A stretch of 64,000 nucleotides of DNA from Desulfuromonas sp. (GTDB lineage: Bacteria > Desulfobacterota > Desulfuromonadia > Desulfuromonadales > BM501). The stretch spans positions 32,041 through 96,040 of the forward strand of contig NZ_PKUB01000044.1 of the NCBI RefSeq assembly GCF_002868845.1. Direction: 5' to 3'. Below the pieces are notes generated by a model, which had not been told where the DNA came from, did no database searches, and saw only the letters and a list, made by a program, of their open reading frames with translations. Below are positions 1 through 64,000 of the stretch, piece by piece; the stretch's first letter is position 1; each line of letters starts with the position of its first letter. Position numbers and translations under genes: made by a program.

Positions 1-902
1 TGGTCGCCGACATCGTGGCCGATGGAATCGTTGATGGTCTTGAAGCGGTCGAGGTCGAGAAACAGGAGGGCCGCCTGGCGTTTGCGGCGCTCGGCCTTGT
101 GCAGGGCCTGCTCCAGGCGGTCACGCAGCAACAGCCGGTTGGGCAGCTGGGTCAGGGGGTCATGGTGAGCCAGATGCTTGAGGCGCGCCTCTTTTCTTCG
201 CAGCTGAGACTCGGCATGCAGTCGTTCGGTGATGTCCCGGGACGACTCGATGATCCCCGCCACCTTTCCCGAGGCGTCCCGCAGGGGTGAGGCCTTGAGT
301 TCATAGCTGCGCAACTCGCCGTCCGCAAGGCGGTGCTGGTGAACCACAATCGCCTCGCTGCCGGTGCGGAGCACCTCCTCCAAGGGGCAGGGATGGTCCT
401 CCCCCCGGCACGGCTGGTCGGAACGATGGGAGACCTGATGGCAACGAAGCCCCTCCCCGTCCCCTTCTCCCGGGGGAAGATAGAGCCGTGCGGCCTGGTT
501 CATGAGCAGAATCCGGCACTCCAGATCGATGACCATGATCGGATCTATGACCCCGTCGATGACAGACTGCAGGAAGGAATGCTCGACGTTGAGAGTCTCC
601 TCGGCACAGTGCAGCTGCCGGAGACGTTCCCTATAGGGGCGGAGAAAACAGCGCAAAAAGACGGGGAAGAGGACCAGGGTGAGCAGAAGGGCGTCCAGAA
701 GAGCCACGTCCAGGGGGGAGAGCGTGCCGAAGGTCGGGCTCACAAACATCACCAGGAGTTCGGCGATGAACACCGCGCAAACGGTGAAGATCAGGATGAT
801 GGAGGAGGTCGGGCAGGACCAGGCTCGTTTGGGACCCCTCCCCCGAGAGGAGTCCGCAAGAGCCAACCTCTCCGGAAAGGATTGGTTCCCGCTGCTATTC
901 AT
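1..902 (-). CDS. Membrane-anchored PAS-domain diguanylate cyclase (GGDEF); the 3' end runs off the window
   Basis: Own minus-strand translation from the ATG at 902 gives MNSSGNQSFPERL, then one TM segment (IILIFTVCAVFIAELLVMFV) and a PAS-like core. It continues HHDPLTQLPNRLLLRDRLEQAL...ALLFLDLDRFKTINDSIGHDVGD, the first half of a GGDEF domain. It is absent from the ORF track because no stop falls inside the window. Confidence 0.8.
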   Translation of the reverse strand, partial: MNSSGNQSFPERLALADSSRGRGPKRAWSCPTSSIILIFTVCAVFIAELLVMFVSPTFGTLSPLDVALLDALLLTLVLFPVFLRCFLRPYRERLRQLHCAEETLNVEHSFLQSVIDGVIDPIMVIDLECRILLMNQAARLYLPPGEGDGEGLRCHQVSHRSDQPCRGEDHPCPLEEVLRTGSEAIVVHQHRLADGELRSYELKASPLRDASGKVAGIIESSRDITERLHAESQLRRKEARLKHLAHHDPLTQLPNRLLLRDRLEQALHKAERRKRQAALLFLDLDRFKTINDSIGHDVGD

Positions 903-940
903 GCCCTTTTCAGCAATTTCGGGCACCGATCCCTCCCAAA

Positions 941-976
941 AGAAAAAACACCCCTCTTCGCACGAAAGAGCGGGTG
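941..976 (-). terminator. Possible rho-independent terminator downstream of the CpxP-like gene
   Basis: Imperfect hairpin cacccctctt/aagagcgggtg with one bulge. On the minus strand it is followed by a T-run, the complement of the A-run at 942-948. Confidence 0.3.
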
Positions 977-1240
977 TTTGACCGGGAAGCAGAAGATCGT
1001 TTTATCCACCAGCTTCGGCAACCCGGCTGTCCGCATTCCTGCGACGGACCCGTGGCTTTGCGTCCCAGGATCTCTCCTGGTTTGCTCTTATCGACGATGT
1101 CGAACCAAAGGTTAACAATCTTTATATTATTTGACAAGTAAAATGCAGACGAGCGGGGCACTTCCAGAACAATGAGAAGTAAAGTGTCCCGGTTCGGACC
1201 TCGGGAGCCTTGGGGCCCGAACCGGGACGGAACAGTTCGT

Positions 1241-1747
1241 TTAATGCATGAAGTGCCGGGGGCCTTTTCGGGGGCCCATCAGGGGGCGAAGTTTCTTCGC
1301 CAGAACCTGTTGTTCGGGGGTCAGAAAGGCGAAAATCTTGCTGTGGGTCCGCGCCTTGGACACGATCATTTCGGTTTTCGCCGCAGCCTGGCGGGCCGCA
1401 AGGGCCCGGATCCTGGCTTCGTCAAAGGCGCCGTCCTGCATGGTTTCGCGAAGCTCCTCGCGGGTCTGCCTCATCTGCTCCCGATAGGGCTCGGTCGCCT
1501 CTCGCTCGGCCGCCATGACGGCCTCGATCTGGGCCTGCTGCTCTTCGCTCAGTTCCAGAACCTCGGCCATGGCCTCTATTCGGTGGCCGGGGCCGCGCCC
1601 TCTCTCCCCATAGCGCCCCATCATCGGGGCATCCTCTGCCAGAGCGATCTCCTCGGCGATGGCCGGCGGGGACATGCCGCTGATGAACAGCCCCCCGCTG
1701 GCGGCAGTCATGAGGGCAAGAGCGGTGATGAAGAATCGGTTTTTCAT
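1241..1747 (-). CDS. Periplasmic CpxP/Spy-family (LTXXQ) stress protein
   Basis: The internal start MKNRFFITALALMTAASGG looks like a signal peptide and has an AGGAGAAAAA Shine-Dalgarno upstream. Two LTXXQ-type motifs are present (LELSEEQQAQI, LTPEQQVL). CpxR-type boxes lie upstream. Confidence 0.75.
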   Translation of the reverse strand: MKNRFFITALALMTAASGGLFISGMSPPAIAEEIALAEDAPMMGRYGERGRGPGHRIEAMAEVLELSEEQQAQIEAVMAAEREATEPYREQMRQTREELRETMQDGAFDEARIRALAARQAAAKTEMIVSKARTHSKIFAFLTPEQQVLAKKLRPLMGPRKGPRHFMH

Positions 1748-1838
1748 GGCTTTTTCTCCTTTCTGGGTGGTTTTTTCGCTTTCAGCTCGGGTCCGGATCC
1801 GACCGGGCTGTCCTTGATTCAAAGGTAGCCGCTTTCAG

Positions 1839-1885
1839 GTAAAGCGGGTGTTAAGTCTGTACCGCGTTGGGTAAAGTTATGTAAA
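1839..1885 (+). promoter_or_regulatory. CpxR-box-like module 1: GTAAA-N6-GTTAA, then GTAAA-N5-GTAAA 32 nt later
   Basis: GTAAA at 1839-1843 and GTTAA at 1850-1854. GTAAAgttatGTAAA at 1871-1885. The module sits about 90-140 nt upstream of the CpxP-like start at 1747. Confidence 0.45.
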
Positions 1886-1886
1886 G

Positions 1887-2090
1887 TCAACGAACTTCGC
1901 CCGACCCGCAGCGTTTGCCCCCGTTCGGACTGGAGTCGCCAGACCCTGCGCCGCCAGGCCTGCTTCTCAGTGCCCGTGCCTGCTGCTCCCGCCTGAACGT
2001 CCTGTATTCCATCATCTGTGCCGGAGTCAACGTGGCTTCGAGTTGATTTTCCGTCTCCCGGATCTGGGCTTCGAGATTACTTTTAAGCAT
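1887..2090 (-). CDS. Small hypothetical protein with an LTPAQ (LTXXQ-like) motif
   Basis: 67-aa ORF with a GGAAGGGA Shine-Dalgarno-like sequence upstream. The N-terminus looks coiled-coil, and no signal peptide is visible. This is a weak call. Confidence 0.3.
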   Translation of the reverse strand: MLKSNLEAQIRETENQLEATLTPAQMMEYRTFRREQQARALRSRPGGAGSGDSSPNGGKRCGSGEVR

Positions 2091-2370
2091 GTTCTTCCCT
2101 TCCGTCTCCCCACTGCGGAATACCGCGTCTTTTCATATTTCCGTGCCGGGCATCGAACTCGGAGGATTGTCGGCGGCCGAGGGTCAGAAAAAATCCCCGG
2201 GGAAACGGAGGAAATATTCCCCGGGGCAAGTGGCCCGCCTTCGATTTGTCGCCTTACCGCCCGGTCGTGACCGCCCTCGCCCGAACCGCCCACGCACCGC
2301 CATCAACGCTCATGAGATTATTCCTTTGTTCCGTCGCCGTTTTCATGGTAGGGATGCTAACCGAAACTGC

Positions 2371-2417
2371 GTAAAGGTTGGGTTAAGAGTCGGCGAACTC
2401 CGGTAAAGTTTTGTCAT
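2371..2417 (+). promoter_or_regulatory. CpxR-box-like module 2, with the same architecture and 32-nt spacing as module 1
   Basis: GTAAA at 2371-2375 and GTTAA at 2382-2386. GTAAAgttttGTCAT at 2403-2417. Confidence 0.4.
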
Positions 2418-2434
2418 GCCCCAGGGTCTCTTCC

Positions 2435-2449
2435 TTTACGCTTCTTTAC
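2435..2449 (-). promoter_or_regulatory. CpxR-type box GTAAA-N5-GTAAA upstream of the outer-membrane protein gene
   Basis: The plus strand reads tttacgcttctttac, whose reverse complement is GTAAAgaagcGTAAA. It lies about 100 nt upstream of the ATG at 2549. Confidence 0.45.
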
Positions 2450-2548
2450 AAAAAGGGACGGATCAGAGAAACAGAGGCTGCAATATTCCAGCACCGGTGG
2501 GGGGAAACCGCCCGTTCCCGTGCGATCCGTCAATGCTCAGGAGTGACC

Positions 2549-3451
2549 ATGGTCAAGAGCACTCTGATACTTGCGAGCTGTTGTTTTTTGGGTTTGTGGG
2601 GCATCGGAATAACGGTTCCCCCCCTAACCCATGCAACCGAGGGCAGGGGCTCGGCCCCCCATATCGACCTGGCCTTCGAGGTCCTGCCCGCGGACAACTT
2701 CGACAGTCTTCTGAGCCGCGCTACCGGGAATTTCGGCCTTGGGAAACTAGGCGCGTACCGCCTCTCCGGGGATTTCGAATTGGCCCATCGCGCCACCACC
2801 GGCAGCGGCCTCTTCCCCGAAGACCTTTACCGGCTCGGGCTCAAACTCGGCGCCGGAAACCGCCTGTGGAGATTCTCCCTGGGGCTGGCCTCCGAGAGTG
2901 ACGAGCCCTTTGACAGCAGCGACGAGATCAGCCTGCAGGCGAGCGCCTCACGAGAAGTCGCGCGCTGGGAGCGCAGTTCCCTGCACCTCGGGCTGTTCTA
3001 CACCACCCGTTTCGATTATCCCCTGCCGACCCTGGTCTACACCTTCGCGGACCGGGACCTCTTTTTCATGGTCGGCCTGCCGGTGGCGAGTGTCTCCTGG
3101 CGGATCGACGAGCGGACCACCCTCAAGGGTTCCTACGTCCCCGTGCGACGCGCTAAGATCGCCCTGGAGCGAACCTTGAGCCCGACCTGGAGCATGGCCC
3201 TGGAGGGGGCAATCGACGAAGAGAGCTACCTGGTTGCCGGGCGGCGGGACAAGGACGACTCCCTGGTGCTGGAGACCCGAACGGTCAAGGTGCGCGCCGA
3301 AAAACGAATCGCCCTCCTGACCCTCTCCGCTTACGGGGGGTTTTCCTTTGACGGCAGCTTTTTCCGGGAAGAGGGTTTCGGGGACCGGGAGGACAAGGTG
3401 GAGTTCGACGACGCCTGGGTCGCCGGTGCAAATGTCCGCTTCGCCTTCTGA
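2549..3451 (+). CDS. Putative outer-membrane beta-barrel protein
   Basis: The internal start MVKSTLILASCCFLGLWGIG looks like a signal peptide. The sequence has alternating beta-strand-like segments and ends in ...NVRFAF, an aromatic C-terminus typical of outer-membrane proteins. Confidence 0.55.
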   Translation: MVKSTLILASCCFLGLWGIGITVPPLTHATEGRGSAPHIDLAFEVLPADNFDSLLSRATGNFGLGKLGAYRLSGDFELAHRATTGSGLFPEDLYRLGLKLGAGNRLWRFSLGLASESDEPFDSSDEISLQASASREVARWERSSLHLGLFYTTRFDYPLPTLVYTFADRDLFFMVGLPVASVSWRIDERTTLKGSYVPVRRAKIALERTLSPTWSMALEGAIDEESYLVAGRRDKDDSLVLETRTVKVRAEKRIALLTLSAYGGFSFDGSFFREEGFGDREDKVEFDDAWVAGANVRFAF

Positions 3452-3577
3452 AAAAGAGCCGGCCGCCTTTCCCCGCCGGAACATCTTTCGGGCAGGAAAA
3501 ACCCATAAAAGAGGCATTCTGTCCCGCCCCCCTCCTTCCCGGGCCGTCCATGGGCCGCTCGTCCCGCCTCTCTCTGT

Positions 3578-3593
3578 TGGCACACCTGATGCA
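3578..3593 (+). promoter_or_regulatory. Candidate sigma54 (-24/-12) promoter
   Basis: TGGCACacctgATGCA has the correct GG-N10-GC spacing. It lies 73 nt upstream of the ATG at 3666. Confidence 0.45.
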
Positions 3594-3665
3594 AATCACG
3601 GGTGGATTCAGAACATCCGAATATTCGGCGCCCGGCGCCACCGCACCCGAGGGGAACCCGTTTAC

Positions 3666-4976
3666 ATGCCTGAATCGAACCTCCTTCCGCTGACAACCCA
3701 TCCGCTGCGCCAAAGCCTCTACGACGAACTCCACGCCAGGCCCTTCCACCTCGTCGCCACCCCGCAACAGATCTCCCACCTCGCCGTTCAGGCAGGGGAA
3801 GAGGAGCAGGAGGAGGCCTTCACCCTCCTGAAGCAACTCTGCCGCCGCTACCGCGTCAATCCGCCGCCGGCCGGCGGGACGACCTACCGGCAGGAATTCG
3901 GCGATTTCGTCCTTCACTGGGAGCGCCACATGGAGTTCTACTCCCTGACGCTCCTGCGCCCCTGCCCTCCCGGCGATGCGCCTTTCAGCGACCCGACCTT
4001 CGATCTGCTTCCCGTCGACTGGGCAAAGGACCTGCCAGGCCAGGCCGTCGCCGCCTTCCACCTGACGGTGGACAATGAAACCGAGGACGCTACGCCGGAG
4101 GAGCTGGGGGGCTTCTTCGAAGGACAGAAGGTCATCCTCAGCGAGGTCAAGGGCGGCAAAGCCTTGCTCGGCTCGGCCTTCAAGCTGCACGGCGACGGCT
4201 TCGGCCGCTTCATGATCAGAAACAGGGGCCTGAGCGACGCCCAGATGGGCCGCCTGGTCCGCCGCCTGATCGATCTGGAGACCTACCGGCTCCTCTCCCA
4301 GATCTCCCTGCCCCTGGCCAAGCGCATCGCCCCTGAACTGGAGTCCATGGACCAGCAGCTGGCGAAGACCCTCTCCAGCATTCTGAAGATAGACGACGCA
4401 GGCGACGAGCGGGACCTGCTCCAGAGCCTGTCGCGCCAAGCCGCCCGGCTCGAATCGTTCCGCGCCGAAACCAACCACCGCTTTTCCGCGACCCGGGCCT
4501 ACCACGACCTGGTCCTGCACCGCCTGCAGGTCATCGGCGAAGAGAAGGTGGAAGGCTATCTGACCATGGGGGAGTTCATCACCCGCCGCCTCACCCCCGC
4601 CCAGCGCACCTGCCAGTCGGTCCAGGACTGGATGGAGGACCTCTCCCGGCGCATCGAGCGGGCCGGCGACCTGCTCCGCACCCGGGTCAACCTCACCCTG
4701 CAAGAGCAGAACCGGAGCCTGCTGGCCTCCATGAACCGGCGCAGCCGCCTTCAGTTTCGCCTTCAGGAAACCGTGGAGGGGTTGTCCATCGCCGCCATCA
4801 GCTATTACCTGGTGGGGCTGGTCGGCTACCTGATCGGCGGCCTGCCCCTGGAGCGGTGGCACCTGGACAAGAAGGTGCTGATGGCCCTGTCGGTGCCGGT
4901 GGTGCTGGGGTCGGTCTGGTGGCTCACCCACCGCATCAAGCACCGGCTGATCAAGGCGCCGGCCCACGGGGAATAG
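3666..4976 (+). CDS. DUF3422-like membrane-anchored protein
   Basis: The start MPESNLLPLTTHPLRQSLYDELHARPF resembles the N-terminus I recall for DUF3422. Two C-terminal TM helices are present (LSIAAISYYLVGLVGYLIGGL, LMALSVPVVLGSVWWL). The family assignment is from memory only. Confidence 0.55.
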   Translation: MPESNLLPLTTHPLRQSLYDELHARPFHLVATPQQISHLAVQAGEEEQEEAFTLLKQLCRRYRVNPPPAGGTTYRQEFGDFVLHWERHMEFYSLTLLRPCPPGDAPFSDPTFDLLPVDWAKDLPGQAVAAFHLTVDNETEDATPEELGGFFEGQKVILSEVKGGKALLGSAFKLHGDGFGRFMIRNRGLSDAQMGRLVRRLIDLETYRLLSQISLPLAKRIAPELESMDQQLAKTLSSILKIDDAGDERDLLQSLSRQAARLESFRAETNHRFSATRAYHDLVLHRLQVIGEEKVEGYLTMGEFITRRLTPAQRTCQSVQDWMEDLSRRIERAGDLLRTRVNLTLQEQNRSLLASMNRRSRLQFRLQETVEGLSIAAISYYLVGLVGYLIGGLPLERWHLDKKVLMALSVPVVLGSVWWLTHRIKHRLIKAPAHGE

Positions 4977-5009
4977 AACCTACGCCCGGGTACCGACCAA
5001 GCTCTCCCC

Positions 5010-5024
5010 TTTACACTTCTTTAC
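5010..5024 (-). promoter_or_regulatory. CpxR-type box GTAAA-N5-GTAAA upstream of the cpxR-like gene
   Basis: The plus strand reads tttacacttctttac, whose reverse complement is GTAAAgaagtGTAAA. It is near-identical to the box at 2435-2449 and lies about 75-85 nt upstream of the ATG at 5096. Confidence 0.5.
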
Positions 5025-5095
5025 AGACCGACCAGCCTCTTTCCGCTAATATTAGGGTGTACGAATTCCATAGACGACGGTGGAAGGATCTACCC

Positions 5096-5803
5096 ATGAA
5101 TCGAATTCTCGTCATCGACGACGACATCGAGTTGTGCGAACTGCTCACCGATTACCTGACACCGGAAGACTTCGAGGTGGAGACGGTCAACGACGGAGAG
5201 GCTGGCGCGGAGCGCGCTCTTTCCGAAGAGCACCAGCTGGTGGTGCTGGACGTGATGCTGCCGGGGATGAACGGTTTCGAGGTGCTGCGCCGGATCCGGG
5301 AGAAATCCAGAATCCCGGTCATCATGCTCACGGCCCGGGGCGACGACGTGGACCGGATCGTCGGCCTGGAGATGGGAGCGGACGACTACCTGCCAAAGCC
5401 CTTCAACCCCAGGGAACTCGTCGCCCGCATCCGCGCCATCGGCCGCCGCTCGGAGGCGGCGGGGCAATCGCCCGCCGCGGCGAAGGAGGAAAGTCTGAAC
5501 GTCGGCGACCTCCGCCTGGACCCGGCGACCCGCGAGATCTTCAGGGGAAAGGAGTCGGTGGCGCTGACCTCGGTGGAGTTCTCCCTCCTGGAGGCGCTGC
5601 TGCGACAGGCCGGGCAGGTCCTGAGCCGCGAGGACCTGACCAAGAAGGTCCTCGGTCGCCGGCTCTCCCCCTACGACCGCAGCATCGACGTGCATATCAG
5701 CAGCCTGCGCCGCAAGCTCGGCCCGCGGGCCGACAGTGCCGAGCGCATCAAGACAGTGCGGGGGATCGGCTATATCTACGCCCTGCCCCACGCAGAAAGC
5801 TGA
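5096..5803 (+). CDS. cpxR: OmpR-family response regulator, CpxR-like
   Basis: MNRILVIDDD...VIMLTARGDDVDRIVGLEMGADDYLPKPFNPRELVARIRAIGRRS...DRSIDVHISSLRRKL closely parallels E. coli CpxR. Confidence 0.85.
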   Translation: MNRILVIDDDIELCELLTDYLTPEDFEVETVNDGEAGAERALSEEHQLVVLDVMLPGMNGFEVLRRIREKSRIPVIMLTARGDDVDRIVGLEMGADDYLPKPFNPRELVARIRAIGRRSEAAGQSPAAAKEESLNVGDLRLDPATREIFRGKESVALTSVEFSLLEALLRQAGQVLSREDLTKKVLGRRLSPYDRSIDVHISSLRRKLGPRADSAERIKTVRGIGYIYALPHAES

Positions 5804-5806
5804 CCC

Positions 5807-7144
5807 ATGCGCAGCCTGTTTTGGAAAATATTCCTCGTCTTCTGGCTGGCCATGGTGCTGATCGGCGCCGCCCTCGTCATCCTCGCCCTGAACACCGACC
5901 CTCACCGGGCGCAGTTTGGCCGCCATCGCCAGGCCCTCCAGCAGCAGGGCCAGGAACTCGTCGCCGCCTACGAGAAGGGAGGCGCTCGTCAACTGAAGAA
6001 AAAAATAAGGGACCCCAAAGGCGCCTCCCGCAGCCGTCTCTTTCTTTTCAAGGGGACGGAAAGCCTTCTCCCCGGGGAACCGGTTCCGCCGCGTCCGCGC
6101 CGACTTGTCCCCCTCGCCCTTCACAGCGGGGAGGTCCAGATCAAACCGGGTCCTCACGGGCTCTGGGTGGCCTTGCCCCTGGAGAGGGACTACACCCTCC
6201 TGGTCAAAGCACGGCCTTCCGGCCGGCTCGAAATGCTCCTCGACCCACACCGCCTCGGATCGCGCCTGCTGATCACCTTCGTCATTGCAGGGATCATCTG
6301 CTACCTGCTGGCCCGTTCCCTGACCGCCCCCATCGCCAAGTTGCGCCGGGCCACCCGCCGGTTCGCCGCCGGCGACCTGGCAACCCGGGTCCAGGGAACG
6401 ATCAAGGGCAAGGACGAGATCGGCGCCCTGGCCGGCGATTTCGATCTGATGGCGGAGCGAATCGAAGACCTGGTCGGTTCCCAGCAGCGCCTGCTTCGAG
6501 ACATCTCCCACGAACTTCGCTCTCCCCTGGCGCGGCTGGCAGTCAGTCTGGAACTGGCGCGCCAGCGCTCGGGCGCCGAGGCGCAATCGGACCTGGCCCG
6601 CATCGAACGGGAGGCCGAGCGCCTCAACGAAATGATCGGCCAGCTGCTCAGCCTCAACCTTCTGGAAGGCAAGGCGGAACCGGCCAAGAAGACCGAGGTG
6701 GACCTGGGACCTCTGGTTCGGTCGATCGTCGAAGACGCCGACTTCGAGGCCCGCAACCGCAATCGGTCGGTGGTTCTGAGACAGGCCGACCCGGTCGTTC
6801 TCCAAGGGTCCCCGGAACTTCTCCACCGGGCAATCGAAAACGTGGTGCGCAACGCTGTTCATTACACGGCGGAGGCAACGGCGGTCGAGGTCTATGTTCA
6901 CCACCGGGAAAATGAGCCGATCGCCATCCGGATCCGGGACCACGGGCCCGGCGTCCCCGAAGCATCCCTGGAAAAGATTTTCCACCCCTTCTACCGGGTC
7001 TCCGAAGCCCGGGACCGGCAGAGCGGCGGAACGGGCATCGGCCTGGCCATCGCCGAACGCGCAGTGCGCCTGCACGGAGGAACCATAAGGGCCCGCAACC
7101 CGGAAGACGGAGGCCTGGAGCTGGAAATCCTGCTGCCGACATAG
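5807..7144 (+). CDS. cpxA: HAMP histidine kinase, CpxA-like
   Basis: The N-terminus MRSLFWKIFLVFWLAMVLIG resembles CpxA. A HAMP domain, an H-box (ISHELRSPLARL) and an ATPase G-box (GGTGIGLAIAERAV) are present. The gene starts 4 nt after the cpxR-like gene. Confidence 0.8.
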   Translation: MRSLFWKIFLVFWLAMVLIGAALVILALNTDPHRAQFGRHRQALQQQGQELVAAYEKGGARQLKKKIRDPKGASRSRLFLFKGTESLLPGEPVPPRPRRLVPLALHSGEVQIKPGPHGLWVALPLERDYTLLVKARPSGRLEMLLDPHRLGSRLLITFVIAGIICYLLARSLTAPIAKLRRATRRFAAGDLATRVQGTIKGKDEIGALAGDFDLMAERIEDLVGSQQRLLRDISHELRSPLARLAVSLELARQRSGAEAQSDLARIEREAERLNEMIGQLLSLNLLEGKAEPAKKTEVDLGPLVRSIVEDADFEARNRNRSVVLRQADPVVLQGSPELLHRAIENVVRNAVHYTAEATAVEVYVHHRENEPIAIRIRDHGPGVPEASLEKIFHPFYRVSEARDRQSGGTGIGLAIAERAVRLHGGTIRARNPEDGGLELEILLPT

Positions 7145-7162
7145 CCCCCCTTTGCGCTCTCC

Positions 7163-7171
7163 TGCTATAAT
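7163..7171 (+). promoter_or_regulatory. Extended -10 promoter element (TGcTATAAT)
   Basis: tgctataat lies 46 nt upstream of the yhhW ATG. No good -35 element was found. Confidence 0.4.
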
Positions 7172-7216
7172 GAAACAAGAGCGTCAAGACAGCCTTCCGG
7201 CAAAAGGAGCAGAACG

Positions 7217-7912
7217 ATGATCACCGTGCGCAGGTCGGAAGAGAGGGGCCGTTATCAACAGGACTGGCTCGACAGCCGGCACACCTTCTCCTTTGACACC
7301 TATCAGGACCCCCGGCACACTGGGTTTCGCAAACTGAGGGTCATCAACGAGGACAGGGTCGAGGCCGGGGGGGGATTTCCCCTCCACCCCCACCGCGACA
7401 TGGAAATCGTTTCCATCGTCATCGAAGGAGCGCTGAAGCACCAGGACAGCCTCGGCCACGAGGGGATCATCGAGGCGGGGCAGCTGCAGCGCATCACTGC
7501 CGGCAACGGCGTCCGGCACAGCGAGTACAACCCCTCGGACGAGGAGCCCGTCCACTTTCTGCAGATCTGGATCTTTCCCGATGCAGAGGGGCTGAAACCG
7601 AGTTACGAGACGAAGGACTTTTCCGATTTGCCCGCCAACACCCTGAGGCCCGTCGCCACCCGGGACGGCCGCCTCGGTTCAGCCACCATCCACCAGGACG
7701 TCTCCCTTTACCTGGCGAAGATCGAGAAGGGCAAGCGCCTCGACCACCAGCTCGATGCCGAACGGCATGCGTGGGTGCAGGTCGTCGACGGCGCCGTCGA
7801 ACTCAACGGAACCGCCCTGCAGGCCGGCGACGGCGCCGCGGTCAGCGAGGAGCGGATACTGCTGATCTCCGCGGTCAGCCATGCCCGTTTCCTGCTCTTC
7901 GACCTCAACTGA
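7217..7912 (+). CDS. yhhW: Pirin-family protein (YhhW-type quercetin 2,3-dioxygenase-like)
   Basis: At 231 aa it has the same length as E. coli YhhW. It shares motifs such as WLDSRHTFSF, LRVINEDRV and HPHRDMEI. Confidence 0.9.
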   Translation: MITVRRSEERGRYQQDWLDSRHTFSFDTYQDPRHTGFRKLRVINEDRVEAGGGFPLHPHRDMEIVSIVIEGALKHQDSLGHEGIIEAGQLQRITAGNGVRHSEYNPSDEEPVHFLQIWIFPDAEGLKPSYETKDFSDLPANTLRPVATRDGRLGSATIHQDVSLYLAKIEKGKRLDHQLDAERHAWVQVVDGAVELNGTALQAGDGAAVSEERILLISAVSHARFLLFDLN

Positions 7913-8060
7913 GCCACTCCATTCCCGCGGGGCCCCCTTTTTTCGGCCTCCGCAACGGTACTGCTGCCTCTCATCGCTCGGGGCTTCCTTCCCCGCAAGC
8001 AGATACCAGAGAGCCGCGATTCGGACCAAAAATCTCTTTGCGTGGAGACGCGCGAAGGGA

Positions 8061-9605
8061 TCAGTGCGATGAAGCAGCGATGTCGAGTCTAAGGCCGAAG
8101 GCCTCTTCAAAGAGGTCTCCCTTGCCTCGCCCCCCGAAAACCTCCACGGAAAGATCCCCCTCCCCCTCCACTGCAACGCTGAAGGCTTCCTCCTCGAGAG
8201 CACAGCTCACCCCCTCGACAACCTGGCTGCGGCGCCGGTCGAGTCCGTCGGCCAGGCGAAGAATCCCGCCGAGCCGCTTCACCAGGGTCCGATCTTCGGG
8301 AGAGAGCCCCGCGAAGTTTTCATGGCGCAACCTGGGAAGGGCCTTGCGGTGGTAGCGGGCCAGGTTGGCGACCACCTCCTTTTCCCGCGGGGAAAAGTCG
8401 AACAAGTCGGCGTGGCGGATAAGGTGGTAGGAATGTTTGTGGTGCTTGCTGTAGTTGATGAAATACCCCACGTCGTGGAGAAGGGCGGCCGCCTCCAGCA
8501 TCTGCCCGGAGCGCTTGTCGAGGCCGAAGGGCTCAGCCAGGTGTTTGAAGAGCCTCAAGGCGAGTTTGCGGACCTGCTCGCCGTGGTTCATGTCAACGTG
8601 GCATGACCGGGCGAAATCCCTGATCGAATCGCGCCAGTCCCTGGGGTGCGCGCGACGCTCGATGAGGCCGTGCTTCCAGAGACTCTCCAGGATCAAGCCT
8701 TCCCGGAGGCCCCGCTCATTAACTTTCAAAACATTGCTGCCGAGCCGTCTAATCAGTTCGTTGATGACCGCCACCCCCGCGACGATGATATCGGCCCGTT
8801 CGGGGTTGAGCCCCTGCAGGGCCCTGCGCTCCTTGAAGGTCATGCGCTCCAGCATGGACAGGAGGTGAACGACCTCGGAACGCAACACCTCGTAGCCGTG
8901 CATTGAATCGTAGCGTTCCTCGCGCATTGCCATCGTCATGGCCCCGATGGCCGTGATCGTCCCCCCGGACCCGACCAGGGTCTGAAGCGATGCGTCCGGC
9001 CCCTTGAGGGCCTGTTTGAGGGATTTTCGGAGGTATTTGCGCAGATCTGCAAACTCGCCGCTCGAGATGGGGTCTGTCCGGACGAAGCGCTCGGACAGAT
9101 AGACCGCCCCCAGGTCGAGGGAATGGATCTCTTCGACATGGTTCCCTGCGGAGATGACCACCTCGGCACTGCCGCCGCCGATATCGACCATGGCGTAGCG
9201 CCGGCCGCCCATGTCGAAGTTGTGATAGGCACTCGTCGCCGCCAGCTGGGCCTCTTCCTTCCCGTCGATCACCCGGATGTCCACCCCGGCTTCAGCCTTC
9301 ATGGCCACGATGAACTCCCGGCCGTTGCGCGCCTTGCGCACCGCGCTGGTGGCCACGGCCTCGACGAAGCCGGCCCCGAGGCCTTCAATGATCATGCGCA
9401 TGCGCAGCAGGGCCTCTCTGGCTCTTTCCCAGGCATCAGGGGAGATTGAGCCGCCCGCGAACAGTCCTTCACCGAGGCGGACGGTGGCCTTTTCGTCATC
9501 GAGGATTCGAAAATCGTTGTAGCCCGTCACCTCGACGACGATACAGCGAATCGAGTTGGTGCCGATATCGATGGCGGCAAGCCTCTTTTCAGAACTTGAT
9601 GACAT
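8061..9605 (-). CDS. ppx: Exopolyphosphatase (Ppx/GppA family with HD domain)
   Basis: AIDIGTNSIRCIVVEV and VDIGGGSAEVV are actin-like ATPase motifs. A C-terminal HD region is present (LLHDVGYFINYSKHHKHSYHLI). Confidence 0.9.
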   Translation of the reverse strand: MSSSSEKRLAAIDIGTNSIRCIVVEVTGYNDFRILDDEKATVRLGEGLFAGGSISPDAWERAREALLRMRMIIEGLGAGFVEAVATSAVRKARNGREFIVAMKAEAGVDIRVIDGKEEAQLAATSAYHNFDMGGRRYAMVDIGGGSAEVVISAGNHVEEIHSLDLGAVYLSERFVRTDPISSGEFADLRKYLRKSLKQALKGPDASLQTLVGSGGTITAIGAMTMAMREERYDSMHGYEVLRSEVVHLLSMLERMTFKERRALQGLNPERADIIVAGVAVINELIRRLGSNVLKVNERGLREGLILESLWKHGLIERRAHPRDWRDSIRDFARSCHVDMNHGEQVRKLALRLFKHLAEPFGLDKRSGQMLEAAALLHDVGYFINYSKHHKHSYHLIRHADLFDFSPREKEVVANLARYHRKALPRLRHENFAGLSPEDRTLVKRLGGILRLADGLDRRRSQVVEGVSCALEEEAFSVAVEGEGDLSVEVFGGRGKGDLFEEAFGLRLDIAASSH

Positions 9606-9631
9606 AAATAGAACGTGACAGGCGGCATGGT

Positions 9632-9660
9632 TTAAGAATCTGTTACAATAAAATTATAAT
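9632..9660 (+). promoter_or_regulatory. Candidate sigma70 promoter TTAAGA-N17-TATAAT
   Basis: The -35 element TTAAGA is at 9632-9637 and a perfect TATAAT at 9655-9660. It sits in the AT-rich ppx/ppk divergent region. Confidence 0.3.
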
Positions 9661-9700
9661 TGAGATGGTATGAAAATCCATTCTTATCAAGGTGCTCGTC

Positions 9701-9844
9701 ATGGGGAAATGCTTGAAGGGCAAATCAGAAACCAAGGACAAGTCCGCCAAATACGAATGTCAGAAATGCGGCGCGGAGACGCCCAAAAAAGATCATGTCT
9801 GCAAACCGAAAAAAATCAAAACCGAGAAGAAGGGGAAAAAGTAA
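9701..9844 (+). CDS. Small Lys-rich protein (47 aa) with a CxxC...C motif
   Basis: Own translation: MGKCLKGKSETKDKSAKYECQKCGAETPKKDHVCKPKKIKTEKKGKK. An AAGGTG Shine-Dalgarno lies 8 nt upstream. The ORF is below the track's size cutoff. Confidence 0.4.
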   Translation: MGKCLKGKSETKDKSAKYECQKCGAETPKKDHVCKPKKIKTEKKGKK

Positions 9845-10073
9845 TCGCCCAAAGCCGAGCGCCCACGGTCAGGGCATTTCCCGGTGTCCGGCGGTCGCAT
9901 TGCAAGAAGGAGATTCACCCTTCATTTTCTTTGTTATCCGAGAGCACTCCTCGCTGAAAATGGATTTTTGAAAAGGGCTTTGTTGCCACGGGGAAACCCG
10001 ATTCCAGCGTTCCCCCACCGAAAATCCTCCCTGGTCGGCTGAAGCAGACCAAACCGGGGAAACATCCAGAAGG

Positions 10074-12359
10074 ATGGCAGACCAGATGGAACCGAGCGTC
10101 GAAACCAGAAGCCAGGCCAAGATCCAAAAGGAGACTCTCCCCACAAGCGGGATGACGGGGGAAACGGAGCGCACTGAGGATAAGACGTCTCCTCGAACCG
10201 TGAGGCGCAAGGTCGCCCCGTCCGCTCAGGGACCCTCCCCGCCGAGCCTGGGTTCCGCGGAGATCTTTCTCAACCGGGAATTGACCTGGCTGGCCTTCAA
10301 CGACCGCGTTCTCCACGAAGCCAAAGACCCGCGCAACCCCCTTCTGGAAAGGGTCAAGTTCGCAGCCATCGCCGCGTCCAACCTGGACGAATTCTTCATG
10401 AAACGCATCGGCGGCCTGAAGCAGCAACTGGGCGCGGGGGTGCATGACCGCACTGTCGACGGACGCACGCCGGCAGAACAGATCGCCGAATGCTACGCCT
10501 TCATCCGCAGGCACCAGGAGGAAAAACAGAGGCTGTGGATCGAACTCCAAAAGGAGCTGCAAAACCACCACATCGAGGTCGTCCCCTACCGGGACCTGAC
10601 TAAAGAAGAGGAAGAGGAGATCCGCGAAGATTATTTCCGCAATATCTTTCCCCTCGTCACCCCCCAGTCCATCGACCCCGCCCACCCCTTCCCCTTCGTC
10701 TCCAACCTCTCCCTCAACCTCCTGATTACCCTGCGCTACCCCGAGGACCGGGAGCTTTCCCTGGCCCGGGTCAAGGTTCCGATCATCGCCGGGGCGCCGC
10801 GCTTCGTTCGGATCGGGGAGAAGAACCGCTTCATCCTCCTCGAGGAGGTCATGGGGCACAATCTGGACATGCTTTTCCCCGGCATGGAGATCGTCGCGTG
10901 GGAACTTTTCCGGGTCACCCGCAACGCCAACACCGACAGAAGCGAGGAGCACGCCGACGACCTGCTCGCCCTCATCGAGTCGGCGCTGGTGGAGCGCAAA
11001 TTCGCCCCCATCGTGCGGATGGAGATCATGCCGGAGATGGACCCGACCCACCGCGGACGCCTGGCCGCTGAACTGGGGCTGAACGAGGAAGCCGACGTGT
11101 TCGACATCGAGGGCATGATGGGCATGCGCGACCTGCTCGAACTGGCCGCGCTGGCGCTGCCCAGGCTGAAGGACCCGCCTCATCACCCCATCGACCACCC
11201 GGCCCTGCAGAGCCAGCGCAATCTCTTCCACATCATCCGGGAGGCGGGATCGGTCCTGCTGCAGCATCCCTACGAGGCCTTCTCCTCCTCCGTCGAGCGG
11301 TTCCTCCAGGAGGCAGCCAACGATCCCAAGGTGCGCGCCATCAAGATGACCCTCTACCGCACCTCCAGCAGAAGCCCCATCGTCGACACCCTTATCACGG
11401 CCGCCCAGAACGGCAAACAGGTCGCGGTGGTCGTCGAACTGAAGGCCCGCTTCGACGAGGCGGCCAACATCCGCCTGGCCTCCCGCATCGAGGAGGCGGG
11501 CATCCATGTCACCTACGGGGTCGTCGGCCTGAAGACCCACGCCAAGGTCATCCTCGTGGTGCGCCAGGACTACAACGGCCTGCGCCGCTATGTCCATATC
11601 GGCACCGGGAACTACCATCCAGAGACCGCCCGGGTTTACAGCGACCTCGGTCTGCTGATCTACGACAAGGACATCGGCAGGGACGCCACCGAACTGTTCA
11701 ATTACCTGACCACCGGCTACACCCCCAAGCGAACCTACCGCAAGCTGCTGCCGGCCCCGAAGCACCTGAAGAATGCCCTCCTGGAGAAGATCCAGCGGGA
11801 AATCGACCGGCACGAAGAGAACGGTTCCGGCCATATCCGCTTCAAAATGAACGCCCTGGAGGATGCCGACATCAGCCGGGCTCTCTACCGGGCCTCCCAG
11901 GCGGGGGTCCGGGTCGATCTCATCGTGCGCGACAGCTGCCAGATCCGTCCGCAGGTCCCGGGCCTCTCGGAGAACATCCGGGTCGTCTCGATTCTCGGCC
12001 GCTTCCTGGAGCACGCCCGAATCTACTATTTCCGCAACGGGGGAGAGGAGGAATACCTCATCGGCTCGGCCGACGGCATGAAGCGCAACCTGGAGCACCG
12101 CGTGGAGGTGGTGGTGCCGGTGGAGGCCCCCCTGCTGCGCAGCGACCTGTGGACAATGCTCGAAGCCCAGTGGAACGACGAGCGCGGCGGATGGGAGATG
12201 GGGCCTGACGGAAACTACGCTCAGCGCTCCCCTCGCCCGGAGGCCGACGACCGCAGCTCCCAGGAGATTCTCATCGAACTGGCCCAAAGGCGCAACAAGG
12301 ACGTAACCCGGCTCAAAAAACGCAGGTCCAAGAGTTTCGGACAACGCAACCTGCGCTAG
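10074..12359 (+). CDS. ppk1: Polyphosphate kinase 1
   Basis: FLNRELTWLAFNDRVLHEA, the NLDEFF motif and C-terminal PLD-like HKD-type regions (VGLKTHAKVILVVR, RFLEHARIYYF). The roughly 65-aa N-terminal extension makes the true start uncertain. Confidence 0.9.
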   Translation: MADQMEPSVETRSQAKIQKETLPTSGMTGETERTEDKTSPRTVRRKVAPSAQGPSPPSLGSAEIFLNRELTWLAFNDRVLHEAKDPRNPLLERVKFAAIAASNLDEFFMKRIGGLKQQLGAGVHDRTVDGRTPAEQIAECYAFIRRHQEEKQRLWIELQKELQNHHIEVVPYRDLTKEEEEEIREDYFRNIFPLVTPQSIDPAHPFPFVSNLSLNLLITLRYPEDRELSLARVKVPIIAGAPRFVRIGEKNRFILLEEVMGHNLDMLFPGMEIVAWELFRVTRNANTDRSEEHADDLLALIESALVERKFAPIVRMEIMPEMDPTHRGRLAAELGLNEEADVFDIEGMMGMRDLLELAALALPRLKDPPHHPIDHPALQSQRNLFHIIREAGSVLLQHPYEAFSSSVERFLQEAANDPKVRAIKMTLYRTSSRSPIVDTLITAAQNGKQVAVVVELKARFDEAANIRLASRIEEAGIHVTYGVVGLKTHAKVILVVRQDYNGLRRYVHIGTGNYHPETARVYSDLGLLIYDKDIGRDATELFNYLTTGYTPKRTYRKLLPAPKHLKNALLEKIQREIDRHEENGSGHIRFKMNALEDADISRALYRASQAGVRVDLIVRDSCQIRPQVPGLSENIRVVSILGRFLEHARIYYFRNGGEEEYLIGSADGMKRNLEHRVEVVVPVEAPLLRSDLWTMLEAQWNDERGGWEMGPDGNYAQRSPRPEADDRSSQEILIELAQRRNKDVTRLKKRRSKSFGQRNLR

Positions 12360-12383
12360 GGCTTTCCCAGACCCTATCTATCC

Positions 12384-13352
12384 ATGGATGACGCTGCCCG
12401 CCGATACCCCCTTTCACAGAAAATGCCCGCGGGGCAGGCCCTGCTCCTGATCCTGAGGCGCCTGTTCGAAACCATGGAAGCCAACGAGGCAGGCCTTCGG
12501 GAGGGCCTCGACCCGGAGTCCCTCCACGACTTTAGGGTTGCGGTTCGCCGCACCCGTTGCGCCTTCGGACAGGTCGAAAACGTTCTTCCGGCGCCGGTCC
12601 TCGTCTCCTTTCGCCCACGTTTTGCCTGGCTCGGCCAGGTCACCGGAGCGACCCGGGACATGGACGTCTACCTGCTCCGGTTTTGCGCGTATCGCGACAG
12701 CCTCCCGGAGACGGCGCGGGACGACCTGGAGCCGCTGCACCATTTTCTGCTCCGACAGCAAAAACGGGAGCGGCGCAAAATGCTCCGCAGCCTTGACACC
12801 CGCCGCTACGGGGACCTGCTCCGGGACTGGAAGGCCTTCCTGGAGACCGGCCCCGACCCGGCCGCGTCCCCCCCGGGCGCCGCCCTCCCGGTCCGCGAAA
12901 CGGCCGACGCCCGAATCATCATAGCCTTCCGCAGGGTGATGCGAAAAGGGAAGGCCATCGACATCGATTCGCCCGCGTCGGCTCTCCACGAATTGCGCAT
13001 CGCCTGCAAAAAACTGCGCTACCTGGTGGAGTTCTTCCAGAGCCTTTACCCCCCCGGTCGAATCCGGAAAGCGATCCGCGACCTGAAGATCCTCCAGGAC
13101 AGCCTTGGCAGCTTCCAGGACCTTCAGGTCCAGACCGATTCCCTGCGCCGGTTCGCCGCCCAGATGGCCGATGAGGGGCCCGTCCCGGCGAAGACCCTGC
13201 TGGCCATGGGAATGCTCATCGGCGACCTGCATCGCCACCAGGGTCGCACGCGGGAAGAGTTTGGCGAAAGGTTCGACAAATTTTCCCGAAAGCCGAACCG
13301 GCGCATCTGGACGCAAACCTTCCGGTCCACAGGAGAGAAAAATGGGGGTTGA
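12384..13352 (+). CDS. CHAD domain protein
   Basis: LHDFRVAVRRTRCAF and LHELRIACKKLRYLVEFF are typical CHAD helices. Confidence 0.85.
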   Translation: MDDAARRYPLSQKMPAGQALLLILRRLFETMEANEAGLREGLDPESLHDFRVAVRRTRCAFGQVENVLPAPVLVSFRPRFAWLGQVTGATRDMDVYLLRFCAYRDSLPETARDDLEPLHHFLLRQQKRERRKMLRSLDTRRYGDLLRDWKAFLETGPDPAASPPGAALPVRETADARIIIAFRRVMRKGKAIDIDSPASALHELRIACKKLRYLVEFFQSLYPPGRIRKAIRDLKILQDSLGSFQDLQVQTDSLRRFAAQMADEGPVPAKTLLAMGMLIGDLHRHQGRTREEFGERFDKFSRKPNRRIWTQTFRSTGEKNGG

Positions 13353-13824
13353 GATCGAGAGGAAATTCCTGGTTCGGGGAGATGCGTGGAGAGCCGGCGC
13401 CGAAGGAATCCCGGTTCGCCAGGGCTACCTGAGCGTCGACCCGCCGCGCGCGGTGCGGGTCCGCCAGACGGGGAAAAGGGGTTTTCTCACCATCAAGGGG
13501 AAAACCGAGGGGATCAGCCGGACCGAATTCGAGTATCCCATCCCCCTGGAAGACGCCGAGGAACTGCTGGAGCACCTCTGCCTGCGGCCTCTCATCGAGA
13601 AGGTCCGTTACCGGGTGCCCCATGCCGGCCTGCTCTGGGAAGTCGACGAGTTTCTCGGCGAAAACACGGGCTTGATTCTCGCAGAAGTCGAGCTGGAGAG
13701 CGCCGCCCAGGAGGTCCCCCTGCCGCCATGGGCCGGCCGCGAAGTCTCCGAAGACCCCCGCTACTTCAACGCCGCACTGGCCCGGCACCCTTTCACAGAC
13801 TGGGAGGCGAAGGGCGAGCCCTGA
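13342..13824 (+). CDS. CYTH-domain protein (triphosphate tunnel metalloenzyme)
   Basis: MGVEIERKFLV carries the ExExK signature. The start overlaps the CHAD stop by 11 nt. Confidence 0.85.
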   Translation: MGVEIERKFLVRGDAWRAGAEGIPVRQGYLSVDPPRAVRVRQTGKRGFLTIKGKTEGISRTEFEYPIPLEDAEELLEHLCLRPLIEKVRYRVPHAGLLWEVDEFLGENTGLILAEVELESAAQEVPLPPWAGREVSEDPRYFNAALARHPFTDWEAKGEP

Positions 13825-13852
13825 GCGCCGAGGGCATCTCTGGATGCGACGG

Positions 13853-14626
13853 TTAATCGTCGACCTTTCCCCTTTTTTCCCCCTTCACCTCCAGCGCCTC
13901 GGCGGCATGGCAGGCCGCACCGATAATTCCGGCCTGGTTGCGCTGCTGGGCGGGAACCACCCGCGCCCGGACCTTGAAGGCGGGAAAGAACCGGTCGTGC
14001 TTCCGGCTGACGCCCCCCCCAATGATGAACAGGTCGGGCCAGAGCAGATCCTCCATCTTCCCCAGGAACCTGCCAAGCCGCCGGCCCCACTTCTCCCAGC
14101 TCAGCTCCTCCTCTTCCCGGACCCCGGCGGAGGCGTACTTCTCGGCGGCACCGCCCTTCATGGGGAAATGCCCGAATTCCGTGTTGGGAAAAAGAACTCC
14201 CCCTGAAAAAAGGGCCGATCCGAGACCGGTCCCGACGGTCACCACCATCACCACCCCGACCTCCCCCCGGCCCGCCCCGAAGCGCATCTCGGCGATCCCG
14301 GCGGCATCGGCGTCATTGAGGACCCGGCATGGACAGCCGGTGGCCGCGCTCAGGGCCGCCGCAACGTTGTTGCCGATCCAGGCCGAATCGATGTTGGCGG
14401 CGGTCAGGGCGATCCCGTCACGGATGACCGCCGGAAAGCCGCAGCCGATCGGCCCCTGCAAGGAGAACCGGCCCGCCAGGTCGCGTACGGCCTTTGCCAC
14501 AGCCCGGGGCGTCGAGGGAGCGGGTGTCGGAATGCGAACCCGCTCCGAAACGAGCTCCCCCCGAGTCACATCGACCAGGGCCCCCTTGATGCCGCTGCCG
14601 CCGATGTCGATGCCGAGCACATGCAT
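13853..14626 (-). CDS. ppgK: ROK-family polyphosphate glucokinase
   Basis: [19 protein letters not shown]..., at 257 aa, with ROK-type motifs. Confidence 0.85.
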
Positions 14627-14780
14627 GGTCCGCCTCCCTTTTGGATTTTCCGCCGTTATCGCCTAGACTCTTAGTATAACCAACCCGGGCCAATCGACGG
14701 AAAGACCCTCGAGAAAGTGCGCTTTCGAAAATGGAGATATTCAACGAAGGGATGAGGAACGAGCAAAGGGGAGGAAAACC

Positions 14781-15269
14781 ATGAAAAGACTGCTCCTGGT
14801 GCGGCACGCCAAGTCGAGCTGGGACGATCCGGATCTGGCCGACATCGACCGCCCCCTCAACAAGCGGGGCAAAAGGGACGCCCCGACCATGGGGCGGCGC
14901 CTGGCCGAGCGGGGCATCGCCCCCGGCCTCATCGTCTCCAGCCCGGCCAAGAGGGCCCGCAGGACCGCCCTGCTCCTCGCCGAGGAGATCGCCTATCCGG
15001 AAGAGACGATCGCGCTGGACGAAAGGATCTACGAAGCGAGTGCCGCCGAGCTTCTCGACGTGATCCGCGGCTTCGACGACGCTCAGGACACGGCCCTGCT
15101 GGTCGGCCACAACCCGGGCCTGACCGAGTTGGGCAACCTGCTTACCGGTGCTGGCATCGCCAACATTCCCACCTGCGGGATTCTCTGCGCCGAGTTGCGG
15201 GGCACATCCTGGAAGGAGCTCGCCGCCGGTGCAACGATCCTGTCCTTCTTCGACTATCCAAAGAGGTAA
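14781..15269 (+). CDS. sixA: Histidine phosphatase, SixA-type
   Basis: LLLVRHAKS carries the RHA/G catalytic motif. At 162 aa the size matches SixA. Confidence 0.75.
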   Translation: MKRLLLVRHAKSSWDDPDLADIDRPLNKRGKRDAPTMGRRLAERGIAPGLIVSSPAKRARRTALLLAEEIAYPEETIALDERIYEASAAELLDVIRGFDDAQDTALLVGHNPGLTELGNLLTGAGIANIPTCGILCAELRGTSWKELAAGATILSFFDYPKR

Positions 15270-15622
15270 TCCGGGGTCCCGGCCTCCCTCCAGCGCCAGG
15301 AAACGCCTCCCCCAATTACTCCGTGCCCACCATCGGAATGACCCGTACGACCTTGCCTGCGGAAAATCTTTCGATTCCCCCCCCAAGGAACGTGAACCTT
15401 GCAATGGGATTCAGTCGAGTGCTAGTATTAAAAATCTTCTTAAGCCGCCGCCGAGAAACAGGAATATACTTCCCCGACAAGGCGGGAGCAGACCGCCGAC
15501 ATCACACCGGGGCTATTGCCACCAAGAGATGGCGAGGCCTGGTCCGGACGCAAAGAAGATTGGTGCCTGATATCGTTCCTTCCCGTTAACCCCTGTCCGG
15601 ATTCTCCCTTCTCAACGCCGTC

Positions 15623-16576
15623 ATGTTTGACCAAACCGTCCTAAATTACACCAAAGGCAACGACTGCCTGCAAACCCGGGTTAGGCATCCTCGAACAGTT
15701 ATGCCGAACTTCGCCTTTTATTGCGACTGGATTATCTGGGACGAGGATAACATTTTCGTTGACGAACCAAGGCAACCGAGAATTATCTACGTGAGAAGTG
15801 AAATCACTGCCTTGAACTTCTTCAAAGAGAACGTCCTGAGCAGGTTGAACAGAGACTTCGTGCTGGTAACGACGTGCCACGACACCCCCATGCCGCTCGG
15901 CTTCGAAAAGTTTTTCGACTTCCGGTGGAAGGACATAATAAGCAATCGCCACCTGAGGGCCTGGTTCACGGAGAACCTGGACCTTGTCCACGAGAAGATC
16001 AGACCGATCCCCCTCGGGATTCCTTTTCCCGACCTGCCGTCGTGGCTCGCCGGCACCAACTCGTCCACGGTCTGGACGGACGATTTTGCGGCGCTGGCCG
16101 ATTCATGGAAGCACGCCTCCCGAATCCCCAAAATCTTCGGCTGCTGGTACCCGCGGGTGAACCACCACAGCGGGACCTGCCCCGAGGAGGACAACGAAAG
16201 GCAAAACGCCTACGACACCTTCATCAACAGGAAAGAGTTGTTCGACTGGCATGAACCGGGCATGGACCGAAACAACTTCATAGCCGCCATGGGGAGGTAC
16301 CGCTTTGTCCTGTGTCCCCACGGAGGGGGACTGGATCCGAACCCCAAGTGCTGGGAGGCCCTGATCATGGGCGCCATCCCCATCGTGCGGAGGAACAGCA
16401 TGTCCGAGGCCCTGGAGCACCTCCCCCTCGTCGTGGTCGACGAGTGGACCGAGATCACCCGGGAGATGCTGGATCATTGGGAGGCCCGGCATGCCCCTGC
16501 GTTGGAGGCGGAAAACCTCAGGCACCTGATGTCCAACGAATACTTTTACCGGAAAATGGAGGCCTGCCTCGATTAG
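15623..16576 (+). CDS. Exostosin (GT47)-like putative glycosyltransferase
   Basis: The C-terminal RYRFVLCPHGGGLDPNPKCWEALIMGAIPIV resembles the exostosin FCLCPxG...EAlxxGCIPV motif. The function call is tentative. Confidence 0.5.
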   Translation: MFDQTVLNYTKGNDCLQTRVRHPRTVMPNFAFYCDWIIWDEDNIFVDEPRQPRIIYVRSEITALNFFKENVLSRLNRDFVLVTTCHDTPMPLGFEKFFDFRWKDIISNRHLRAWFTENLDLVHEKIRPIPLGIPFPDLPSWLAGTNSSTVWTDDFAALADSWKHASRIPKIFGCWYPRVNHHSGTCPEEDNERQNAYDTFINRKELFDWHEPGMDRNNFIAAMGRYRFVLCPHGGGLDPNPKCWEALIMGAIPIVRRNSMSEALEHLPLVVVDEWTEITREMLDHWEARHAPALEAENLRHLMSNEYFYRKMEACLD

Positions 16577-16624
16577 ACGGCACCCTCCTTGGTCCAATTG
16601 CCCTCTTGGAATTGCCAACAGCCC

Positions 16625-17422
16625 ATGAAAAGACGCCTCAGATTTTCCGCCGCAAGTTACGGCCCCCTTGCCGACAACCAACCCCACCGGTTTGCCATGG
16701 AGAGGGCCCTCAGGATATATCGCTCCAATGCGATATACAGCTTCATCCCCAAAAACGCCTGTTCGACCATGAGGCTCTCACTGGCGCTTGAAAACGGGTG
16801 CATCGACGACGTTCGGGACTACGAGTGTATCCACGAAAACAACAAGACCTTCGCCTCTGACCTCGATCACCTGATAACGGCCAACTATTCGTTCGTCATA
16901 CTGAGATGTCCTTTTGCGCGCCTGGCCAGCGTTTATCTGGACAAGGTGGTGGGCCGTGAACCCGCCGGGCACAAGTTCGCCAGAATGGCAGGGGAACAGG
17001 GCGGGGTTGAAGAGGTGACCTTCGACGCGTTCGTCAGGGCGATGCGCAACCCCGAGGTCAAACGGGGGAACGTGCACTGGAGACCGCAAGGCGACTTCCT
17101 GGTTTACAAGGAATACGACGATTATTTCTCAGTCGAGGAATTCCCCCGTGCCGTCAGAACGCTCAGGGCAAAAATCGACCTGCACATTCATGACGCGCGG
17201 GGATTGACTAATCACGGCCTCGACAAGCACGAGTTGGTCGACGGGGATGATTTCTCCGCCCTTTCGGCCGAAACCATACGGGCCATGAAACATTCGGGAC
17301 GCTCTCCGAGGCCCCGGTGCCTCTACAACGACGAGTTGCACTCCATCGTTAACGAGGCGTACGCCGAGGACATCGCCCTCTATATCGACCTGTTCGGCCC
17401 GAAGAGTCTCATGTTCGCCTGA
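16625..17422 (+). CDS. Sulfotransferase family 2-like protein (ST1)
   Basis: 5'-PSB-like FIPKNACSTMR, 3'-PB-like ILRCPFARLASVYLDKV, and HWRPQ. An alternative TTG start exists at 16589. Confidence 0.7.
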   Translation: MKRRLRFSAASYGPLADNQPHRFAMERALRIYRSNAIYSFIPKNACSTMRLSLALENGCIDDVRDYECIHENNKTFASDLDHLITANYSFVILRCPFARLASVYLDKVVGREPAGHKFARMAGEQGGVEEVTFDAFVRAMRNPEVKRGNVHWRPQGDFLVYKEYDDYFSVEEFPRAVRTLRAKIDLHIHDARGLTNHGLDKHELVDGDDFSALSAETIRAMKHSGRSPRPRCLYNDELHSIVNEAYAEDIALYIDLFGPKSLMFA

Positions 17423-17513
17423 GGAGTGGTTCGCGGAGAGACCGGGACCGAACAACCCGAAACACCTCGCATGGCGGTTTCATCAACGGAGACGATACAA
17501 AGGGGAAGTGGCG

Positions 17514-18125
17514 GTGATCATCTCTCACAAGCACAAATTCATTTTCATAAAAACGGCAAAGACGGCGGGAACGTCGATAGAAGTTTTTCTCTCCCGCCAT
17601 TGCGGTCTGGAGGATGTCCTGACCCCCATTTTTCCCCATGTAGAGCCCCACGTTGCCAGGAATTATGAGGAAAAGGAATTTTTCAACCATATCCCGGCAG
17701 CAGATATCAAAAAAAAGGTGTCAAGGGAGATATGGAACAATTACTTCAAGTTCTGTGTTGAACGAAACCCCTGGGACAAGACGCTGTCCCACTACCATAT
17801 GCTTAGATTCAGGGCAGAAAACAACTTGTCGCTGGATGAATATTTCGAAAAGGGCCAATTCTGCTTCAACTACCCAAAATACACGGACAACTCTGGAAGT
17901 GTCATTGTAGACCGAATTGTCAAATACGAGAATCTATCCGAAGAACTTGCCTATATTTTCAGAAGACTGAACATCCCTTTCGAGGGTTCTCTAGGCGTGA
18001 AGGCCAAATCGGAGTACAGGACCGACAGAAGACACTACAAAGAAATATTGTCAACTGAACAGGCGGAGATCATCTCCAAGGCCTTTTCAAGAGAGATTGA
18101 ATTGTTCGGATATTCCTTTCAATAA
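17514..18125 (+). CDS. Sulfotransferase family protein (ST2)
   Basis: IISHKHKFIFIKTAKTAGTSIEVFLS, and VERNPWDKTLSHYHM. The start is either GTG 17508 or GTG 17514; 17514 has better spacing from the AGGGGA Shine-Dalgarno. Confidence 0.8.
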   Translation: MIISHKHKFIFIKTAKTAGTSIEVFLSRHCGLEDVLTPIFPHVEPHVARNYEEKEFFNHIPAADIKKKVSREIWNNYFKFCVERNPWDKTLSHYHMLRFRAENNLSLDEYFEKGQFCFNYPKYTDNSGSVIVDRIVKYENLSEELAYIFRRLNIPFEGSLGVKAKSEYRTDRRHYKEILSTEQAEIISKAFSREIELFGYSFQ

Positions 18126-18187
18126 AGCCTCAACAGGCAATAGGAGATGAATTAGTTATTACTTGGCTATGGCACTGCAAAAAAACA

Positions 18188-18826
18188 ATGACTATTCCGG
18201 AGCGATTGTTCAACACGCCGGAAACCGCAGTCCTATTTATCAAGCCAATTTTATATTCAATTTGGAGGCAGATCATGGAAGATATATTGAATTCGGCAAC
18301 CCCCCTGATATCGGCACTTCGCAATTCAGTAGCCGTCGACCAGAATTGGCCCGCCTTTCGAAAGCTCATCGAAAACAATCTTGAAGATATCGTCAGTACT
18401 TTTTCCATCCGCTGGCTGGTGTCCGTCTGCGACACATATGCAGATTATGGCTCTGGGGAACAAAAACGAAATGCGCTTTTGATTTCAATGTTTGTAAACA
18501 TGCTCCGCATGGCCGATACCGCTTTTTTCGTATCTTCTGGCATTGACGAAGAAAACCTGGAAAAGACCAACGATCGGCTCGTCATGCAATACGATGGTGT
18601 CGCCACCTTTGCAATCAACCGGCAGGACGTCTTCCTCAACCTGTCAAAGCGCACTATGAGAGCGACCAAGAATGATCCGGTGTTCGGAAAAATATGGAAA
18701 GAAATTATTAGTCGCATCCACAATTACGACAACGCCATCACCAAATTCAAGTCGATGTCAAAGGTGCCGCACCGGTACTTTCCGCTTAACGCCACAGAAA
18801 TGCCTGACAACTATGGTGTTGTTTGA
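18188..18826 (+). CDS. Hypothetical protein, predicted mostly helical, with no recognisable motif
   Basis: 212-aa ORF co-oriented inside the island. An alternative start MEDILNS exists at 18275. Confidence 0.5.
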   Translation: MTIPERLFNTPETAVLFIKPILYSIWRQIMEDILNSATPLISALRNSVAVDQNWPAFRKLIENNLEDIVSTFSIRWLVSVCDTYADYGSGEQKRNALLISMFVNMLRMADTAFFVSSGIDEENLEKTNDRLVMQYDGVATFAINRQDVFLNLSKRTMRATKNDPVFGKIWKEIISRIHNYDNAITKFKSMSKVPHRYFPLNATEMPDNYGVV

Positions 18827-18953
18827 GGGTGACCATCTGATGCTCCGTAACTTTCAAGCCTCTTTTTTATAAATTCACATTGAATTTTTGATTTTAATTT
18901 GAATAGACATTGACTTGCTGAACACAGTAAAGGCTTTTACCTAACAACTGGAG

Positions 18954-19544
18954 TTGATCTTGCCGGCACTATTAATAAACAAACCACGGTGCGTTTTCTG
19001 TCGCATAATGAAAACAGGGTCTACCTCAATTTTCAGAGGCCTTCTTGGAGGGCAGAAAAACGTAATAGGAAGAAGCTTTGGTGATTTCCCAAGAGAGTGG
19101 GAAAGTCTACCCAGTTTTGCGATAGTAAGAAACCCCTTCGACAGGTTCCTCTCAGCCTGGCATATGTTTAAGACCTACGATGTTAGGACACCAAAAGAGG
19201 AAACATTTAGGGCCAATCTCACCGTTAACGATATTCTAGAAGCAATCGCTGATCGGAGCATTCCCCTTAACGAGAATAACTACATATCCAAACTCCGCCT
19301 ACACTTCGCACCCATGACCCACCCAGTTCATTCCGTCTCCAAGGCAAAGCATATCGGTAGGTTTGAGTCATATGAAAAAGCCTTTAGAGACATAGAATCT
19401 TTGTTGGGGTTTGAAACTGGCCCCGTCCATCACAAAAGAAAAACCACCCCTAGAAATTACCGAGAAGTCATCGACCCTGAGTTGAGGGCGAAGATTGAGG
19501 CCGTATATGCAGAGGACCTAGAAACTTTTGGCTACTCTTGGTAG
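18954..19544 (+). CDS. Sulfotransferase family protein (ST3)
   Basis: CVFCRIMKTGSTSIFRGL, and AIVRNPFDRFLSAWHMF. The gene has a TTG start. Confidence 0.75.
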   Translation: MILPALLINKPRCVFCRIMKTGSTSIFRGLLGGQKNVIGRSFGDFPREWESLPSFAIVRNPFDRFLSAWHMFKTYDVRTPKEETFRANLTVNDILEAIADRSIPLNENNYISKLRLHFAPMTHPVHSVSKAKHIGRFESYEKAFRDIESLLGFETGPVHHKRKTTPRNYREVIDPELRAKIEAVYAEDLETFGYSW

Positions 19545-19747
19545 CCGGGAACTCATAGTCAACAGATAATAAAAGGATCGTGCTCCCGTCATGGGAAGCT
19601 TACGAGCCCAATTGAGTTAGTCGGTTAACGGTTCCCCCTTCGGTGCCTTCTGGTGTAGGGAGGGACATCGCCAGGGGATTCCGTTGTCCCCTCTGGCAAC
19701 TCACCACATTAAAGACTGACCACGCCCCAAAAAAGTTCAATTGAAAG

Positions 19748-20335
19748 ATGTCTAACTTTTTACTGAAAGACATTAATAGCGTCTTTATACATATTCCCAA
19801 AACAGCGGGAACCTCCATTCGAAGCGGGTTTTTTAAAAACAATTATTCAGGCCCTGAGTTCGGTAGAATTCCAAAAGAATGGGAAGGGCTTTTCAAATTC
19901 GCTTTCGTCCGAAACCCGTTTGAGCGTCTCATCAGCGCATGGTTCATGTTTGTAAGTGGAACAAGTCAGCTAGACGCCACCGACTACCCCAAGTACAACT
20001 TGAAACAATTTCTTGAAATTGTTATGGATGAATCGATTATTTATGACGAAAGAAGAAAAACAGTGAAAGAAAGAATTAGACATCACACCATCCCTCTAAC
20101 ACATCCGTTCAATTGTCTTCATCTGGCAGACTTCGTTGGGCGCTACGAAAACCTGGATGAAGATTTTCGGCATATTTGCAAAGCGGTCTCCTACCCCTAC
20201 AAGCCGCTTCCCAAACGCCATTTTTCAGAGCACTTGCATTATTCAACCTACTACGACGATAAAACACGCAGCATGGCTGAGGACTTCTACTCTGAAGACC
20301 TTAGGCGTCTGGATTATAGCTTCGAAAGGCAATAA
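19748..20335 (+). CDS. Sulfotransferase family protein (ST4)
   Basis: SVFIHIPKTAGTSIRSGF, and AFVRNPFERLISAWFMF. Confidence 0.85.
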   Translation: MSNFLLKDINSVFIHIPKTAGTSIRSGFFKNNYSGPEFGRIPKEWEGLFKFAFVRNPFERLISAWFMFVSGTSQLDATDYPKYNLKQFLEIVMDESIIYDERRKTVKERIRHHTIPLTHPFNCLHLADFVGRYENLDEDFRHICKAVSYPYKPLPKRHFSEHLHYSTYYDDKTRSMAEDFYSEDLRRLDYSFERQ

Positions 20336-20607
20336 CCAATGTGGGGCACATTCGGAGCAGTTCAGAGACAAAGTTTATTCACTTGCAACTTGAATCTTGT
20401 GTGCATTGAAAAACATTAAAACTGATATTATACCCCCCGAACACCTAGGGGTTCTGGTTTCGATTCCCACCTCTCTCCATTTTCATTTGCAACTTCAATA
20501 TGTCATGGGTAGTTTGTATTGCATAGGCAATTCTGCTGTAAATTCAATTCTTTTTTTACTAGGCAAACAATCGCTAAAAGATAAACTAGAAAAAATAGGT
20601 ATGAAAT

Positions 20608-21657
20608 ATGAAAAATCCTTACGATAATTTACCAGAAAGATTTATTTGGAAATCTTCTGTTGCAAATAAAAGCATGTTTGACATATCTGAACTTTGGGAC
20701 CCTAAATTTCACATCAAGCAGAATCAACACATCGTGACTTTTGGCTCTTGTTTTGCTCAGCATATTGGTAACGCTATGAAACAAAGAGGCTTCAAGTGGC
20801 TAAGCACTGAAAACCCACCATATGGTTTGAGCGAAACGAATTGTAAAGCATTCAACTACAACATCTTTTCTGCAAGAACAGGAAACATCTACACCACTAC
20901 CCTTTTAAAGCAATGGACAGAGTGGGCCTTAGGCATAAAAGATGTACCTGATGAAATCTGGGAAAAAGAGGGGAGGTTTTTTGACCCATTTAGGCCAAGA
21001 ATTGAACCTAATGGATTTGCTTCCCAAGAAGAGGTAGGTAGCTCTCTTGATCAAACAATTTCCTCGTTCAGGGAGGCTATTAAAAAATCACACTATTTCG
21101 TTTTCACATTAGGACTAACTGAGAGTTGGGTGAACTCGGACCTGGGTTACGAATACCCTATGTGTCCTGGCACTGCGGCAGGTAAGTTTGATGACATAAG
21201 GCATAAATTCGTAAATCAGCAATTTAATCAGGTCATCTCTGCCTTAGGCAAGTCCATGGAGATGATGAGAGAGGTGAATTCTGATCTAAAATTTATCCTG
21301 ACAGTGTCTCCTGTTCCTTTGATGGCTACTAATTCGAATCAGCACGTACTTGTTGCGACGATGGCCTCAAAATCGATCTTAAGAGCGGTAACCAGCCAGT
21401 TAGTAGCTAACCGAGGCTATGTAGATTACTTCCCTGCATACGAGATCATCAATAGTCCTGTGTTCAAGGGGGCCTTCTTTGAGCCAAATCAACGAAGCGT
21501 GAATCCGTATGGTGTGAGTTTTGTTATGGATAACTTCTTTAAATGCCTTGTTGATAAGTTTGGTGACCTTCACAAGAAGACAAAACAGACGCCTCCCATA
21601 GTCAAAAAGTCGGATGAGGTTTGTGAGGAAGAGTTGTTGGAGGCTTTTTGTAAATGA
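20608..21657 (+). CDS. GSCFA-family protein (SGNH-like clan)
   Basis: The eponymous motif is present in VTFGSCFAQHIGN near the N-terminus. Length is 349 aa. Confidence 0.8.
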   Translation: MKNPYDNLPERFIWKSSVANKSMFDISELWDPKFHIKQNQHIVTFGSCFAQHIGNAMKQRGFKWLSTENPPYGLSETNCKAFNYNIFSARTGNIYTTTLLKQWTEWALGIKDVPDEIWEKEGRFFDPFRPRIEPNGFASQEEVGSSLDQTISSFREAIKKSHYFVFTLGLTESWVNSDLGYEYPMCPGTAAGKFDDIRHKFVNQQFNQVISALGKSMEMMREVNSDLKFILTVSPVPLMATNSNQHVLVATMASKSILRAVTSQLVANRGYVDYFPAYEIINSPVFKGAFFEPNQRSVNPYGVSFVMDNFFKCLVDKFGDLHKKTKQTPPIVKKSDEVCEEELLEAFCK

Positions 21658-22379
21658 AAGTGTGTATTATAGGAAATAGTCACACCGGAGCTTTAAAAAG
21701 AGCTTGGGATACGTTTTTTGATTCGAATTTCAAAAATATCTTTGATCTTACTTTTTTTGCTAGCAGAGCACAAAGGCTGGAGGGGTTAAAGATTGAGGGG
21801 ACTAAGCTGATTCCCCAAAACGAGTATTTAAAAGAAAATTTAAAGTTTACATCAGGCGGCAAACCATATGTCGACTTGAGTTTGTATGATGTTTTTCTTG
21901 TTTATGGTTTAAGTACTAGGCCATACTTCTTAAGTAAGGTCTTTTATTCCGAAGCTGTCCTTATAAAGTCTATTGAAGACAATCATACGAGTTCATTGTC
22001 GTTTAAAATATTAACCATGATTCGCGATGTTGTTGATACGAAAACATTTATAGGTCACGATCCGTTGCGAGTCAACAAAGATAGAGATGGTATTGAATTT
22101 GATAAGGTATTAACGGAGCAGTACAGCCTTGGCATCTCTCTGGTTAATGAGAGTCTGTTTTTTCCACTTGGAGCGGAGTTGCTAGAGCAGCCTCAGCAAA
22201 CAATTGTTGGAAAAGGGAGAAACACACATTCTATTTACTCGAAAGGCTCTAAACGTTTAGATGTTGGTGATGAAAAAGATGGTGAGCTTCACCCGGAGAG
22301 TGACAATAGGCATATGAACGACGAGTTCGGAAAAATATGGCTGGAATCGTTTCTGGGTAGGCTTAAATCTGAATTATAA
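21654..22379 (+). CDS. Hypothetical protein with an N-terminal IIGNSHTGA (SGNH block-I-like) motif
   Basis: The start overlaps the GSCFA stop in an ATGA overlap. Length is 241 aa. Confidence 0.55.
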   Translation: MKVCIIGNSHTGALKRAWDTFFDSNFKNIFDLTFFASRAQRLEGLKIEGTKLIPQNEYLKENLKFTSGGKPYVDLSLYDVFLVYGLSTRPYFLSKVFYSEAVLIKSIEDNHTSSLSFKILTMIRDVVDTKTFIGHDPLRVNKDRDGIEFDKVLTEQYSLGISLVNESLFFPLGAELLEQPQQTIVGKGRNTHSIYSKGSKRLDVGDEKDGELHPESDNRHMNDEFGKIWLESFLGRLKSEL

Positions 22380-22523
22380 TCACCCGCGGGTGGCGGGGGT
22401 CTTGCCTTACCACTCAGCGCATAGATTTCAATATCTCAGCATCTTTCAATTAAGCCTCGGGGAGGTTCGCCAAAAAGCCCGGGTAAGACCCTCTCTATTT
22501 CGCCTTAACGACACCCCCCAGCC

Positions 22524-24788
22524 CTAGTCGACGCACTCCCCCGCCACAGCAGCCTGTCCGAGGGCCAACCCGCCGTCGTTGGGCGGGACAAGGGAATGAG
22601 TGAAGACCCTGAACCCCTCATTCTCCAAAAGGGGCACGACCTTTTCCGTCAGGACGCAGTTCTGGAACACCCCCCCGGAGAGTGCGACACAGTCGAGGCC
22701 CGTCCCCTCCCGAATCCGCAGGCAGACCTCCCGGACCATCAATGCAAGGGTGTTGTGAAACCTGGCGCTCATCGTCCCGACCCCTACACCGTCCCGAACG
22801 TCGGCGACCACGGCCCGGACAAGCGAGCCCGGGTCCAAGATCAGCGACTCTCCCTTCACTTCGATCTCGAAGGGATACGACGCTCTCTCCCCCTCCCCCT
22901 CGATCGCCATCTCCAGTTCGAGTGCGGCCTGCCCCTCGTAGCTGACCTTGTCGCGCAGCCCGACCAGAGCGGCGACGGCGTCGAAAAGCCGGCCGCAGCT
23001 GGATGTCAGCGGCGAGTTGACCCCCCTGGCGATCATCTGCCGGTAGAGCGCCAGGTCCCTCTCCGGAACCCTCTCGAGCAGGGGCAGATCTGGGAGGTCC
23101 TCCCCGAAGGCATGGATCAGGTAGCTGATCGCCATGCGGAGCGGCTCACGGGTGGCGGCGTCGCCGCCGGGCATGGGAACGTAGGCGAAATGACCTGCCC
23201 GCCGGTATCCGGAAAATCCCCCGACGAGAAACTCCCCCCCCCAGATGTGGCCGTCGGCGCCGTAGCCGAGACCGTCGAAAATCACCCCGATGGCCTCGCC
23301 GGCGACCCCGTTCTCGGCCAGGCAGCTGGCCAGGTGGGCGTGGTGGTGTTGGACCGCCACCCGGGGCATGTCCCCGAGGGCCGCGGCGTAGCGGGTCGAA
23401 TGATAGTCGGGGTGCAGGTAGTGAGCCACAACCTCGGGCTCTATTTCCAGAATTGAACGGAGGTGGTCGACGGTCTTTGCAAAGGAGCGATGAACCTCGG
23501 GGTTCTGCAAGTCGCCGACATGCTGGCTAAGGAAGGCCCGGTCCTCCCGGGAGAGGCAGACCGTGTTCTTCAACTCGGCCCCGAGGGCGAGGACCCGCCG
23601 CTGGGGCCGCGGCAGGGTCACGCCCCGCGGAACGTAGCCCCGCGCCCGCCGCAGCAGGAGGGGGCGGCCCGCCATGACCCGGGCGATGGAGTCGTCGGTG
23701 CGGATATGGATCTCCCGGTCGTGGGTCAGGTAGGCGTCGGCAATGCCGGAGAGCTTCTCGGCGGCATCGCCGTCCCGGAAGGCGATCGGCTCGTCGCTGC
23801 GGTTGCCACTCGTCATGACCAGGGCGGCGAAGCACTCCTCCAGCAGGAGGTGGTGCAGGGGGGTGTAGGGGAGCATCACGCCGAAGTAGCGGTTGCGCGG
23901 GGCGATCGCGGCGGAGAGGGGGTGCCCCTCCTTCTGCCGCAGCAGGACGATGGGGCGCTCGACGCCGGTCAGGAGAAGCAACTCCGTCTCGCCGGCCTCG
24001 GCGAGACGGGCGACCGCTCCAGCGTCCTTGGCCATGAGGGCGAAGGGCTTCTCGTCCCGCACCTTTCGTCGCCGAAGCTCGCGCACCGCCCCGTCGTTGC
24101 CGGCGTCGGCCGCCAGGTGGTAGCCCCCGAGCCCCTTGACCGCGACGATCTGTCCTGCCCGCAACAGTTCGGCCGCCGCCCGGAGGGGATCGCAGGTCTC
24201 CACGACCTTCCCCCTTCCGTCGTGCAGGGCCAGACGGGGGCCGCAATCGGGGCAAGCGACCGGCTGGGCGTGGAAACGCCGGGAACCAGGGTCCTCGTAC
24301 TCGGCGCGGCAGGCCGGACACATGGGGAAGGCGGCCATGGTCGTCTTGGGCCGGTCGTAGGGGATGCCGGTGACGATGGTGTAGCGAGGGCCACAGTTGG
24401 TGCAGTTGATGAAGGGGTAGCGAAAGCGCCGGTCGGCGGGATCGAAGAGTTCTTCCAGGCAGTCGGGGCAGACGTGGGTGTCCGGGGAGATCTGGGCGCC
24501 GCGCTCGCCCCCGCCGCTGCTCTGGCGGATGACGAACTCCTCCTCCCCGGCGGAAGGGATGTCGGTGGCATCAAAGCGGGTGACGACGGCAAGAGGGGGG
24601 AGGTCGGAATGCAGCGAATCGAGAAAGGCATTAATGGGACTCGCCTCCCCCTCGGCCTCGATGTGGACCCCCCGGGAGTCATTGAGCACCCACCCGGCAA
24701 GCCCGTGGGCCCGGGCGGTGCGGTAGACGAAGGGCCGGAACCCCACCCCCTGCACGACCCCCTCGATGACGATTCTTTTTCTCGGCAA
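22524..24788 (-). CDS. hypF: [NiFe]-hydrogenase maturation carbamoyltransferase HypF
   Basis: An acylphosphatase N-terminus (VQGVGFRPFVYR), two CxxC zinc-finger pairs, and YrdC-like plus Kae1-like domains. Length is 754 aa. Confidence 0.92.
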   Translation of the reverse strand: MPRKRIVIEGVVQGVGFRPFVYRTARAHGLAGWVLNDSRGVHIEAEGEASPINAFLDSLHSDLPPLAVVTRFDATDIPSAGEEEFVIRQSSGGGERGAQISPDTHVCPDCLEELFDPADRRFRYPFINCTNCGPRYTIVTGIPYDRPKTTMAAFPMCPACRAEYEDPGSRRFHAQPVACPDCGPRLALHDGRGKVVETCDPLRAAAELLRAGQIVAVKGLGGYHLAADAGNDGAVRELRRRKVRDEKPFALMAKDAGAVARLAEAGETELLLLTGVERPIVLLRQKEGHPLSAAIAPRNRYFGVMLPYTPLHHLLLEECFAALVMTSGNRSDEPIAFRDGDAAEKLSGIADAYLTHDREIHIRTDDSIARVMAGRPLLLRRARGYVPRGVTLPRPQRRVLALGAELKNTVCLSREDRAFLSQHVGDLQNPEVHRSFAKTVDHLRSILEIEPEVVAHYLHPDYHSTRYAAALGDMPRVAVQHHHAHLASCLAENGVAGEAIGVIFDGLGYGADGHIWGGEFLVGGFSGYRRAGHFAYVPMPGGDAATREPLRMAISYLIHAFGEDLPDLPLLERVPERDLALYRQMIARGVNSPLTSSCGRLFDAVAALVGLRDKVSYEGQAALELEMAIEGEGERASYPFEIEVKGESLILDPGSLVRAVVADVRDGVGVGTMSARFHNTLALMVREVCLRIREGTGLDCVALSGGVFQNCVLTEKVVPLLENEGFRVFTHSLVPPNDGGLALGQAAVAGECVD

Positions 24789-24826
24789 GGAATCCCCTTT
24801 GATGCGTTAGAGCTGAGGCCCCCTCC

Positions 24827-24856
24827 TTTGTAGCATTTTCACTCGGCCTGTGGCAA
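24827..24856 (-). promoter_or_regulatory. Candidate sigma70 promoter for hypF (TTGCCA-N18-TACAAA)
   Basis: Reverse complements of tggcaa (24851-24856) and tttgta (24827-24832), about 40 nt upstream of the ATG at 24788. Confidence 0.25.
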
Positions 24857-25040
24857 TCGCCTCTCTTCTCCGGACCCCGATCAGGACTTCCACCCCGGGC
24901 ATAAAATATCGCCGCGCCCTCATGTCGGAAGGCACGGCGATTTCAGATCAGTTCGATAACATCCCCCTGTGGACCAAGCCGCAGGGAGCCCTCTCGGTGA
25001 GAGGAGAGTCGCCACCTCAATCGTCGCCAAGGACAATTTA

Positions 25041-26408
25041 TTAGTAAGTCATCACCTCTTTGTTGTTTGAGTAAATTTTGCCTGAGATATAAAGGTCGCC
25101 GGTCGGGGTCAGCTTGAAATAAGCATTCCCGTTCGCTCCCATCCACACCGTGCCGTCAGCGTCGATCTGGAACTCGCGACTGGTGCCGGTTTTGCTGATC
25201 CTGAATTGATTGTACTTAGTGCGAAACACCCACCTATCCTGGCCGTTCTCTTCAAGGGAAAAAACTGGGTTGGAACCCTTGATGTGCAGTGAGGTGCTAG
25301 GGCTGCTCGTGCCGAGACCGACTTTCCCGGTACTGGCAATGTGCAAGCTGTCCTGGGGAGCGCCAGGCTGAATTCTGAAGACCAATTCCGAACCGTTGGT
25401 TGCATCACGGACGAAGAAGTTGGCCTCGTTCCCCGCCACGTCCCAAGTCTGGGGGGTGAAGCCGCTGCTGCCGTCCTGCTCGAGGCGCAGGGTCGGGGTG
25501 TTGCCTTGCACTACGTGCAGGTCGACGACGGGGTTCGCAGTCCCGAAGCCGATATCGCCGTCGGCTTCGACATAGAGAGCGTTGGTTCGCGCGCCGGCCT
25601 CGACGGTAAAGGGGGTGCGGCCGCCGTCGATGTCGTCGATGGAGAACTTGTTGGCCCCGCCGTTGCTGCTGTCGTTGGCGGTGATCTGCCAGTCCCTGGT
25701 GGGGAAGGAGGCGCTGTTGGAGGTGTCCTGGAACCTGATGCGCAGGTTGTTCTCCTTGAGCCGGATGGTGTCGAAGCCGAAGGATTCGCCGTTGACGCAG
25801 TCCTGGCCGATGCAGGCGGAGCCGTCGACGATCAGGTCGTCGAGGATCTGCTGGTCGAACTCGGGAGCCGTGCCGACGGGGGCGATGGTCGCCGTGGTGG
25901 CCTGGGCGAAGTCGGGCGAGGCGGCGGAGAGGGCCGGCTCGAGCTCGCTTGCGGTCACGACGGCGCCGCCGACGACCTGGAAGTAGCCGGTCTGGGCGAG
26001 CTCGGCGGGGATCAGCCCGGCCTCCTGCCAGCGGGCGATCAGGGCCTGGCTGGCGCCGCTGTCGCGTCCGGCCGCCAGCTGCTCGCGCTGGGCGTCGCTC
26101 AGGACCGGGTTGATGCGCACCTCGTAGGTGTACTGGCCGTCGGCCGCCATGCCGCCCTTCTGCCCGGTCAGGCTGAAGGAGGGGCTCTCCCCCTTGTCGA
26201 AGGAGCCGGTCTGCATCAGCCCCTGCGGCCCGGAAACGCTCAGGGTGCCGCCGGCGTGGGGCACCACGAGCTGCAGGGTGACGCCGAGGGACGAGAGATT
26301 CGCCTCGGCGATCTTCGCCTCGCCCTGCAGCGGAGCGCAGAGCAGGCAGGCCAGAAAGGCCAGGGGCAGGACAAGGTTCAACCCGCGCGTTCGTCTCGCC
26401 TTCAACAC
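25041..26408 (-). CDS. Secreted repeat protein, tail-fibre-like
   Basis: Signal peptide LVLPLAFLACLLCAPLQGEA. Repeated G(F/L)GTxxPxxxLH(V/I) motifs. GTG start with an AGGAGG Shine-Dalgarno. Confidence 0.65.
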   Translation of the reverse strand: MLKARRTRGLNLVLPLAFLACLLCAPLQGEAKIAEANLSSLGVTLQLVVPHAGGTLSVSGPQGLMQTGSFDKGESPSFSLTGQKGGMAADGQYTYEVRINPVLSDAQREQLAAGRDSGASQALIARWQEAGLIPAELAQTGYFQVVGGAVVTASELEPALSAASPDFAQATTATIAPVGTAPEFDQQILDDLIVDGSACIGQDCVNGESFGFDTIRLKENNLRIRFQDTSNSASFPTRDWQITANDSSNGGANKFSIDDIDGGRTPFTVEAGARTNALYVEADGDIGFGTANPVVDLHVVQGNTPTLRLEQDGSSGFTPQTWDVAGNEANFFVRDATNGSELVFRIQPGAPQDSLHIASTGKVGLGTSSPSTSLHIKGSNPVFSLEENGQDRWVFRTKYNQFRISKTGTSREFQIDADGTVWMGANGNAYFKLTPTGDLYISGKIYSNNKEVMTY

Positions 26409-26569
26409 GGCAACACCTCCTGAAAGTTCAAGTTTACGAAACCAAAGGGACTAATCCCATAACCTATAGATAGACAAGGCCCAGCCTACCATAGGGGGAT
26501 ATTTTTTCAAGGAAATAATGAGAGGTTGTGCAGGATCCTCCCCGCCCGCCGGCAAGCCGCGCAGGCGGG

Positions 26570-27718
26570 CTAAAGAGGACGCACCCCGGCCGGGGCGGCG
26601 GTGACCTCCACCTCGAACAGCAGCTCGGGGCGGCAGACGTCGCCGTTCATGGTGATTCGCGGCCAGGGCAGGTCCGCCCAGCGCTCGCGGAACACTTCCT
26701 CCACCTCCGGCGTCTTGCAGTAGGCCAGGGCAGTGAGGACCGAGCCGTCGTCGCAGCCGAACTGGGCCAGGAGCGAGCGGACGTGGGCGATGGTGCCGTC
26801 GATCTGGGCCTCGATGCGGCCGACGTGCTCGGTAGCGCCGGAGCGGTCGATGGCCGCGGTTCCCGAGATGAAGACGGTCGGGCCGCCGGGCATGGGGGCG
26901 ACGGCGGCCCGGCTGAAGGCCGAGCCGTATTCGAAGGCCGACTCCTGGCTGCCGCCGGCCTCGACAAGGCGAATCTCGCCCTCGCGGCCCGGCATGGCGA
27001 TCAGGTCGAGGGTGATGGCGGCGCCGCCCGCCCCGTACATGCCGATGCCGGTGCTGGCCGGCAGGCGGACGCTGCGCGCCTCCTCGTCGATCAGCCCCTC
27101 GCACCTGAAGAAGACGTTGCGCACCGCGTTCAGCTCGTCGTACCAGCCGCACAGGTCCTTGAGCCAGAGCCAGGTGCGGGCCACCGAGCGCATGTCGGCC
27201 CCGACCTGGCGGAGAAGGCTTGCGGCCCGGGAAAAGACCTGCCCGGCCTGCTCGGCTTCTTCGAGGTCCGGATCCGCGCTGAGCCCGGCGAGGTGGACCC
27301 AAGTATGGTCGCCCTGCCGGATGACGCGGCCCTCGGCCGGAGCGCCCCCGTCTCCCCTGCCCAGGGGGCGGGGCCGCAGGTCGGCTCGCACCGCGTGGAT
27401 CTGCACCCCGGCGAAGCCCCCGTAGCTGCCGGGGCCCACGGCGAGGGCGACCGGCGCCACGCCGTCGTCCGGCACGCCGGGCAGCCCGCGGCGATGGGCC
27501 AGGACGGCGTCCATCGCCTTGGCGGTGGCGAAGAACCGTTCGCAGAAGACGGCCATCCCCTGCTCGCGCAAATGTTCGAGGAGAGCCGCGTAGGTCTCCC
27601 GAAGCTGCGCATCCAGGGGCAGGCGGGGATCCGGGGTGGCGGTCAGGTAGAGTTCCGCGGTCCCGTCCGTAGCGTGCAGGGCGCGGGCTTGAACGTTTAA
27701 TGTGTCATGCCGGTCCAT
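26570..27718 (-). CDS. Tandem RidA/YjgF-like domain protein, possibly chorismatase (FkbO/Hyg5)-like
   Basis: RidA-like segments include VARTWLWLKDLCGWYDELNAVRNVFF, SAFSRAAV and FISGTAAID. The exact subfamily cannot be determined by eye. Confidence 0.55.
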   Translation of the reverse strand: MDRHDTLNVQARALHATDGTAELYLTATPDPRLPLDAQLRETYAALLEHLREQGMAVFCERFFATAKAMDAVLAHRRGLPGVPDDGVAPVALAVGPGSYGGFAGVQIHAVRADLRPRPLGRGDGGAPAEGRVIRQGDHTWVHLAGLSADPDLEEAEQAGQVFSRAASLLRQVGADMRSVARTWLWLKDLCGWYDELNAVRNVFFRCEGLIDEEARSVRLPASTGIGMYGAGGAAITLDLIAMPGREGEIRLVEAGGSQESAFEYGSAFSRAAVAPMPGGPTVFISGTAAIDRSGATEHVGRIEAQIDGTIAHVRSLLAQFGCDDGSVLTALAYCKTPEVEEVFRERWADLPWPRITMNGDVCRPELLFEVEVTAAPAGVRPL

Positions 27719-27787
27719 GGATCATTCCTTCAAGGGTGCCGTTCGGCCCGCCGGATCGGGGGGCCTTAGAATCGTGTTTCGTCGGTA

Positions 27788-28792
27788 CTACTCGCCCCGC
27801 AAGGACCGCCGCCCCTGCCGGGAGGCCTCGGCGTTGCGTTCCAGGGAGATCGCCCCGCCGTCGCCGCCGCCGGCCGGGTAGATCTCCCGCCGGTACCCGC
27901 CGTAGCTCTCCATGCGCAGGTGGCCCAGCATGTCGTGCCCCCGCCGCCGCTGCCGCTCGGCGCGCAGGGCCGCCAGATCGACGGGGCCGACCACGATCCG
28001 CTCGCCCCCGCCGGCTTCGGCCTGGGAGAGGATACGGCCGTCGTAATCGACCACCATGCTGCCCCCCGGCCAGCTGAAGGGCGGGTAATTGCCGAGGCTG
28101 GCGCCCTGGTTGCAGGCGACGACGCAGGCCGCGTTCTCGAGGGCGCGGGTGCGGTTGACCAGGGTCCACCAGTCCATCGGTGCGGCGGTGCCCCAGGGGT
28201 CCATGTAGGCCGAGACCCGCACCAGCACCTCGGCGCCCTTCAGGGCCAGCTGCCGGATCGCCTCGGGGAAGAGCCAGTCGTAGCAGATCGCCGCGCCGAT
28301 CTTGCCGATGGGGGTGTCGGCGACAGGCCAGATGTCGTCGTCGTAGCCGCTCAGGTCGTGGGGGCTGGTATGCACCTCCCAGGGGACCCAGGGGTGGACC
28401 TTGCGGTATTTCGCCACGATGCCCTCGGGGCCGATAAGGCAGGTGGTGTTGAAGACGTGGCCGGGCCACCGCGCGTCCTTCTCGAGAAAGGTGCCGGTCT
28501 GGATGTAGATATCCAACTCCCTGGCCTTGTCGTGGTAGCGGGCGGTGTGCTCGTTGGGGATGGGGACGGCGAGCTTGTCGTGCAGTTCCGCGGCGGTGGG
28601 ATAGATCGGGGCGGCATGGGCGAACTCGGGGAAGACGACGAGCTTGACGTCGAAAAAGGGCTCGTAGCCTCCGACGGCCTGATCGACCATGGCGAGCATC
28701 TTGTCGACGCGGCCGGCGATCTCGTCCCTCCCGGCCGGGTTGGGCATGTCGGTCTGGCACAGGGCGACGTAGTAGCGGTCGAGGTTTTCCAT
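27788..28792 (-). CDS. Carbon-nitrogen hydrolase (aliphatic amidase/formamidase-like)
   Basis: An E-K-C triad context is present: VVFPEF, KYRKVHPW and AAICYDWLFPE. Confidence 0.8.
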   Translation of the reverse strand: MENLDRYYVALCQTDMPNPAGRDEIAGRVDKMLAMVDQAVGGYEPFFDVKLVVFPEFAHAAPIYPTAAELHDKLAVPIPNEHTARYHDKARELDIYIQTGTFLEKDARWPGHVFNTTCLIGPEGIVAKYRKVHPWVPWEVHTSPHDLSGYDDDIWPVADTPIGKIGAAICYDWLFPEAIRQLALKGAEVLVRVSAYMDPWGTAAPMDWWTLVNRTRALENAACVVACNQGASLGNYPPFSWPGGSMVVDYDGRILSQAEAGGGERIVVGPVDLAALRAERQRRRGHDMLGHLRMESYGGYRREIYPAGGGDGGAISLERNAEASRQGRRSLRGE

Positions 28793-29148
28793 GATCGGTC
28801 ATTCCTTGTTCTAACAGGGGGATCGAATACAGGAGGCCTATTTAACCACAGACGAGGCGCTTTGGGTGGAATTTTTATTCGCTGGCGGGGGGCCTCGGCG
28901 GCAGCAGATGGGCCGGGGGAGGACTGGTCTGTTTCCCGACCATACGCCGAACCGGGTGACCCCGCGATGGCTCTTGGCGCGGGTCTTTAGGCTTTGGGAT
29001 TTTTCTCATTCATGGTTATACTTTTCAAAAGGGGGCCAAGCGCATCGACACCTCGCAGCTCAAAAAAACCATACTCTTTCTGCCCGTCGCTCTCCTGACG
29101 GGAACCCTCGCCCTCGCCGCCGGCGGTCCGCCGTCAGGCCTCGACTGG

Positions 29149-30801
29149 GTGCAGATGACCACCGGCCTGTTCGGCGGACTGGCCCTGTTCCTCTTCGGCA
29201 TGGAGCAGATGACCGAGGCCCTCAAGGCGGTGGCCGGCACGCGGATGAAGGAGGTCCTCGGCCGGCTGACCACCAACCGCCTCAGCGGGGCCTTCACCGG
29301 AGCGCTGGTCACGGCGGTGATCCAGTCGTCGTCGGTGACGACGGTGCTGGTCGTCGGTTTCGTTTCCGCCGGGGTGATGACCCTCACCCAGTCGGTGGGG
29401 GTCATCATGGGGGCCAACATCGGCACCACAATCACCGCCCAGGTCATCGCCTTCAAAATCACCAAACTGGCCCTGGTTTTCATCGCCGCCGGGTTCGCCG
29501 TCGACTTCTTCTCCCGCCAGGAGACCGTCCGCCGCTACGGCACCATCGTCTTCGGACTGGGGCTGATCTTTTTCGGCATGAACATCATGGGCGAGGCGAT
29601 GGGGCCGCTGCGCAACTATCCCCCCTTCATCGAACTGATGCAGGGCATGGCCCGCCCCGGCCTCGGCATCGTCTGCGGCGCCCTGTTCACGGCCCTGGTG
29701 CAGTCCTCATCGGCGACCACGGGGATCGTCGTGGTCATGGCGAGCCAGGGTTTCATCACCCTGCCCGCCGGGATCGCACTGGCCCTCGGGGCCAACATCG
29801 GCACCTGCGTGACGGCCCTGCTGGCGGCCCTCGGCAAGAGCCGGCCGGCCCTGCGCGCCGCGGCGGTCCACGTGGTATTCAATCTCCTGGGTGCGCTCCT
29901 TTGGCTGGGAGGCATCGACCAGCTCGCGGCGCTGGCGACCCAGATCTCGCCGCAGCACGTCGCCCTGCAGGGCCTGGAACGCCTGGCCGCTGAGACGCCG
30001 CGGCAGATCGCCAATGCCAACACCCTGTTCAACGTCCTCAACACCCTGCTCTTCATCGGTTTCGCCGTGCCAATGACCCGCCTGGTCACCTGGATCTTCC
30101 CCGCCCGGGAGCCCGATGCGGCAAGGGTCATCATCTCCCCCAGGTTCCTCGACGACGAGTTGATCGATACCCCTGCCATGGCCCTGAACGTGGCGCGACT
30201 CGAGGTGGGCCACCTGGGAGAGCAGGTGCTGAAGATGATGATGCTGGCCCAGCACGCCATTCATGCGAGGGATGAGTCCCTGCTGCAGGAACTCGAGAAG
30301 CAGGACGATGCCGCCGACATCCTCTACGCGGAGATCAATGCCTACCTCAACCGGGTCGGAAAGCAGACCCTTTCCGAGGAGGAGAGCCAGGACTACTATC
30401 GCATCAGCCAGGCCAACGGGTATCTGGAGGGGATCGGTGACGTCCTCGAGAGCGACCTGGCCGCCCTGGGGCGCAAGATCATCCGGGAGAACCTGCAGCC
30501 GAGTGAAACCATGCAGCTCCTGCTGACGGACCTGCTGGAGGGGGTGTTCCGGGGAGTGGGAAAGGCGGTCCAGACCGTGACGGAAAATGACCAGAAGGCC
30601 GCGCAGGAGGTCATCTCCCTGAGGAGCGAGATCAACCGGCGGGTGACGGCCGCCAACGAACGCCAGGCGCAGAGCCTGGCCGAGAGCGGGGAAGCGCGCC
30701 TGGCCACCCTCAACGTCGAGTTCGAACTGACCGACAAGCTCAAGCGGATCTACTCCCTGAGCAAGCGCATCGCCCGGCTCTGGGTCCCCAGCGAGGTCTG
30801 A
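29149..30801 (+). CDS. Na/Pi cotransporter family protein with a C-terminal PhoU-like domain
   Basis: GGLALFLFGMEQMTEAL and VIQSSSVTTVLVVGF, with a second repeat LVQSSSATTGIVV. The true start may lie upstream (see finding). Confidence 0.85.
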   Translation: MQMTTGLFGGLALFLFGMEQMTEALKAVAGTRMKEVLGRLTTNRLSGAFTGALVTAVIQSSSVTTVLVVGFVSAGVMTLTQSVGVIMGANIGTTITAQVIAFKITKLALVFIAAGFAVDFFSRQETVRRYGTIVFGLGLIFFGMNIMGEAMGPLRNYPPFIELMQGMARPGLGIVCGALFTALVQSSSATTGIVVVMASQGFITLPAGIALALGANIGTCVTALLAALGKSRPALRAAAVHVVFNLLGALLWLGGIDQLAALATQISPQHVALQGLERLAAETPRQIANANTLFNVLNTLLFIGFAVPMTRLVTWIFPAREPDAARVIISPRFLDDELIDTPAMALNVARLEVGHLGEQVLKMMMLAQHAIHARDESLLQELEKQDDAADILYAEINAYLNRVGKQTLSEEESQDYYRISQANGYLEGIGDVLESDLAALGRKIIRENLQPSETMQLLLTDLLEGVFRGVGKAVQTVTENDQKAAQEVISLRSEINRRVTAANERQAQSLAESGEARLATLNVEFELTDKLKRIYSLSKRIARLWVPSEV

Positions 30802-31109
30802 GCCGGCAATTTCATTCCACATCCTCCCGGTTAGCCAGCCCCTGTTCCTCGGAACTGGCCAGCAGACGCACCAGCCGTCGGCCCGTTTCGAACTCCCAAT
30901 CGAAGCAGACAGGTAACACAGCTTATGATGGGTCGGACGCGAGTTCACTGCAACCGCACGAAATATCTTCGAGAAAAAGCCGGGAAAGATGTGATTCTCT
31001 CCCGGCTTTGAGCGTCTGTGCGGTGAATACAGGGAGAAAAGGGGCAAGCTTTTGGCACCAGCAAACTGGGAGTTTCAGATCGGCCGCAAAACAGCCGGAA
31101 TCGTAGTCC

Positions 31110-31646
31110 TCAAGGCGCGGGTAGTTTTTCCAAGTATCCGTTCAGCACCACCCTTACCTCGTCACTCAAAGACGTGGCATCGGCTGGCCATTCCACTGTC
31201 AAATAGGCGTCCCCATTCGTATCCAAAATGTCATCGATTGCGCAGGCCGTCCTGAAATGAAAGGATTGCTGAGAAACAGTACCATCGTCCGCAGCACACC
31301 ATTGGTTAACAAAGGGAGGAAAAACCAAGGTCATGCGACTTCTCCCTTGGCTATCTCTTTTCGCTATAAAAATCGAAGCAGGTGGCGACGGGGACAAAGA
31401 ATTAGCGTGCTTCATCAAAAGCCCCGATACGCTCTGGATTATGAATCGGTATCCCGATGGTACGGTTATAGGTGTGCTGGTAATATCATAGGGGACTCCC
31501 GAGCTAGGAGCGGCTTGCAGTTGAATGCAGTGGGGGGTAGCGCCCGCACTAGACGAGGAAAAGGAATTTTTGGCCCCCGCATCCAACACCCAGGGACCGG
31601 CCGACAGGGCCAACAACGCCAGCGAAAACACCAATAATTTTTTCAT
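31110..31646 (-). CDS. Small secreted hypothetical protein
   Basis: The internal start MKKLLVFSLALLALSAGPWVLDA looks like a signal peptide and has a GGAGAAAAAG Shine-Dalgarno. It lies in a locally lower-GC patch. Confidence 0.5.
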   Translation of the reverse strand: MKKLLVFSLALLALSAGPWVLDAGAKNSFSSSSAGATPHCIQLQAAPSSGVPYDITSTPITVPSGYRFIIQSVSGLLMKHANSLSPSPPASIFIAKRDSQGRSRMTLVFPPFVNQWCAADDGTVSQQSFHFRTACAIDDILDTNGDAYLTVEWPADATSLSDEVRVVLNGYLEKLPAP

Positions 31647-32059
31647 CTTTTTCTCCTTTCGCGAAATCAGAAATTTTTTCAATTGACACCAACCCCCTCG
31701 CCCCAAACTCCCTGGCTTGACAAACTCTCATCCTCAAGCCATCCACCGATTCCATGGTTCTCGGCCACAGGGTTCCATAGCCTCGTTTTCCCAATCCACC
31801 TGCCGTCTCTGGATTTCCCTACTTTCCTTGCATGGCTGTCCCTGTCCGCACGACGCAAAACAGTCTCCCGGACGCCTTTGAGCAGGCACTTTCGAACAGG
31901 TATATCAACATTCAACCAATTGTAAACAAGCTCTAACATTAACCACAAAACCCGACCACATCACTCTTCAAATTGCCTACGGAACATGCGCCGCCCATAC
32001 GAAAAAAGGAGCCTGAAACAACTCCAGCTCCCAACTATCAAGCATTTGAGGTTTTGGCA

Positions 32060-32096
32060 TAAAAAAGCCCCGCTCCGGAGGAGGCCGAAGAGCGGG
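32060..32096 (-). terminator. Rho-independent terminator after the DASS transporter gene
   Basis: Stem ccccgctc (32067-32074) pairs with gagcgggg (32089-32096), followed on the minus strand by CTTTTTTAT. A second hairpin ggcccgg/ccgggcc lies at 32102-32120. Confidence 0.6.
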
Positions 32097-32140
32097 GCGA
32101 AAGGCCCGGGGAAACCGGGCCGAAAAGGGATGCGGGTTTT

Positions 32141-33886
32141 CTAGGGGGTCAGCACGGTGGCCCAGGCGGGCAACTGGTCGATAACCACGTCGAACACCGG
32201 GATGACCAGGACGTAGGTGACAACCACGGTGAAAACGATGCCGATAACGTTGAGGCCGAAGCCGCTCCTGACCATCTGGGGAATGGTCACGTAACCCGAG
32301 CCGAAGACAATGGCGTTGGGCGGGGTGGCCACCGGCAGCATGAACGCGCAGGAGGCGGCGATGGCGGCCGGCACCACGAGTAGCAGAGGGCTCTGGCCGA
32401 GGCCGATGGCGACCGCGGAGAGGATCGGCATGACCATCGCGGCGGTGGCCGTATTGCTGGTCAACTCGGTGAGGAAGATGATCAGGGTGGCCACCGCGAT
32501 GATCAGTACCAGGATCGGAGCCCCCTCGAGCAGACCGACTTGGCTGCCGACCCAGTCGGCGAGCTTTGTCTGCTTGAAGCCTGCGGCCATGGCCAGGCCG
32601 CCGCCGAAGAGGATCAGGACACCCCAGGGCATCTTGCTCGCCCAGTGCCAGTTCATGACGAATTCGTTCTTCTTCATGTTGATGGGAATGAGAAAGAGCA
32701 GAATGGCGCCGGTCATGGCGATGGCGGCGTCGGTGACCAGTTTCGGGTCGGTGAAGAGAAAACCGAGCTGCTTGCGGAAAATCCAGCCGAGGGCGGTGAG
32801 ACCGAAGACGAGGGCGGTCCACCGCTCGCCGGAATTCATCGATCCCATCTGGCGAAGCTCCTGGTTGATGAGATCGCGGCCACCAGGAACCCGCTTGAGC
32901 TTCATGGGGTTGGCGACCCTTGTCAGCCACAGCCAGCAGATAGGCAGCAGCACGGCGGCAATGGGGACGCCGACCATCATCCAGGTGGCGAAGGTGATCT
33001 CGAAGCCGTAGGTCTTCTGCAGATAGCCGGCCAGCACCGTGTTGGGCGGGGTTCCGATCAGGGTGGCGACCCCCCCGATCGAGGCGGCGTAGGCGATGCC
33101 GAGCATCAGGTTGAGGCCGAAGGCGAACTTGTCGGGGGCGAAATCGATCTCCTTGTCGAGCCCCTCCTTCTTCCCCTCCTCCACGACGTGGCTGATGATC
33201 GCCAGGCCGATCGGCATCATCATGACCGTGGTCGCGGTGTTGGAGACGAAGGCGGAGAGGGCCCCGGTGGCGACCATGAACCCGAAGATCAGCCGCCCCG
33301 GGGAGAAGCCGACCGCCCGGACGATGTTCATGGCGATGCGGCGGTGCAGATTCCAGCGCTGCATGGACAGGGCGATGATGAAGCCCCCCATGAAGAGGAA
33401 GATCAAGTGACTGGCGTAGGGGGCCGTCGCCGCCTTGGTATGCATGATCCCGAGCAGGGGAAAGAGGGCGATGGGCAGAAGGCTGGTCGCCGGAATGGGA
33501 ATCGACTCGCACATCCACCAGGTGGCCATCAGCAGGGCGACGGCGGCCATCTTCTGCGCGGAGGGCTCCATGCCGGGCGGAACCGGAATACTTAGCATCA
33601 GCACGAATAGCAGTGGGCCGAGCCACAACCCGACCTTCTGACGGGTGGTGTACTCCCGGGGCTCGCCCTCCTCCACCCCGCCGGGGCCGGTCTGGATGCG
33701 CTGGGTGTGCTCGGCGGGCGCCTCGTCCATCTTGTCGGCGATATCCACCTCATGCTCCTGGCTGCCCTCTCTCAGGGCCAGGTTGTTGTCCCGGGCATTG
33801 CGAAGCAGGTCTTTGGGACGAAAGAGGAAAAGTCCCCTGGTCTCCTCACTCATCTGCCAAAGTCGGTTCCATACGGCGGCGATCAT
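32141..33886 (-). CDS. DASS/SLC13-family anion:sodium symporter with a roughly 100-aa N-terminal extension
   Basis: LLMATWWMCESIPIPATSLLPIALFPLLGI and the second-half motif ELTSNTATAAMVMPI. The start chosen is M25 of the track ORF, which has a GGAAGGAG Shine-Dalgarno 8 nt upstream. Confidence 0.85.
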   Translation of the reverse strand: MIAAVWNRLWQMSEETRGLFLFRPKDLLRNARDNNLALREGSQEHEVDIADKMDEAPAEHTQRIQTGPGGVEEGEPREYTTRQKVGLWLGPLLFVLMLSIPVPPGMEPSAQKMAAVALLMATWWMCESIPIPATSLLPIALFPLLGIMHTKAATAPYASHLIFLFMGGFIIALSMQRWNLHRRIAMNIVRAVGFSPGRLIFGFMVATGALSAFVSNTATTVMMMPIGLAIISHVVEEGKKEGLDKEIDFAPDKFAFGLNLMLGIAYAASIGGVATLIGTPPNTVLAGYLQKTYGFEITFATWMMVGVPIAAVLLPICWLWLTRVANPMKLKRVPGGRDLINQELRQMGSMNSGERWTALVFGLTALGWIFRKQLGFLFTDPKLVTDAAIAMTGAILLFLIPINMKKNEFVMNWHWASKMPWGVLILFGGGLAMAAGFKQTKLADWVGSQVGLLEGAPILVLIIAVATLIIFLTELTSNTATAAMVMPILSAVAIGLGQSPLLLVVPAAIAASCAFMLPVATPPNAIVFGSGYVTIPQMVRSGFGLNVIGIVFTVVVTYVLVIPVFDVVIDQLPAWATVLTP

Positions 33887-33953
33887 GGTCTCTATTCTCC
33901 TTCCACAGGGCACTTTGAAGCTCAGGCCGGTTTCGATACAGCATTTGCAACTT

Positions 33954-33969
33954 AGCAACAGCGGTTCCA
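33954..33969 (-). promoter_or_regulatory. Sigma54 promoter TGGAAC-N5-TTGCT
   Basis: The reverse complement of 33951-33970 reads CTGGAACCGCTGTTGCTAAG, with exact GG-N10-GC spacing. It lies 68 nt upstream of the ATG at 33886. Confidence 0.55.
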
Positions 33970-34052
33970 GTAGCCTGTCCTAAAACGGTTGCCGAAGGGA
34001 GATGCCGACATGCCTGGCGCTATTTCAATCACTTGTCACAGCAAATATTTTC

Positions 34053-34077
34053 GAATTTAAAATAAAGTTTTAAATTC
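34053..34077. promoter_or_regulatory. Perfect 10-bp inverted repeat GAATTTAAAA-N5-TTTTAAATTC, a candidate enhancer or IHF site
   Basis: Read directly from the sequence. It lies about 85-120 nt upstream of the sigma54 promoter in an AT-rich stretch. Confidence 0.4.
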
Positions 34078-34102
34078 ACCCTTTCTTTTTCGGGTGAAAA
34101 AC

Positions 34103-34133
34103 AAAAAAAAGCGGCCAAATTCGGCCGCTTTTT
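34103..34133 (-). terminator. Rho-independent, potentially bidirectional terminator after the sigma54 regulator gene
   Basis: aaaaaaaa-GCGGCC-aaattc-GGCCGC-ttttt. The hairpin is flanked by an A-run and a T-run. Confidence 0.6.
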
Positions 34134-34199
34134 CCCATTTTTCGCACAGAAGCCCGAGAGCCCCCCTTTCGCCTTGCGGTTTACCGCCAGGCCCTTTTC

Positions 34200-35588
<1,389 letters not shown>

Positions 35589-35795
35589 GAACTCTCTCCA
35601 GGGGCAGGACAGGGAGGGCATTCGGCTTCAAAAAGAAATATGGTTATATATTATGCCTTGCCGGGACTCGGGACAAGTCCAAAACGGTGAATTTTGGCCA
35701 TACTCCAACTATCAAGGCCCAAAACTAAGCTCCCAGGAGGAACAGGTGGCGGAAAAAGGCCGAAACAGCCGGAAAGAAGTGGCCCTGCCCTCTCC

Positions 35796-37430
35796 CTAGG
35801 GGGAGACCGCCCCGAGGGGAACCCGGCAAGGGCGATTCTCAAGAAAATAAGCCAGGTCGGCTTTCAGCAGGTCGAGCGGCGGCCCTGCCACACCCGATTC
35901 TCCGGCGATGGAAATGGAGCGCTCCTGCCACTCCGCGGCCTCATCGCACCGGCCGGATTCGGCGAGAGCCATGGCGACGGTACAGGCGTGCCGGTACTCG
36001 GACCGGGACTGGAACGCGCTTTTCGCCAGATCCGTGGCCCGCGCCCCGTCGCGCAGGCTCGGCTCAGGGGAAGCGGCCAGGTGGCGGGCAAGGGCATGCT
36101 TGACGACGCCGTTGTTCGGCGACCGGGAATGGGCTTCCTCCAGGACCTTCACCGCGTCCCCGTGCTGCCCGGCCCTTGAGCACAACTTGCTCATTTCGAG
36201 CCACCCCGAAGTCTGGCTCGGCTCGAGCCTCACCGAAACCTTGTAGCGCTCAAAGGCCTCGGCTAACCGGCCGCTGTCCCTCAGGGTGTCGGCCAGAACC
36301 AGCTGCACTTCGGCGTCTTCCGGGGTCTTCTCGACAACGAGGCGCAGGTGGTCAAGGGCTCTCTCGTGCTCGCCCAAATGGGCAAGAAGGGTTCCGAGGT
36401 TGTAGTGCGCCGTTTCGCTCTCCGGCGCGAGCCGGACCGCCTCCTGCAGCTGAGCGACGGCTTCCCGGTACTTCCGCTCCTTGACCAGGGCGCTGGCCAG
36501 ATTGATCCGGGCCCCGTGGCGACCGGGATCCGCGTCGACCGCCTTTTGAAACTCGGCGGCCGCCTCGGCATAGCGCTCCGCCCCATAGGCGCGCTGGCCG
36601 ACCAGCAGGTGAATCTGGTAGCCGGTTACGAGCTCGTCAAGCTGTCTTTTCAGGGGGTCCGGGGGCTGGATACCGACGATCCCCTTGAGGGCGAGGTGAG
36701 CGCGGGCCTTCTCGTACTCCCCCAGCCCCCGGTAGGCCATGGCCAGGGGATAATGGAGCTTGTTGACCGAGGGCCCTTTGGAAAGAGCGGTTTCCAGAAA
36801 TTCGATGGCTTCCCGGTAGCGTTTTTGCTCGAGCGCCACTTCCCCCAGTCTGGCCAGAACGGCCGGCCCCTCCGGATTCAGCGCAAAAGCCTCCTCGAAA
36901 GCCTTCCTCGCCTCGGCAAGCCGCCCGAGACTGCGATGGCATTCTCCCATGCGAATCAGGAGGAGATAGGAATATTCGCTGCCGACCAGTTCCTCCTGGA
37001 AAAGCCGGAGCGCTTCGTCGTAGCGGCCGATCGACTGGAGAAGATAGCCCAGATTGTACCTCCACCCGAACAGCTCAGGGTCCAGAATCCCCGCATTGCG
37101 GTAGCAGGACTCCGCCGCCCCGTTCATCTCGTAAGCGTGGTAAAGCCGGCCGAGCTCCAGGTAAGCGCGGCCATATTGTCCGCGCCCGGCAAGCATCGCG
37201 TCGAAGCTTTTCCGGAGCATCTCCCGCGCCTCGCCGACCTGGTCGCGAACCGCCTTTTCGAGCGGTTCCAGATCGGGGACGGGGACCGGCACCAGGCCCA
37301 TTTCGCCCCTCACCTTCCGGGCGATTTCAGCGCCACCGTCCTCCTGGGCACGGGCCGTGAAAACCGGCGGCACGAGGCAGAAGGCGCACGGGATCAGCAA
37401 ACAAGAGATAAGTCGGCAATACCTGTTCAT
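35796..37430 (-). CDS. Exported TPR-repeat protein
   Basis: Signal peptide ISCLLIPCAFCLVPPVFTARA. Many TPR-like A/Y/L repeats. The start overlaps the upstream stop in an ATGA overlap. Confidence 0.8.
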   Translation of the reverse strand: MNRYCRLISCLLIPCAFCLVPPVFTARAQEDGGAEIARKVRGEMGLVPVPVPDLEPLEKAVRDQVGEAREMLRKSFDAMLAGRGQYGRAYLELGRLYHAYEMNGAAESCYRNAGILDPELFGWRYNLGYLLQSIGRYDEALRLFQEELVGSEYSYLLLIRMGECHRSLGRLAEARKAFEEAFALNPEGPAVLARLGEVALEQKRYREAIEFLETALSKGPSVNKLHYPLAMAYRGLGEYEKARAHLALKGIVGIQPPDPLKRQLDELVTGYQIHLLVGQRAYGAERYAEAAAEFQKAVDADPGRHGARINLASALVKERKYREAVAQLQEAVRLAPESETAHYNLGTLLAHLGEHERALDHLRLVVEKTPEDAEVQLVLADTLRDSGRLAEAFERYKVSVRLEPSQTSGWLEMSKLCSRAGQHGDAVKVLEEAHSRSPNNGVVKHALARHLAASPEPSLRDGARATDLAKSAFQSRSEYRHACTVAMALAESGRCDEAAEWQERSISIAGESGVAGPPLDLLKADLAYFLENRPCRVPLGAVSP

Positions 37431-39205
37431 GGTCGCTTCGCGGTTCCTTTCCTGAGGGTCGTGTATGTCATCGGTTCTACGCTATTCCAAACTTCCTTGA
37501 GGCCGTCGGGCCAGACCACCTCGACGCCGGTCACCGATTCCGAATCCCCCAAGCCGAACAGGATTCTCGAATCGTTGGCCGAGCAGAAACTGCCGTCGGT
37601 CCGAACCCGCCGCCAGAGGGTCGGCTTCCCTTTTCGCTTCAGTGCGACGCGCGTGCCCAGCAGGTCCCGTTTGCCGGAAGGATCGACCAGGCGCAGGCCG
37701 AGCCATTTGCGGTCCTGGCCCAGCCTGTTCAGCAGCAGGCGCGCCGGCCCGTTGTTGTTGGTGACGAGCACATCGGTATCGCCGTCGTTGTCGATGTCGC
37801 CGAAAACCGCGCCGCGGCTTACTTCCGAAAGGGCCAGAGCTTCTCCGGCCTCTGCCGTGAGGTCGACGAACCGCTTGCCGCTCTCGTTGTGGAAGAGTTG
37901 GTTGGGCTGGTGGAGGGGATAGGGGTCTTTCGCCCGGACCAGCTGCTCGATGACAAGCACCGCGCCGTTGAGCACGAAGAGGTCGAGCCAGCCGTCGTTG
38001 TCGTAGTCCAGCCACCCCGTGCCGAAGGAGGTATAGCAGAAACTCCCGGCGGCCAGGCCGAGTCGGCCGGTGTGGTCTTCGTAAAAGCCGGTGCCGTCGT
38101 TGACGTAGAGGGTGCTCGTCTCTCCCATGAGGTGGGTAATGAACAGGTCCTCGTCGCCGTCGTTGTCGAAATCCCCCGCGTCCACGCCCATGCTGGCCTC
38201 GGCCTGCCCGTCCCGGTTCACGGAAGCGCAGGCGAACATGGCGTCCTCCTCGAAGCGGAGGCCCTTCCGGTTCAGCCAGAGCTGGTTCGGTTTGCCGTCG
38301 TTGGCGACGTAGAAATCGAGCCAACCGTCCCCGTTGACGTCGGTGGCCACCACGCCGAGGCCGGGCCCCGGGGAGTAGCCGACCAGGACTTTTGCGGATA
38401 TCTCCTCGAAAGTGCCGTCGCCGCGATTGTGGAAGAAGCGGTCCGGCTGAGCCGGAAAGCCGGACGGGCCACAGTAGTCGCGGCGGCTGTTGTTGGCGTA
38501 GCACTTGGGGTTTTTGACCACGTCGAAGGCGACGTAGTTGGCCACGTAGAGATCGAGCCAGCCATCCCGATCGTAATCGAAGGCGAGAGCGCTCGTTCCC
38601 CACTGGGGATCGCCGGTTCCGGTCTTGGCCGTCACGTCGGCAAAGGTGCCGTCCCCGTTGTTGTAGAGCATCCGGTTGGGACCGTAGTTCGTGACATACA
38701 GGTCGATCCAGCCGTCGTTGTTGAAATCCCCGGTGGTCGCACCCATGCCGTAACCGGTGCTCCGCAGACCGCTCTCGTCGGTCACGTCGACGAAGCGCAA
38801 GGTGCGCCGGCCCTCCTTGTCGATAGCGAGGTCGTTACGGAAGAGTCGGTCCCGGGGCGTGGTGTCCCGCGCGGGGAAGAGGGCGTCGGACGCCTTGTCC
38901 CCCGGCCCCAGCAGTGCCCCCTGAAGAAGGTACACGTCGAGGTCGCCGTCGCCGTCGTAATCGAGCAAGGCCCCGCCCTGCCCGGTCATCTCGGGAAAAT
39001 AAAAGTGACCGGTCATGCCGTTGAAATGGACGAAGTCGAGCCCCGACGCCTCGCTGACGTCCTCGAAGATGGGCGGGGACGCGGTAGCAGCGGCCACGGG
39101 GGTCGCCCCGGCGAGGCAAAGAAAGATCAGGGCCGCAAGCAGCAGGGGACAGGACCTCGGGCCATTCAGCGCGAGGTCGGTTCGGGCGTCTTCAAAAACT
39201 TTCAT
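37427..39205 (-). CDS. CRTAC1-family protein (FG-GAP/VCBS repeats plus ASPIC/UnbV C-terminal domain)
   Basis: The start MKVFEDA at 39205 forms an ATGA overlap with the upstream gene. Repeated DxDxDGxxD loops (DYDGDGDLD, DFNNDGWID, DYDRDGWLD and others). C-terminal RVALKRKGKPTLWRRVRTDGSFCSANDSRILFGLG. Confidence 0.85.
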   Translation of the reverse strand: MKVFEDARTDLALNGPRSCPLLLAALIFLCLAGATPVAAATASPPIFEDVSEASGLDFVHFNGMTGHFYFPEMTGQGGALLDYDGDGDLDVYLLQGALLGPGDKASDALFPARDTTPRDRLFRNDLAIDKEGRRTLRFVDVTDESGLRSTGYGMGATTGDFNNDGWIDLYVTNYGPNRMLYNNGDGTFADVTAKTGTGDPQWGTSALAFDYDRDGWLDLYVANYVAFDVVKNPKCYANNSRRDYCGPSGFPAQPDRFFHNRGDGTFEEISAKVLVGYSPGPGLGVVATDVNGDGWLDFYVANDGKPNQLWLNRKGLRFEEDAMFACASVNRDGQAEASMGVDAGDFDNDGDEDLFITHLMGETSTLYVNDGTGFYEDHTGRLGLAAGSFCYTSFGTGWLDYDNDGWLDLFVLNGAVLVIEQLVRAKDPYPLHQPNQLFHNESGKRFVDLTAEAGEALALSEVSRGAVFGDIDNDGDTDVLVTNNNGPARLLLNRLGQDRKWLGLRLVDPSGKRDLLGTRVALKRKGKPTLWRRVRTDGSFCSANDSRILFGLGDSESVTGVEVVWPDGLKEVWNSVEPMTYTTLRKGTAKRP

Positions 39206-42200
39206 TGCCTGCCTGAAAGGTAGCGGGTTTGATAGGCATCGTGAAGCCTCCGAACCTCGGGGGACGGGACACCGTAGTCGGGAATCGGATCGACGGTCTC
39301 GCCGTTCTGGGTGTGAAGGTCCATGTCCTTGCACCAGCCGTTGGTCTCGAGAACGTAGACCCTGCTCCAGCCGGGCCGGGCCGGGGGCGCCGAATCGGCG
39401 AACTCGAAATGAATCTCCTCGCCGGCGCCGAAAATGGCGACCGCCCCGTCGCGACGATCGACGAGTTCGGTCACCGGCCCGAAGCGTGTGTAGAATCCCT
39501 CGATGAAATGGGTGTCCCACACCGGACGCCGCCTGCCGTAGTCGTATTCGGGGCGATGCTGGTCGGCGGCCACCCGCTCGGGGAAGCCGACCTGCCGCAG
39601 CTCGCCGGAGTCGAGGGGCAGCGGGTGTCTGTCGATCTCGGGGGGCGGTTCGGTGAAGGCGACCGCCAGCCTGTCCCAGTAGATCTCCTGGTTGGTGCGG
39701 ATGCGGATCTGCCGGGCCCCCTCGGGAAGGGGCGGCAGGGGAACGGTCATCTGGCGCGGCATGCCGGCCGGGTAGCCGAACTGCTCGAGAAGCGGGCGCC
39801 ACTGCCCGTCGGGACCGTGCACGTCAAGGGAGGGGGCGCGATATTCGGCCCCCGCCTGCCATGCGGCGAAATTGGTCTGGGAGTAGGGATACTCCACCCA
39901 GCCGTCGGCCAGCAGCACGGGCTGCCCGGGAAAAGCGTCGAGGGCCTCGGCAAAGGTCAGAGTCAGGACGTGCTCCTTCTCGAGGCGCCCGATGAAGCGG
40001 CGGTCGAGGGGGCCGGGCGGCGCCGCCCGGAGGTCCCCAGCGGCGACCTCCTCGGTCACGTCCTCGCCCCGGTCGTTGAGCGCCCGCAGGGGCGCCACGA
40101 TCTGCCGGTAGAAAAGAGGACGGCCGGTGGGCTCGGGCGGAGCGATGCCCATCCGCTCGTCGAGGGTCATGGCCCAGCCCGGCGGAAGGTCGTAGGCCAC
40201 GAGCCGGACCGCGTCCAGGTAGGTGATCTCCTCCATCGGCTCGGTCAGCTTGAGCAAAAACCGCCCGTCCTCCGGCTGCATCAGGCCCTGCGGCAGAAGA
40301 AAGTTCTCCCAGGGCCGCGGGGGGGCGTACTCGCCCGGTCCGAGGGCGTAGCCCATGCCCCCCACGCCGAGCAGGTCGCTCACGAACCGATACCCGCTGC
40401 CGTCCCAGACAAAGAGCACCGGGCAGCTCGACATCTGGCGCTGGGTTTCGGTGATTTCGTGAAGAGCGCCGGCCTCGAGGTCGAGTTCGGTCTGGAAAAC
40501 CCCGTCGGTCCAGTCGATCGCCACGAAGTCGAGGCGCTCGGCTCCGCCGAGCCCAGCGGTGACCGGCTGCAGGCTCTGGCCGGGCCCCGAGCCGTTGCGG
40601 AAGGTCTGTGCCACGGTCCAGCGCGCTCCGACCCGGATCGCCAGCCGATTACCGATGCCCGAGGCGTTGGATCTCCAGGTCGATCCCGGCTCGGTCATGC
40701 CCGAGAGCTTCAGGAGGACGAAGGGATGTCTTCCGGATCCGGCCAGCCAGACCTGCGGCTTCTGCCCCGGGGTCCAGCCGACGAGCACGGGCCCCTCCCC
40801 GGAGTTCATCAGCCCCCAGGCCTTCAGGGCGTCCGCCTCGGCACCCGGAACGGCGAACAAGGCGGCGGTTGCTCCCCCTTCGGGAGCGGCGGCCCACCAC
40901 CCGTCAGGCCCCGAGCCGAGGAGGTCGAGCACCCCGTCCCCGTCCAGGTCCTCAAGGCAAAGGCGGGTCTCGCCCGGTGCCCGGGAAAACGCGGTCTTCT
41001 CCAGAGGAGTCCCCTCCCAGGATGAGCTGGCAGACCGCTCCCAGCGGGTCAGAGCGCCGGCCCTGTCGAGGGCGTAGATCTCCACCCGCCCGTCGGCATC
41101 GGCATCTCCGGCGACGGCGGCCGCGACCTCGGAGGCCTTGAAGGCGTCCCAGCCCGGCGCCGGCCGGTATTCCCACTGACGGTCGTTGAGGTAGACCTCG
41201 TGAGGCGGGTGCTCGTTGACCACGATCAGGTCCACGTCCCGGTCGTGGTCCAGGTCTGCGGTGACGATCGACCGGGAGGGCCCCCCGGTTCCGGCGAGGC
41301 CGTGGTCCGCCGCGAGGGGGCGGAAGGTCCCGTTGCGGTTGTTGTTGAGGAGTTCGTTGGGTCCGTCGGCGTTGACCAGGAAGATGTCGAGATCCCCGTC
41401 GTGGTCGGCGTCGAAAAGGGCGCCGTCCGCTGTGTCGAAGGACCCCATGGCTCCACCCTCCGCGCTTACCTCGCGCCAGCGGCGGCCGGCCTCCTGGCGC
41501 CACAGCTGGTTCGGCCCACGCCTGCCCAGGTAGACGTCGGTGAGGCCGTCGTCGTCCAGATCGCCCCAAAGGGCGAAGTTCACAGACGGCACCAGGGCCA
41601 GCGAATGCTGAAGGTCCAGCCGGTAGCCGGGTTCCCCCGCCGTGCGAAGGAGCACCGCGTTGGAGGCGCCCCCGGGGATTTGCAGAGCCCCGGCAATGAA
41701 CAGATCGAGATGGCCGTCCCCGTTGAAATCGCAGAAGGTCAGGCTGGCACGCCCCCCGCCCTGCGGGCCGTCCCAGGCGCCTGCCGTCAGATCGGGCCCG
41801 AGAGGCTCGGGAGCGCCGAAGACCGGGCCCGGAGGTTTTAACGCGGAAACCGCCGGGGCGGCGCCGATGGTGGCGGCCTCGGACCTGGAACCCATCTTGC
41901 GATACTTGAATTCCAGGCTTCTCGCCCGGGGATTGCCCTTGAGCCCCTGAAAGACTCCCATCATGGCCTCCGCCTCCTCCCTCTTGCCGAGATGACGCAA
42001 GGCCCTGAACGCCCCGTAGTAGGCGCTGACGACATAGGGATCTCCCGCCAGAACCCGCTCGAAGGAGCCGAGGGCCTCCTCGTGGCGCGAGAGATCCATG
42101 AGGGACTGGGCGCGAAAATACCATGCCGCCAGGTCCTCCGGGTCGGCGTCGACGACGGTCTGGAAATGGCTAAGGGCCTCGACCGGCCGGCCCCGGTGCA

Positions 42201-42561
42201 GCTCCAGCAGCCCCGTACAGTAAAGGGCGCGGAGATTTCCCGGGCGGCTCTGGAGAACGCGGCTCAGAATAGACAGGGCCTCCGTTTCATCCCCCTCCTG
42301 CTGCCGGTTGAGGGTGGCCACCGCGAGGTTCACCAGGATGTCCCCGTTGTCCGGATAGTCGAGGGCAAGGCTTGAAAACTCCCGAAGCGCCCCCTCGAAG
42401 TCGTATTGTCCCATCAGGGCGACCCCCCGGTTGTTGGAGGCGACCGCAGAGGGGTCGGGACCGGACGGCCTCAGGTCGGCCCTGCCGAGGCAGGAGCAGA
42501 GGAAGAGGGCCAGCAGGCCGATCAGGGCGGCCGTCGCGACCATGCGGCCTGAGCCGCTCAC
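39202..42561 (-). CDS. Large lipoprotein: N-terminal TPR, FG-GAP repeats, ASPIC/UnbV-like region and an uncharacterised C-terminal domain
   Basis: Lipobox LLALFLCSC. TPR region. Loops CDFNGDGHLD, DADHDGDLD and DLDHDRDVD. The C-terminal region begins SCPVLFVWDGSGYRF. The start is GTG 42561 or ATG 42543. Confidence 0.8.
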   Translation of the reverse strand: MSGSGRMVATAALIGLLALFLCSCLGRADLRPSGPDPSAVASNNRGVALMGQYDFEGALREFSSLALDYPDNGDILVNLAVATLNRQQEGDETEALSILSRVLQSRPGNLRALYCTGLLELHRGRPVEALSHFQTVVDADPEDLAAWYFRAQSLMDLSRHEEALGSFERVLAGDPYVVSAYYGAFRALRHLGKREEAEAMMGVFQGLKGNPRARSLEFKYRKMGSRSEAATIGAAPAVSALKPPGPVFGAPEPLGPDLTAGAWDGPQGGGRASLTFCDFNGDGHLDLFIAGALQIPGGASNAVLLRTAGEPGYRLDLQHSLALVPSVNFALWGDLDDDGLTDVYLGRRGPNQLWRQEAGRRWREVSAEGGAMGSFDTADGALFDADHDGDLDIFLVNADGPNELLNNNRNGTFRPLAADHGLAGTGGPSRSIVTADLDHDRDVDLIVVNEHPPHEVYLNDRQWEYRPAPGWDAFKASEVAAAVAGDADADGRVEIYALDRAGALTRWERSASSSWEGTPLEKTAFSRAPGETRLCLEDLDGDGVLDLLGSGPDGWWAAAPEGGATAALFAVPGAEADALKAWGLMNSGEGPVLVGWTPGQKPQVWLAGSGRHPFVLLKLSGMTEPGSTWRSNASGIGNRLAIRVGARWTVAQTFRNGSGPGQSLQPVTAGLGGAERLDFVAIDWTDGVFQTELDLEAGALHEITETQRQMSSCPVLFVWDGSGYRFVSDLLGVGGMGYALGPGEYAPPRPWENFLLPQGLMQPEDGRFLLKLTEPMEEITYLDAVRLVAYDLPPGWAMTLDERMGIAPPEPTGRPLFYRQIVAPLRALNDRGEDVTEEVAAGDLRAAPPGPLDRRFIGRLEKEHVLTLTFAEALDAFPGQPVLLADGWVEYPYSQTNFAAWQAGAEYRAPSLDVHGPDGQWRPLLEQFGYPAGMPRQMTVPLPPLPEGARQIRIRTNQEIYWDRLAVAFTEPPPEIDRHPLPLDSGELRQVGFPERVAADQHRPEYDYGRRRPVWDTHFIEGFYTRFGPVTELVDRRDGAVAIFGAGEEIHFEFADSAPPARPGWSRVYVLETNGWCKDMDLHTQNGETVDPIPDYGVPSPEVRRLHDAYQTRYLSGRQ

Positions 42562-43808
42562 CTCGGGCCCCCGTCGGGGATGAGGTTTCGGTTCGGGGAA
42601 TCCATGCTTGTCTTTCCTCCGTCACACATAAGTTGTTTATCCTGTTCAGGGGACCCGGGCAGCAGCCGAAGAACGGGCTGCGCCCTGTTGCCGCCGCCAT
42701 TGTCCCAATCGATCATGCCGCTCGCCCCACGATAGCCGCTTTTGGCGGCAAGAGCGTCGCGAACCCCGCTGCGGGTCAGCCCCGCGCTCCGGACCGCCGC
42801 AACGACCATGCGCGCCGCGTCGTAGCCGTAGGCGGCCGATGCCGAGGGGGGGGAGGCGAATCGGTCCCGATAGGCCCGCTCGAAATCGGCGAGGGCTCCG
42901 TCGCCCCGGGACCTCGAAAAAGGCTCGACGGCGACGATGGTCCCGCGATAGGCCCCGCGCAGATCCGCCTCCGAAAGGCCGGGAATCCAGGGGAGAAAGA
43001 TGGGGAAAGAGTCCCCGGATTCCCCCAGGGCCTGGAGCAGCCTCACGACGAGCACGGGGGGCAGGCGCAGAACAAGGCCGTCTGGGGAGAAATCCCTGAT
43101 GCGCCGGGCCGCCTGCCGAAGATCGGGAAGGTCCGCCTCGACGGAGAGGTGAAATGCGGCCGGCACGCCAAAGCGTTCCATGGCCGAGCGCAATCCGGCG
43201 GCGGCTCTCCGGCCGTCGTGGTCGGTGCTGGTCACCATCCCCACACGTTTCAGCCCCCGGGGGACGACCCCCTCTTCGATAAGGATCCTGGCCTGGGCTG
43301 CGCCGTCCGGGGGAAGGCGGAAAATCCACGGCAGGCGGGCATGGGTCAGGGTGGGATCGGAGGAGACGGGAGAGAGCACCGGCAGATAGGCCTTGGCCGC
43401 GATCTGCTCGGCGATGTGCCCGGCCCCGTTGGTGAAGCCGATCACCGCCCAGGACCGGTCCCGGTACACGAGGCGGATCATCTCCTTGGAACCGGCCCCC
43501 CAGGGATTGTCGTCCCAGCGCCTGGCCACCCGGAAGGGCGTACCGCGCAGCCCCCCTTCCCCGTTCGCCCGGGCGACGGCCAGCGCGACCCCCCGGTTCA
43601 GGTCCCGGGCAACGGCTCCGGCCTCCTCACCGGGGGCGAAGAGACCGATAACTACGGCGTCGAGGCCCTCCCGGGCCGTTTCGGCGCCTGCGTGGCCCCG
43701 GAACCGCAAGGGATCGTCGAGCATCTGCTTGTACGGGGCCGCGAAGGCGATGCAGAAACCGAAGGTCAGGATGGCGGCCTGGAGCGATATCAGCGCCCAT
43801 CGCCTCAC
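42558..43808 (-). CDS. Type I periplasmic solute-binding protein (LivK/Peripla_BP_6-like), orphan
   Basis: Signal peptide ILTFGFCIAFA, and VIGLFAP...GVALAVARANGEGGLRG. The GTG start forms a GTGA overlap. Confidence 0.75.
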   Translation of the reverse strand: MRRWALISLQAAILTFGFCIAFAAPYKQMLDDPLRFRGHAGAETAREGLDAVVIGLFAPGEEAGAVARDLNRGVALAVARANGEGGLRGTPFRVARRWDDNPWGAGSKEMIRLVYRDRSWAVIGFTNGAGHIAEQIAAKAYLPVLSPVSSDPTLTHARLPWIFRLPPDGAAQARILIEEGVVPRGLKRVGMVTSTDHDGRRAAAGLRSAMERFGVPAAFHLSVEADLPDLRQAARRIRDFSPDGLVLRLPPVLVVRLLQALGESGDSFPIFLPWIPGLSEADLRGAYRGTIVAVEPFSRSRGDGALADFERAYRDRFASPPSASAAYGYDAARMVVAAVRSAGLTRSGVRDALAAKSGYRGASGMIDWDNGGGNRAQPVLRLLPGSPEQDKQLMCDGGKTSMDSPNRNLIPDGGPR

Positions 43809-45133
43809 CGAAGCATCTCGTCCCGGGAGATGACGCGAAAGCGGCCGCCCTCGGCGATGGCCAGGTAGGCGGGACTCACGTTGTTGTATGTCGCATCGAA
43901 CTCCTTGATGCCGCTGACTCCGGGATAGGTCTTCATGGCGGCCAGCTCGTCACGGATTTTTGCCCGGTTGAGCCCCCCCCTCTCCGTCGCGGCGATGAGC
44001 ATGTTCATCCCGTCGTAGGCGTGGGCGGCATAAGCATCCGAAGACTCGTCGTAGCGGCCGAGATAGGCCTGCCGGAAGCGATGGGCCCGGACATCGTCAC
44101 TCTCCGGGTCGTAAGGATAGCCGGCCGCCACCCTCTCCAGGTTCCCCCCGGCGAGAGCCAAGAACTCGGGGGCGACCATGCGGTCGCTGCCGACCAGCCA
44201 CTGGTCCATCCCCATCGCCCGCATCTGCTTGAGGATCAGGGCCGATTCGACGGCGTCGCCCCAGGTAATGACGACTTCCGGGTCGAGAGCCTTGATCCGC
44301 TCCAGTTGCGGGGTAAAATCGGTGTCCCCGAGCTGGTAATTCATCTCCGCCAGGAAAGGATGGCTCAGCCGGGTGGCGGCGTCCCGGAACTCGTCGATGC
44401 CGATCCGCCCGTAGCGGTTGTTGGCCCGCAGGGCCGCGACCCGGGTCAGTTGCAGCTTGCCGAAGACGAAATCGGCAAGGAGGTAGCCCATCTGCCGGTC
44501 GTCGGTGATGCAGCGGAATGCCCAGGGGATGGCGGTCTCGGAATAGGTCGGGTCGGTATCCGCCGAGTTCATCACCGGCACCTCGATCTTCAATGCAGTG
44601 CGAATGGCGATATGGCTGTTGGCGCCGTCGATGGTCCCGAGGATGGCCCAGACCTTGTCCTTGTAACCGAGGTGAATGACCTCGCTGCCGCTCGCACCCC
44701 AGAGCCCGTTGTCGTTGCGGACCACCAGTTCGTAGGGGATGCCGCTGCCGCGGTACCCGCCGCCTGCGTTGGCGTGCTCCACCGCGAGGCGGGCCCCCTG
44801 AAGCATCCTGCGGCCGAGTCCCTCCTCGTGGGACGCGCCGCCGGTGGCCACGGAGACGGTTTTCTCGATCGGCCCCAGGAACCCGATCTTGACGCTCTCC
44901 ACCCCCTGAGGTTCGGGGATTTCGCGGCCGTGCCCATGGTACTGGACCGACTCGAGAAAATACTCTTTGTAGGGCTCGGCGAACCGCCCGTAGGGGACGT
45001 ACTCGACAGGAGTGCGCCCGTAGACCGGGGGCTCGGCGATCACCGCGCCGCACCCCAAAAGACAGAAGAGGACCATCGCGCAGGCCAGGCCCGCCCGGAG
45101 ACCCCGAAACGCCCGCCGTCGCAGGGCCATCAT
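43805..45133 (-). CDS. Type I periplasmic solute-binding lipoprotein (LivK-like), orphan
   Basis: Lipobox VLFCLLGCG, and KIGFLGP...GARLAVEHANAGGGYRG...ILGTIDGANSH. The start forms an ATGA overlap. Confidence 0.8.
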   Translation of the reverse strand: MMALRRRAFRGLRAGLACAMVLFCLLGCGAVIAEPPVYGRTPVEYVPYGRFAEPYKEYFLESVQYHGHGREIPEPQGVESVKIGFLGPIEKTVSVATGGASHEEGLGRRMLQGARLAVEHANAGGGYRGSGIPYELVVRNDNGLWGASGSEVIHLGYKDKVWAILGTIDGANSHIAIRTALKIEVPVMNSADTDPTYSETAIPWAFRCITDDRQMGYLLADFVFGKLQLTRVAALRANNRYGRIGIDEFRDAATRLSHPFLAEMNYQLGDTDFTPQLERIKALDPEVVITWGDAVESALILKQMRAMGMDQWLVGSDRMVAPEFLALAGGNLERVAAGYPYDPESDDVRAHRFRQAYLGRYDESSDAYAAHAYDGMNMLIAATERGGLNRAKIRDELAAMKTYPGVSGIKEFDATYNNVSPAYLAIAEGGRFRVISRDEMLR

Positions 45134-46362
45134 TGCGCCCCCTCCCCCCCGGAAGCCCGCACGGCGGCTTCCGGCGGCCGCAGGCCCGGATAGTATCCCC
45201 GGCCGACGCCCCGCGCCAGGCCGTGGCCGGTGCCGATCCAGAGGTCCTCCCCCTGGAAGTCGAGAGCGGTCACGAAATGGTTGGGCAGAGACAGGCCGGT
45301 GGGCACCGCCCGGACCTCCTCGTTGCCCACCATCAGGTGGGCCGTCCAGGTCCCGGCGTCCTCGGTGTCGCGCTTGTAGGTAACCCAGGTGTCGGTGTCG
45401 AAATCCGCGAGAACCGCCAGGCCCAGATCGGTGGCGTTGTAGCAGGAAGTCGCGCTGCGCCCCACCGACAGGTTCAGGAAGTTGCTGGCCAGCCCGCTGT
45501 CGTGCTCCATGTAGCCGCGCCAGTTCTTGCCGTCGTAGCGGCTCAGGCCGAAATAGGTCGCCGCCCACAGGACCCGGTCGACGTAGGAGACCGAGGTGGT
45601 GATGATGTGAATGAGGCCGTCGTCGCGGTAGAGGTCGATCTCCATCTCCCGGTCGGGGTCCCGGTGGGCGTTCCAGCGGCGGGTCTTTTCATCCCACTCC
45701 AGGACGCCGCCGCCCCACACAGCGACATAGACCTTGCCGTCGTCGCCGTCGACGTTGTAGCACCAGATCTCCTCCATGGGCGCGTTCTTCTCGGTGAAGA
45801 TCTCCCACTCGCCGGTGAGCGTGTTGAAGGCGCTGAGCCCTGCGGCGGTGGCCGCCCAGACCGTGTCGCCGCTGACCTCCACGCCGTAGACCACGTCGTT
45901 GACCAGGCCGCTGTTGAGCTGGTGGAAGTGATCGAAGCGGCCGCCGCTGAACCGGACCAGGCCGCCGCCGAACAGGCCGAGCCAGAGGTCGCCGGTTTTG
46001 GGGCTGACCGCTATCGACATGACCACGTTCCAGGGCAGTCCGTCCTCCTCGGTCCAGCTCTGCCAGCGCCCCTTCTCGTACAGGGCCAGGCCCCCTTCGG
46101 TGCCGACCCAGAGCCGCTCGCCGTCGGCGAGGATGGTGAAGATGTGGTCATCCGGCAACCCGTCCTCGACGCCGAAGGTCTCCCACTCGGTATAGACGTA
46201 GGGCTCCCCGGCAGAAAGCGAAGGCTGGTCGACGGCCGCCCAGGCCGGCAGCCACCCGGCAAAAAGCAGCGCCAGGAGCAACCCTGCCTGGCGGATGATC
46301 ATCCGGGCCCTTTGGACGGCTCCCGGTTTCTTCGACGGAGTCGATTTCATGGCACGCATCAC
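45130..46362 (-). CDS. Exported beta-propeller protein with Reg_prop (two-component regulator propeller)-type repeats
   Basis: Signal peptide LLLALLFAGWLPAWA. Repeats of the form DGxLWVGTxGGLxxY. Confidence 0.7.
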   Translation of the reverse strand: MMRAMKSTPSKKPGAVQRARMIIRQAGLLLALLFAGWLPAWAAVDQPSLSAGEPYVYTEWETFGVEDGLPDDHIFTILADGERLWVGTEGGLALYEKGRWQSWTEEDGLPWNVVMSIAVSPKTGDLWLGLFGGGLVRFSGGRFDHFHQLNSGLVNDVVYGVEVSGDTVWAATAAGLSAFNTLTGEWEIFTEKNAPMEEIWCYNVDGDDGKVYVAVWGGGVLEWDEKTRRWNAHRDPDREMEIDLYRDDGLIHIITTSVSYVDRVLWAATYFGLSRYDGKNWRGYMEHDSGLASNFLNLSVGRSATSCYNATDLGLAVLADFDTDTWVTYKRDTEDAGTWTAHLMVGNEEVRAVPTGLSLPNHFVTALDFQGEDLWIGTGHGLARGVGRGYYPGLRPPEAAVRASGGEGAQ

Positions 46363-46368
46363 TCTTCG

Positions 46369-49215
46369 TTACAGGGTTTTGAGATATTCGATCAGATCGT
46401 TGAGCTGGTTCTTGGTCATGTCGTTGGTGACCCCGTGGGTATCGTCGGGATTGAACCGGGTCCAAATCTCCTCCAGGGTCTCGGAGCGTCCGTCGTGGAG
46501 ATAGGGGGCCGTTTCGTAGATGTTGTTGAGGTGGGGCACGTCGAAGGTGTCCTTGGTGTCCAGCTCGGAGATGACCCCCACGTTGGCGAGCTTGCGGTTG
46601 GTGTAGTAGGGCCCGGAATGACAGAAATCGCAGCGGTTCTCCTCGTGGATTTCAGCACCGTCGTTGGTGCGGGTGCGCTCGAACATCTTTTTCCCCCGGC
46701 GCTGGGCGTCGGAAAGCTCTTCGCCACGGAAGCGGTTGGGATTGCGCGGAATGGTGCAGATATAGTGTTCGAGGGCCTTCACCTGTTCCGGCGTGAAGGG
46801 GTCGATGCGGGTAAAAAAGACCGCCAGCCGGGGCCCGCACTGCCGGCTCAGGGTCGGGTTCTTTCCCGTCCATTTGAAGGGAGCCGTATCGAGGATGCCC
46901 CGCAGGGAGCGGTTGTCGACGGGGTTCAGGCCGAGGCCGTCCGGCTCGAGATCGTAGGTGATGCCGTCGATGCCACCGTCGGGGTGGCAGGAATGACAGG
47001 AGAACTGCTGCCCGAAAGTCACCTCGGCGCTGTGGAACACCCGCTCGCCGAAGCGTTGCTGGGTGATTTGCTCGGGGCCGCCCAGGCCGATCACGGCGAT
47101 CCGCTCGTTGCGCTTCGCGTCGATCACCGAAACGGAGTCGTCCAGGGCGTCCGCCACGTAAACATAGCGGCCGTCGCGCGAAGCGGCGAGGCCCCGGGGA
47201 CTGCGGCCCACGCCGATGCGCTTGAGGACGAACTGGCTCGAGACGCCGAGATGATTGGGCAGGACCTCCCTGCGCTCCTCTTCGGTGGCGCGGCCGAGAA
47301 CCTCCTTCATGCGCCCAAGGTCGATCACCGCCACCGCGTCGATCCCCCCGCCGGAGACGTAGGCGAAATCCCCCGCCGGCGAGATGACCACGTCCGTGGG
47401 GTCGGCGAAGTAGTGCCCCGGCTCGTCGAGCAGCAGCTGGTCGACCCGCCCGTCCCGCCACAGAACCCCGATGCCGTTGGTGATGACCCCGCCCTGGATG
47501 ACGCGGGTGATAGGGACGAGGTTCTTGGTGCGCAGCAGGGTCACCAGTCCGAACTCCCCGTCGGGGGCGAAGTCGATGCCCTGCACGAGGTTGGCGTCGG
47601 GGATGGAGATGCGCCGGGACACCCGGGCCTGCTCAGTCCCCACGACGGTGACCTCCGATCGGGAGGAGGCGCGGAACTCCACGAAATGGGAAAGGTTGTT
47701 GGTCACGAACACCGAGGCGCCGCCGGGAACGCGGCTCACTCCCCAGGTGCCCCGCCCGGCCGCCAGCCGCTTGGCTTCGCGGCCGCTCTGCAGATCGACC
47801 ACAGAGACGTCTCCCGAGCCGGCGTTGGCCACGTAGAGGGTCTCGCCCGCCGCATCGGTGACGAGACCGTGGGGTTCGTCCCCGACGGCGATGGTTGCGA
47901 TGACCTCCCAGGATCGGGCATCGACCACCGAGACGGAATCCGAACCGCGGTTGCTGACGAACACACGGTCCTCGTCGGGGGAGAGACAGACCCCGTTGGG
48001 CTGGTTCTGCAGGGGAATCTCGGCCACCAGGGTGCGGCTCCGGGTATCGACGACCGCCAGGCTGTCGGAGGCCTCGCAGGCGACGAAAAGAAGCCGGCCG
48101 TCCCGGGAAAGGGCCAGATCGACGGGTGTCTTGTATCGGGGGCCGGCAGCCCCGGCAGCTCCCGATTCGGGTTTTGCATGGGCGATGGAGCCGGGCATCC
48201 CCCCGTAGTCGAAGCTCTCCCCGTGATAGCCGCTGTGGCAGCCCTCGCATGTCCCGCGCTCCACCGCGCCCAGGACGACCGTTCCACCGGCCGCCGCGTG
48301 CGCGCCCCCCGGGCCGTGGCAGCTCTCGCACTGCACCCCGAGTTCAACCGCAACGGGAGCGGCAAAAGGATCGGCCGAACCGGCCGACCCGGTGGCATGA
48401 CAGCGCAGGCATTGGGAAGCCCGGCGCGGATCGGCCGTCAGCCCGGCGTCTTTCGCGACGGCCCTGGCCCGGTCGGTGCCGAGGACGGCGTGGGCCTCGG
48501 CGTGGGCCGACAAACGCCATTTGCTGTAGGCGAATCCCGCGGCCTCCCCCCGGTGACACCCGCCGCAGACCCGGGCACCGACAAAACCGGACTCGGAATA
48601 GCCTGCGTCCGCCCCCCCCGCGGCGGCGGGAAGGGCCCCTCCCCTGCCCGGATGGGCGATCTTTTCAAGCGCCTCTTCGTAGACGAACTCCCTGACCTCC
48701 AGCACCGCCTGGTGGGAGCCCTTCGGGATGTGGCAGTCCAGGCAGAGGTCCTGTCCGCGCATCCGCAGGCCGGCCTGCATCGCCGCCTTTCGGTCGGCCA
48801 TGACCCCGGCCTCTGCGTATTCGCTGCCGGGACCGTGGCAATGCTCGCAGCCGATTCCGTCCTCTGTGAAAAAGGTTGCATCGAGCTGCCAGGGCTCGGC
48901 GTCGGAGGCCGTCGCGTGGCATCCCAGGCAGACCGGGCTTTTGAAGGGATCCACGTCGATCCCGGACAGGCGCGCGATCTCCTTCGACTCGGGCATGGAC
49001 AGGGCCGCGTAAGCCCGGGCGTGGGCGGAGCGATACCAGGGGTTGAACTGGTCGCGGTGATCCGAGTCGTGGCACCGGCGGCAAACGCCCTGCCCGACAT
49101 AGACCGCATCCGCATCGGAGGCGGCCTGGGCCCGGACCTCCCCGCCGATGGGCAGGACCAGGCAGAGAACGCCCCAAAGGAACAGGCCCGGAAGAATCTT
49201 CGAAGATTGAAACAT
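46369..49215 (-). CDS. Fusion protein with ten CxxCH motifs: two tandem tetrahaem (c554-like) modules, a YVTN beta-propeller and a dihaem cytochrome c peroxidase (CCP/MauG-like)
   Basis: CxxCH motifs: CRRCH, CLGCH, CEHCH, CLDCH, CGGCH, CLRCH, CESCH, CEGCH, CHSCH, CDFCH. YVTN-like repeats (LAVVDTRS..., VSVVDARS..., VSVVDLQS...). The C-terminal APYLHDG motif is typical of bacterial CCPs. Confidence 0.85.
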   Translation of the reverse strand: MFQSSKILPGLFLWGVLCLVLPIGGEVRAQAASDADAVYVGQGVCRRCHDSDHRDQFNPWYRSAHARAYAALSMPESKEIARLSGIDVDPFKSPVCLGCHATASDAEPWQLDATFFTEDGIGCEHCHGPGSEYAEAGVMADRKAAMQAGLRMRGQDLCLDCHIPKGSHQAVLEVREFVYEEALEKIAHPGRGGALPAAAGGADAGYSESGFVGARVCGGCHRGEAAGFAYSKWRLSAHAEAHAVLGTDRARAVAKDAGLTADPRRASQCLRCHATGSAGSADPFAAPVAVELGVQCESCHGPGGAHAAAGGTVVLGAVERGTCEGCHSGYHGESFDYGGMPGSIAHAKPESGAAGAAGPRYKTPVDLALSRDGRLLFVACEASDSLAVVDTRSRTLVAEIPLQNQPNGVCLSPDEDRVFVSNRGSDSVSVVDARSWEVIATIAVGDEPHGLVTDAAGETLYVANAGSGDVSVVDLQSGREAKRLAAGRGTWGVSRVPGGASVFVTNNLSHFVEFRASSRSEVTVVGTEQARVSRRISIPDANLVQGIDFAPDGEFGLVTLLRTKNLVPITRVIQGGVITNGIGVLWRDGRVDQLLLDEPGHYFADPTDVVISPAGDFAYVSGGGIDAVAVIDLGRMKEVLGRATEEERREVLPNHLGVSSQFVLKRIGVGRSPRGLAASRDGRYVYVADALDDSVSVIDAKRNERIAVIGLGGPEQITQQRFGERVFHSAEVTFGQQFSCHSCHPDGGIDGITYDLEPDGLGLNPVDNRSLRGILDTAPFKWTGKNPTLSRQCGPRLAVFFTRIDPFTPEQVKALEHYICTIPRNPNRFRGEELSDAQRRGKKMFERTRTNDGAEIHEENRCDFCHSGPYYTNRKLANVGVISELDTKDTFDVPHLNNIYETAPYLHDGRSETLEEIWTRFNPDDTHGVTNDMTKNQLNDLIEYLKTL

Positions 49216-49234
49216 GGTGCACCCTTCCCTGGGA

Positions 49235-50884
49235 TCAGTCGGAGGCAGGTTCGGTCACGGTCACTATCCGGTCGGCGGTCACATTTTCGAGAACCTGCAC
49301 CCCTCCGTCGGGCCAGCGGATCTCGATTCGCTCCGCCTTGGCGGCGGCGCCGAGACCGAAATGAACCCGAAGGTCCCCCTGAGAGAGGTAGCCGGAACTG
49401 CTGCGCACGTCTGCGACCTGGGTCACGCCGCCGGCGGTGAGCCGAACCCGGGTGCCGAGGGCGTCCCGGTTGCTGCGCGTGCCCCTGGCGCGGATGGAAA
49501 GCCAGTGGCTGCGGTTGCCGCCGTCGTTGCGCAGCAGGCGGGGAGTGTCGTTGAGGTTCAGAACGAGGATGTCAAGGTCGCCGTCGTTGTCGATGTCCCC
49601 GATAGCCGAGCCCCGGCTGACCGACCTTTTTCGGGGGTCGAGCCCGGCGCGGCCGGAGACGTCCACAAAGCGGCGGCCGTCCCGGTTGAGCAGAAGCAGG
49701 TCTTCCTCCGGTTCGAGGAAACGGCTGTCACCGTTGGTAAGAAAGATGTCGAGGCGCCCGTCGCCGTCGAAATCGAAGAGATTCCCCTACCAGCTTGTGT
49801 ACTGCCCGGCTGCGGCCGCGAGGCCCGTCTTGGCGCTCATCTCCTCGAAAAAACCGCGCCCGGTGTTGCGGTAAAGGCACCCGTAGCCCATGTCCGGCAC
49901 CAGCAGGTCGATCAGGCCGTCTCGGTCGAAGTCGCCGAACTCGGGGCCCATGGCCGAGGTGGCTTCGCCGTTCTGCCCGAAACCGGTGCCGGTCAGGGGC
50001 GCGACGTTGCTGAAGGTGCCGTTGCCGTTGTTCCGGTACAGATAGTTCTCCATGGCGTCGTTGGCCACGAAGATGTCCGTGTCGCCGTCGTCGTCGAAAT
50101 CGCTGGCGGCAACGCCCATGCCCCGGCCCCGGGGATTGAAAAGCCCCGCCGCCCGGGTCGTCTCCTCGAAGGTCCCGTCGCCCCGGTTGCGGTAGAGGGC
50201 GTCCGGCTGCCCCGGGTAGGACAGGGGGCCGGGAAAGGCGTCGCCGGCGTAAAACGAGCGGTACTTGGGGTCGAAATCGAGGTAGTTGGCGACAAAGAGA
50301 TCGAGAAAGCCGTCCCGATCGTAGTCGAGAAAAGTGCAGCCCACGGACCACAGGTCACCGGCGACTCCGGCCTTCGCCGTGACGTCGGAGAAGGTGCCGT
50401 CGCCGTTGTTGCGATAGAGGACGTTGGGGCCGTAGTTGGTGACAAAGAGGTCGGCGTCGCCGTCGTTGTCATAGTCGGCGGCCAGGCAGGCCATCCCGTA
50501 GCCGTCATCGCCGACGCCGGCCTTCGCCGTGACGTCGGAGAAGGTGCCGTCGCCGTTGTTGCGATAGAGGGCGTTGCGAAGCCCGGAGGCCATCCGCCGC
50601 CCGCGCGGATGGTTGACCTCCTTGCGGTAGCTTCCGTTGACGAGGTAGATGTCGAGGCGCCCGTCGCCGTCGTAATCGAAGAAGGCGACGCCGGCTCCGG
50701 TCGACTCGACGATATTGCTCAGCGCCTGGTCGCCGATGGAGTGGACAAAAGTGATCCCGGCCTCCTCCGTGATATCCCGCAGAACCGGTAGCTCCGCCTG
50801 CCCGCTCCGCCCCTCGCCGGGCAGAACCAGCCCCAGAACCAGGAGCAGGCCCAGCGCTACACTCCCTGCCGTGGTCCTTCTCAT
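49235..50884 (-). pseudogene. CRTAC1-family gene interrupted by a single in-frame TAG (49787-49789)
   Basis: Track ORFs 49787..50950 and 49235..49666 are in the same frame. My translation across the junction reads AGQYTSW*GNLFDFDGDGRLDIFLTNG with no other stop. The likely start MRRTTAGS at 50884 forms an ATGA overlap. Confidence 0.75.
50367..50570. repeat. Perfect 54-nt direct repeat (50367-50420 and 50517-50570), period 150 nt
   Basis: Both copies read ccggccttcgccgtgacgtcggagaaggtgccgtcgccgttgttgcgatagagg. Each encodes LYRNNGDGTFSDVTAKAG. Confidence 0.9.
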
Positions 50885-52788
50885 CGTCCACCCCCTTGCC
50901 TGCTGTCGTAGAAGGCCCCCAGGTCGATCCATTCGACGAGGGTTCGCCACTCCCCTTCGGTCAGCCGGGAGGGGCCGTGATGCCCGTCGGCGCCGTCCCC
51001 CGCCCCCCGGGCACGAAGAAGGGGCCGAAGGAGCAGGCTCTGCCGGGCGCTGCCCGGGACCAGGTAGGGACTTCCCGGCCCGAGCAGGGCGTCGAAGTCG
51101 GAGTCGCCGCCGGTCAGGGCCGGCGCGGCGCCCTCCGGGCCGTGACAGGCGGCGCAGCGCTCGCGAAGGATCGGGGCGACTTGCCGGACATAGTCGACGC
51201 TGCGCCGTGCTTCGGGCGGGGGCGTCATGGGCACCTCGGGCTTGAGGATCGCCTGGGCAAGCCGGTTTGGCGGCACCCGCTCCCGGTCTTCGTGACAGCC
51301 GATGCAGAGGCGCGACTCCCCCGGCATCACCCAGGTCCAGGAGAGCTGGCCGGCCACGGCCATGCCCTGTTCATCCAGAAGCTGAAAAGCCAGGGGGGTC
51401 TCCGCCGGAACCCGGACATGAAAGGAGCCGTCCGGCTCCACCGGGGCGACGCCGAGAACCCGCCGGGGGGCGATCGCTCCGTCCCGAAGGTCTTCCTCGG
51501 TCCGGGCCATCGCCTCGACGATCCGCACCTCCTTGATCGAACCGGGAACCATCTCCTTCATGGCAAAGTGCTCGCTGATATAGACGTTCAGGCAATAAAA
51601 GACCCCGGTGTCCGGAAACCGGAAACCGACGATGGACGAACGCCCCCTCACCTCTGGGCGGGGGGCGAGAACCTGCGCATCGACGCAGTGGCGCATCGGT
51701 TCGGAATAGAGTGCCCGGAGCCGCCCTCCCGTCTCCGGGTCGATCTCCCAGAGTGCGAAGACGTCGTCCTTGCCGCTCCGGTAGGAGGCCAGCAGGCGGC
51801 CGTCGGGCATCGGACAGGGGCTGTGGAAAAAGCCGCCGACTTCGGAGGCGAGCAGACGTCGTGAATGAAGGGGCCGTAGCCGGGAGACAAAGGCGAGGTC
51901 GCCCCCCCCGAGGGGGGCCGAAGTGCGCGACTCGACATAGTAAACCCGCTCTCCGGTCGGGGCGACCCGCGCCGTCGTCATGTGCAGGGCCCGGCCCGTC
52001 TCCCCGGCAAAGAGCATGAGGTCGGTCCCGTCCATGTTGACGGCCATTAGCCCCAGCTCTCCCCGGGTTCCGAGGCGGGAGGCGTCGGGACGCCAGCTGC
52101 TGAAGACGAGGCGGCCGTTGGGCAGAACGTCCTGATCGAAACTTGGGTCGATGTTGAAGGTGATTCTCCGCGAAGAGCTTCCGTCCAGATTGCAGGTGTA
52201 AAGGGCGACCTGAGGAGCGACGGCGGCCGACGCTCCCTTTTCGATGCCGACATAGGCGATCTGAGGGGTCGGGGCCGCGTCGTTCAGGTGAAAGAGAGAA
52301 CCGATGTAAAGGGGGGAGACCGCATCGGCCTGTCCCCGGGTGAGCTGGACGGGATTGGAGCCGTCGGCCTCCATGCGCCAGACCTGCCAGGGGTCCCCTG
52401 CCTTGCGCTTGCCGGCGAACAGGATGTGGCGGCCGTCGAAGGAGACAGCCGGGTCGCGGGCCGAGAGAAAATCGCGAGACAGGAGGGTCGATCGCCCGGT
52501 GGGGTCGGCCGACCCGATGCGAACGATCTGGCAGCCGTCGACATACCGAACTGCGAAGGGGGAGTCATCCGGCCGGGCCGACGGAGCTTCTGCGCCTGTC
52601 GGCATCCTGACCATAACCAGATCCGGTTCGCTTCCCGGTGCGGCGCTTGCCGCCGCCGCAAAGCAACAGGACAGGGCCAGCAAAAAGACCAGCAGCCGGA
52701 GAAGGAACAGGAGCGGCCGCAAAGGGGGCCAGTCCGGGGATCCTCTCCGATTCATGACAAGTAAACTGTCCATAAGCCGTTGATACAC
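50881..52788 (-). CDS. Exported PD40/TolB-like beta-propeller protein with two C-terminal haem c motifs (HzsA-middle-domain-like plus PSCyt-like)
   Basis: TM/signal LLFLLRLLVFLLALSCCFAAAASA. PD40-like motifs (FDGRHILFAG...WQVWRMEADGSNPVQLT). CIGCH, and VAPILRERCAACHG. The start is uncertain: GTG 52788, or ATG 52773 or 52755. Confidence 0.7.
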   Translation of the reverse strand: MYQRLMDSLLVMNRRGSPDWPPLRPLLFLLRLLVFLLALSCCFAAAASAAPGSEPDLVMVRMPTGAEAPSARPDDSPFAVRYVDGCQIVRIGSADPTGRSTLLSRDFLSARDPAVSFDGRHILFAGKRKAGDPWQVWRMEADGSNPVQLTRGQADAVSPLYIGSLFHLNDAAPTPQIAYVGIEKGASAAVAPQVALYTCNLDGSSSRRITFNIDPSFDQDVLPNGRLVFSSWRPDASRLGTRGELGLMAVNMDGTDLMLFAGETGRALHMTTARVAPTGERVYYVESRTSAPLGGGDLAFVSRLRPLHSRRLLASEVGGFFHSPCPMPDGRLLASYRSGKDDVFALWEIDPETGGRLRALYSEPMRHCVDAQVLAPRPEVRGRSSIVGFRFPDTGVFYCLNVYISEHFAMKEMVPGSIKEVRIVEAMARTEEDLRDGAIAPRRVLGVAPVEPDGSFHVRVPAETPLAFQLLDEQGMAVAGQLSWTWVMPGESRLCIGCHEDRERVPPNRLAQAILKPEVPMTPPPEARRSVDYVRQVAPILRERCAACHGPEGAAPALTGGDSDFDALLGPGSPYLVPGSARQSLLLRPLLRARGAGDGADGHHGPSRLTEGEWRTLVEWIDLGAFYDSRQGGGR

Positions 52789-53089
52789 CGTCTCTCCATA
52801 TCCATGCCGTGGGCCGGGCGAACGATCTGCCGGACCGGAAGAATCGAAATCTCAGAGGGAATAACTACCATAAATGCAATTATTCATACAATGTTTTATA
52901 AGGCCGGCGTCCCGGTCTGCCCCGAGGTCGCAGCCAGGCCCCGGCGCCGGGACGACAAGTCGCCATGGGAGAGGGAACGGTCTGGCGGGCGGAAGGCCGG
53001 GCAAGGGAAATGGCGGCGTGGAGACGAGACCGCCCCTGCTTCGAGTGGCAGAGGCGACGAGGGGGAGCGCTACCCGGTGGAACGGACCC

Positions 53090-55579
53090 TTATACCGGGA
53101 ACCGGAGCGTGAAGGTGCTCCCCTGCCCCGGGAGGCTCTGCACCTCTATGCGGCCGTCGTGGTCGGAGACGATATTATGGGTGATGGCCAGCCCCAGACC
53201 GGTCCCCTCGCCCTTGCAGGTGAAAAAGGGCTCAAAGAGCAGGGGGATGCGCTCCGGCGGAATGCCCTCCCCCGTGTCGCGTACGGTCACCAGGGCCCAG
53301 CCGCCCTCGAGGCGGGTGGAGACAGACAGGGTCCCTCCGCCGGACATCGCCTCCAGGGCGTTGGTAAACAGATTGAGAAAAGCCTGCTTGAGCTTGCCTG
53401 CGTCAAGGGGGAAGGGAGGCACGGCGTCGTCCAGGTCGACATCGAGCTTCACTCCCCCGTTCTGGCACAGCTTCTTGACCAGAAAAAGAGTGTCCTCCAG
53501 CACCTGCCTCACGTCCCCCGGCTCCAGACTGGTCTGGGACTGGGAGGCGAAATTCAGCAATTCCCCGACCAGCCCCTCGAGACGTTCCATCTCTCCGAGG
53601 GCTCTGCGGATCAGGGCCTGATCGCCGGGGTTGCTGAGCAGGCGGTCATGGAGTTCGTCCAGCAGGAGGCTGATCCCGGTCAGGGGGTTGCGGACCTCGT
53701 GGGCGATCCCCGCAGAGAGCCGCCCGAGGGAGGCAAGGCGGTCCATGCGCTCCATCTGCCGTCGAAGCTGGACCCGCTCTGTGAGATCCTCCACGGTCAG
53801 GATGTGCCCCCCCTCCTCGCCCGTAGACAGGGGCAGCAGCGCGAGCCGGAAGACGAGCTGTCCGGCATTGCGCTGGAGGTCGACGTAACGGCTCCAGCGG
53901 CCCCGCTTCCTCTCCCCCTGCCCCTCCAGTGCCTCGAGAATCTCCGGCCAGGAGCGGAGCAACTCGGCGAAAGGAGCGACCCCGGGATGCGCTTCGAGCC
54001 CCAGGATGCGGCAGGCCGGTTCGTTGACCGAGGTGACCATGCCTTCGGGGTCGAGGGTCAGGATGCCCGTCTCGATATTTTCGACGATGGTCTCCTTGAA
54101 ATTGCGCTCCATGAGGATGTCGCGCCTCGAGGTGCGCAAGTCGCGGAGGGTCTTGAGCAGCTTCTTGCGCCGCAGGTTCAGCTCCTGGGCCATGGCGTTG
54201 AAGGACTGAGCCAGGTCGCCCACCTCGTCGTGGGAGGTCACCTCCACCTGGGCGGCGAACTTCCCCCTCGCCATCTCCTTGGTGCCCGCGATCAACTGGG
54301 AGAGGGGCCCGGCGATGCTGCGAGCCAGAAGGTAAGCGGCGATGAAGACCATCAGCCCCGTCACCGTGATCAGGGTCCAGGTCTGGCTGACAAAACGGGT
54401 GAATTCCCGGCGGATCAGGGAGGAGGCCTGGTGGGCGGGCTTGTGGAACTGCCGAAGCTCGGCCCCGATGGTAATCCCCCCGAAGATGCCGCGCTTCCCG
54501 TAGTCCCCCCCGGCATAGCGGATCGGCGCATAGGCCATGATCTTTTTCGATCCACCCACGTTGGTGACGTCGACGACACCCGATTGACCGCCGAGGACCG
54601 CCTCGGCCGCGACCGGGTAGTTGGCATGGATGAAATCGGCATAAAAGAGGTTATATGGAATGGCCCCCCTTTCCACCGCTTCGGGAGCCGACTCGGCGGT
54701 ATAGGGGGGGACCAGCCGCCCCCGGCGGTCGAGCCCGCGGATGTCCCAGAATTTAGGGTGGGTGATGATCCAGCCCTCGTCGTCGAACATGAAAGCGTAG
54801 TTGCCGCTGTCGTAGGAGGGAAAGACCACATAGCGCTCATCGGTGAGGGCGATGTGCTGGGTGAACTCCATGAGGTGCCGGTGATCCAGGGACAGAACGA
54901 CGACCCCCCGCAGTTCCCCGGAGGGCGCGCGAACCGGCATGGCGAAATGGACCACCCCGCGATAGTGCTCGCCCTCGACCGCCTCCTCGGGGGTCGAGGC
55001 CCCCTGCAGCTGGGCTTCCTTGCTGACATGCCAGCCGGTGACGCGGGAAAGGTAGCTCCGCCCCGGCGGCAGATCGCGGGCCTGCAGGAAGTAGGTTTCA
55101 GGCAGGTAGGTGGTATTCGCCGGATCCGAGACGTCCCGCAGCTCACCCAGGGCCCTGTCGCCCTCGATCCGCAGGCGTTCCCGCCCTTCCGGACCGACAA
55201 AGGCCAGTTCGGAATAAAGGGGCACCGATTCGCGGATTTCCACCGGGGCCGCGTTGGTTCCGCCGCGGTACCAGATGACCTTGCGGTGGTTGCGGCTGAA
55301 CTGAAGATAATCCTCGGCACGGGGGGGCAGAAGTGCGAGGTCTCGCAGGTCGGCCTCGACGGAACGGAGGAAATCCGCCACATCCCGGGCCACCATCTGG
55401 GCACGAAGCTCAAGCCCCTCGGCCACCTGTGTGTCGAGGGCGTCGGTCGCGCTTCCCAGCAGTTGGGTCTCAACCGCCCGCAGACTATGGTGGGAATTGA
55501 GGGCCAGAAGAATCAGGGGGATGAGAGAGAGGGCCCAAAAGGCCAAAAGGACCTTTTTATGCAGATTTACCCGAAACAT
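53090..55579 (-). CDS. Sensor histidine kinase (periplasmic Cache-like, HAMP, PAS, HisKA, HATPase)
   Basis: TM helix, then a roughly 330-aa periplasmic domain and a second TM helix. HAMP ([18 protein letters not shown]), H-box ([12 protein letters not shown]) and G-box ([13 protein letters not shown]). Confidence 0.9.
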
Positions 55580-55660
55580 GGGGCGATTATAGCAGGAAGG
55601 CAGGAGACCGGGAAAGCCCCGACAGGAGAAAGAGACCTGCGAGCGTCAGACGGCAAAGAA

Positions 55661-55897
55661 TCAGAGGGGGCGCCGGGAAGGGCGGAAACACTGCCGGCAG
55701 TCGACCGCCAGGGGGAGCAGGCGTCGGTGCTTGTCCAGAGCCTCGTCGAGGGACGCCCCATCGTTGATGATGACATCTTCGGTGGCGAAAAAGGTCTTGG
55801 CCACGTGGGAGCCATCGGGGCGGGAGAAGACCAGGATCTCATAGTCCTCCCCATCGAGGGAGAGATTGCTTTGGTGAACCAGGGTTTCAGATTCCAT
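55661..55897 (-). CDS. Small hypothetical protein (78 aa) preceding the kinase
   Basis: The ORF is strongly GC3-biased and sits directly downstream of a sigma54 promoter. No clear Shine-Dalgarno was found. Confidence 0.45.
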   Translation of the reverse strand: MESETLVHQSNLSLDGEDYEILVFSRPDGSHVAKTFFATEDVIINDGASLDEALDKHRRLLPLAVDCRQCFRPSRRPL

Positions 55898-55950
55898 GGC
55901 GAGCCTGCCGAGAATAGGGGCAAATCAAGTTGCCTGTTCGTCGATCTAGC

Positions 55951-55966
55951 AGCAAATTCCGCGCCA
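55951..55966 (-). promoter_or_regulatory. Sigma54 promoter TGGCGC-N5-TTGCT
   Basis: The reverse complement of agcaaattccgcgcca is TGGCGCggaatTTGCT, with GG-N10-GC spacing. It lies 54 nt upstream of the ATG at 55897 and just downstream of the ispB terminator. Confidence 0.5.
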
Positions 55967-56020
55967 ACCCCGTAGCCGCCCCCCTGAACACGGTAGTTTT
56001 CCCATAAAACAGGCTCCAAA

Positions 56021-56060
56021 CGAAAATCGCCCCCTCTACCATTTCGGCACAGGGGGCGAT
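56021..56060 (-). terminator. Rho-independent terminator after ispB
   Basis: The 10-bp stem atcgccccct (56026-56035) pairs with agggggcgat (56051-56060). It is followed on the minus strand by TTTCGTTT. Confidence 0.55.
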
Positions 56061-56099
56061 TTAACGAATCCTGATTATGTCAAATGACAGGGCAGGCGA

Positions 56100-57068
56100 T
56101 CACATGCGCCGGCTGACCACGAAATCGGCCACCTCGCAGAGAGCCTCTCTGGCCGGCGACGGGGGAAAGGCCTCGAGGCGCGCCTTTGCCCGTTCCACGA
56201 GGGCCCCGGCGCGGGCCCGGGTGTGGCCGATGCCGTCATGCCGACCGATCAGGGAGAGCACGAACTCGAGGTCGTCTGCGCTGATCTCCTCCTTTTCCAC
56301 GATGGATGCAACCTGTTCGCGATCCTCGCCCGAGCAGTGACGCAGGGCTTCTATCAGGGGCAGAGTCATCTTGCCCTCGGCGAGATCCTGCCCCCGGGCC
56401 TTGCCGAACTCCGATTCCTCGGCCACGTAATCGAGCGCGTCGTCCATGAACTGAAAGGCGATCCCCAGGTCCATGCCGAAATCGCTCAGGGCCTGTTCCT
56501 GCGCGCTGGAGACCTTGCCCAGAATGCCCCCGCACTGGCAGGCGGCGGCAAGCAGGACCGCGGTCTTGTTGCGAACCACGGTGATATAGCGGTCCTCGTC
56601 CATATCCAGGTAGCAGGTACTGATCAACTGCAGCACCTCACCCTCGGCCATGTTGGTGGTCGCCTCGGAAAGAACCTTCAGAACTCCGAGGTCCCCCCCC
56701 TTGACCATGATGGCGAACGATTTGGCGAAGAGAAAATCCCCGACCAGGACCGAGGCTTCATTCCCCCAGACCGCATTGGCCGAATCGTTGCCGCGGCGCA
56801 TCACAGCGCTGTCCACCACATCGTCGTGAAGCAGGGTCGCGGTGTGGATGAACTCCACCACGCTGGCGAGGCCGATATGATACTGCCCCGAATATCCGGA
56901 GAGCCGGGCGCAGAGGAGCAGCAGCATCGGCCGGATCCGCTTGCCCCCGCTGGCGAGAACATACTCCCCCACCTTGCGGATCAGGAGAACTTCCGAGTCC
57001 AGATCCTTCTTGAACTGGGCCTCCACCTTGATCAGGTCGTCTTGCAGTAATTCGAGGGCTTTATCCAT
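56100..57068 (-). CDS. ispB: Long-chain polyprenyl diphosphate synthase (octaprenyl/heptaprenyl type)
   Basis: GGKRIRP is present. The first DDxxD lies in LLHDDVVD and the second in QFMDDALD. Length is 322 aa. Confidence 0.9.
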   Translation of the reverse strand: MDKALELLQDDLIKVEAQFKKDLDSEVLLIRKVGEYVLASGGKRIRPMLLLLCARLSGYSGQYHIGLASVVEFIHTATLLHDDVVDSAVMRRGNDSANAVWGNEASVLVGDFLFAKSFAIMVKGGDLGVLKVLSEATTNMAEGEVLQLISTCYLDMDEDRYITVVRNKTAVLLAAACQCGGILGKVSSAQEQALSDFGMDLGIAFQFMDDALDYVAEESEFGKARGQDLAEGKMTLPLIEALRHCSGEDREQVASIVEKEEISADDLEFVLSLIGRHDGIGHTRARAGALVERAKARLEAFPPSPAREALCEVADFVVSRRM

Positions 57069-57317
57069 GGGCGGGAAAATCCTTTAGAGGTAAAATCCCG
57101 CTTATCCTAAAGAATCGCTCGGACACTTGTCAAAAGGTTTTTGCGACGGGCGTTTCAAAAGCGATATCGCCGATATATTTAATTGACGACAATTTGATGG
57201 AGCGTAAAAACACGACCGCCTTCATCATGTTTTAATTATTGACATTTCCAGGTTGCCTGAAAAAACTTTTCCCATACCGCCCGGCCGCAGATGCAGATGA
57301 ATGCAACAGGAGGAATC

Positions 57318-57410
57318 ATGAACCGAACGCCCTACAGCACCGCCAACCTCAGGAGCTTCGTCAACGGGAGCACCCTGCGGGAACTGGTCGCCGACCTGGG
57401 GGGAATGTGA
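57318..57410 (+). CDS. Candidate 30-aa small ORF
   Basis: Own translation: MNRTPYSTANLRSFVNGSTLRELVADLGGM. An AGGAGG Shine-Dalgarno lies 4-5 nt upstream. The codons are strongly GC3-biased. The ORF is below the track cutoff. Confidence 0.3.
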   Translation: MNRTPYSTANLRSFVNGSTLRELVADLGGM

Positions 57411-57421
57411 AAAAGTAACGA

Positions 57422-58357
57422 TCAGGGGGACGATTCGGGGAGCGGGGGTTTCACCGGCACGAAGCGCTGTTTCTTTTGTACCCAACTGTAGCTTCCGGCA
57501 TCCCAGATGCTCTCCAGCAGCTTCCAGTCGAGATGGACCCCCTTCATTTCGTCCACGGTATCGGAGGCCTGCAGCATTTCACTGTCATCGACCACGCTGT
57601 CGCCGTTCAAATCGGCCCAAAGGTAGGGGGCGGTGCGAAGGAGACTCATGCCCTCCACCTGTGCAGGCGCGCTGCTGCCATTGGGATTGGCCACCACCTC
57701 TCCCCGGAACTCGGCATCCAGGTCAAGTTCGGCCCCGGAGGAGACTTTCAGAAGATAGACGATAAGGGGCCTCTCCTCGCCAGGCTTGACGATCCAACGC
57801 ACAGTGCCCGCCTCGTTGTCCAGGCTGGAAGCCGGGGGGGTGGCTTCGATCAGCTTCCACCCCGCGGGGAAGTGCTCCCGAAGGATGAACCCCTTGACCT
57901 GGTCTTCGGTCTCCAGCCGGACACGCACGGGAATCAGGCTGCCCGGGGCCGCGTATTGAGGCAAAAAGCGCTCGGCCAGGACCCCGGCCTGGGGAACCTC
58001 CCCCTTCCGGAAGAAGAGTGCCCCCGCCGCCAGAACGAGCAGGAGTGCGCCGAGGCCAAAAACCTGCCAGGGGGAAAAGGGAAACCTCGCCTTTTCCTTG
58101 GGCCGGGGCGCCTCGGCGGCGGTCTCCTCGGGTTCCCTGCGCAGGATATTTTCAACAGAGGCCTCCAGGGCCTCGGCAAGGCGGATGGCGTTTTCTCTTT
58201 TGACCGAAGGGTAGCGATTGTTCTCCCAGCGGGAAATCGTATCAGTGGTCACTCCGACCACCTTCGCCACATAGAGTTGGGTCAGCTTTTTCGCCTCGCG
58301 TTGCCGACGGATCTCGGCGCCGTCGAGGCAGACTGTGGGAGGAAGTTCAGGCTCCAT
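57422..58357 (-). CDS. XRE-family HTH protein with a TM helix and an extracytoplasmic domain ending in a dockerin/EF-hand-like DLNGDSVVDD motif
   Basis: Start MEPELPP. HTH segment LTQLYVAKVVGVTTDTISRWENNR. TM helix WQVFGLGALLLVLAAGALFF. Confidence 0.7.
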   Translation of the reverse strand: MEPELPPTVCLDGAEIRRQREAKKLTQLYVAKVVGVTTDTISRWENNRYPSVKRENAIRLAEALEASVENILRREPEETAAEAPRPKEKARFPFSPWQVFGLGALLLVLAAGALFFRKGEVPQAGVLAERFLPQYAAPGSLIPVRVRLETEDQVKGFILREHFPAGWKLIEATPPASSLDNEAGTVRWIVKPGEERPLIVYLLKVSSGAELDLDAEFRGEVVANPNGSSAPAQVEGMSLLRTAPYLWADLNGDSVVDDSEMLQASDTVDEMKGVHLDWKLLESIWDAGSYSWVQKKQRFVPVKPPLPESSP

Positions 58358-58615
58358 GAATCGGGTCTCCAGGTAAAATTCGCCAGAGTCTAACAGACAT
58401 CCCACAATGGTGTAAACAGCAAAAGCCACCCCGGATCGACGCTGAAAAGACCCGACACGGGCCATTGTATTTCATTGAATTCTTTACCATTCACCCCGAC
58501 ATCGGGTGGCATTGGACCTGATATCTGATGCAGAGCGAGCCAGGTTCGATTAGAGTCTACCCAAGCATGGCGGACCCATCCGCCCCAGATCCCTTTTTAG
58601 AAGGAGGAGAAAAAG

Positions 58616-58936
58616 ATGAAGCGTTTTATCACCATCCTGATGGTCGTGGCCTTCGTGGCCGCCGGTTCCCTGGCCGCTTTCGCCACCGACCCCCCCGCCG
58701 AAGTCAAGTACGAGACCAAGATGGGGACCATCACCTTCGATCACACCGTCCACCAGGGCAAAGTGGCCGACTGCACCGCCTGCCACCACAACGGTGTTGA
58801 CAAGGGCTCCTGCAAGAGCTGCCACGGTGTGGACGCTGCCGCTCCCAAGGCCAAAGACGCCTTCCACAAGCAGTGCAAAGGCTGCCATAAGAAAGAAGGC
58901 GGCCCCACCGGGTGCAAAGGTTGCCACGTGAAGTAA
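58616..58936 (+). CDS. Small periplasmic multihaem cytochrome c of the c7/c3 (PpcA-like) family with four CxxCH motifs
   Basis: AAGGAGG Shine-Dalgarno. Signal peptide ILMVVAFVAAGSLAAFA. The sequence aligns by eye with Desulfuromonas c7 (VKYETKMGTITFDHTVH). CxxCH motifs: CTACH, CKSCH, CKGCH, CKGCH. Confidence 0.9.
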   Translation: MKRFITILMVVAFVAAGSLAAFATDPPAEVKYETKMGTITFDHTVHQGKVADCTACHHNGVDKGSCKSCHGVDAAAPKAKDAFHKQCKGCHKKEGGPTGCKGCHVK

Positions 58937-58947
58937 ACAGGACCGAA

Positions 58948-61278
58948 CTAGTCCTGGCAAGACCCGAGGGGGCCGCACTTGCGGCCCCCTTTTTTTTGTC
59001 GCAAATCGAGCGTATAAGGGCAGGCCGGATGACCCTCCGGTGACGATGGAGGTCGGTAAGGGCCGCCTCTCTCGCGGAGAACCACCCTCTCTGCCCAGCG
59101 CCGCTCGGCCTCCCGCGGCCCCTCCGGCAGATCGGGGTAGTCACCTCTGCCGGGTCGGCCGACGTGGTACTCGAAGCTTCCCAAAACTTTTCCCGAGCCG
59201 GAATGAACGACCTCGAAAAGCAGAGGCACATGCGGTTCAATCCCGGGATGAAGGGCGTCGACCAGCGGCCACGCCTTGAACCGGACCCCCCCGACGGACT
59301 CTCCCTCCACCCCCGTGGCCGCAAGGGGCACCCGATGTTCGTTGCAGAGCAGGGCCAAAGGGTGCCCCTCCGCGCAGCGCAGACGCGCCTGAAGCCTCTC
59401 GCAAGAGGAATCGACCGGGCGCGACGCTGCCCCGCTGTGGGCCGCAGGGCCCAGCACCGGCCAAGGCTCAAGGGCCTGTCGCAGTTCCAGTTCGGCTTCC
59501 GGCAGGCTCATGGTGCCGCAGTGCGGAAAACGGAAATCGAGAAAAGGCTGCAGCCATTCATCCTGATAGGGATAACCCGCCTGCCGGAGATCCTTCGCCA
59601 CCCGGGCCAGGTCGGCGGCTATGAAATGAGGAAGGGCGAAGCGGTCGTGAAGGGCCGTTCCCCACCTCACCAAGGGGCCCTGGAAGGGCTGACTCAAGAA
59701 CCAGGCTAACAGAGAGCGAACCAGCAGTGCCAATGCGAGGCTCATGCGGGGGTGGGGGGGCATCTCCAGGCAGCGCAACTCAAGGAGCCCGAGCCGACCT
59801 GCCGGGTTGTCCGCCGGAAACAGTTTGTCGATGCAGAATTCGGCCCGGTGGCTGTTGCCGGTCAGGTCCACCAGAATGTGGCGAAACACCCGATCCAGTC
59901 CCTCGGGCGAAAGGTCATCTCCTCTTTCCAATTGCAAAAATGCCAGTTCCAGTTCGTAGAGGCTTTCGTGACGCGCCTCGTCCACCCTCGGGGTCTGACT
60001 GGTCGGTCCCACGAAGAGACCCGAAAACCCGTAGGAGAGGCCGGGGTGGTTCTGCCAGTAAGACAGGAAACTTCGGAGCAGATCCGGGCGACGGGAAAAG
60101 GGGCTCTCCAGGGCCGTTCCGCCGCCAAGGGTCAGATGGCTGCCCCCTCCGGTGCCGACGATGCGACCGTCCCTCTGAAACTTGAAGGCGTCGAGATGGC
60201 AGGCCTCGGCCTCCCGATAAACGACCTGCACCATCTCCCTAATTTCAACCCAGGACCTTGCCGGAGGAAGGTTGACCTCCAGAACCCCGGGGTCAGGCAC
60301 CAGCCCGAGCCTGCTCAGGGCTGGATCGATCGGGGGAGGATATCCCCCGAGCCGGACCGGAGAATCCAGTTCCCCGGCGGTCTGCTCCACTGCCTCTACA
60401 AGGTGGAGAAAGCCTTCCAGGGTTCCGACCGGCGGGAGAAAGACCTCCAACGCCCCCTCCAGCGCCTCCACGGCCAGGGCGACGCGAATGGTGCCTGGCT
60501 CCCCCTCAACATACCCGCCCTCTTCTCGGAGGCCGGGTGCGGGAACCGGCGAACCCTCCCCCGCTTCACTCAGGAGGCCGTCGGCCTCCGGCCACTCCAT
60601 GTCAGCCAGGGGCAGGCGCAGGCCGAGTGGGGCATCGCCGGGCCGGGCCAGCAAGGGCCCCGGAGGCAAAGCCCAGGAGCAACTCGCCCAGCGGCGGCCG
60701 CCGCCGCTGTCGACCCGCAGCAGGGGCAGCACGAACCCCGCCGAAACCGGTAGCACTCCCTGTCGCTCAGGGCCCTGGAAAATCTCCAGGATACGGGCCG
60801 GATTAACCGCCAGGTTCTCCGCCAGTCTCCGGATTAACCCCCTGCCCTCCCCCGGGCCGATCGACCTTGTATCCCCTTCGGGGGAAAGGAGGTCCGGCCT
60901 TCGCCACACCGGCACTCCGTCCTGCCGCCAGTAATAACCGAGGGCCCAGCGCGGCCAAGCCTCCCCAGGATACCATTTTCCCACCCCGTAGTGCAGGAGG
61001 CCGCCGGGGGGCAACCGCTCCTTCAGGCGCAGCAGACGCCGCTCGGCCTTGCCCCTCTTTCCCTCCCCCAAAGCGTCGGTCCGCCACTCGGCGGCCTCCG
61101 GCCGCTCCCGGCAGACGAAAGTCGGCTCCCCCCCCATGGTCAAGCCCGCCTTCAGGGCCGCAAGGCGCCGATCTACGGCCTCTCCTAGGGCATCGATGGT
61201 CCGCCACTGCTTCTCGGTGTAAGGATGGGTTATCACCTTCATGATCGGGAGTGCCCCTTCAGTGGTCCGGGCTGCCAT
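58948..61278 (-). CDS. DUF2126-like large protein (transglutaminase-associated, putative amidoligase-like)
   Basis: The N-terminus ...TEKQWRTIDALGEAVDRRLAALKAGLTMGGEPTFV and the operon context point to this family; the assignment is from memory. The start is ATG 61278, abutting the upstream TAA, or ATG 61242. Confidence 0.6.
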   Translation of the reverse strand: MAARTTEGALPIMKVITHPYTEKQWRTIDALGEAVDRRLAALKAGLTMGGEPTFVCRERPEAAEWRTDALGEGKRGKAERRLLRLKERLPPGGLLHYGVGKWYPGEAWPRWALGYYWRQDGVPVWRRPDLLSPEGDTRSIGPGEGRGLIRRLAENLAVNPARILEIFQGPERQGVLPVSAGFVLPLLRVDSGGGRRWASCSWALPPGPLLARPGDAPLGLRLPLADMEWPEADGLLSEAGEGSPVPAPGLREEGGYVEGEPGTIRVALAVEALEGALEVFLPPVGTLEGFLHLVEAVEQTAGELDSPVRLGGYPPPIDPALSRLGLVPDPGVLEVNLPPARSWVEIREMVQVVYREAEACHLDAFKFQRDGRIVGTGGGSHLTLGGGTALESPFSRRPDLLRSFLSYWQNHPGLSYGFSGLFVGPTSQTPRVDEARHESLYELELAFLQLERGDDLSPEGLDRVFRHILVDLTGNSHRAEFCIDKLFPADNPAGRLGLLELRCLEMPPHPRMSLALALLVRSLLAWFLSQPFQGPLVRWGTALHDRFALPHFIAADLARVAKDLRQAGYPYQDEWLQPFLDFRFPHCGTMSLPEAELELRQALEPWPVLGPAAHSGAASRPVDSSCERLQARLRCAEGHPLALLCNEHRVPLAATGVEGESVGGVRFKAWPLVDALHPGIEPHVPLLFEVVHSGSGKVLGSFEYHVGRPGRGDYPDLPEGPREAERRWAERVVLRERGGPYRPPSSPEGHPACPYTLDLRQKKGGRKCGPLGSCQD
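58958..58988 (+). terminator. Rho-independent terminator of the cytochrome gene
   Basis: gggggccgc-actt-gcggccccc followed by T9. It lies inside the last codons of the convergent DUF2126-like ORF. Confidence 0.7.
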
Positions 61279-62127
61279 TTATGGCTCCACGGCTAGCTCG
61301 ATCCGGTACTCCATCCGGGCTTCTGAACCGTTTCCCCGAATGGTTCCGCTGACCGGCGAAGCCTCAAGGGGCTCGTGGCTGGCAGTGAGGGCGAGATGGC
61401 CTTCGGCCACCGCCATGCCGTGGGTGGGATCAAAGCCTCGCCACCCCCCGCCAGGCAGAAAGACTTCTGCCCAGGCGTGCATGGGACGCTCCCGGCTGTC
61501 GGCATCTCCCTGCTGGTAACCGCTGACAAAGCGGGCCGCGAGGCCCTGGCAGCGGCAGGCGGCGATGAACAGGACGGCCAGGTCCCGGCAGGATCCCTGC
61601 CGCAGGGCCAGGGTTTTCTCCGGAGGATGAGGAGGACCCTCGTGGCGCAACACGACCCGGAAACTCTCATAGATCCGCCCGGCGAGACCGACCAGAAACG
61701 GAAGCGTCCCCCCGCCCGCCTCACGGCACACGGCCCGGGCGAAGTCTGCGACCTCGGGAGTCCCTCCCCCGCCCTCCAGGCATCCGGAGAGTGATTTCCG
61801 CAGAGCGGGGGGATAGGATGCCGGCAGGGAGGCAACCGCTGGGTCGGCGAGAAGGAAATCGAAGGGATTGGTGCAGAGCGTCTGCGCCTCGAACCGGGTC
61901 CGGATCTCCAGGCTTTCGGTCAGTCCCTCGAACCAGGCCTGGGCCAGGGGGCTGCCCTCCGGGCCGAGCCCCTGGACCAGACCAACCGGCCGGGGCAGGA
62001 GCTCCATATCAAAATGCAATAGGCGCTGAAGGGGGTCTTCACGCGGCCGCAGGCGAACGATGTGCGGTTCGAGGAAGACCGGCCTGCTGTAAAGATAGCG
62101 GGTGACATGATGGACCCGAAAACGCAT
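61279..62127 (-). CDS. Transglutaminase-family protein (Bact_transglu_N plus transglutaminase core)
   Basis: MRFRVHHVTRYLYSRPV. The catalytic-Cys context QGSCRDLAVLFIAACR is present, and HAWAEVFLPGGGWRGFDPT. Confidence 0.85.
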   Translation of the reverse strand: MRFRVHHVTRYLYSRPVFLEPHIVRLRPREDPLQRLLHFDMELLPRPVGLVQGLGPEGSPLAQAWFEGLTESLEIRTRFEAQTLCTNPFDFLLADPAVASLPASYPPALRKSLSGCLEGGGGTPEVADFARAVCREAGGGTLPFLVGLAGRIYESFRVVLRHEGPPHPPEKTLALRQGSCRDLAVLFIAACRCQGLAARFVSGYQQGDADSRERPMHAWAEVFLPGGGWRGFDPTHGMAVAEGHLALTASHEPLEASPVSGTIRGNGSEARMEYRIELAVEP

Positions 62128-62136
62128 CGGAGTCCC

Positions 62137-62910
62137 TCAATCTCCACGGGGACAGAAATCCCGCGGGGAAATGTTGTTTTCGGCCGTGCTGAGCTTCGAC
62201 ATGGCCCGTTCTATCCATTCGCTGGGTAATTCCTGGATCGACAGGCGCAGGCGCTCCATCCACCAGGTGGAGATCTCCTCCAATTCCTCTTTTTCGAAGC
62301 GGTGTTCCACGATCCGAAACGTGTCTCTTAGATAGAGGACCACATCGACGGGGAAGTCGACGTCGGAAGCGCTGATGCGGGTCGAATCGAAGGCCAGCAT
62401 CCCGACCGTGAGGGCGAAGTTGAGAGGGTCCTCGTGGTGCAGGGTGCGGTCGAGGACCGGCTTGCCGTACCCCGAAGCGCCGACGATCTGGTAGGGGGTT
62501 CCCCGGCCGATCTCCACCCAGTTCCCAGGGGGATAGAGCAAAAAGAGCTTGGGCTCCTGGTCTGCCGACATCTGCCCCCCGACGAGACTGTGAATATTGA
62601 ATGAGAGGCCGGCCTCGGCCAGGTGTTTCTTGTCCTCCCGGGCGACTTTGCGGATCTGTTCGGCCAGGGAGTTGACGGCCTTGTAAAGCCGGTCAAAAGG
62701 CTCTTCCCGCTCGGCCAGCACCTCTTCGAAATAGACCAGCGCCTTATCGCGGGCCGAGCGCAGGCCGGAGGTCATGAGGAACATGGCGTTGTTCCCCTGT
62801 TGAAAAATCGAAATCTTCTTGGCCGTGATGGTTTCGTGCCCCGAAATGATCCGGGTATCGGCGATCCCCACCAGCCCGTCCCTCTGACGCATGCCCAGAC
62901 AGAATGTCAT
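62137..62910 (-). CDS. Proteasome-type (Ntn) peptidase, Anbu-like
   Basis: The start MTFCLGMRQRDGLVGIADTRI places Thr2 as the putative nucleophile. The alpha-E and transglutaminase gene context fits Anbu. Confidence 0.7.
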   Translation of the reverse strand: MTFCLGMRQRDGLVGIADTRIISGHETITAKKISIFQQGNNAMFLMTSGLRSARDKALVYFEEVLAEREEPFDRLYKAVNSLAEQIRKVAREDKKHLAEAGLSFNIHSLVGGQMSADQEPKLFLLYPPGNWVEIGRGTPYQIVGASGYGKPVLDRTLHHEDPLNFALTVGMLAFDSTRISASDVDFPVDVVLYLRDTFRIVEHRFEKEELEEISTWWMERLRLSIQELPSEWIERAMSKLSTAENNISPRDFCPRGD

Positions 62911-62915
62911 GGCAG

Positions 62916-63896
62916 CTACTCCTCGATGTTGGAGTTGAAGCCTTCCGCAGCAGGCGGAAGGCCGAAAAATGTATCCTCGACGGCCGCACCGACATGGTTG
63001 AGTCGCTCCTGGGTCGCTTCGAGAAACTCGTGCAGCCCCCCGGACAGGACCTCCTCCGTTCGGGTGTAGTCGAATTCGGCCAGCAAGCGCCCCAGGGCCT
63101 GTTCCGCCCGGTTGCCGAAAGAACCGCGGGGCGAACCGGTAATTTTGTGCAGCGACGTCTCGGCCATGGCCAGGCAGAAATGGATAGCCCGGGGGAAGGT
63201 GTTGTCGAGGACCAGAAACTCGACGATGCGCTCCGGGCTGATGCGCCCGAAGCGCTGGCGGTACATTTCGAAGGCGCTGGCCGATCGCAGCAGTGCCGCC
63301 CAAAGAATGTTGTCGAGGGAGGTCCCGACGTAATCGACCGAGGGCAGCAGGACGTAATACTTGACGTCGAGGATGCGGGAGGTCTTGTCGGCACGTTCCA
63401 GCATGCGGCCCAAGCGGCCGAAGTGCCAGCCCTCTCCGTGGGACATGGTCGATTCGGTGACCCCCACGAAGAGATGGCTGTCGGTCATGACCTGGTCCAG
63501 AAATGCGTGGGACAGATCGAGGGCCTGACCGGCCGGATCGGCCTCCTTGACGGCGAGGTAGAAGGTGTTGACCTGCTGCCACATCTCGGAACTGAGGTAC
63601 TCCCTGATGGAGCGGGCATTCTCCCTGGCCGCCCGCAGGCAGGAGAGGATGGAGTTGGGGTTGCCCTCGTCGAAGGTGAGGAACCGGATGACATTCTCCC
63701 GGGTCGGCTCGCCGTAGCACCTGGAGAATAGCTCCTCGTCCCCGGTGGTGGTGACAAGGGGCTTCCACTGCTCCTCCTCCCCCAGGGGCAGGTCGAGAAT
63801 CATCTGAAAATTGGCATCGATGAATCGGGCCACGTTTTCGGCCCGCTCGACGTAGCGATTGAGCCAGTAGATGGAATTGGCCACCCGGCTCAGCAT
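62916..63896 (-). CDS. Alpha-E domain protein (DUF403)
   Basis: MLSRVANSIYWLNRYVERAENVARFI is the hallmark N-terminus. Confidence 0.85.
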   Translation of the reverse strand: MLSRVANSIYWLNRYVERAENVARFIDANFQMILDLPLGEEEQWKPLVTTTGDEELFSRCYGEPTRENVIRFLTFDEGNPNSILSCLRAARENARSIREYLSSEMWQQVNTFYLAVKEADPAGQALDLSHAFLDQVMTDSHLFVGVTESTMSHGEGWHFGRLGRMLERADKTSRILDVKYYVLLPSVDYVGTSLDNILWAALLRSASAFEMYRQRFGRISPERIVEFLVLDNTFPRAIHFCLAMAETSLHKITGSPRGSFGNRAEQALGRLLAEFDYTRTEEVLSGGLHEFLEATQERLNHVGAAVEDTFFGLPPAAEGFNSNIEE

Positions 63897-64000
63897 CCCG
63901 ACCCCGCCTTTCCTCCCGGCTCCAGCGCTTCCCCCGTGGGGGTGTCGTGATCGGCATGGACCACCCAGGTGTCTTTGCTGCCCCCTCCCTGCGAGGAATT
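63890..64000 (-). CDS. C-terminal end of a circularly permuted type-2 ATP-grasp protein (DUF404/DUF407); the 5' part lies outside the window
   Basis: Own translation: NSSQGGGSKDTWVVHADHD...GSGC*. The SSQGGGSKDTWV motif is typical of the family. The stop overlaps the alpha-E start (ATGCTGA). Confidence 0.65.
   Translation of the reverse strand, partial: NSSQGGGSKDTWVVHADHDTPTGEALEPGGKAGSGC

Follow-up and report, generated by a model that had tools for sequence, protein, structure and literature searches.

The locus considered here, a block of ~7 kb flanked on one side by the gene for a SixA-like phosphatase and on the other by hypF, raises two questions: how a compact set of genes dominated by sulfotransferases came to lie there, and on what its products might act. 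The window (the whole stretch of DNA that was analyzed) is 64 kb long, and a sequence-only reading of it had described a single, horizontally acquired cassette of eight co-oriented genes. Eight intact genes (g1–g8), all on the + strand, were indeed found at the positions given, both as ORFs and among the genes called independently on a public contig (ERZ794998 NODE_58), where the identical eight were predicted; the same island genes are present in two independent assemblies. The left flank is a His_Phos_1/SixA-like gene scoring under the TIGR00249 cut-off, and the right flank is hypF (785 bits).

Composition and Mosaic Structure of the Island

Over 500-nt windows, G+C outside the region averages 0.643 (sd 0.046, minimum 0.47) in the 64-kb window, while positions 17500–22400 average 0.422 (range 0.356–0.484), ~4.8 sd below the rest and unbroken across 4.9 kb. 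Positions 15580–17500 average 0.578, so that the earlier estimate of 37–47% G+C for the cassette fails for the first two genes. GC3 falls monotonically from g1 to g8 (0.79, 0.73, 0.57, 0.56, 0.49, 0.46, 0.43, and 0.36), and that of the flanking genes is 0.80–0.94. Windowed G+C, a check that the sequence-only reading had proposed, upheld the atypical composition. Both G+C boundaries are sharp, the drop beginning at ~15300 and recovery occurring within 100 nt at 22500.

15270..15622, no strand: left junction, intergenic, 3' of the SixA-like gene; 100-nt G+C passes from 0.64 to 0.51–0.57 from 15300
22380..22523, no strand: right junction, intergenic, before the hypF 3' end; G+C rises from 0.47 to 0.68 between 22400 and 22500

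A search of the left junction for a repeat, tRNA, or integrase remnant found none, the right junction holds no repeat matching the left one, and neither flanking direct repeats nor tRNA genes were found at the island. The gaps between g4, g5, g6, and g7 are intergenic stretches of 130–270 nt, and promoter and terminator signals are not enriched in the island, so that its genes may or may not be co-expressed. The g6-g7 gap contains a scrap resembling a tRNA 3' end. Membrane segments were predicted in none of the eight proteins, all of which are predicted to be soluble.

Rather than one uniform cassette, the island is mosaic, with at least three portable modules (g1+g2, g3–g6, and g7+g8) that travel separately and are accompanied here by the stepwise GC3 gradient from 0.79 to 0.36. 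Homologous modules elsewhere adjoin an IS66 transposase gene or lie on integrative or plasmid-like elements. Horizontal acquisition, as had been proposed, agrees with these mobile relatives and is made probable by the atypical composition with its GC3 gradient, together with the patchy distribution of the parts.

The g1-g2 Pair

15623..16576, + strand: g1, putative GT114-like (A075L-like) GT-B glycosyltransferase, 317 aa (profile, fold, and invariant residues)
16589..17422, + strand: g2, Sulfotransfer_2 enzyme, 277 aa, partner of g1 (Pfam 42.5 bits, E=1.1e-10; motifs IPKNACST and RCPFARLAS)

The description of g1 as exostosin-like was right in spirit. Its family profile retrieves A075L from the PDB (8q8i/8avq/8asa) at E=8e-24, and its AF2 model (pLDDT 89.6) agrees, with A075L the best Foldseek match (E=2e-12, TM ~0.6), followed by generic GT-B enzymes. 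The Exostosin Pfam model itself does not match g1, the sole direct Pfam match of which is RXYLT1_C, weak at E=0.04. A075L was once annotated as an exostosin and is now the founder of CAZy GT114 (PMC11571054), and g1 is better described as GT114-like, judging from profile and model. Residues D87, R193, and CPHGGG-x-D are invariant across the g1 family, giant-virus relatives included, and R193, K242, and E245 are the counterparts of A075L residues Arg158, Arg208, and Glu211 (PMC11571054). The family is rare (27 clusters), and the NCBI gene call for g1 is shorter, at 228–238 aa.

The genes g1 and g2 are spaced by 13 nt. In loci L093/L094, a g2 homologue (56% identical) lies directly 3' of a g1 homologue (59% identical), forming part of a g1-sulfotransferase-sulfotransferase block that adjoins TPR/GT41/SEC-C/methyltransferase giant proteins. 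The alignment of this g2 homologue begins at residue 4, which favors the long TTG start of g2 over the start called at 16697 (241 aa). A sulfotransferase gene occurs within a few genes in all four g1-homologue contexts, one of which (L092) has at least six.

Short Sulfotransferases and the g4 Domain

The second module consists of three short Sulfotransfer_2 enzymes around the g4 domain.

17508..18125, + strand: g3, short Sulfotransfer_2 enzyme, 205 aa (39.8 bits; motifs KTAKTAGTS and ERNPWDKTLS)
18275..18826, + strand: g4, uncharacterized domain protein, 183 aa (ORF opens at 18188, giving a 212-aa ORF)
18960..19544, + strand: g5, short Sulfotransfer_2 enzyme, 194–196 aa (55.7 bits; motifs MKTGSTS and VRNPFDRFLS)
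19748..20335, + strand: g6, short Sulfotransfer_2 enzyme, 195 aa, g5 paralogue (51.5 bits; motifs IPKTAGTS and VRNPFERLIS)

The identification of four sulfotransferases was confirmed: g2, g3, g5, and g6 score 42.5, 39.8, 55.7, and 51.5 bits, respectively, against a Pfam Sulfotransfer_2 cut-off of 22 bits, the g5 match spanning model positions 11–252, and each carries both PAPS motifs, all eight of the 5'-PSB and 3'-PB strings being found exactly as quoted earlier. That the four are paralogous holds in part. Only two of them, g5 and g6 (33% identity, E=6e-32), are close paralogues by sequence comparison; g3 is a relative at 23% identity to both, while g2 has no BLASTP similarity to the other three. 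NCBIfam models matched none of the island sulfotransferases, and sequence searches found no PDB relatives of the sulfotransferases or of the GSCFA protein described below.

The g4 protein has no match in Pfam, NCBIfam, or the PDB. At E<=1e-3 there are 401 relatives, every one of which aligns from around residue 30–40 of the 212-aa ORF; the conserved motifs are RW..S.CDTYAD.G and GD...N...R. Elsewhere, this domain is fused to polysaccharide pyruvyl transferase, to methyltransferases, or to GT1+Sulfotransfer_3, and a homologue in locus L172 has methyltransferase, pyruvyl transferase, sulfotransferase, and sulfatase neighbors.

The GSCFA Protein and Its Partner

20608..21657, + strand: g7, GSCFA-family protein (SGNH clan), 349 aa (Pfam GSCFA 163 bits)
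21654..22379, + strand: g8, candidate divergent SGNH-like partner of GSCFA, 241 aa (start overlaps the g7 stop by 4 nt)

The earlier assignment of g7 to GSCFA stands, its 163 bits comparing with a Pfam cut-off of 25 bits. GSCFA is a family of the SGNH clan without known activity or structure (PMC9487903). The g7 protein keeps every invariant feature of the family (GSCF, GLTE, SPVP, N294/R296, and the C-terminal CEE.LL.AF tail). The conserved columns of GSCFA showed no conspicuous D-x-x-H motif. Its best homologue, 70% identical, lies in locus L083 and adjoins an IS66 transposase gene.

The g8 protein, which itself has no Pfam match, belongs to a rare family (60 clusters) with invariant residues G7, S9, H10, T66, S67, D79, Q179, T183, H220, M221, and N222. 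The N-terminal G-x-S-H is invariant and is accompanied by a C-terminal D-x-x-H motif. In the AF2 model (pLDDT 96.8), the best Foldseek matches are GDSL/SGNH esterases, albeit weak ones (E=1e-3, TM 0.38–0.44), and PF19040 ("SGNH fused to AT3") is matched weakly by 7 of 36 g8 relatives. The motifs and top-ranking folds speak for the earlier view that this IIGNSH-motif protein is SGNH-like, whereas the weakness of the fold and PF19040 matches tempers it; on motifs and model, g8 is plausibly SGNH-like.

A GSCFA gene lies directly upstream in 31 of 33 close g8 homologues, and the 4-nt overlap is the commonest spacing across all GSCFA-g8 paired loci (27 cases). To our knowledge, this pairing has not been described before. 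Loci carrying the pair include a Verrucomicrobiota MAG with KpsM/T-like ABC transporter, Poly_export, and Capsule_synth genes; L089 with Capsule_synth and a sulfotransferase; Vreelandella titanicae with large glycosyltransferases, a UDP-sugar dehydrogenase, and two sulfotransferases; a Paracoccus plasmid with glycosyltransferases; an Octadecabacter plasmid with rfbABCD, a sulfotransferase, rhamnan synthase, and an ABC transporter; and S. meliloti pSymB with a Capsule_synth gene. At 13 additional metagenomic loci, its neighbors are often housekeeping genes and not glycan genes. The tie of the pair to polysaccharide loci is therefore frequent, not obligatory.

Proposed Tailoring of a Glycan and Alternative Roles

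The Pfam scan of the 64-kb window covered nearly all of its ORFs of at least 200 aa. None of these encodes a polymerase, flippase, exporter, PAPS-synthesis enzyme, or integrase, in line with the sequence-only reading, and backbone glycosyltransferases, an ABC exporter, and KpsC/S are likewise missing. Any acceptor pathway is unseen because the backbone, polymerase, export, and PAPS genes are absent from the ORFs scanned.

The reading that we prefer, giving it about an even chance, is that the island is a horizontally acquired, stepwise-assembled accessory set for cytoplasmic tailoring of a glycan built elsewhere, with activities and substrate inferred. The saccharide backbone, export machinery, and PAPS supply would be encoded elsewhere in the genome. 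The g1 protein, as an inverting GT-B enzyme, would use a UDP-sugar to attach a branch sugar, the four divergent sulfotransferases would O-sulfate different hydroxyls with PAPS as donor, and the translationally coupled g7/g8 pair would add or remove O-acyl esters, each step taking place on the cytoplasmic side ahead of export. Capsules and O-antigens that depend on ABC transporters are completed in this way, and a surface polysaccharide is the inferred substrate class. Family and fold assignments, motifs, modularity, atypical composition, and the lack of predicted membrane segments are established and speak for tailoring, as do the glycan contexts of the g7-g8 pair and the fusions of the g4 domain. 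On the other side stand the unseen acceptor pathway, the housekeeping neighbors of the pair at many loci, the long gaps between g4 and g7, and the fact that no family present has a close, biochemically characterized bacterial member.

It is unlikely, though less so than the remaining alternatives, that the island instead suffices by itself to make a small sulfated metabolite or glycolipid, in a pathway where g1 would glycosylate a lipid, polyol, or secondary metabolite and the four sulfotransferases would then polysulfate the product. Neither polymerase nor dedicated exporter would be needed. In favor are the presence of one glycosyltransferase and four sulfotransferases in a window lacking polymerization and export genes, and the predicted solubility of all eight proteins. 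A g4 homologue in L174 adjoins Lant_dehydr_C, ABC-transporter, and peptidase genes, a natural-product-like context; on Streptomyces plasmids, NRPS genes are found close to GSCFA genes; and literature on detoxin-type clusters mentions GSCFA. The island, however, has no scaffold-forming enzyme (PKS, NRPS, or terpene synthase), genes for polysaccharides (Capsule_synth, KpsMT-like transporters, rfb genes, glycosyltransferases, and pyruvyl transferase) recur beside the g7-g8 pair, the g1 family, and the g4 domain, and A075L, the closest characterized relative of g1, acts on an oligosaccharide (PMC11571054).

The island might also act on a glycan attached to protein, such as flagellin, pilin, an S-layer protein, or an outer-surface cytochrome. 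In this case g1 would extend the glycan in the cytosol before the sulfotransferases act on it, much as A075L works on the capsid protein of chloroviruses. The L093/L094 block beside GT41-containing giant proteins is in keeping with this, GT41 being the protein O-GlcNAc transferase family, as are the predicted cytosolic location of all island proteins and the role of A075L as a cytosolic enzyme building a protein N-glycan core (PMC11571054). We nevertheless consider this role quite improbable: the window scan found no target protein, oligosaccharyltransferase, or flagellar/pilin gene near the island, the contexts of the g7-g8 pair favor capsules and O-antigens over glycoproteins, and the acceptor type cannot be transferred from A075L to g1 because their identity is only 20–23%. 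Very unlikely, finally, is inert cargo, that is, remnants of larger polysaccharide loci captured piecemeal and no longer expressed or useful. The mosaic with its GC3 gradient, the long intergenic gaps, the tRNA-like scrap, the lack of partner genes in the window, and the unenriched promoter signals would fit such decay. Against it, none of the eight ORFs is disrupted or shortened compared with its homologues, all checked catalytic and cofactor motifs are kept, the coupled pairs remain tight (13 nt for g1/g2, a 4-nt overlap for g7/g8), and the same genes occur in both assemblies.

Comparison With Known Systems

The chlorovirus xylosyltransferase A075L is the closest solved relative of g1. The two share a sequence profile and GT-B fold, the UDP-phosphate-binding Arg (R193 in g1), the ribose-binding Glu (E245), and the G-x-G-x-D loop; an invariant Asp of g1 occupies the expected catalytic-base position, and both are soluble and cytosolic, g1 by prediction. 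They differ in that g1 has Lys (K242) in place of the second phosphate-binding Arg, an N-terminal region 40 residues longer, and a bacterial origin in which it is always accompanied by sulfotransferases (four contexts), unlike A075L.

Animal HS 2-O-, chondroitin, and HNK-1 sulfotransferases are members of Sulfotransfer_2 (PF03567). The island enzymes share with the carbohydrate sulfotransferases of this family the 5'-PSB (K-T-[AG]-x-T-S type) and 3'-PB (R-N-P-x-x-R-x-x-S type) motifs, but three of the four are unusually short (195–205 aa) and none has a membrane anchor.

SGNH O-acyl transferases and esterases (PF19040; OafA/OatA type; PMC9487903) resemble the third module in that the g7 family belongs to the SGNH clan and g8 shows G-x-S-H, D-x-x-H, weak GDSL/SGNH fold matches, and PF19040 in 7 of 36 relatives. 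In contrast to that type, the AT3 or MBOAT membrane partner is absent from the island, and both proteins are predicted to be cytoplasmic.

Sulfated CPS/EPS clusters, such as those of Cobetia marina KMM 1449 (PMC11766843) and the Synechocystis synechan xss cluster (PMC8205485), are complete, with nucleotide-sugar synthesis, several glycosyltransferases, KpsMTED or Wzx/Wzy export, KpsSC, and cysDN/cysC/cysQ (PMC11766843). The island, by comparison, carries tailoring enzymes only, at a much higher sulfotransferase to glycosyltransferase ratio (4:1), with none of the other functions within 64 kb. It nevertheless resembles these clusters in combining glycosyltransferase and sulfotransferase genes in an accessory locus of atypical composition, and relatives of g7-g8 reside in loci with KpsMT-like transporters, KpsC/S-family genes, and sulfotransferases. 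Overall, the island has the look of an accessory toolkit for sulfation, several parts of which are uncharacterized, and belongs to a kind of system already known.

Composition and Setting of the Island

The region between the gene for a SixA-like histidine phosphatase (sixA) and hypF is filled by eight co-oriented ORFs, g1–g8, and the same eight were called independently on the public contig, in agreement with an earlier sequence-only reading that had described a horizontally acquired, low-GC cassette here. The window lies on a contig of 162 kb (ENA ERZ794998 NODE_58) from an uncultured Desulfuromonas sp., on which NCBI annotates PLX82829-PLX82835 (locus tags C0617_13230-13265) as "hypothetical protein" throughout; NCBIfam likewise gave no match for any of g1–g8. 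Windowed G+C, which that reading had proposed computing, and GC3 show the composition to be atypical. In 500-nt windows, G+C outside the region averages 0.643 (sd 0.046, minimum 0.47), while positions 17500-22400 average 0.422 with a maximum of 0.484 (0.42 vs. 0.64 ± 0.05), and GC3 falls to 0.36-0.57 in the atypical genes vs. 0.80-0.94 in the flanking ones. The low-GC description therefore holds for 17500-22400, but the first 1.9 kb (15580-17500), comprising g1 and g2, are only mildly depressed (mean 0.578). From g1 to g8, GC3 runs 0.79, 0.73, 0.57, 0.56, 0.49, 0.46, 0.43, and 0.36.

No membrane segment was predicted in any of the eight proteins, and scans for promoters and terminators gave site numbers not above those of shuffled sequence. 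Pfam scans of the window's large ORFs (≥200 aa, all but a few in alternative frames) detected neither a polymerase, flippase, or exporter for glycans nor a recombinase or any gene for PAPS synthesis, consistent with the absences noted from the sequence. Overall, the earlier finding is real and was described largely correctly.

The genes around the island are ordinary for the order and include those for a ROK protein, the SixA-like phosphatase, HypF, a sigma-54 response regulator, TPR/FG-GAP proteins, and multihaem cytochromes. The Desulfuromonas of this genome is called metal-respiring, and for its biology the island represents an accessory trait with no bearing on a long-standing open question. 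Other features of the window are the following.

1013-1095 (−): c-di-GMP-I-GGC variant riboswitch aptamer, 65.3 bits vs. an Rfam gathering score of 59; a quick ORF listing gave no convincing downstream ORF on the − strand
8061-13856: polyphosphate set directly upstream of the island, Ppx/GppA (−), then PPK, a CHAD protein, and a CYTH protein (+)
46369-52788: 948-aa multihaem cytochrome with a beta-propeller (Cytochrome_C554, C7, YNCE-like) and, near it, a 635-aa protein with a hydrazine-synthase alpha-subunit middle domain (HZS_alpha, E=3e-26), together unusual-looking redox machinery for a Desulfuromonas
near 9400-9700, 31000-31700, and 57000: short G+C dips to 0.47-0.51, the lowest outside the island

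Four Divergent Sulfotransferases

The products of g2, g3, g5, and g6 score 42.5, 39.8, 55.7, and 51.5 bits against Sulfotransfer_2 (PF03567; cut-off 22), and all four carry a 5'-phosphosulfate-binding loop and a 3'-phosphate-binding motif that align with one another. Every PAPS motif string quoted in the sequence-only reading was found, and its identification of four sulfotransferases with PAPS motifs stands; the proteins are assigned by sequence to Pfam Sulfotransfer_2 and are predicted to be of the PAPS type. Its description of them as paralogous applies to g5 and g6, which are 33% identical, and to g3, a 23% relative, but g2 lacks BLASTP similarity to g3, g5, and g6, so that these are not four recent paralogues. 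Sequence searches found no solved structure for g2 or g5. The start of g2 is placed near 16589, 13 nt past g1, rather than at the shorter called start because a homologue (in L093/L094, loci from other genomes or metagenomes) aligns from residue 4.

15623-16576: g1, GT114-like glycosyltransferase, 317 aa
16589-17422: g2, Sulfotransfer_2 protein, 277 aa (called at 241 aa)

The NCBI annotation starts g1 so as to give 228-238 aa, where homologues support 317 aa; public annotations thus appear to start both genes too late.

A GT114-Like Glycosyltransferase

The g1 product had been described as exostosin-like, which proved right in spirit but not in family. It has no significant Pfam match: the Exostosin/GT47 model (PF03016) gave none at E≤0.1, and the sole hit, RXYLT1_C (E=0.04, 13.8 bits), lies below the cut-off of 27. 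It belongs to a rare family whose 27 clusters are all metagenomic. A profile of 25 family members matched the structures of A075L, a xylosyltransferase of chlorovirus PBCV-1 (8q8i/8avq/8asa; E=8e-24, residues 104-315). This cytosolic, metal-independent, inverting beta-xylosyltransferase was itself formerly annotated as an exostosin and is now the founder of CAZy GT114, with catalytic Asp73 and phosphate-binding Arg158/Arg208 as key residues (PMC11571054). Foldseek on the AF2 model of g1 (pLDDT 89.6) gave A075L chains as the best matches (E=2e-12, TM 0.55-0.67), ahead of GT-B enzymes including WaaG, PimA, and BshA, and the predicted model shows the two Rossmann-like domains of a GT-B fold.

The HMM alignment pairs Arg158, Arg208, and Glu211 of A075L with R193, K242, and E245 of g1, and the K242 position is K or R across relatives. 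D87, R193, and a CPHGGG-x-D loop are invariant in an alignment that includes giant-virus relatives. D87 follows the matching beta-strand and may be equivalent to Asp73, an equivalence that is inferred only, since the HMM alignment to A075L stops short of that region. Sequence similarity and predicted fold agree with GT114, the catalytic residues only in part, and GT114-like is the precise description of g1. Metagenome assemblies of Nucleocytoviricota (IMG/VR contigs, L178-L198) often contain relatives with 26-29% identity; the bacterial sulfotransferase-linked family and the GT114-type enzymes of giant viruses therefore share ancestry.

An Unnamed Domain in g4

The g4 protein probably starts at M30 of its ORF, giving 183 aa with conserved polar motifs. 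It belongs to an unnamed family of ~400 representatives (clusters at 50% identity), and searches with both the protein and its family found nothing related in Pfam or the PDB. Longer proteins combine the domain with a polysaccharide pyruvyl transferase, with methyltransferases, with a radical-SAM/TPR protein, or with both GT1 and Sulfotransfer_3.

The GSCFA Protein and Its SGNH-Like Partner

The earlier assignment of g7 to GSCFA was borne out by a full-length match to PF08885 (163.4 bits, cut-off 25, model positions 2-237 of 237), and the GSCF motif is invariant in the alignment containing g7. Neither an activity nor a structure is known for this family, which has >1,200 members (PMC9487903); searching by sequence likewise found no solved structure for g7. 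In one GSCFA alignment (A5), all proteins end in a conserved acidic tail, C-E-E-x-L-L-x-A-F (g7 residues 339-347), which is preceded by a variable, often basic linker and may be a docking peptide for a partner.

The g8 family is rare (60 clusters, from Halomonas/Vreelandella, Marinobacter, Verrucomicrobiota, and marine metagenomes) and has no solved structure detectable by sequence. Both SGNH signatures are present in it, the block I Ser in G-x-S and the block V D-x-x-H: the N-terminus carries an invariant G-x-S-H (G7, S9, H10), and D-x-x-H-M-N lies near the C-terminus, where H220 is invariant within D-N-R-H and the Asp occurs in most members. Foldseek on the AF2 model (pLDDT 96.8) ranked GDSL/SGNH esterases at the top but weakly (E=1e-3 to 4e-2, TM 0.35-0.44), interleaved with WrbA/flavodoxin. 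PF19040 ("SGNH domain fused to AT3") was matched below threshold by 7 of 36 g8 relatives (best E=0.0014), and no other family was recurrent. Hence the reading of this IIGNSH-motif protein as SGNH-like is upheld by its motifs, while the modeled fold resembles SGNH enzymes only weakly. A common origin of g7 and g8 was considered and rejected, as hhalign detected no relationship.

A GSCFA gene lies directly upstream on the same strand in 31 of the 33 close g8 homologues with enough upstream sequence. Over all paired loci, the most frequent spacing is a 4-nt start/stop overlap (27 cases), as for g7/g8 in the window. In the subfamily surveyed, the two genes are almost always paired, a near-obligatory association uncovered here. 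More distant g8-like partners stand beside GSCFA on Sinorhizobium meliloti Rm41 pSymB (hhalign 99.8%) and on an Octadecabacter temperatus plasmid (hhalign 90%). On pSymB (L199 8998-12603; NC_018701.1, ~1.04 Mb), an unannotated GSCFA gene overlaps the g8-like gene, and the pair adjoins a divergent KpsC/KpsS-family (Capsule_synth) gene; similar matches occur on pSymB-type replicons of other Sinorhizobium strains. The O. temperatus plasmid OSB_p1, a roseobacter rhamnose/rhamnan plasmid, has overlapping genes for a distant g8-like "hypothetical," a GSCFA protein, and a sulfotransferase (L177 6263-8927), flanked by rfbABCD on one side and a rhamnan-synthesis gene on the other, and an ABC transporter is encoded close by; in this plasmid the partner gene precedes GSCFA instead of following it.

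The pair is often found in surface-polysaccharide loci, an association that is not obligatory. One locus combines Poly_export, a KpsM/T-like ABC transporter, and a KpsC/S-family gene, and another a KpsC/S-family gene and a sulfotransferase. In Vreelandella titanicae the pair is surrounded by genes for giant glycosyltransferases, sulfotransferases, and a UDP-sugar dehydrogenase; in Paracoccus it occurs with glycosyltransferases, and in Octadecabacter with rfbABCD, a sulfotransferase, a rhamnan synthase, and an ABC transporter. Across 13 further loci, glycan genes were the commonest neighbors and housekeeping genes were also frequent. The idea that sulfotransferases are constant neighbors proved only partly true: they occur in some loci, yet account for just 2 of 95 neighboring ORFs in those 13.

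Modularity and Origin

The sequence-only reading treated the region as one uniform cassette. On the evidence of related loci, it is instead a composite of separate modules (g1+g2, g3–g6, g7+g8). Homologues of g1 and g2 are adjacent in L093/L094 (59% and 56% identity), followed by another Sulfotransfer_2 gene; a sulfotransferase lies within a few genes of every g1 homologue with readable context, and one such contig holds at least six sulfotransferases together with methyltransferases and GT2 genes. Module homologues occur elsewhere beside an IS66 transposase gene, on elements with ParB/SSB, and on elements with integrase/relaxase genes. This proximity to mobility genes and the stepwise GC3 gradient argue against a uniform cassette and for several acquisitions or a composite donor.

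The marks of a classical integrative island (integrase or transposase, tRNA target, flanking direct repeats) were not found: the region has no recombinase domain or tRNA gene, no direct or inverted repeats flank it beyond chance-length matches, and Rfam gave no match inside it at E≤1. In the g6-g7 gap, a 24-mer, GGTTTCGATTCCCACCTCTCTCCA (20456-20479), resembles a tRNA T-arm, acceptor, and CCA end, and an imperfect direct repeat of 18 nt, TTCAYTTGCAACTTSAAT, flanks it at 20378-20395 and 20482-20499. Together these could represent the scar of an old att site where two modules meet. The 24-mer was confirmed neither by ARAGORN, even at a 70% threshold, nor by Rfam; it is absent from all other fetched loci, and related modules have no tRNA genes beside them. 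Among the matches listed, a genome scan with HypF found relatives of ≤62% identity (Desulfuromonas sp. BM304, Geopsychrobacteraceae), and at the sixA-hypF junction 0 of 80 loci share any flanking gene with the window.

Proposed Function and Alternatives

From the family, fold, motif, context, and composition results we infer the activities of g1–g8, their acceptor, and the PAPS supply. A soluble set of one inverting glycosyltransferase, four divergent sulfotransferases, two SGNH-type proteins, and the g4 domain fits a cytoplasmic tailoring toolkit for a saccharide acceptor made by genes elsewhere, a reading that we give about an even chance. At the cytoplasmic face, g1 would add a branch sugar to this acceptor, the sulfotransferases would sulfate several positions, and the g7/g8 pair would remodel O-acyl esters, after which the product would be exported by machinery encoded elsewhere. 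Recurrence of the g7-g8 pair with ABC-transporter-type capsule/O-antigen loci favors a polymer completed in the cytoplasm. As an alternative, a self-contained pathway that yields a polysulfated glycolipid or small glycoside is unlikely. Tailoring of a protein-linked glycan, which would accord with A075L biology and with the GT41/TPR neighbors in L093/L094, seems very doubtful, and inert cargo is the least probable of these readings, since no ORF or motif is disrupted and the coupled pairs retain their spacing. An anti-phage defense island was rejected, PADLOC having given one weak, meaningless match only.

A broader reading, distinctly unlikely as a whole, extends the tailoring toolkit. GSCFA and its g8-like partner would form a previously unrecognized two-protein cytoplasmic SGNH-type machine that acylates or de-acylates glycans or their lipid anchors and has spread through capsule/O-antigen loci of many phyla. 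Combined here with a GT114-like transferase, the g4 tailoring domain, and four sulfotransferases, it would yield a surface glycoconjugate that is hypersulfated and of a kind so far undescribed in Desulfuromonadales.

Significance and Comparison With Known Systems

Sulfated glycans, which are rare in bacteria, are sought both as heparin-like biomaterials and for their binding of metals and minerals. Four distinct soluble sulfotransferases and a GT114-like transferase in one compact set are candidate enzymes for regio-specific sulfation. The interest of the island lies mainly in its three uncharacterized but widespread components and the near-obligatory GSCFA-partner pairing: for GSCFA, the g4 domain, and bacterial GT114-like enzymes, it offers a first functional context. 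Tractable carriers of the pair are S. meliloti Rm41 (pSymB), V. titanicae, and O. temperatus, the pSymB locus being a genetically tractable place to learn its role.

Complete sulfated-polysaccharide clusters, such as those for the capsule of Cobetia marina (PMC11766843) and for synechan (PMC8205485), include genes for backbone glycosyltransferases, for export, and for PAPS. The island differs from both in lacking all three, and no KpsMT/Wzm-Wzt, Wzx/Wzy, initiating or backbone glycosyltransferase, or PAPS-synthesis gene was found among the scanned large ORFs of the window; it is therefore not a member of the complete loci. Rather, it is a stand-alone, mosaic, sulfotransferase-rich, putative glycan-tailoring set that introduces no new principle and probably works like the tailoring sections of complete sulfated-polysaccharide clusters.
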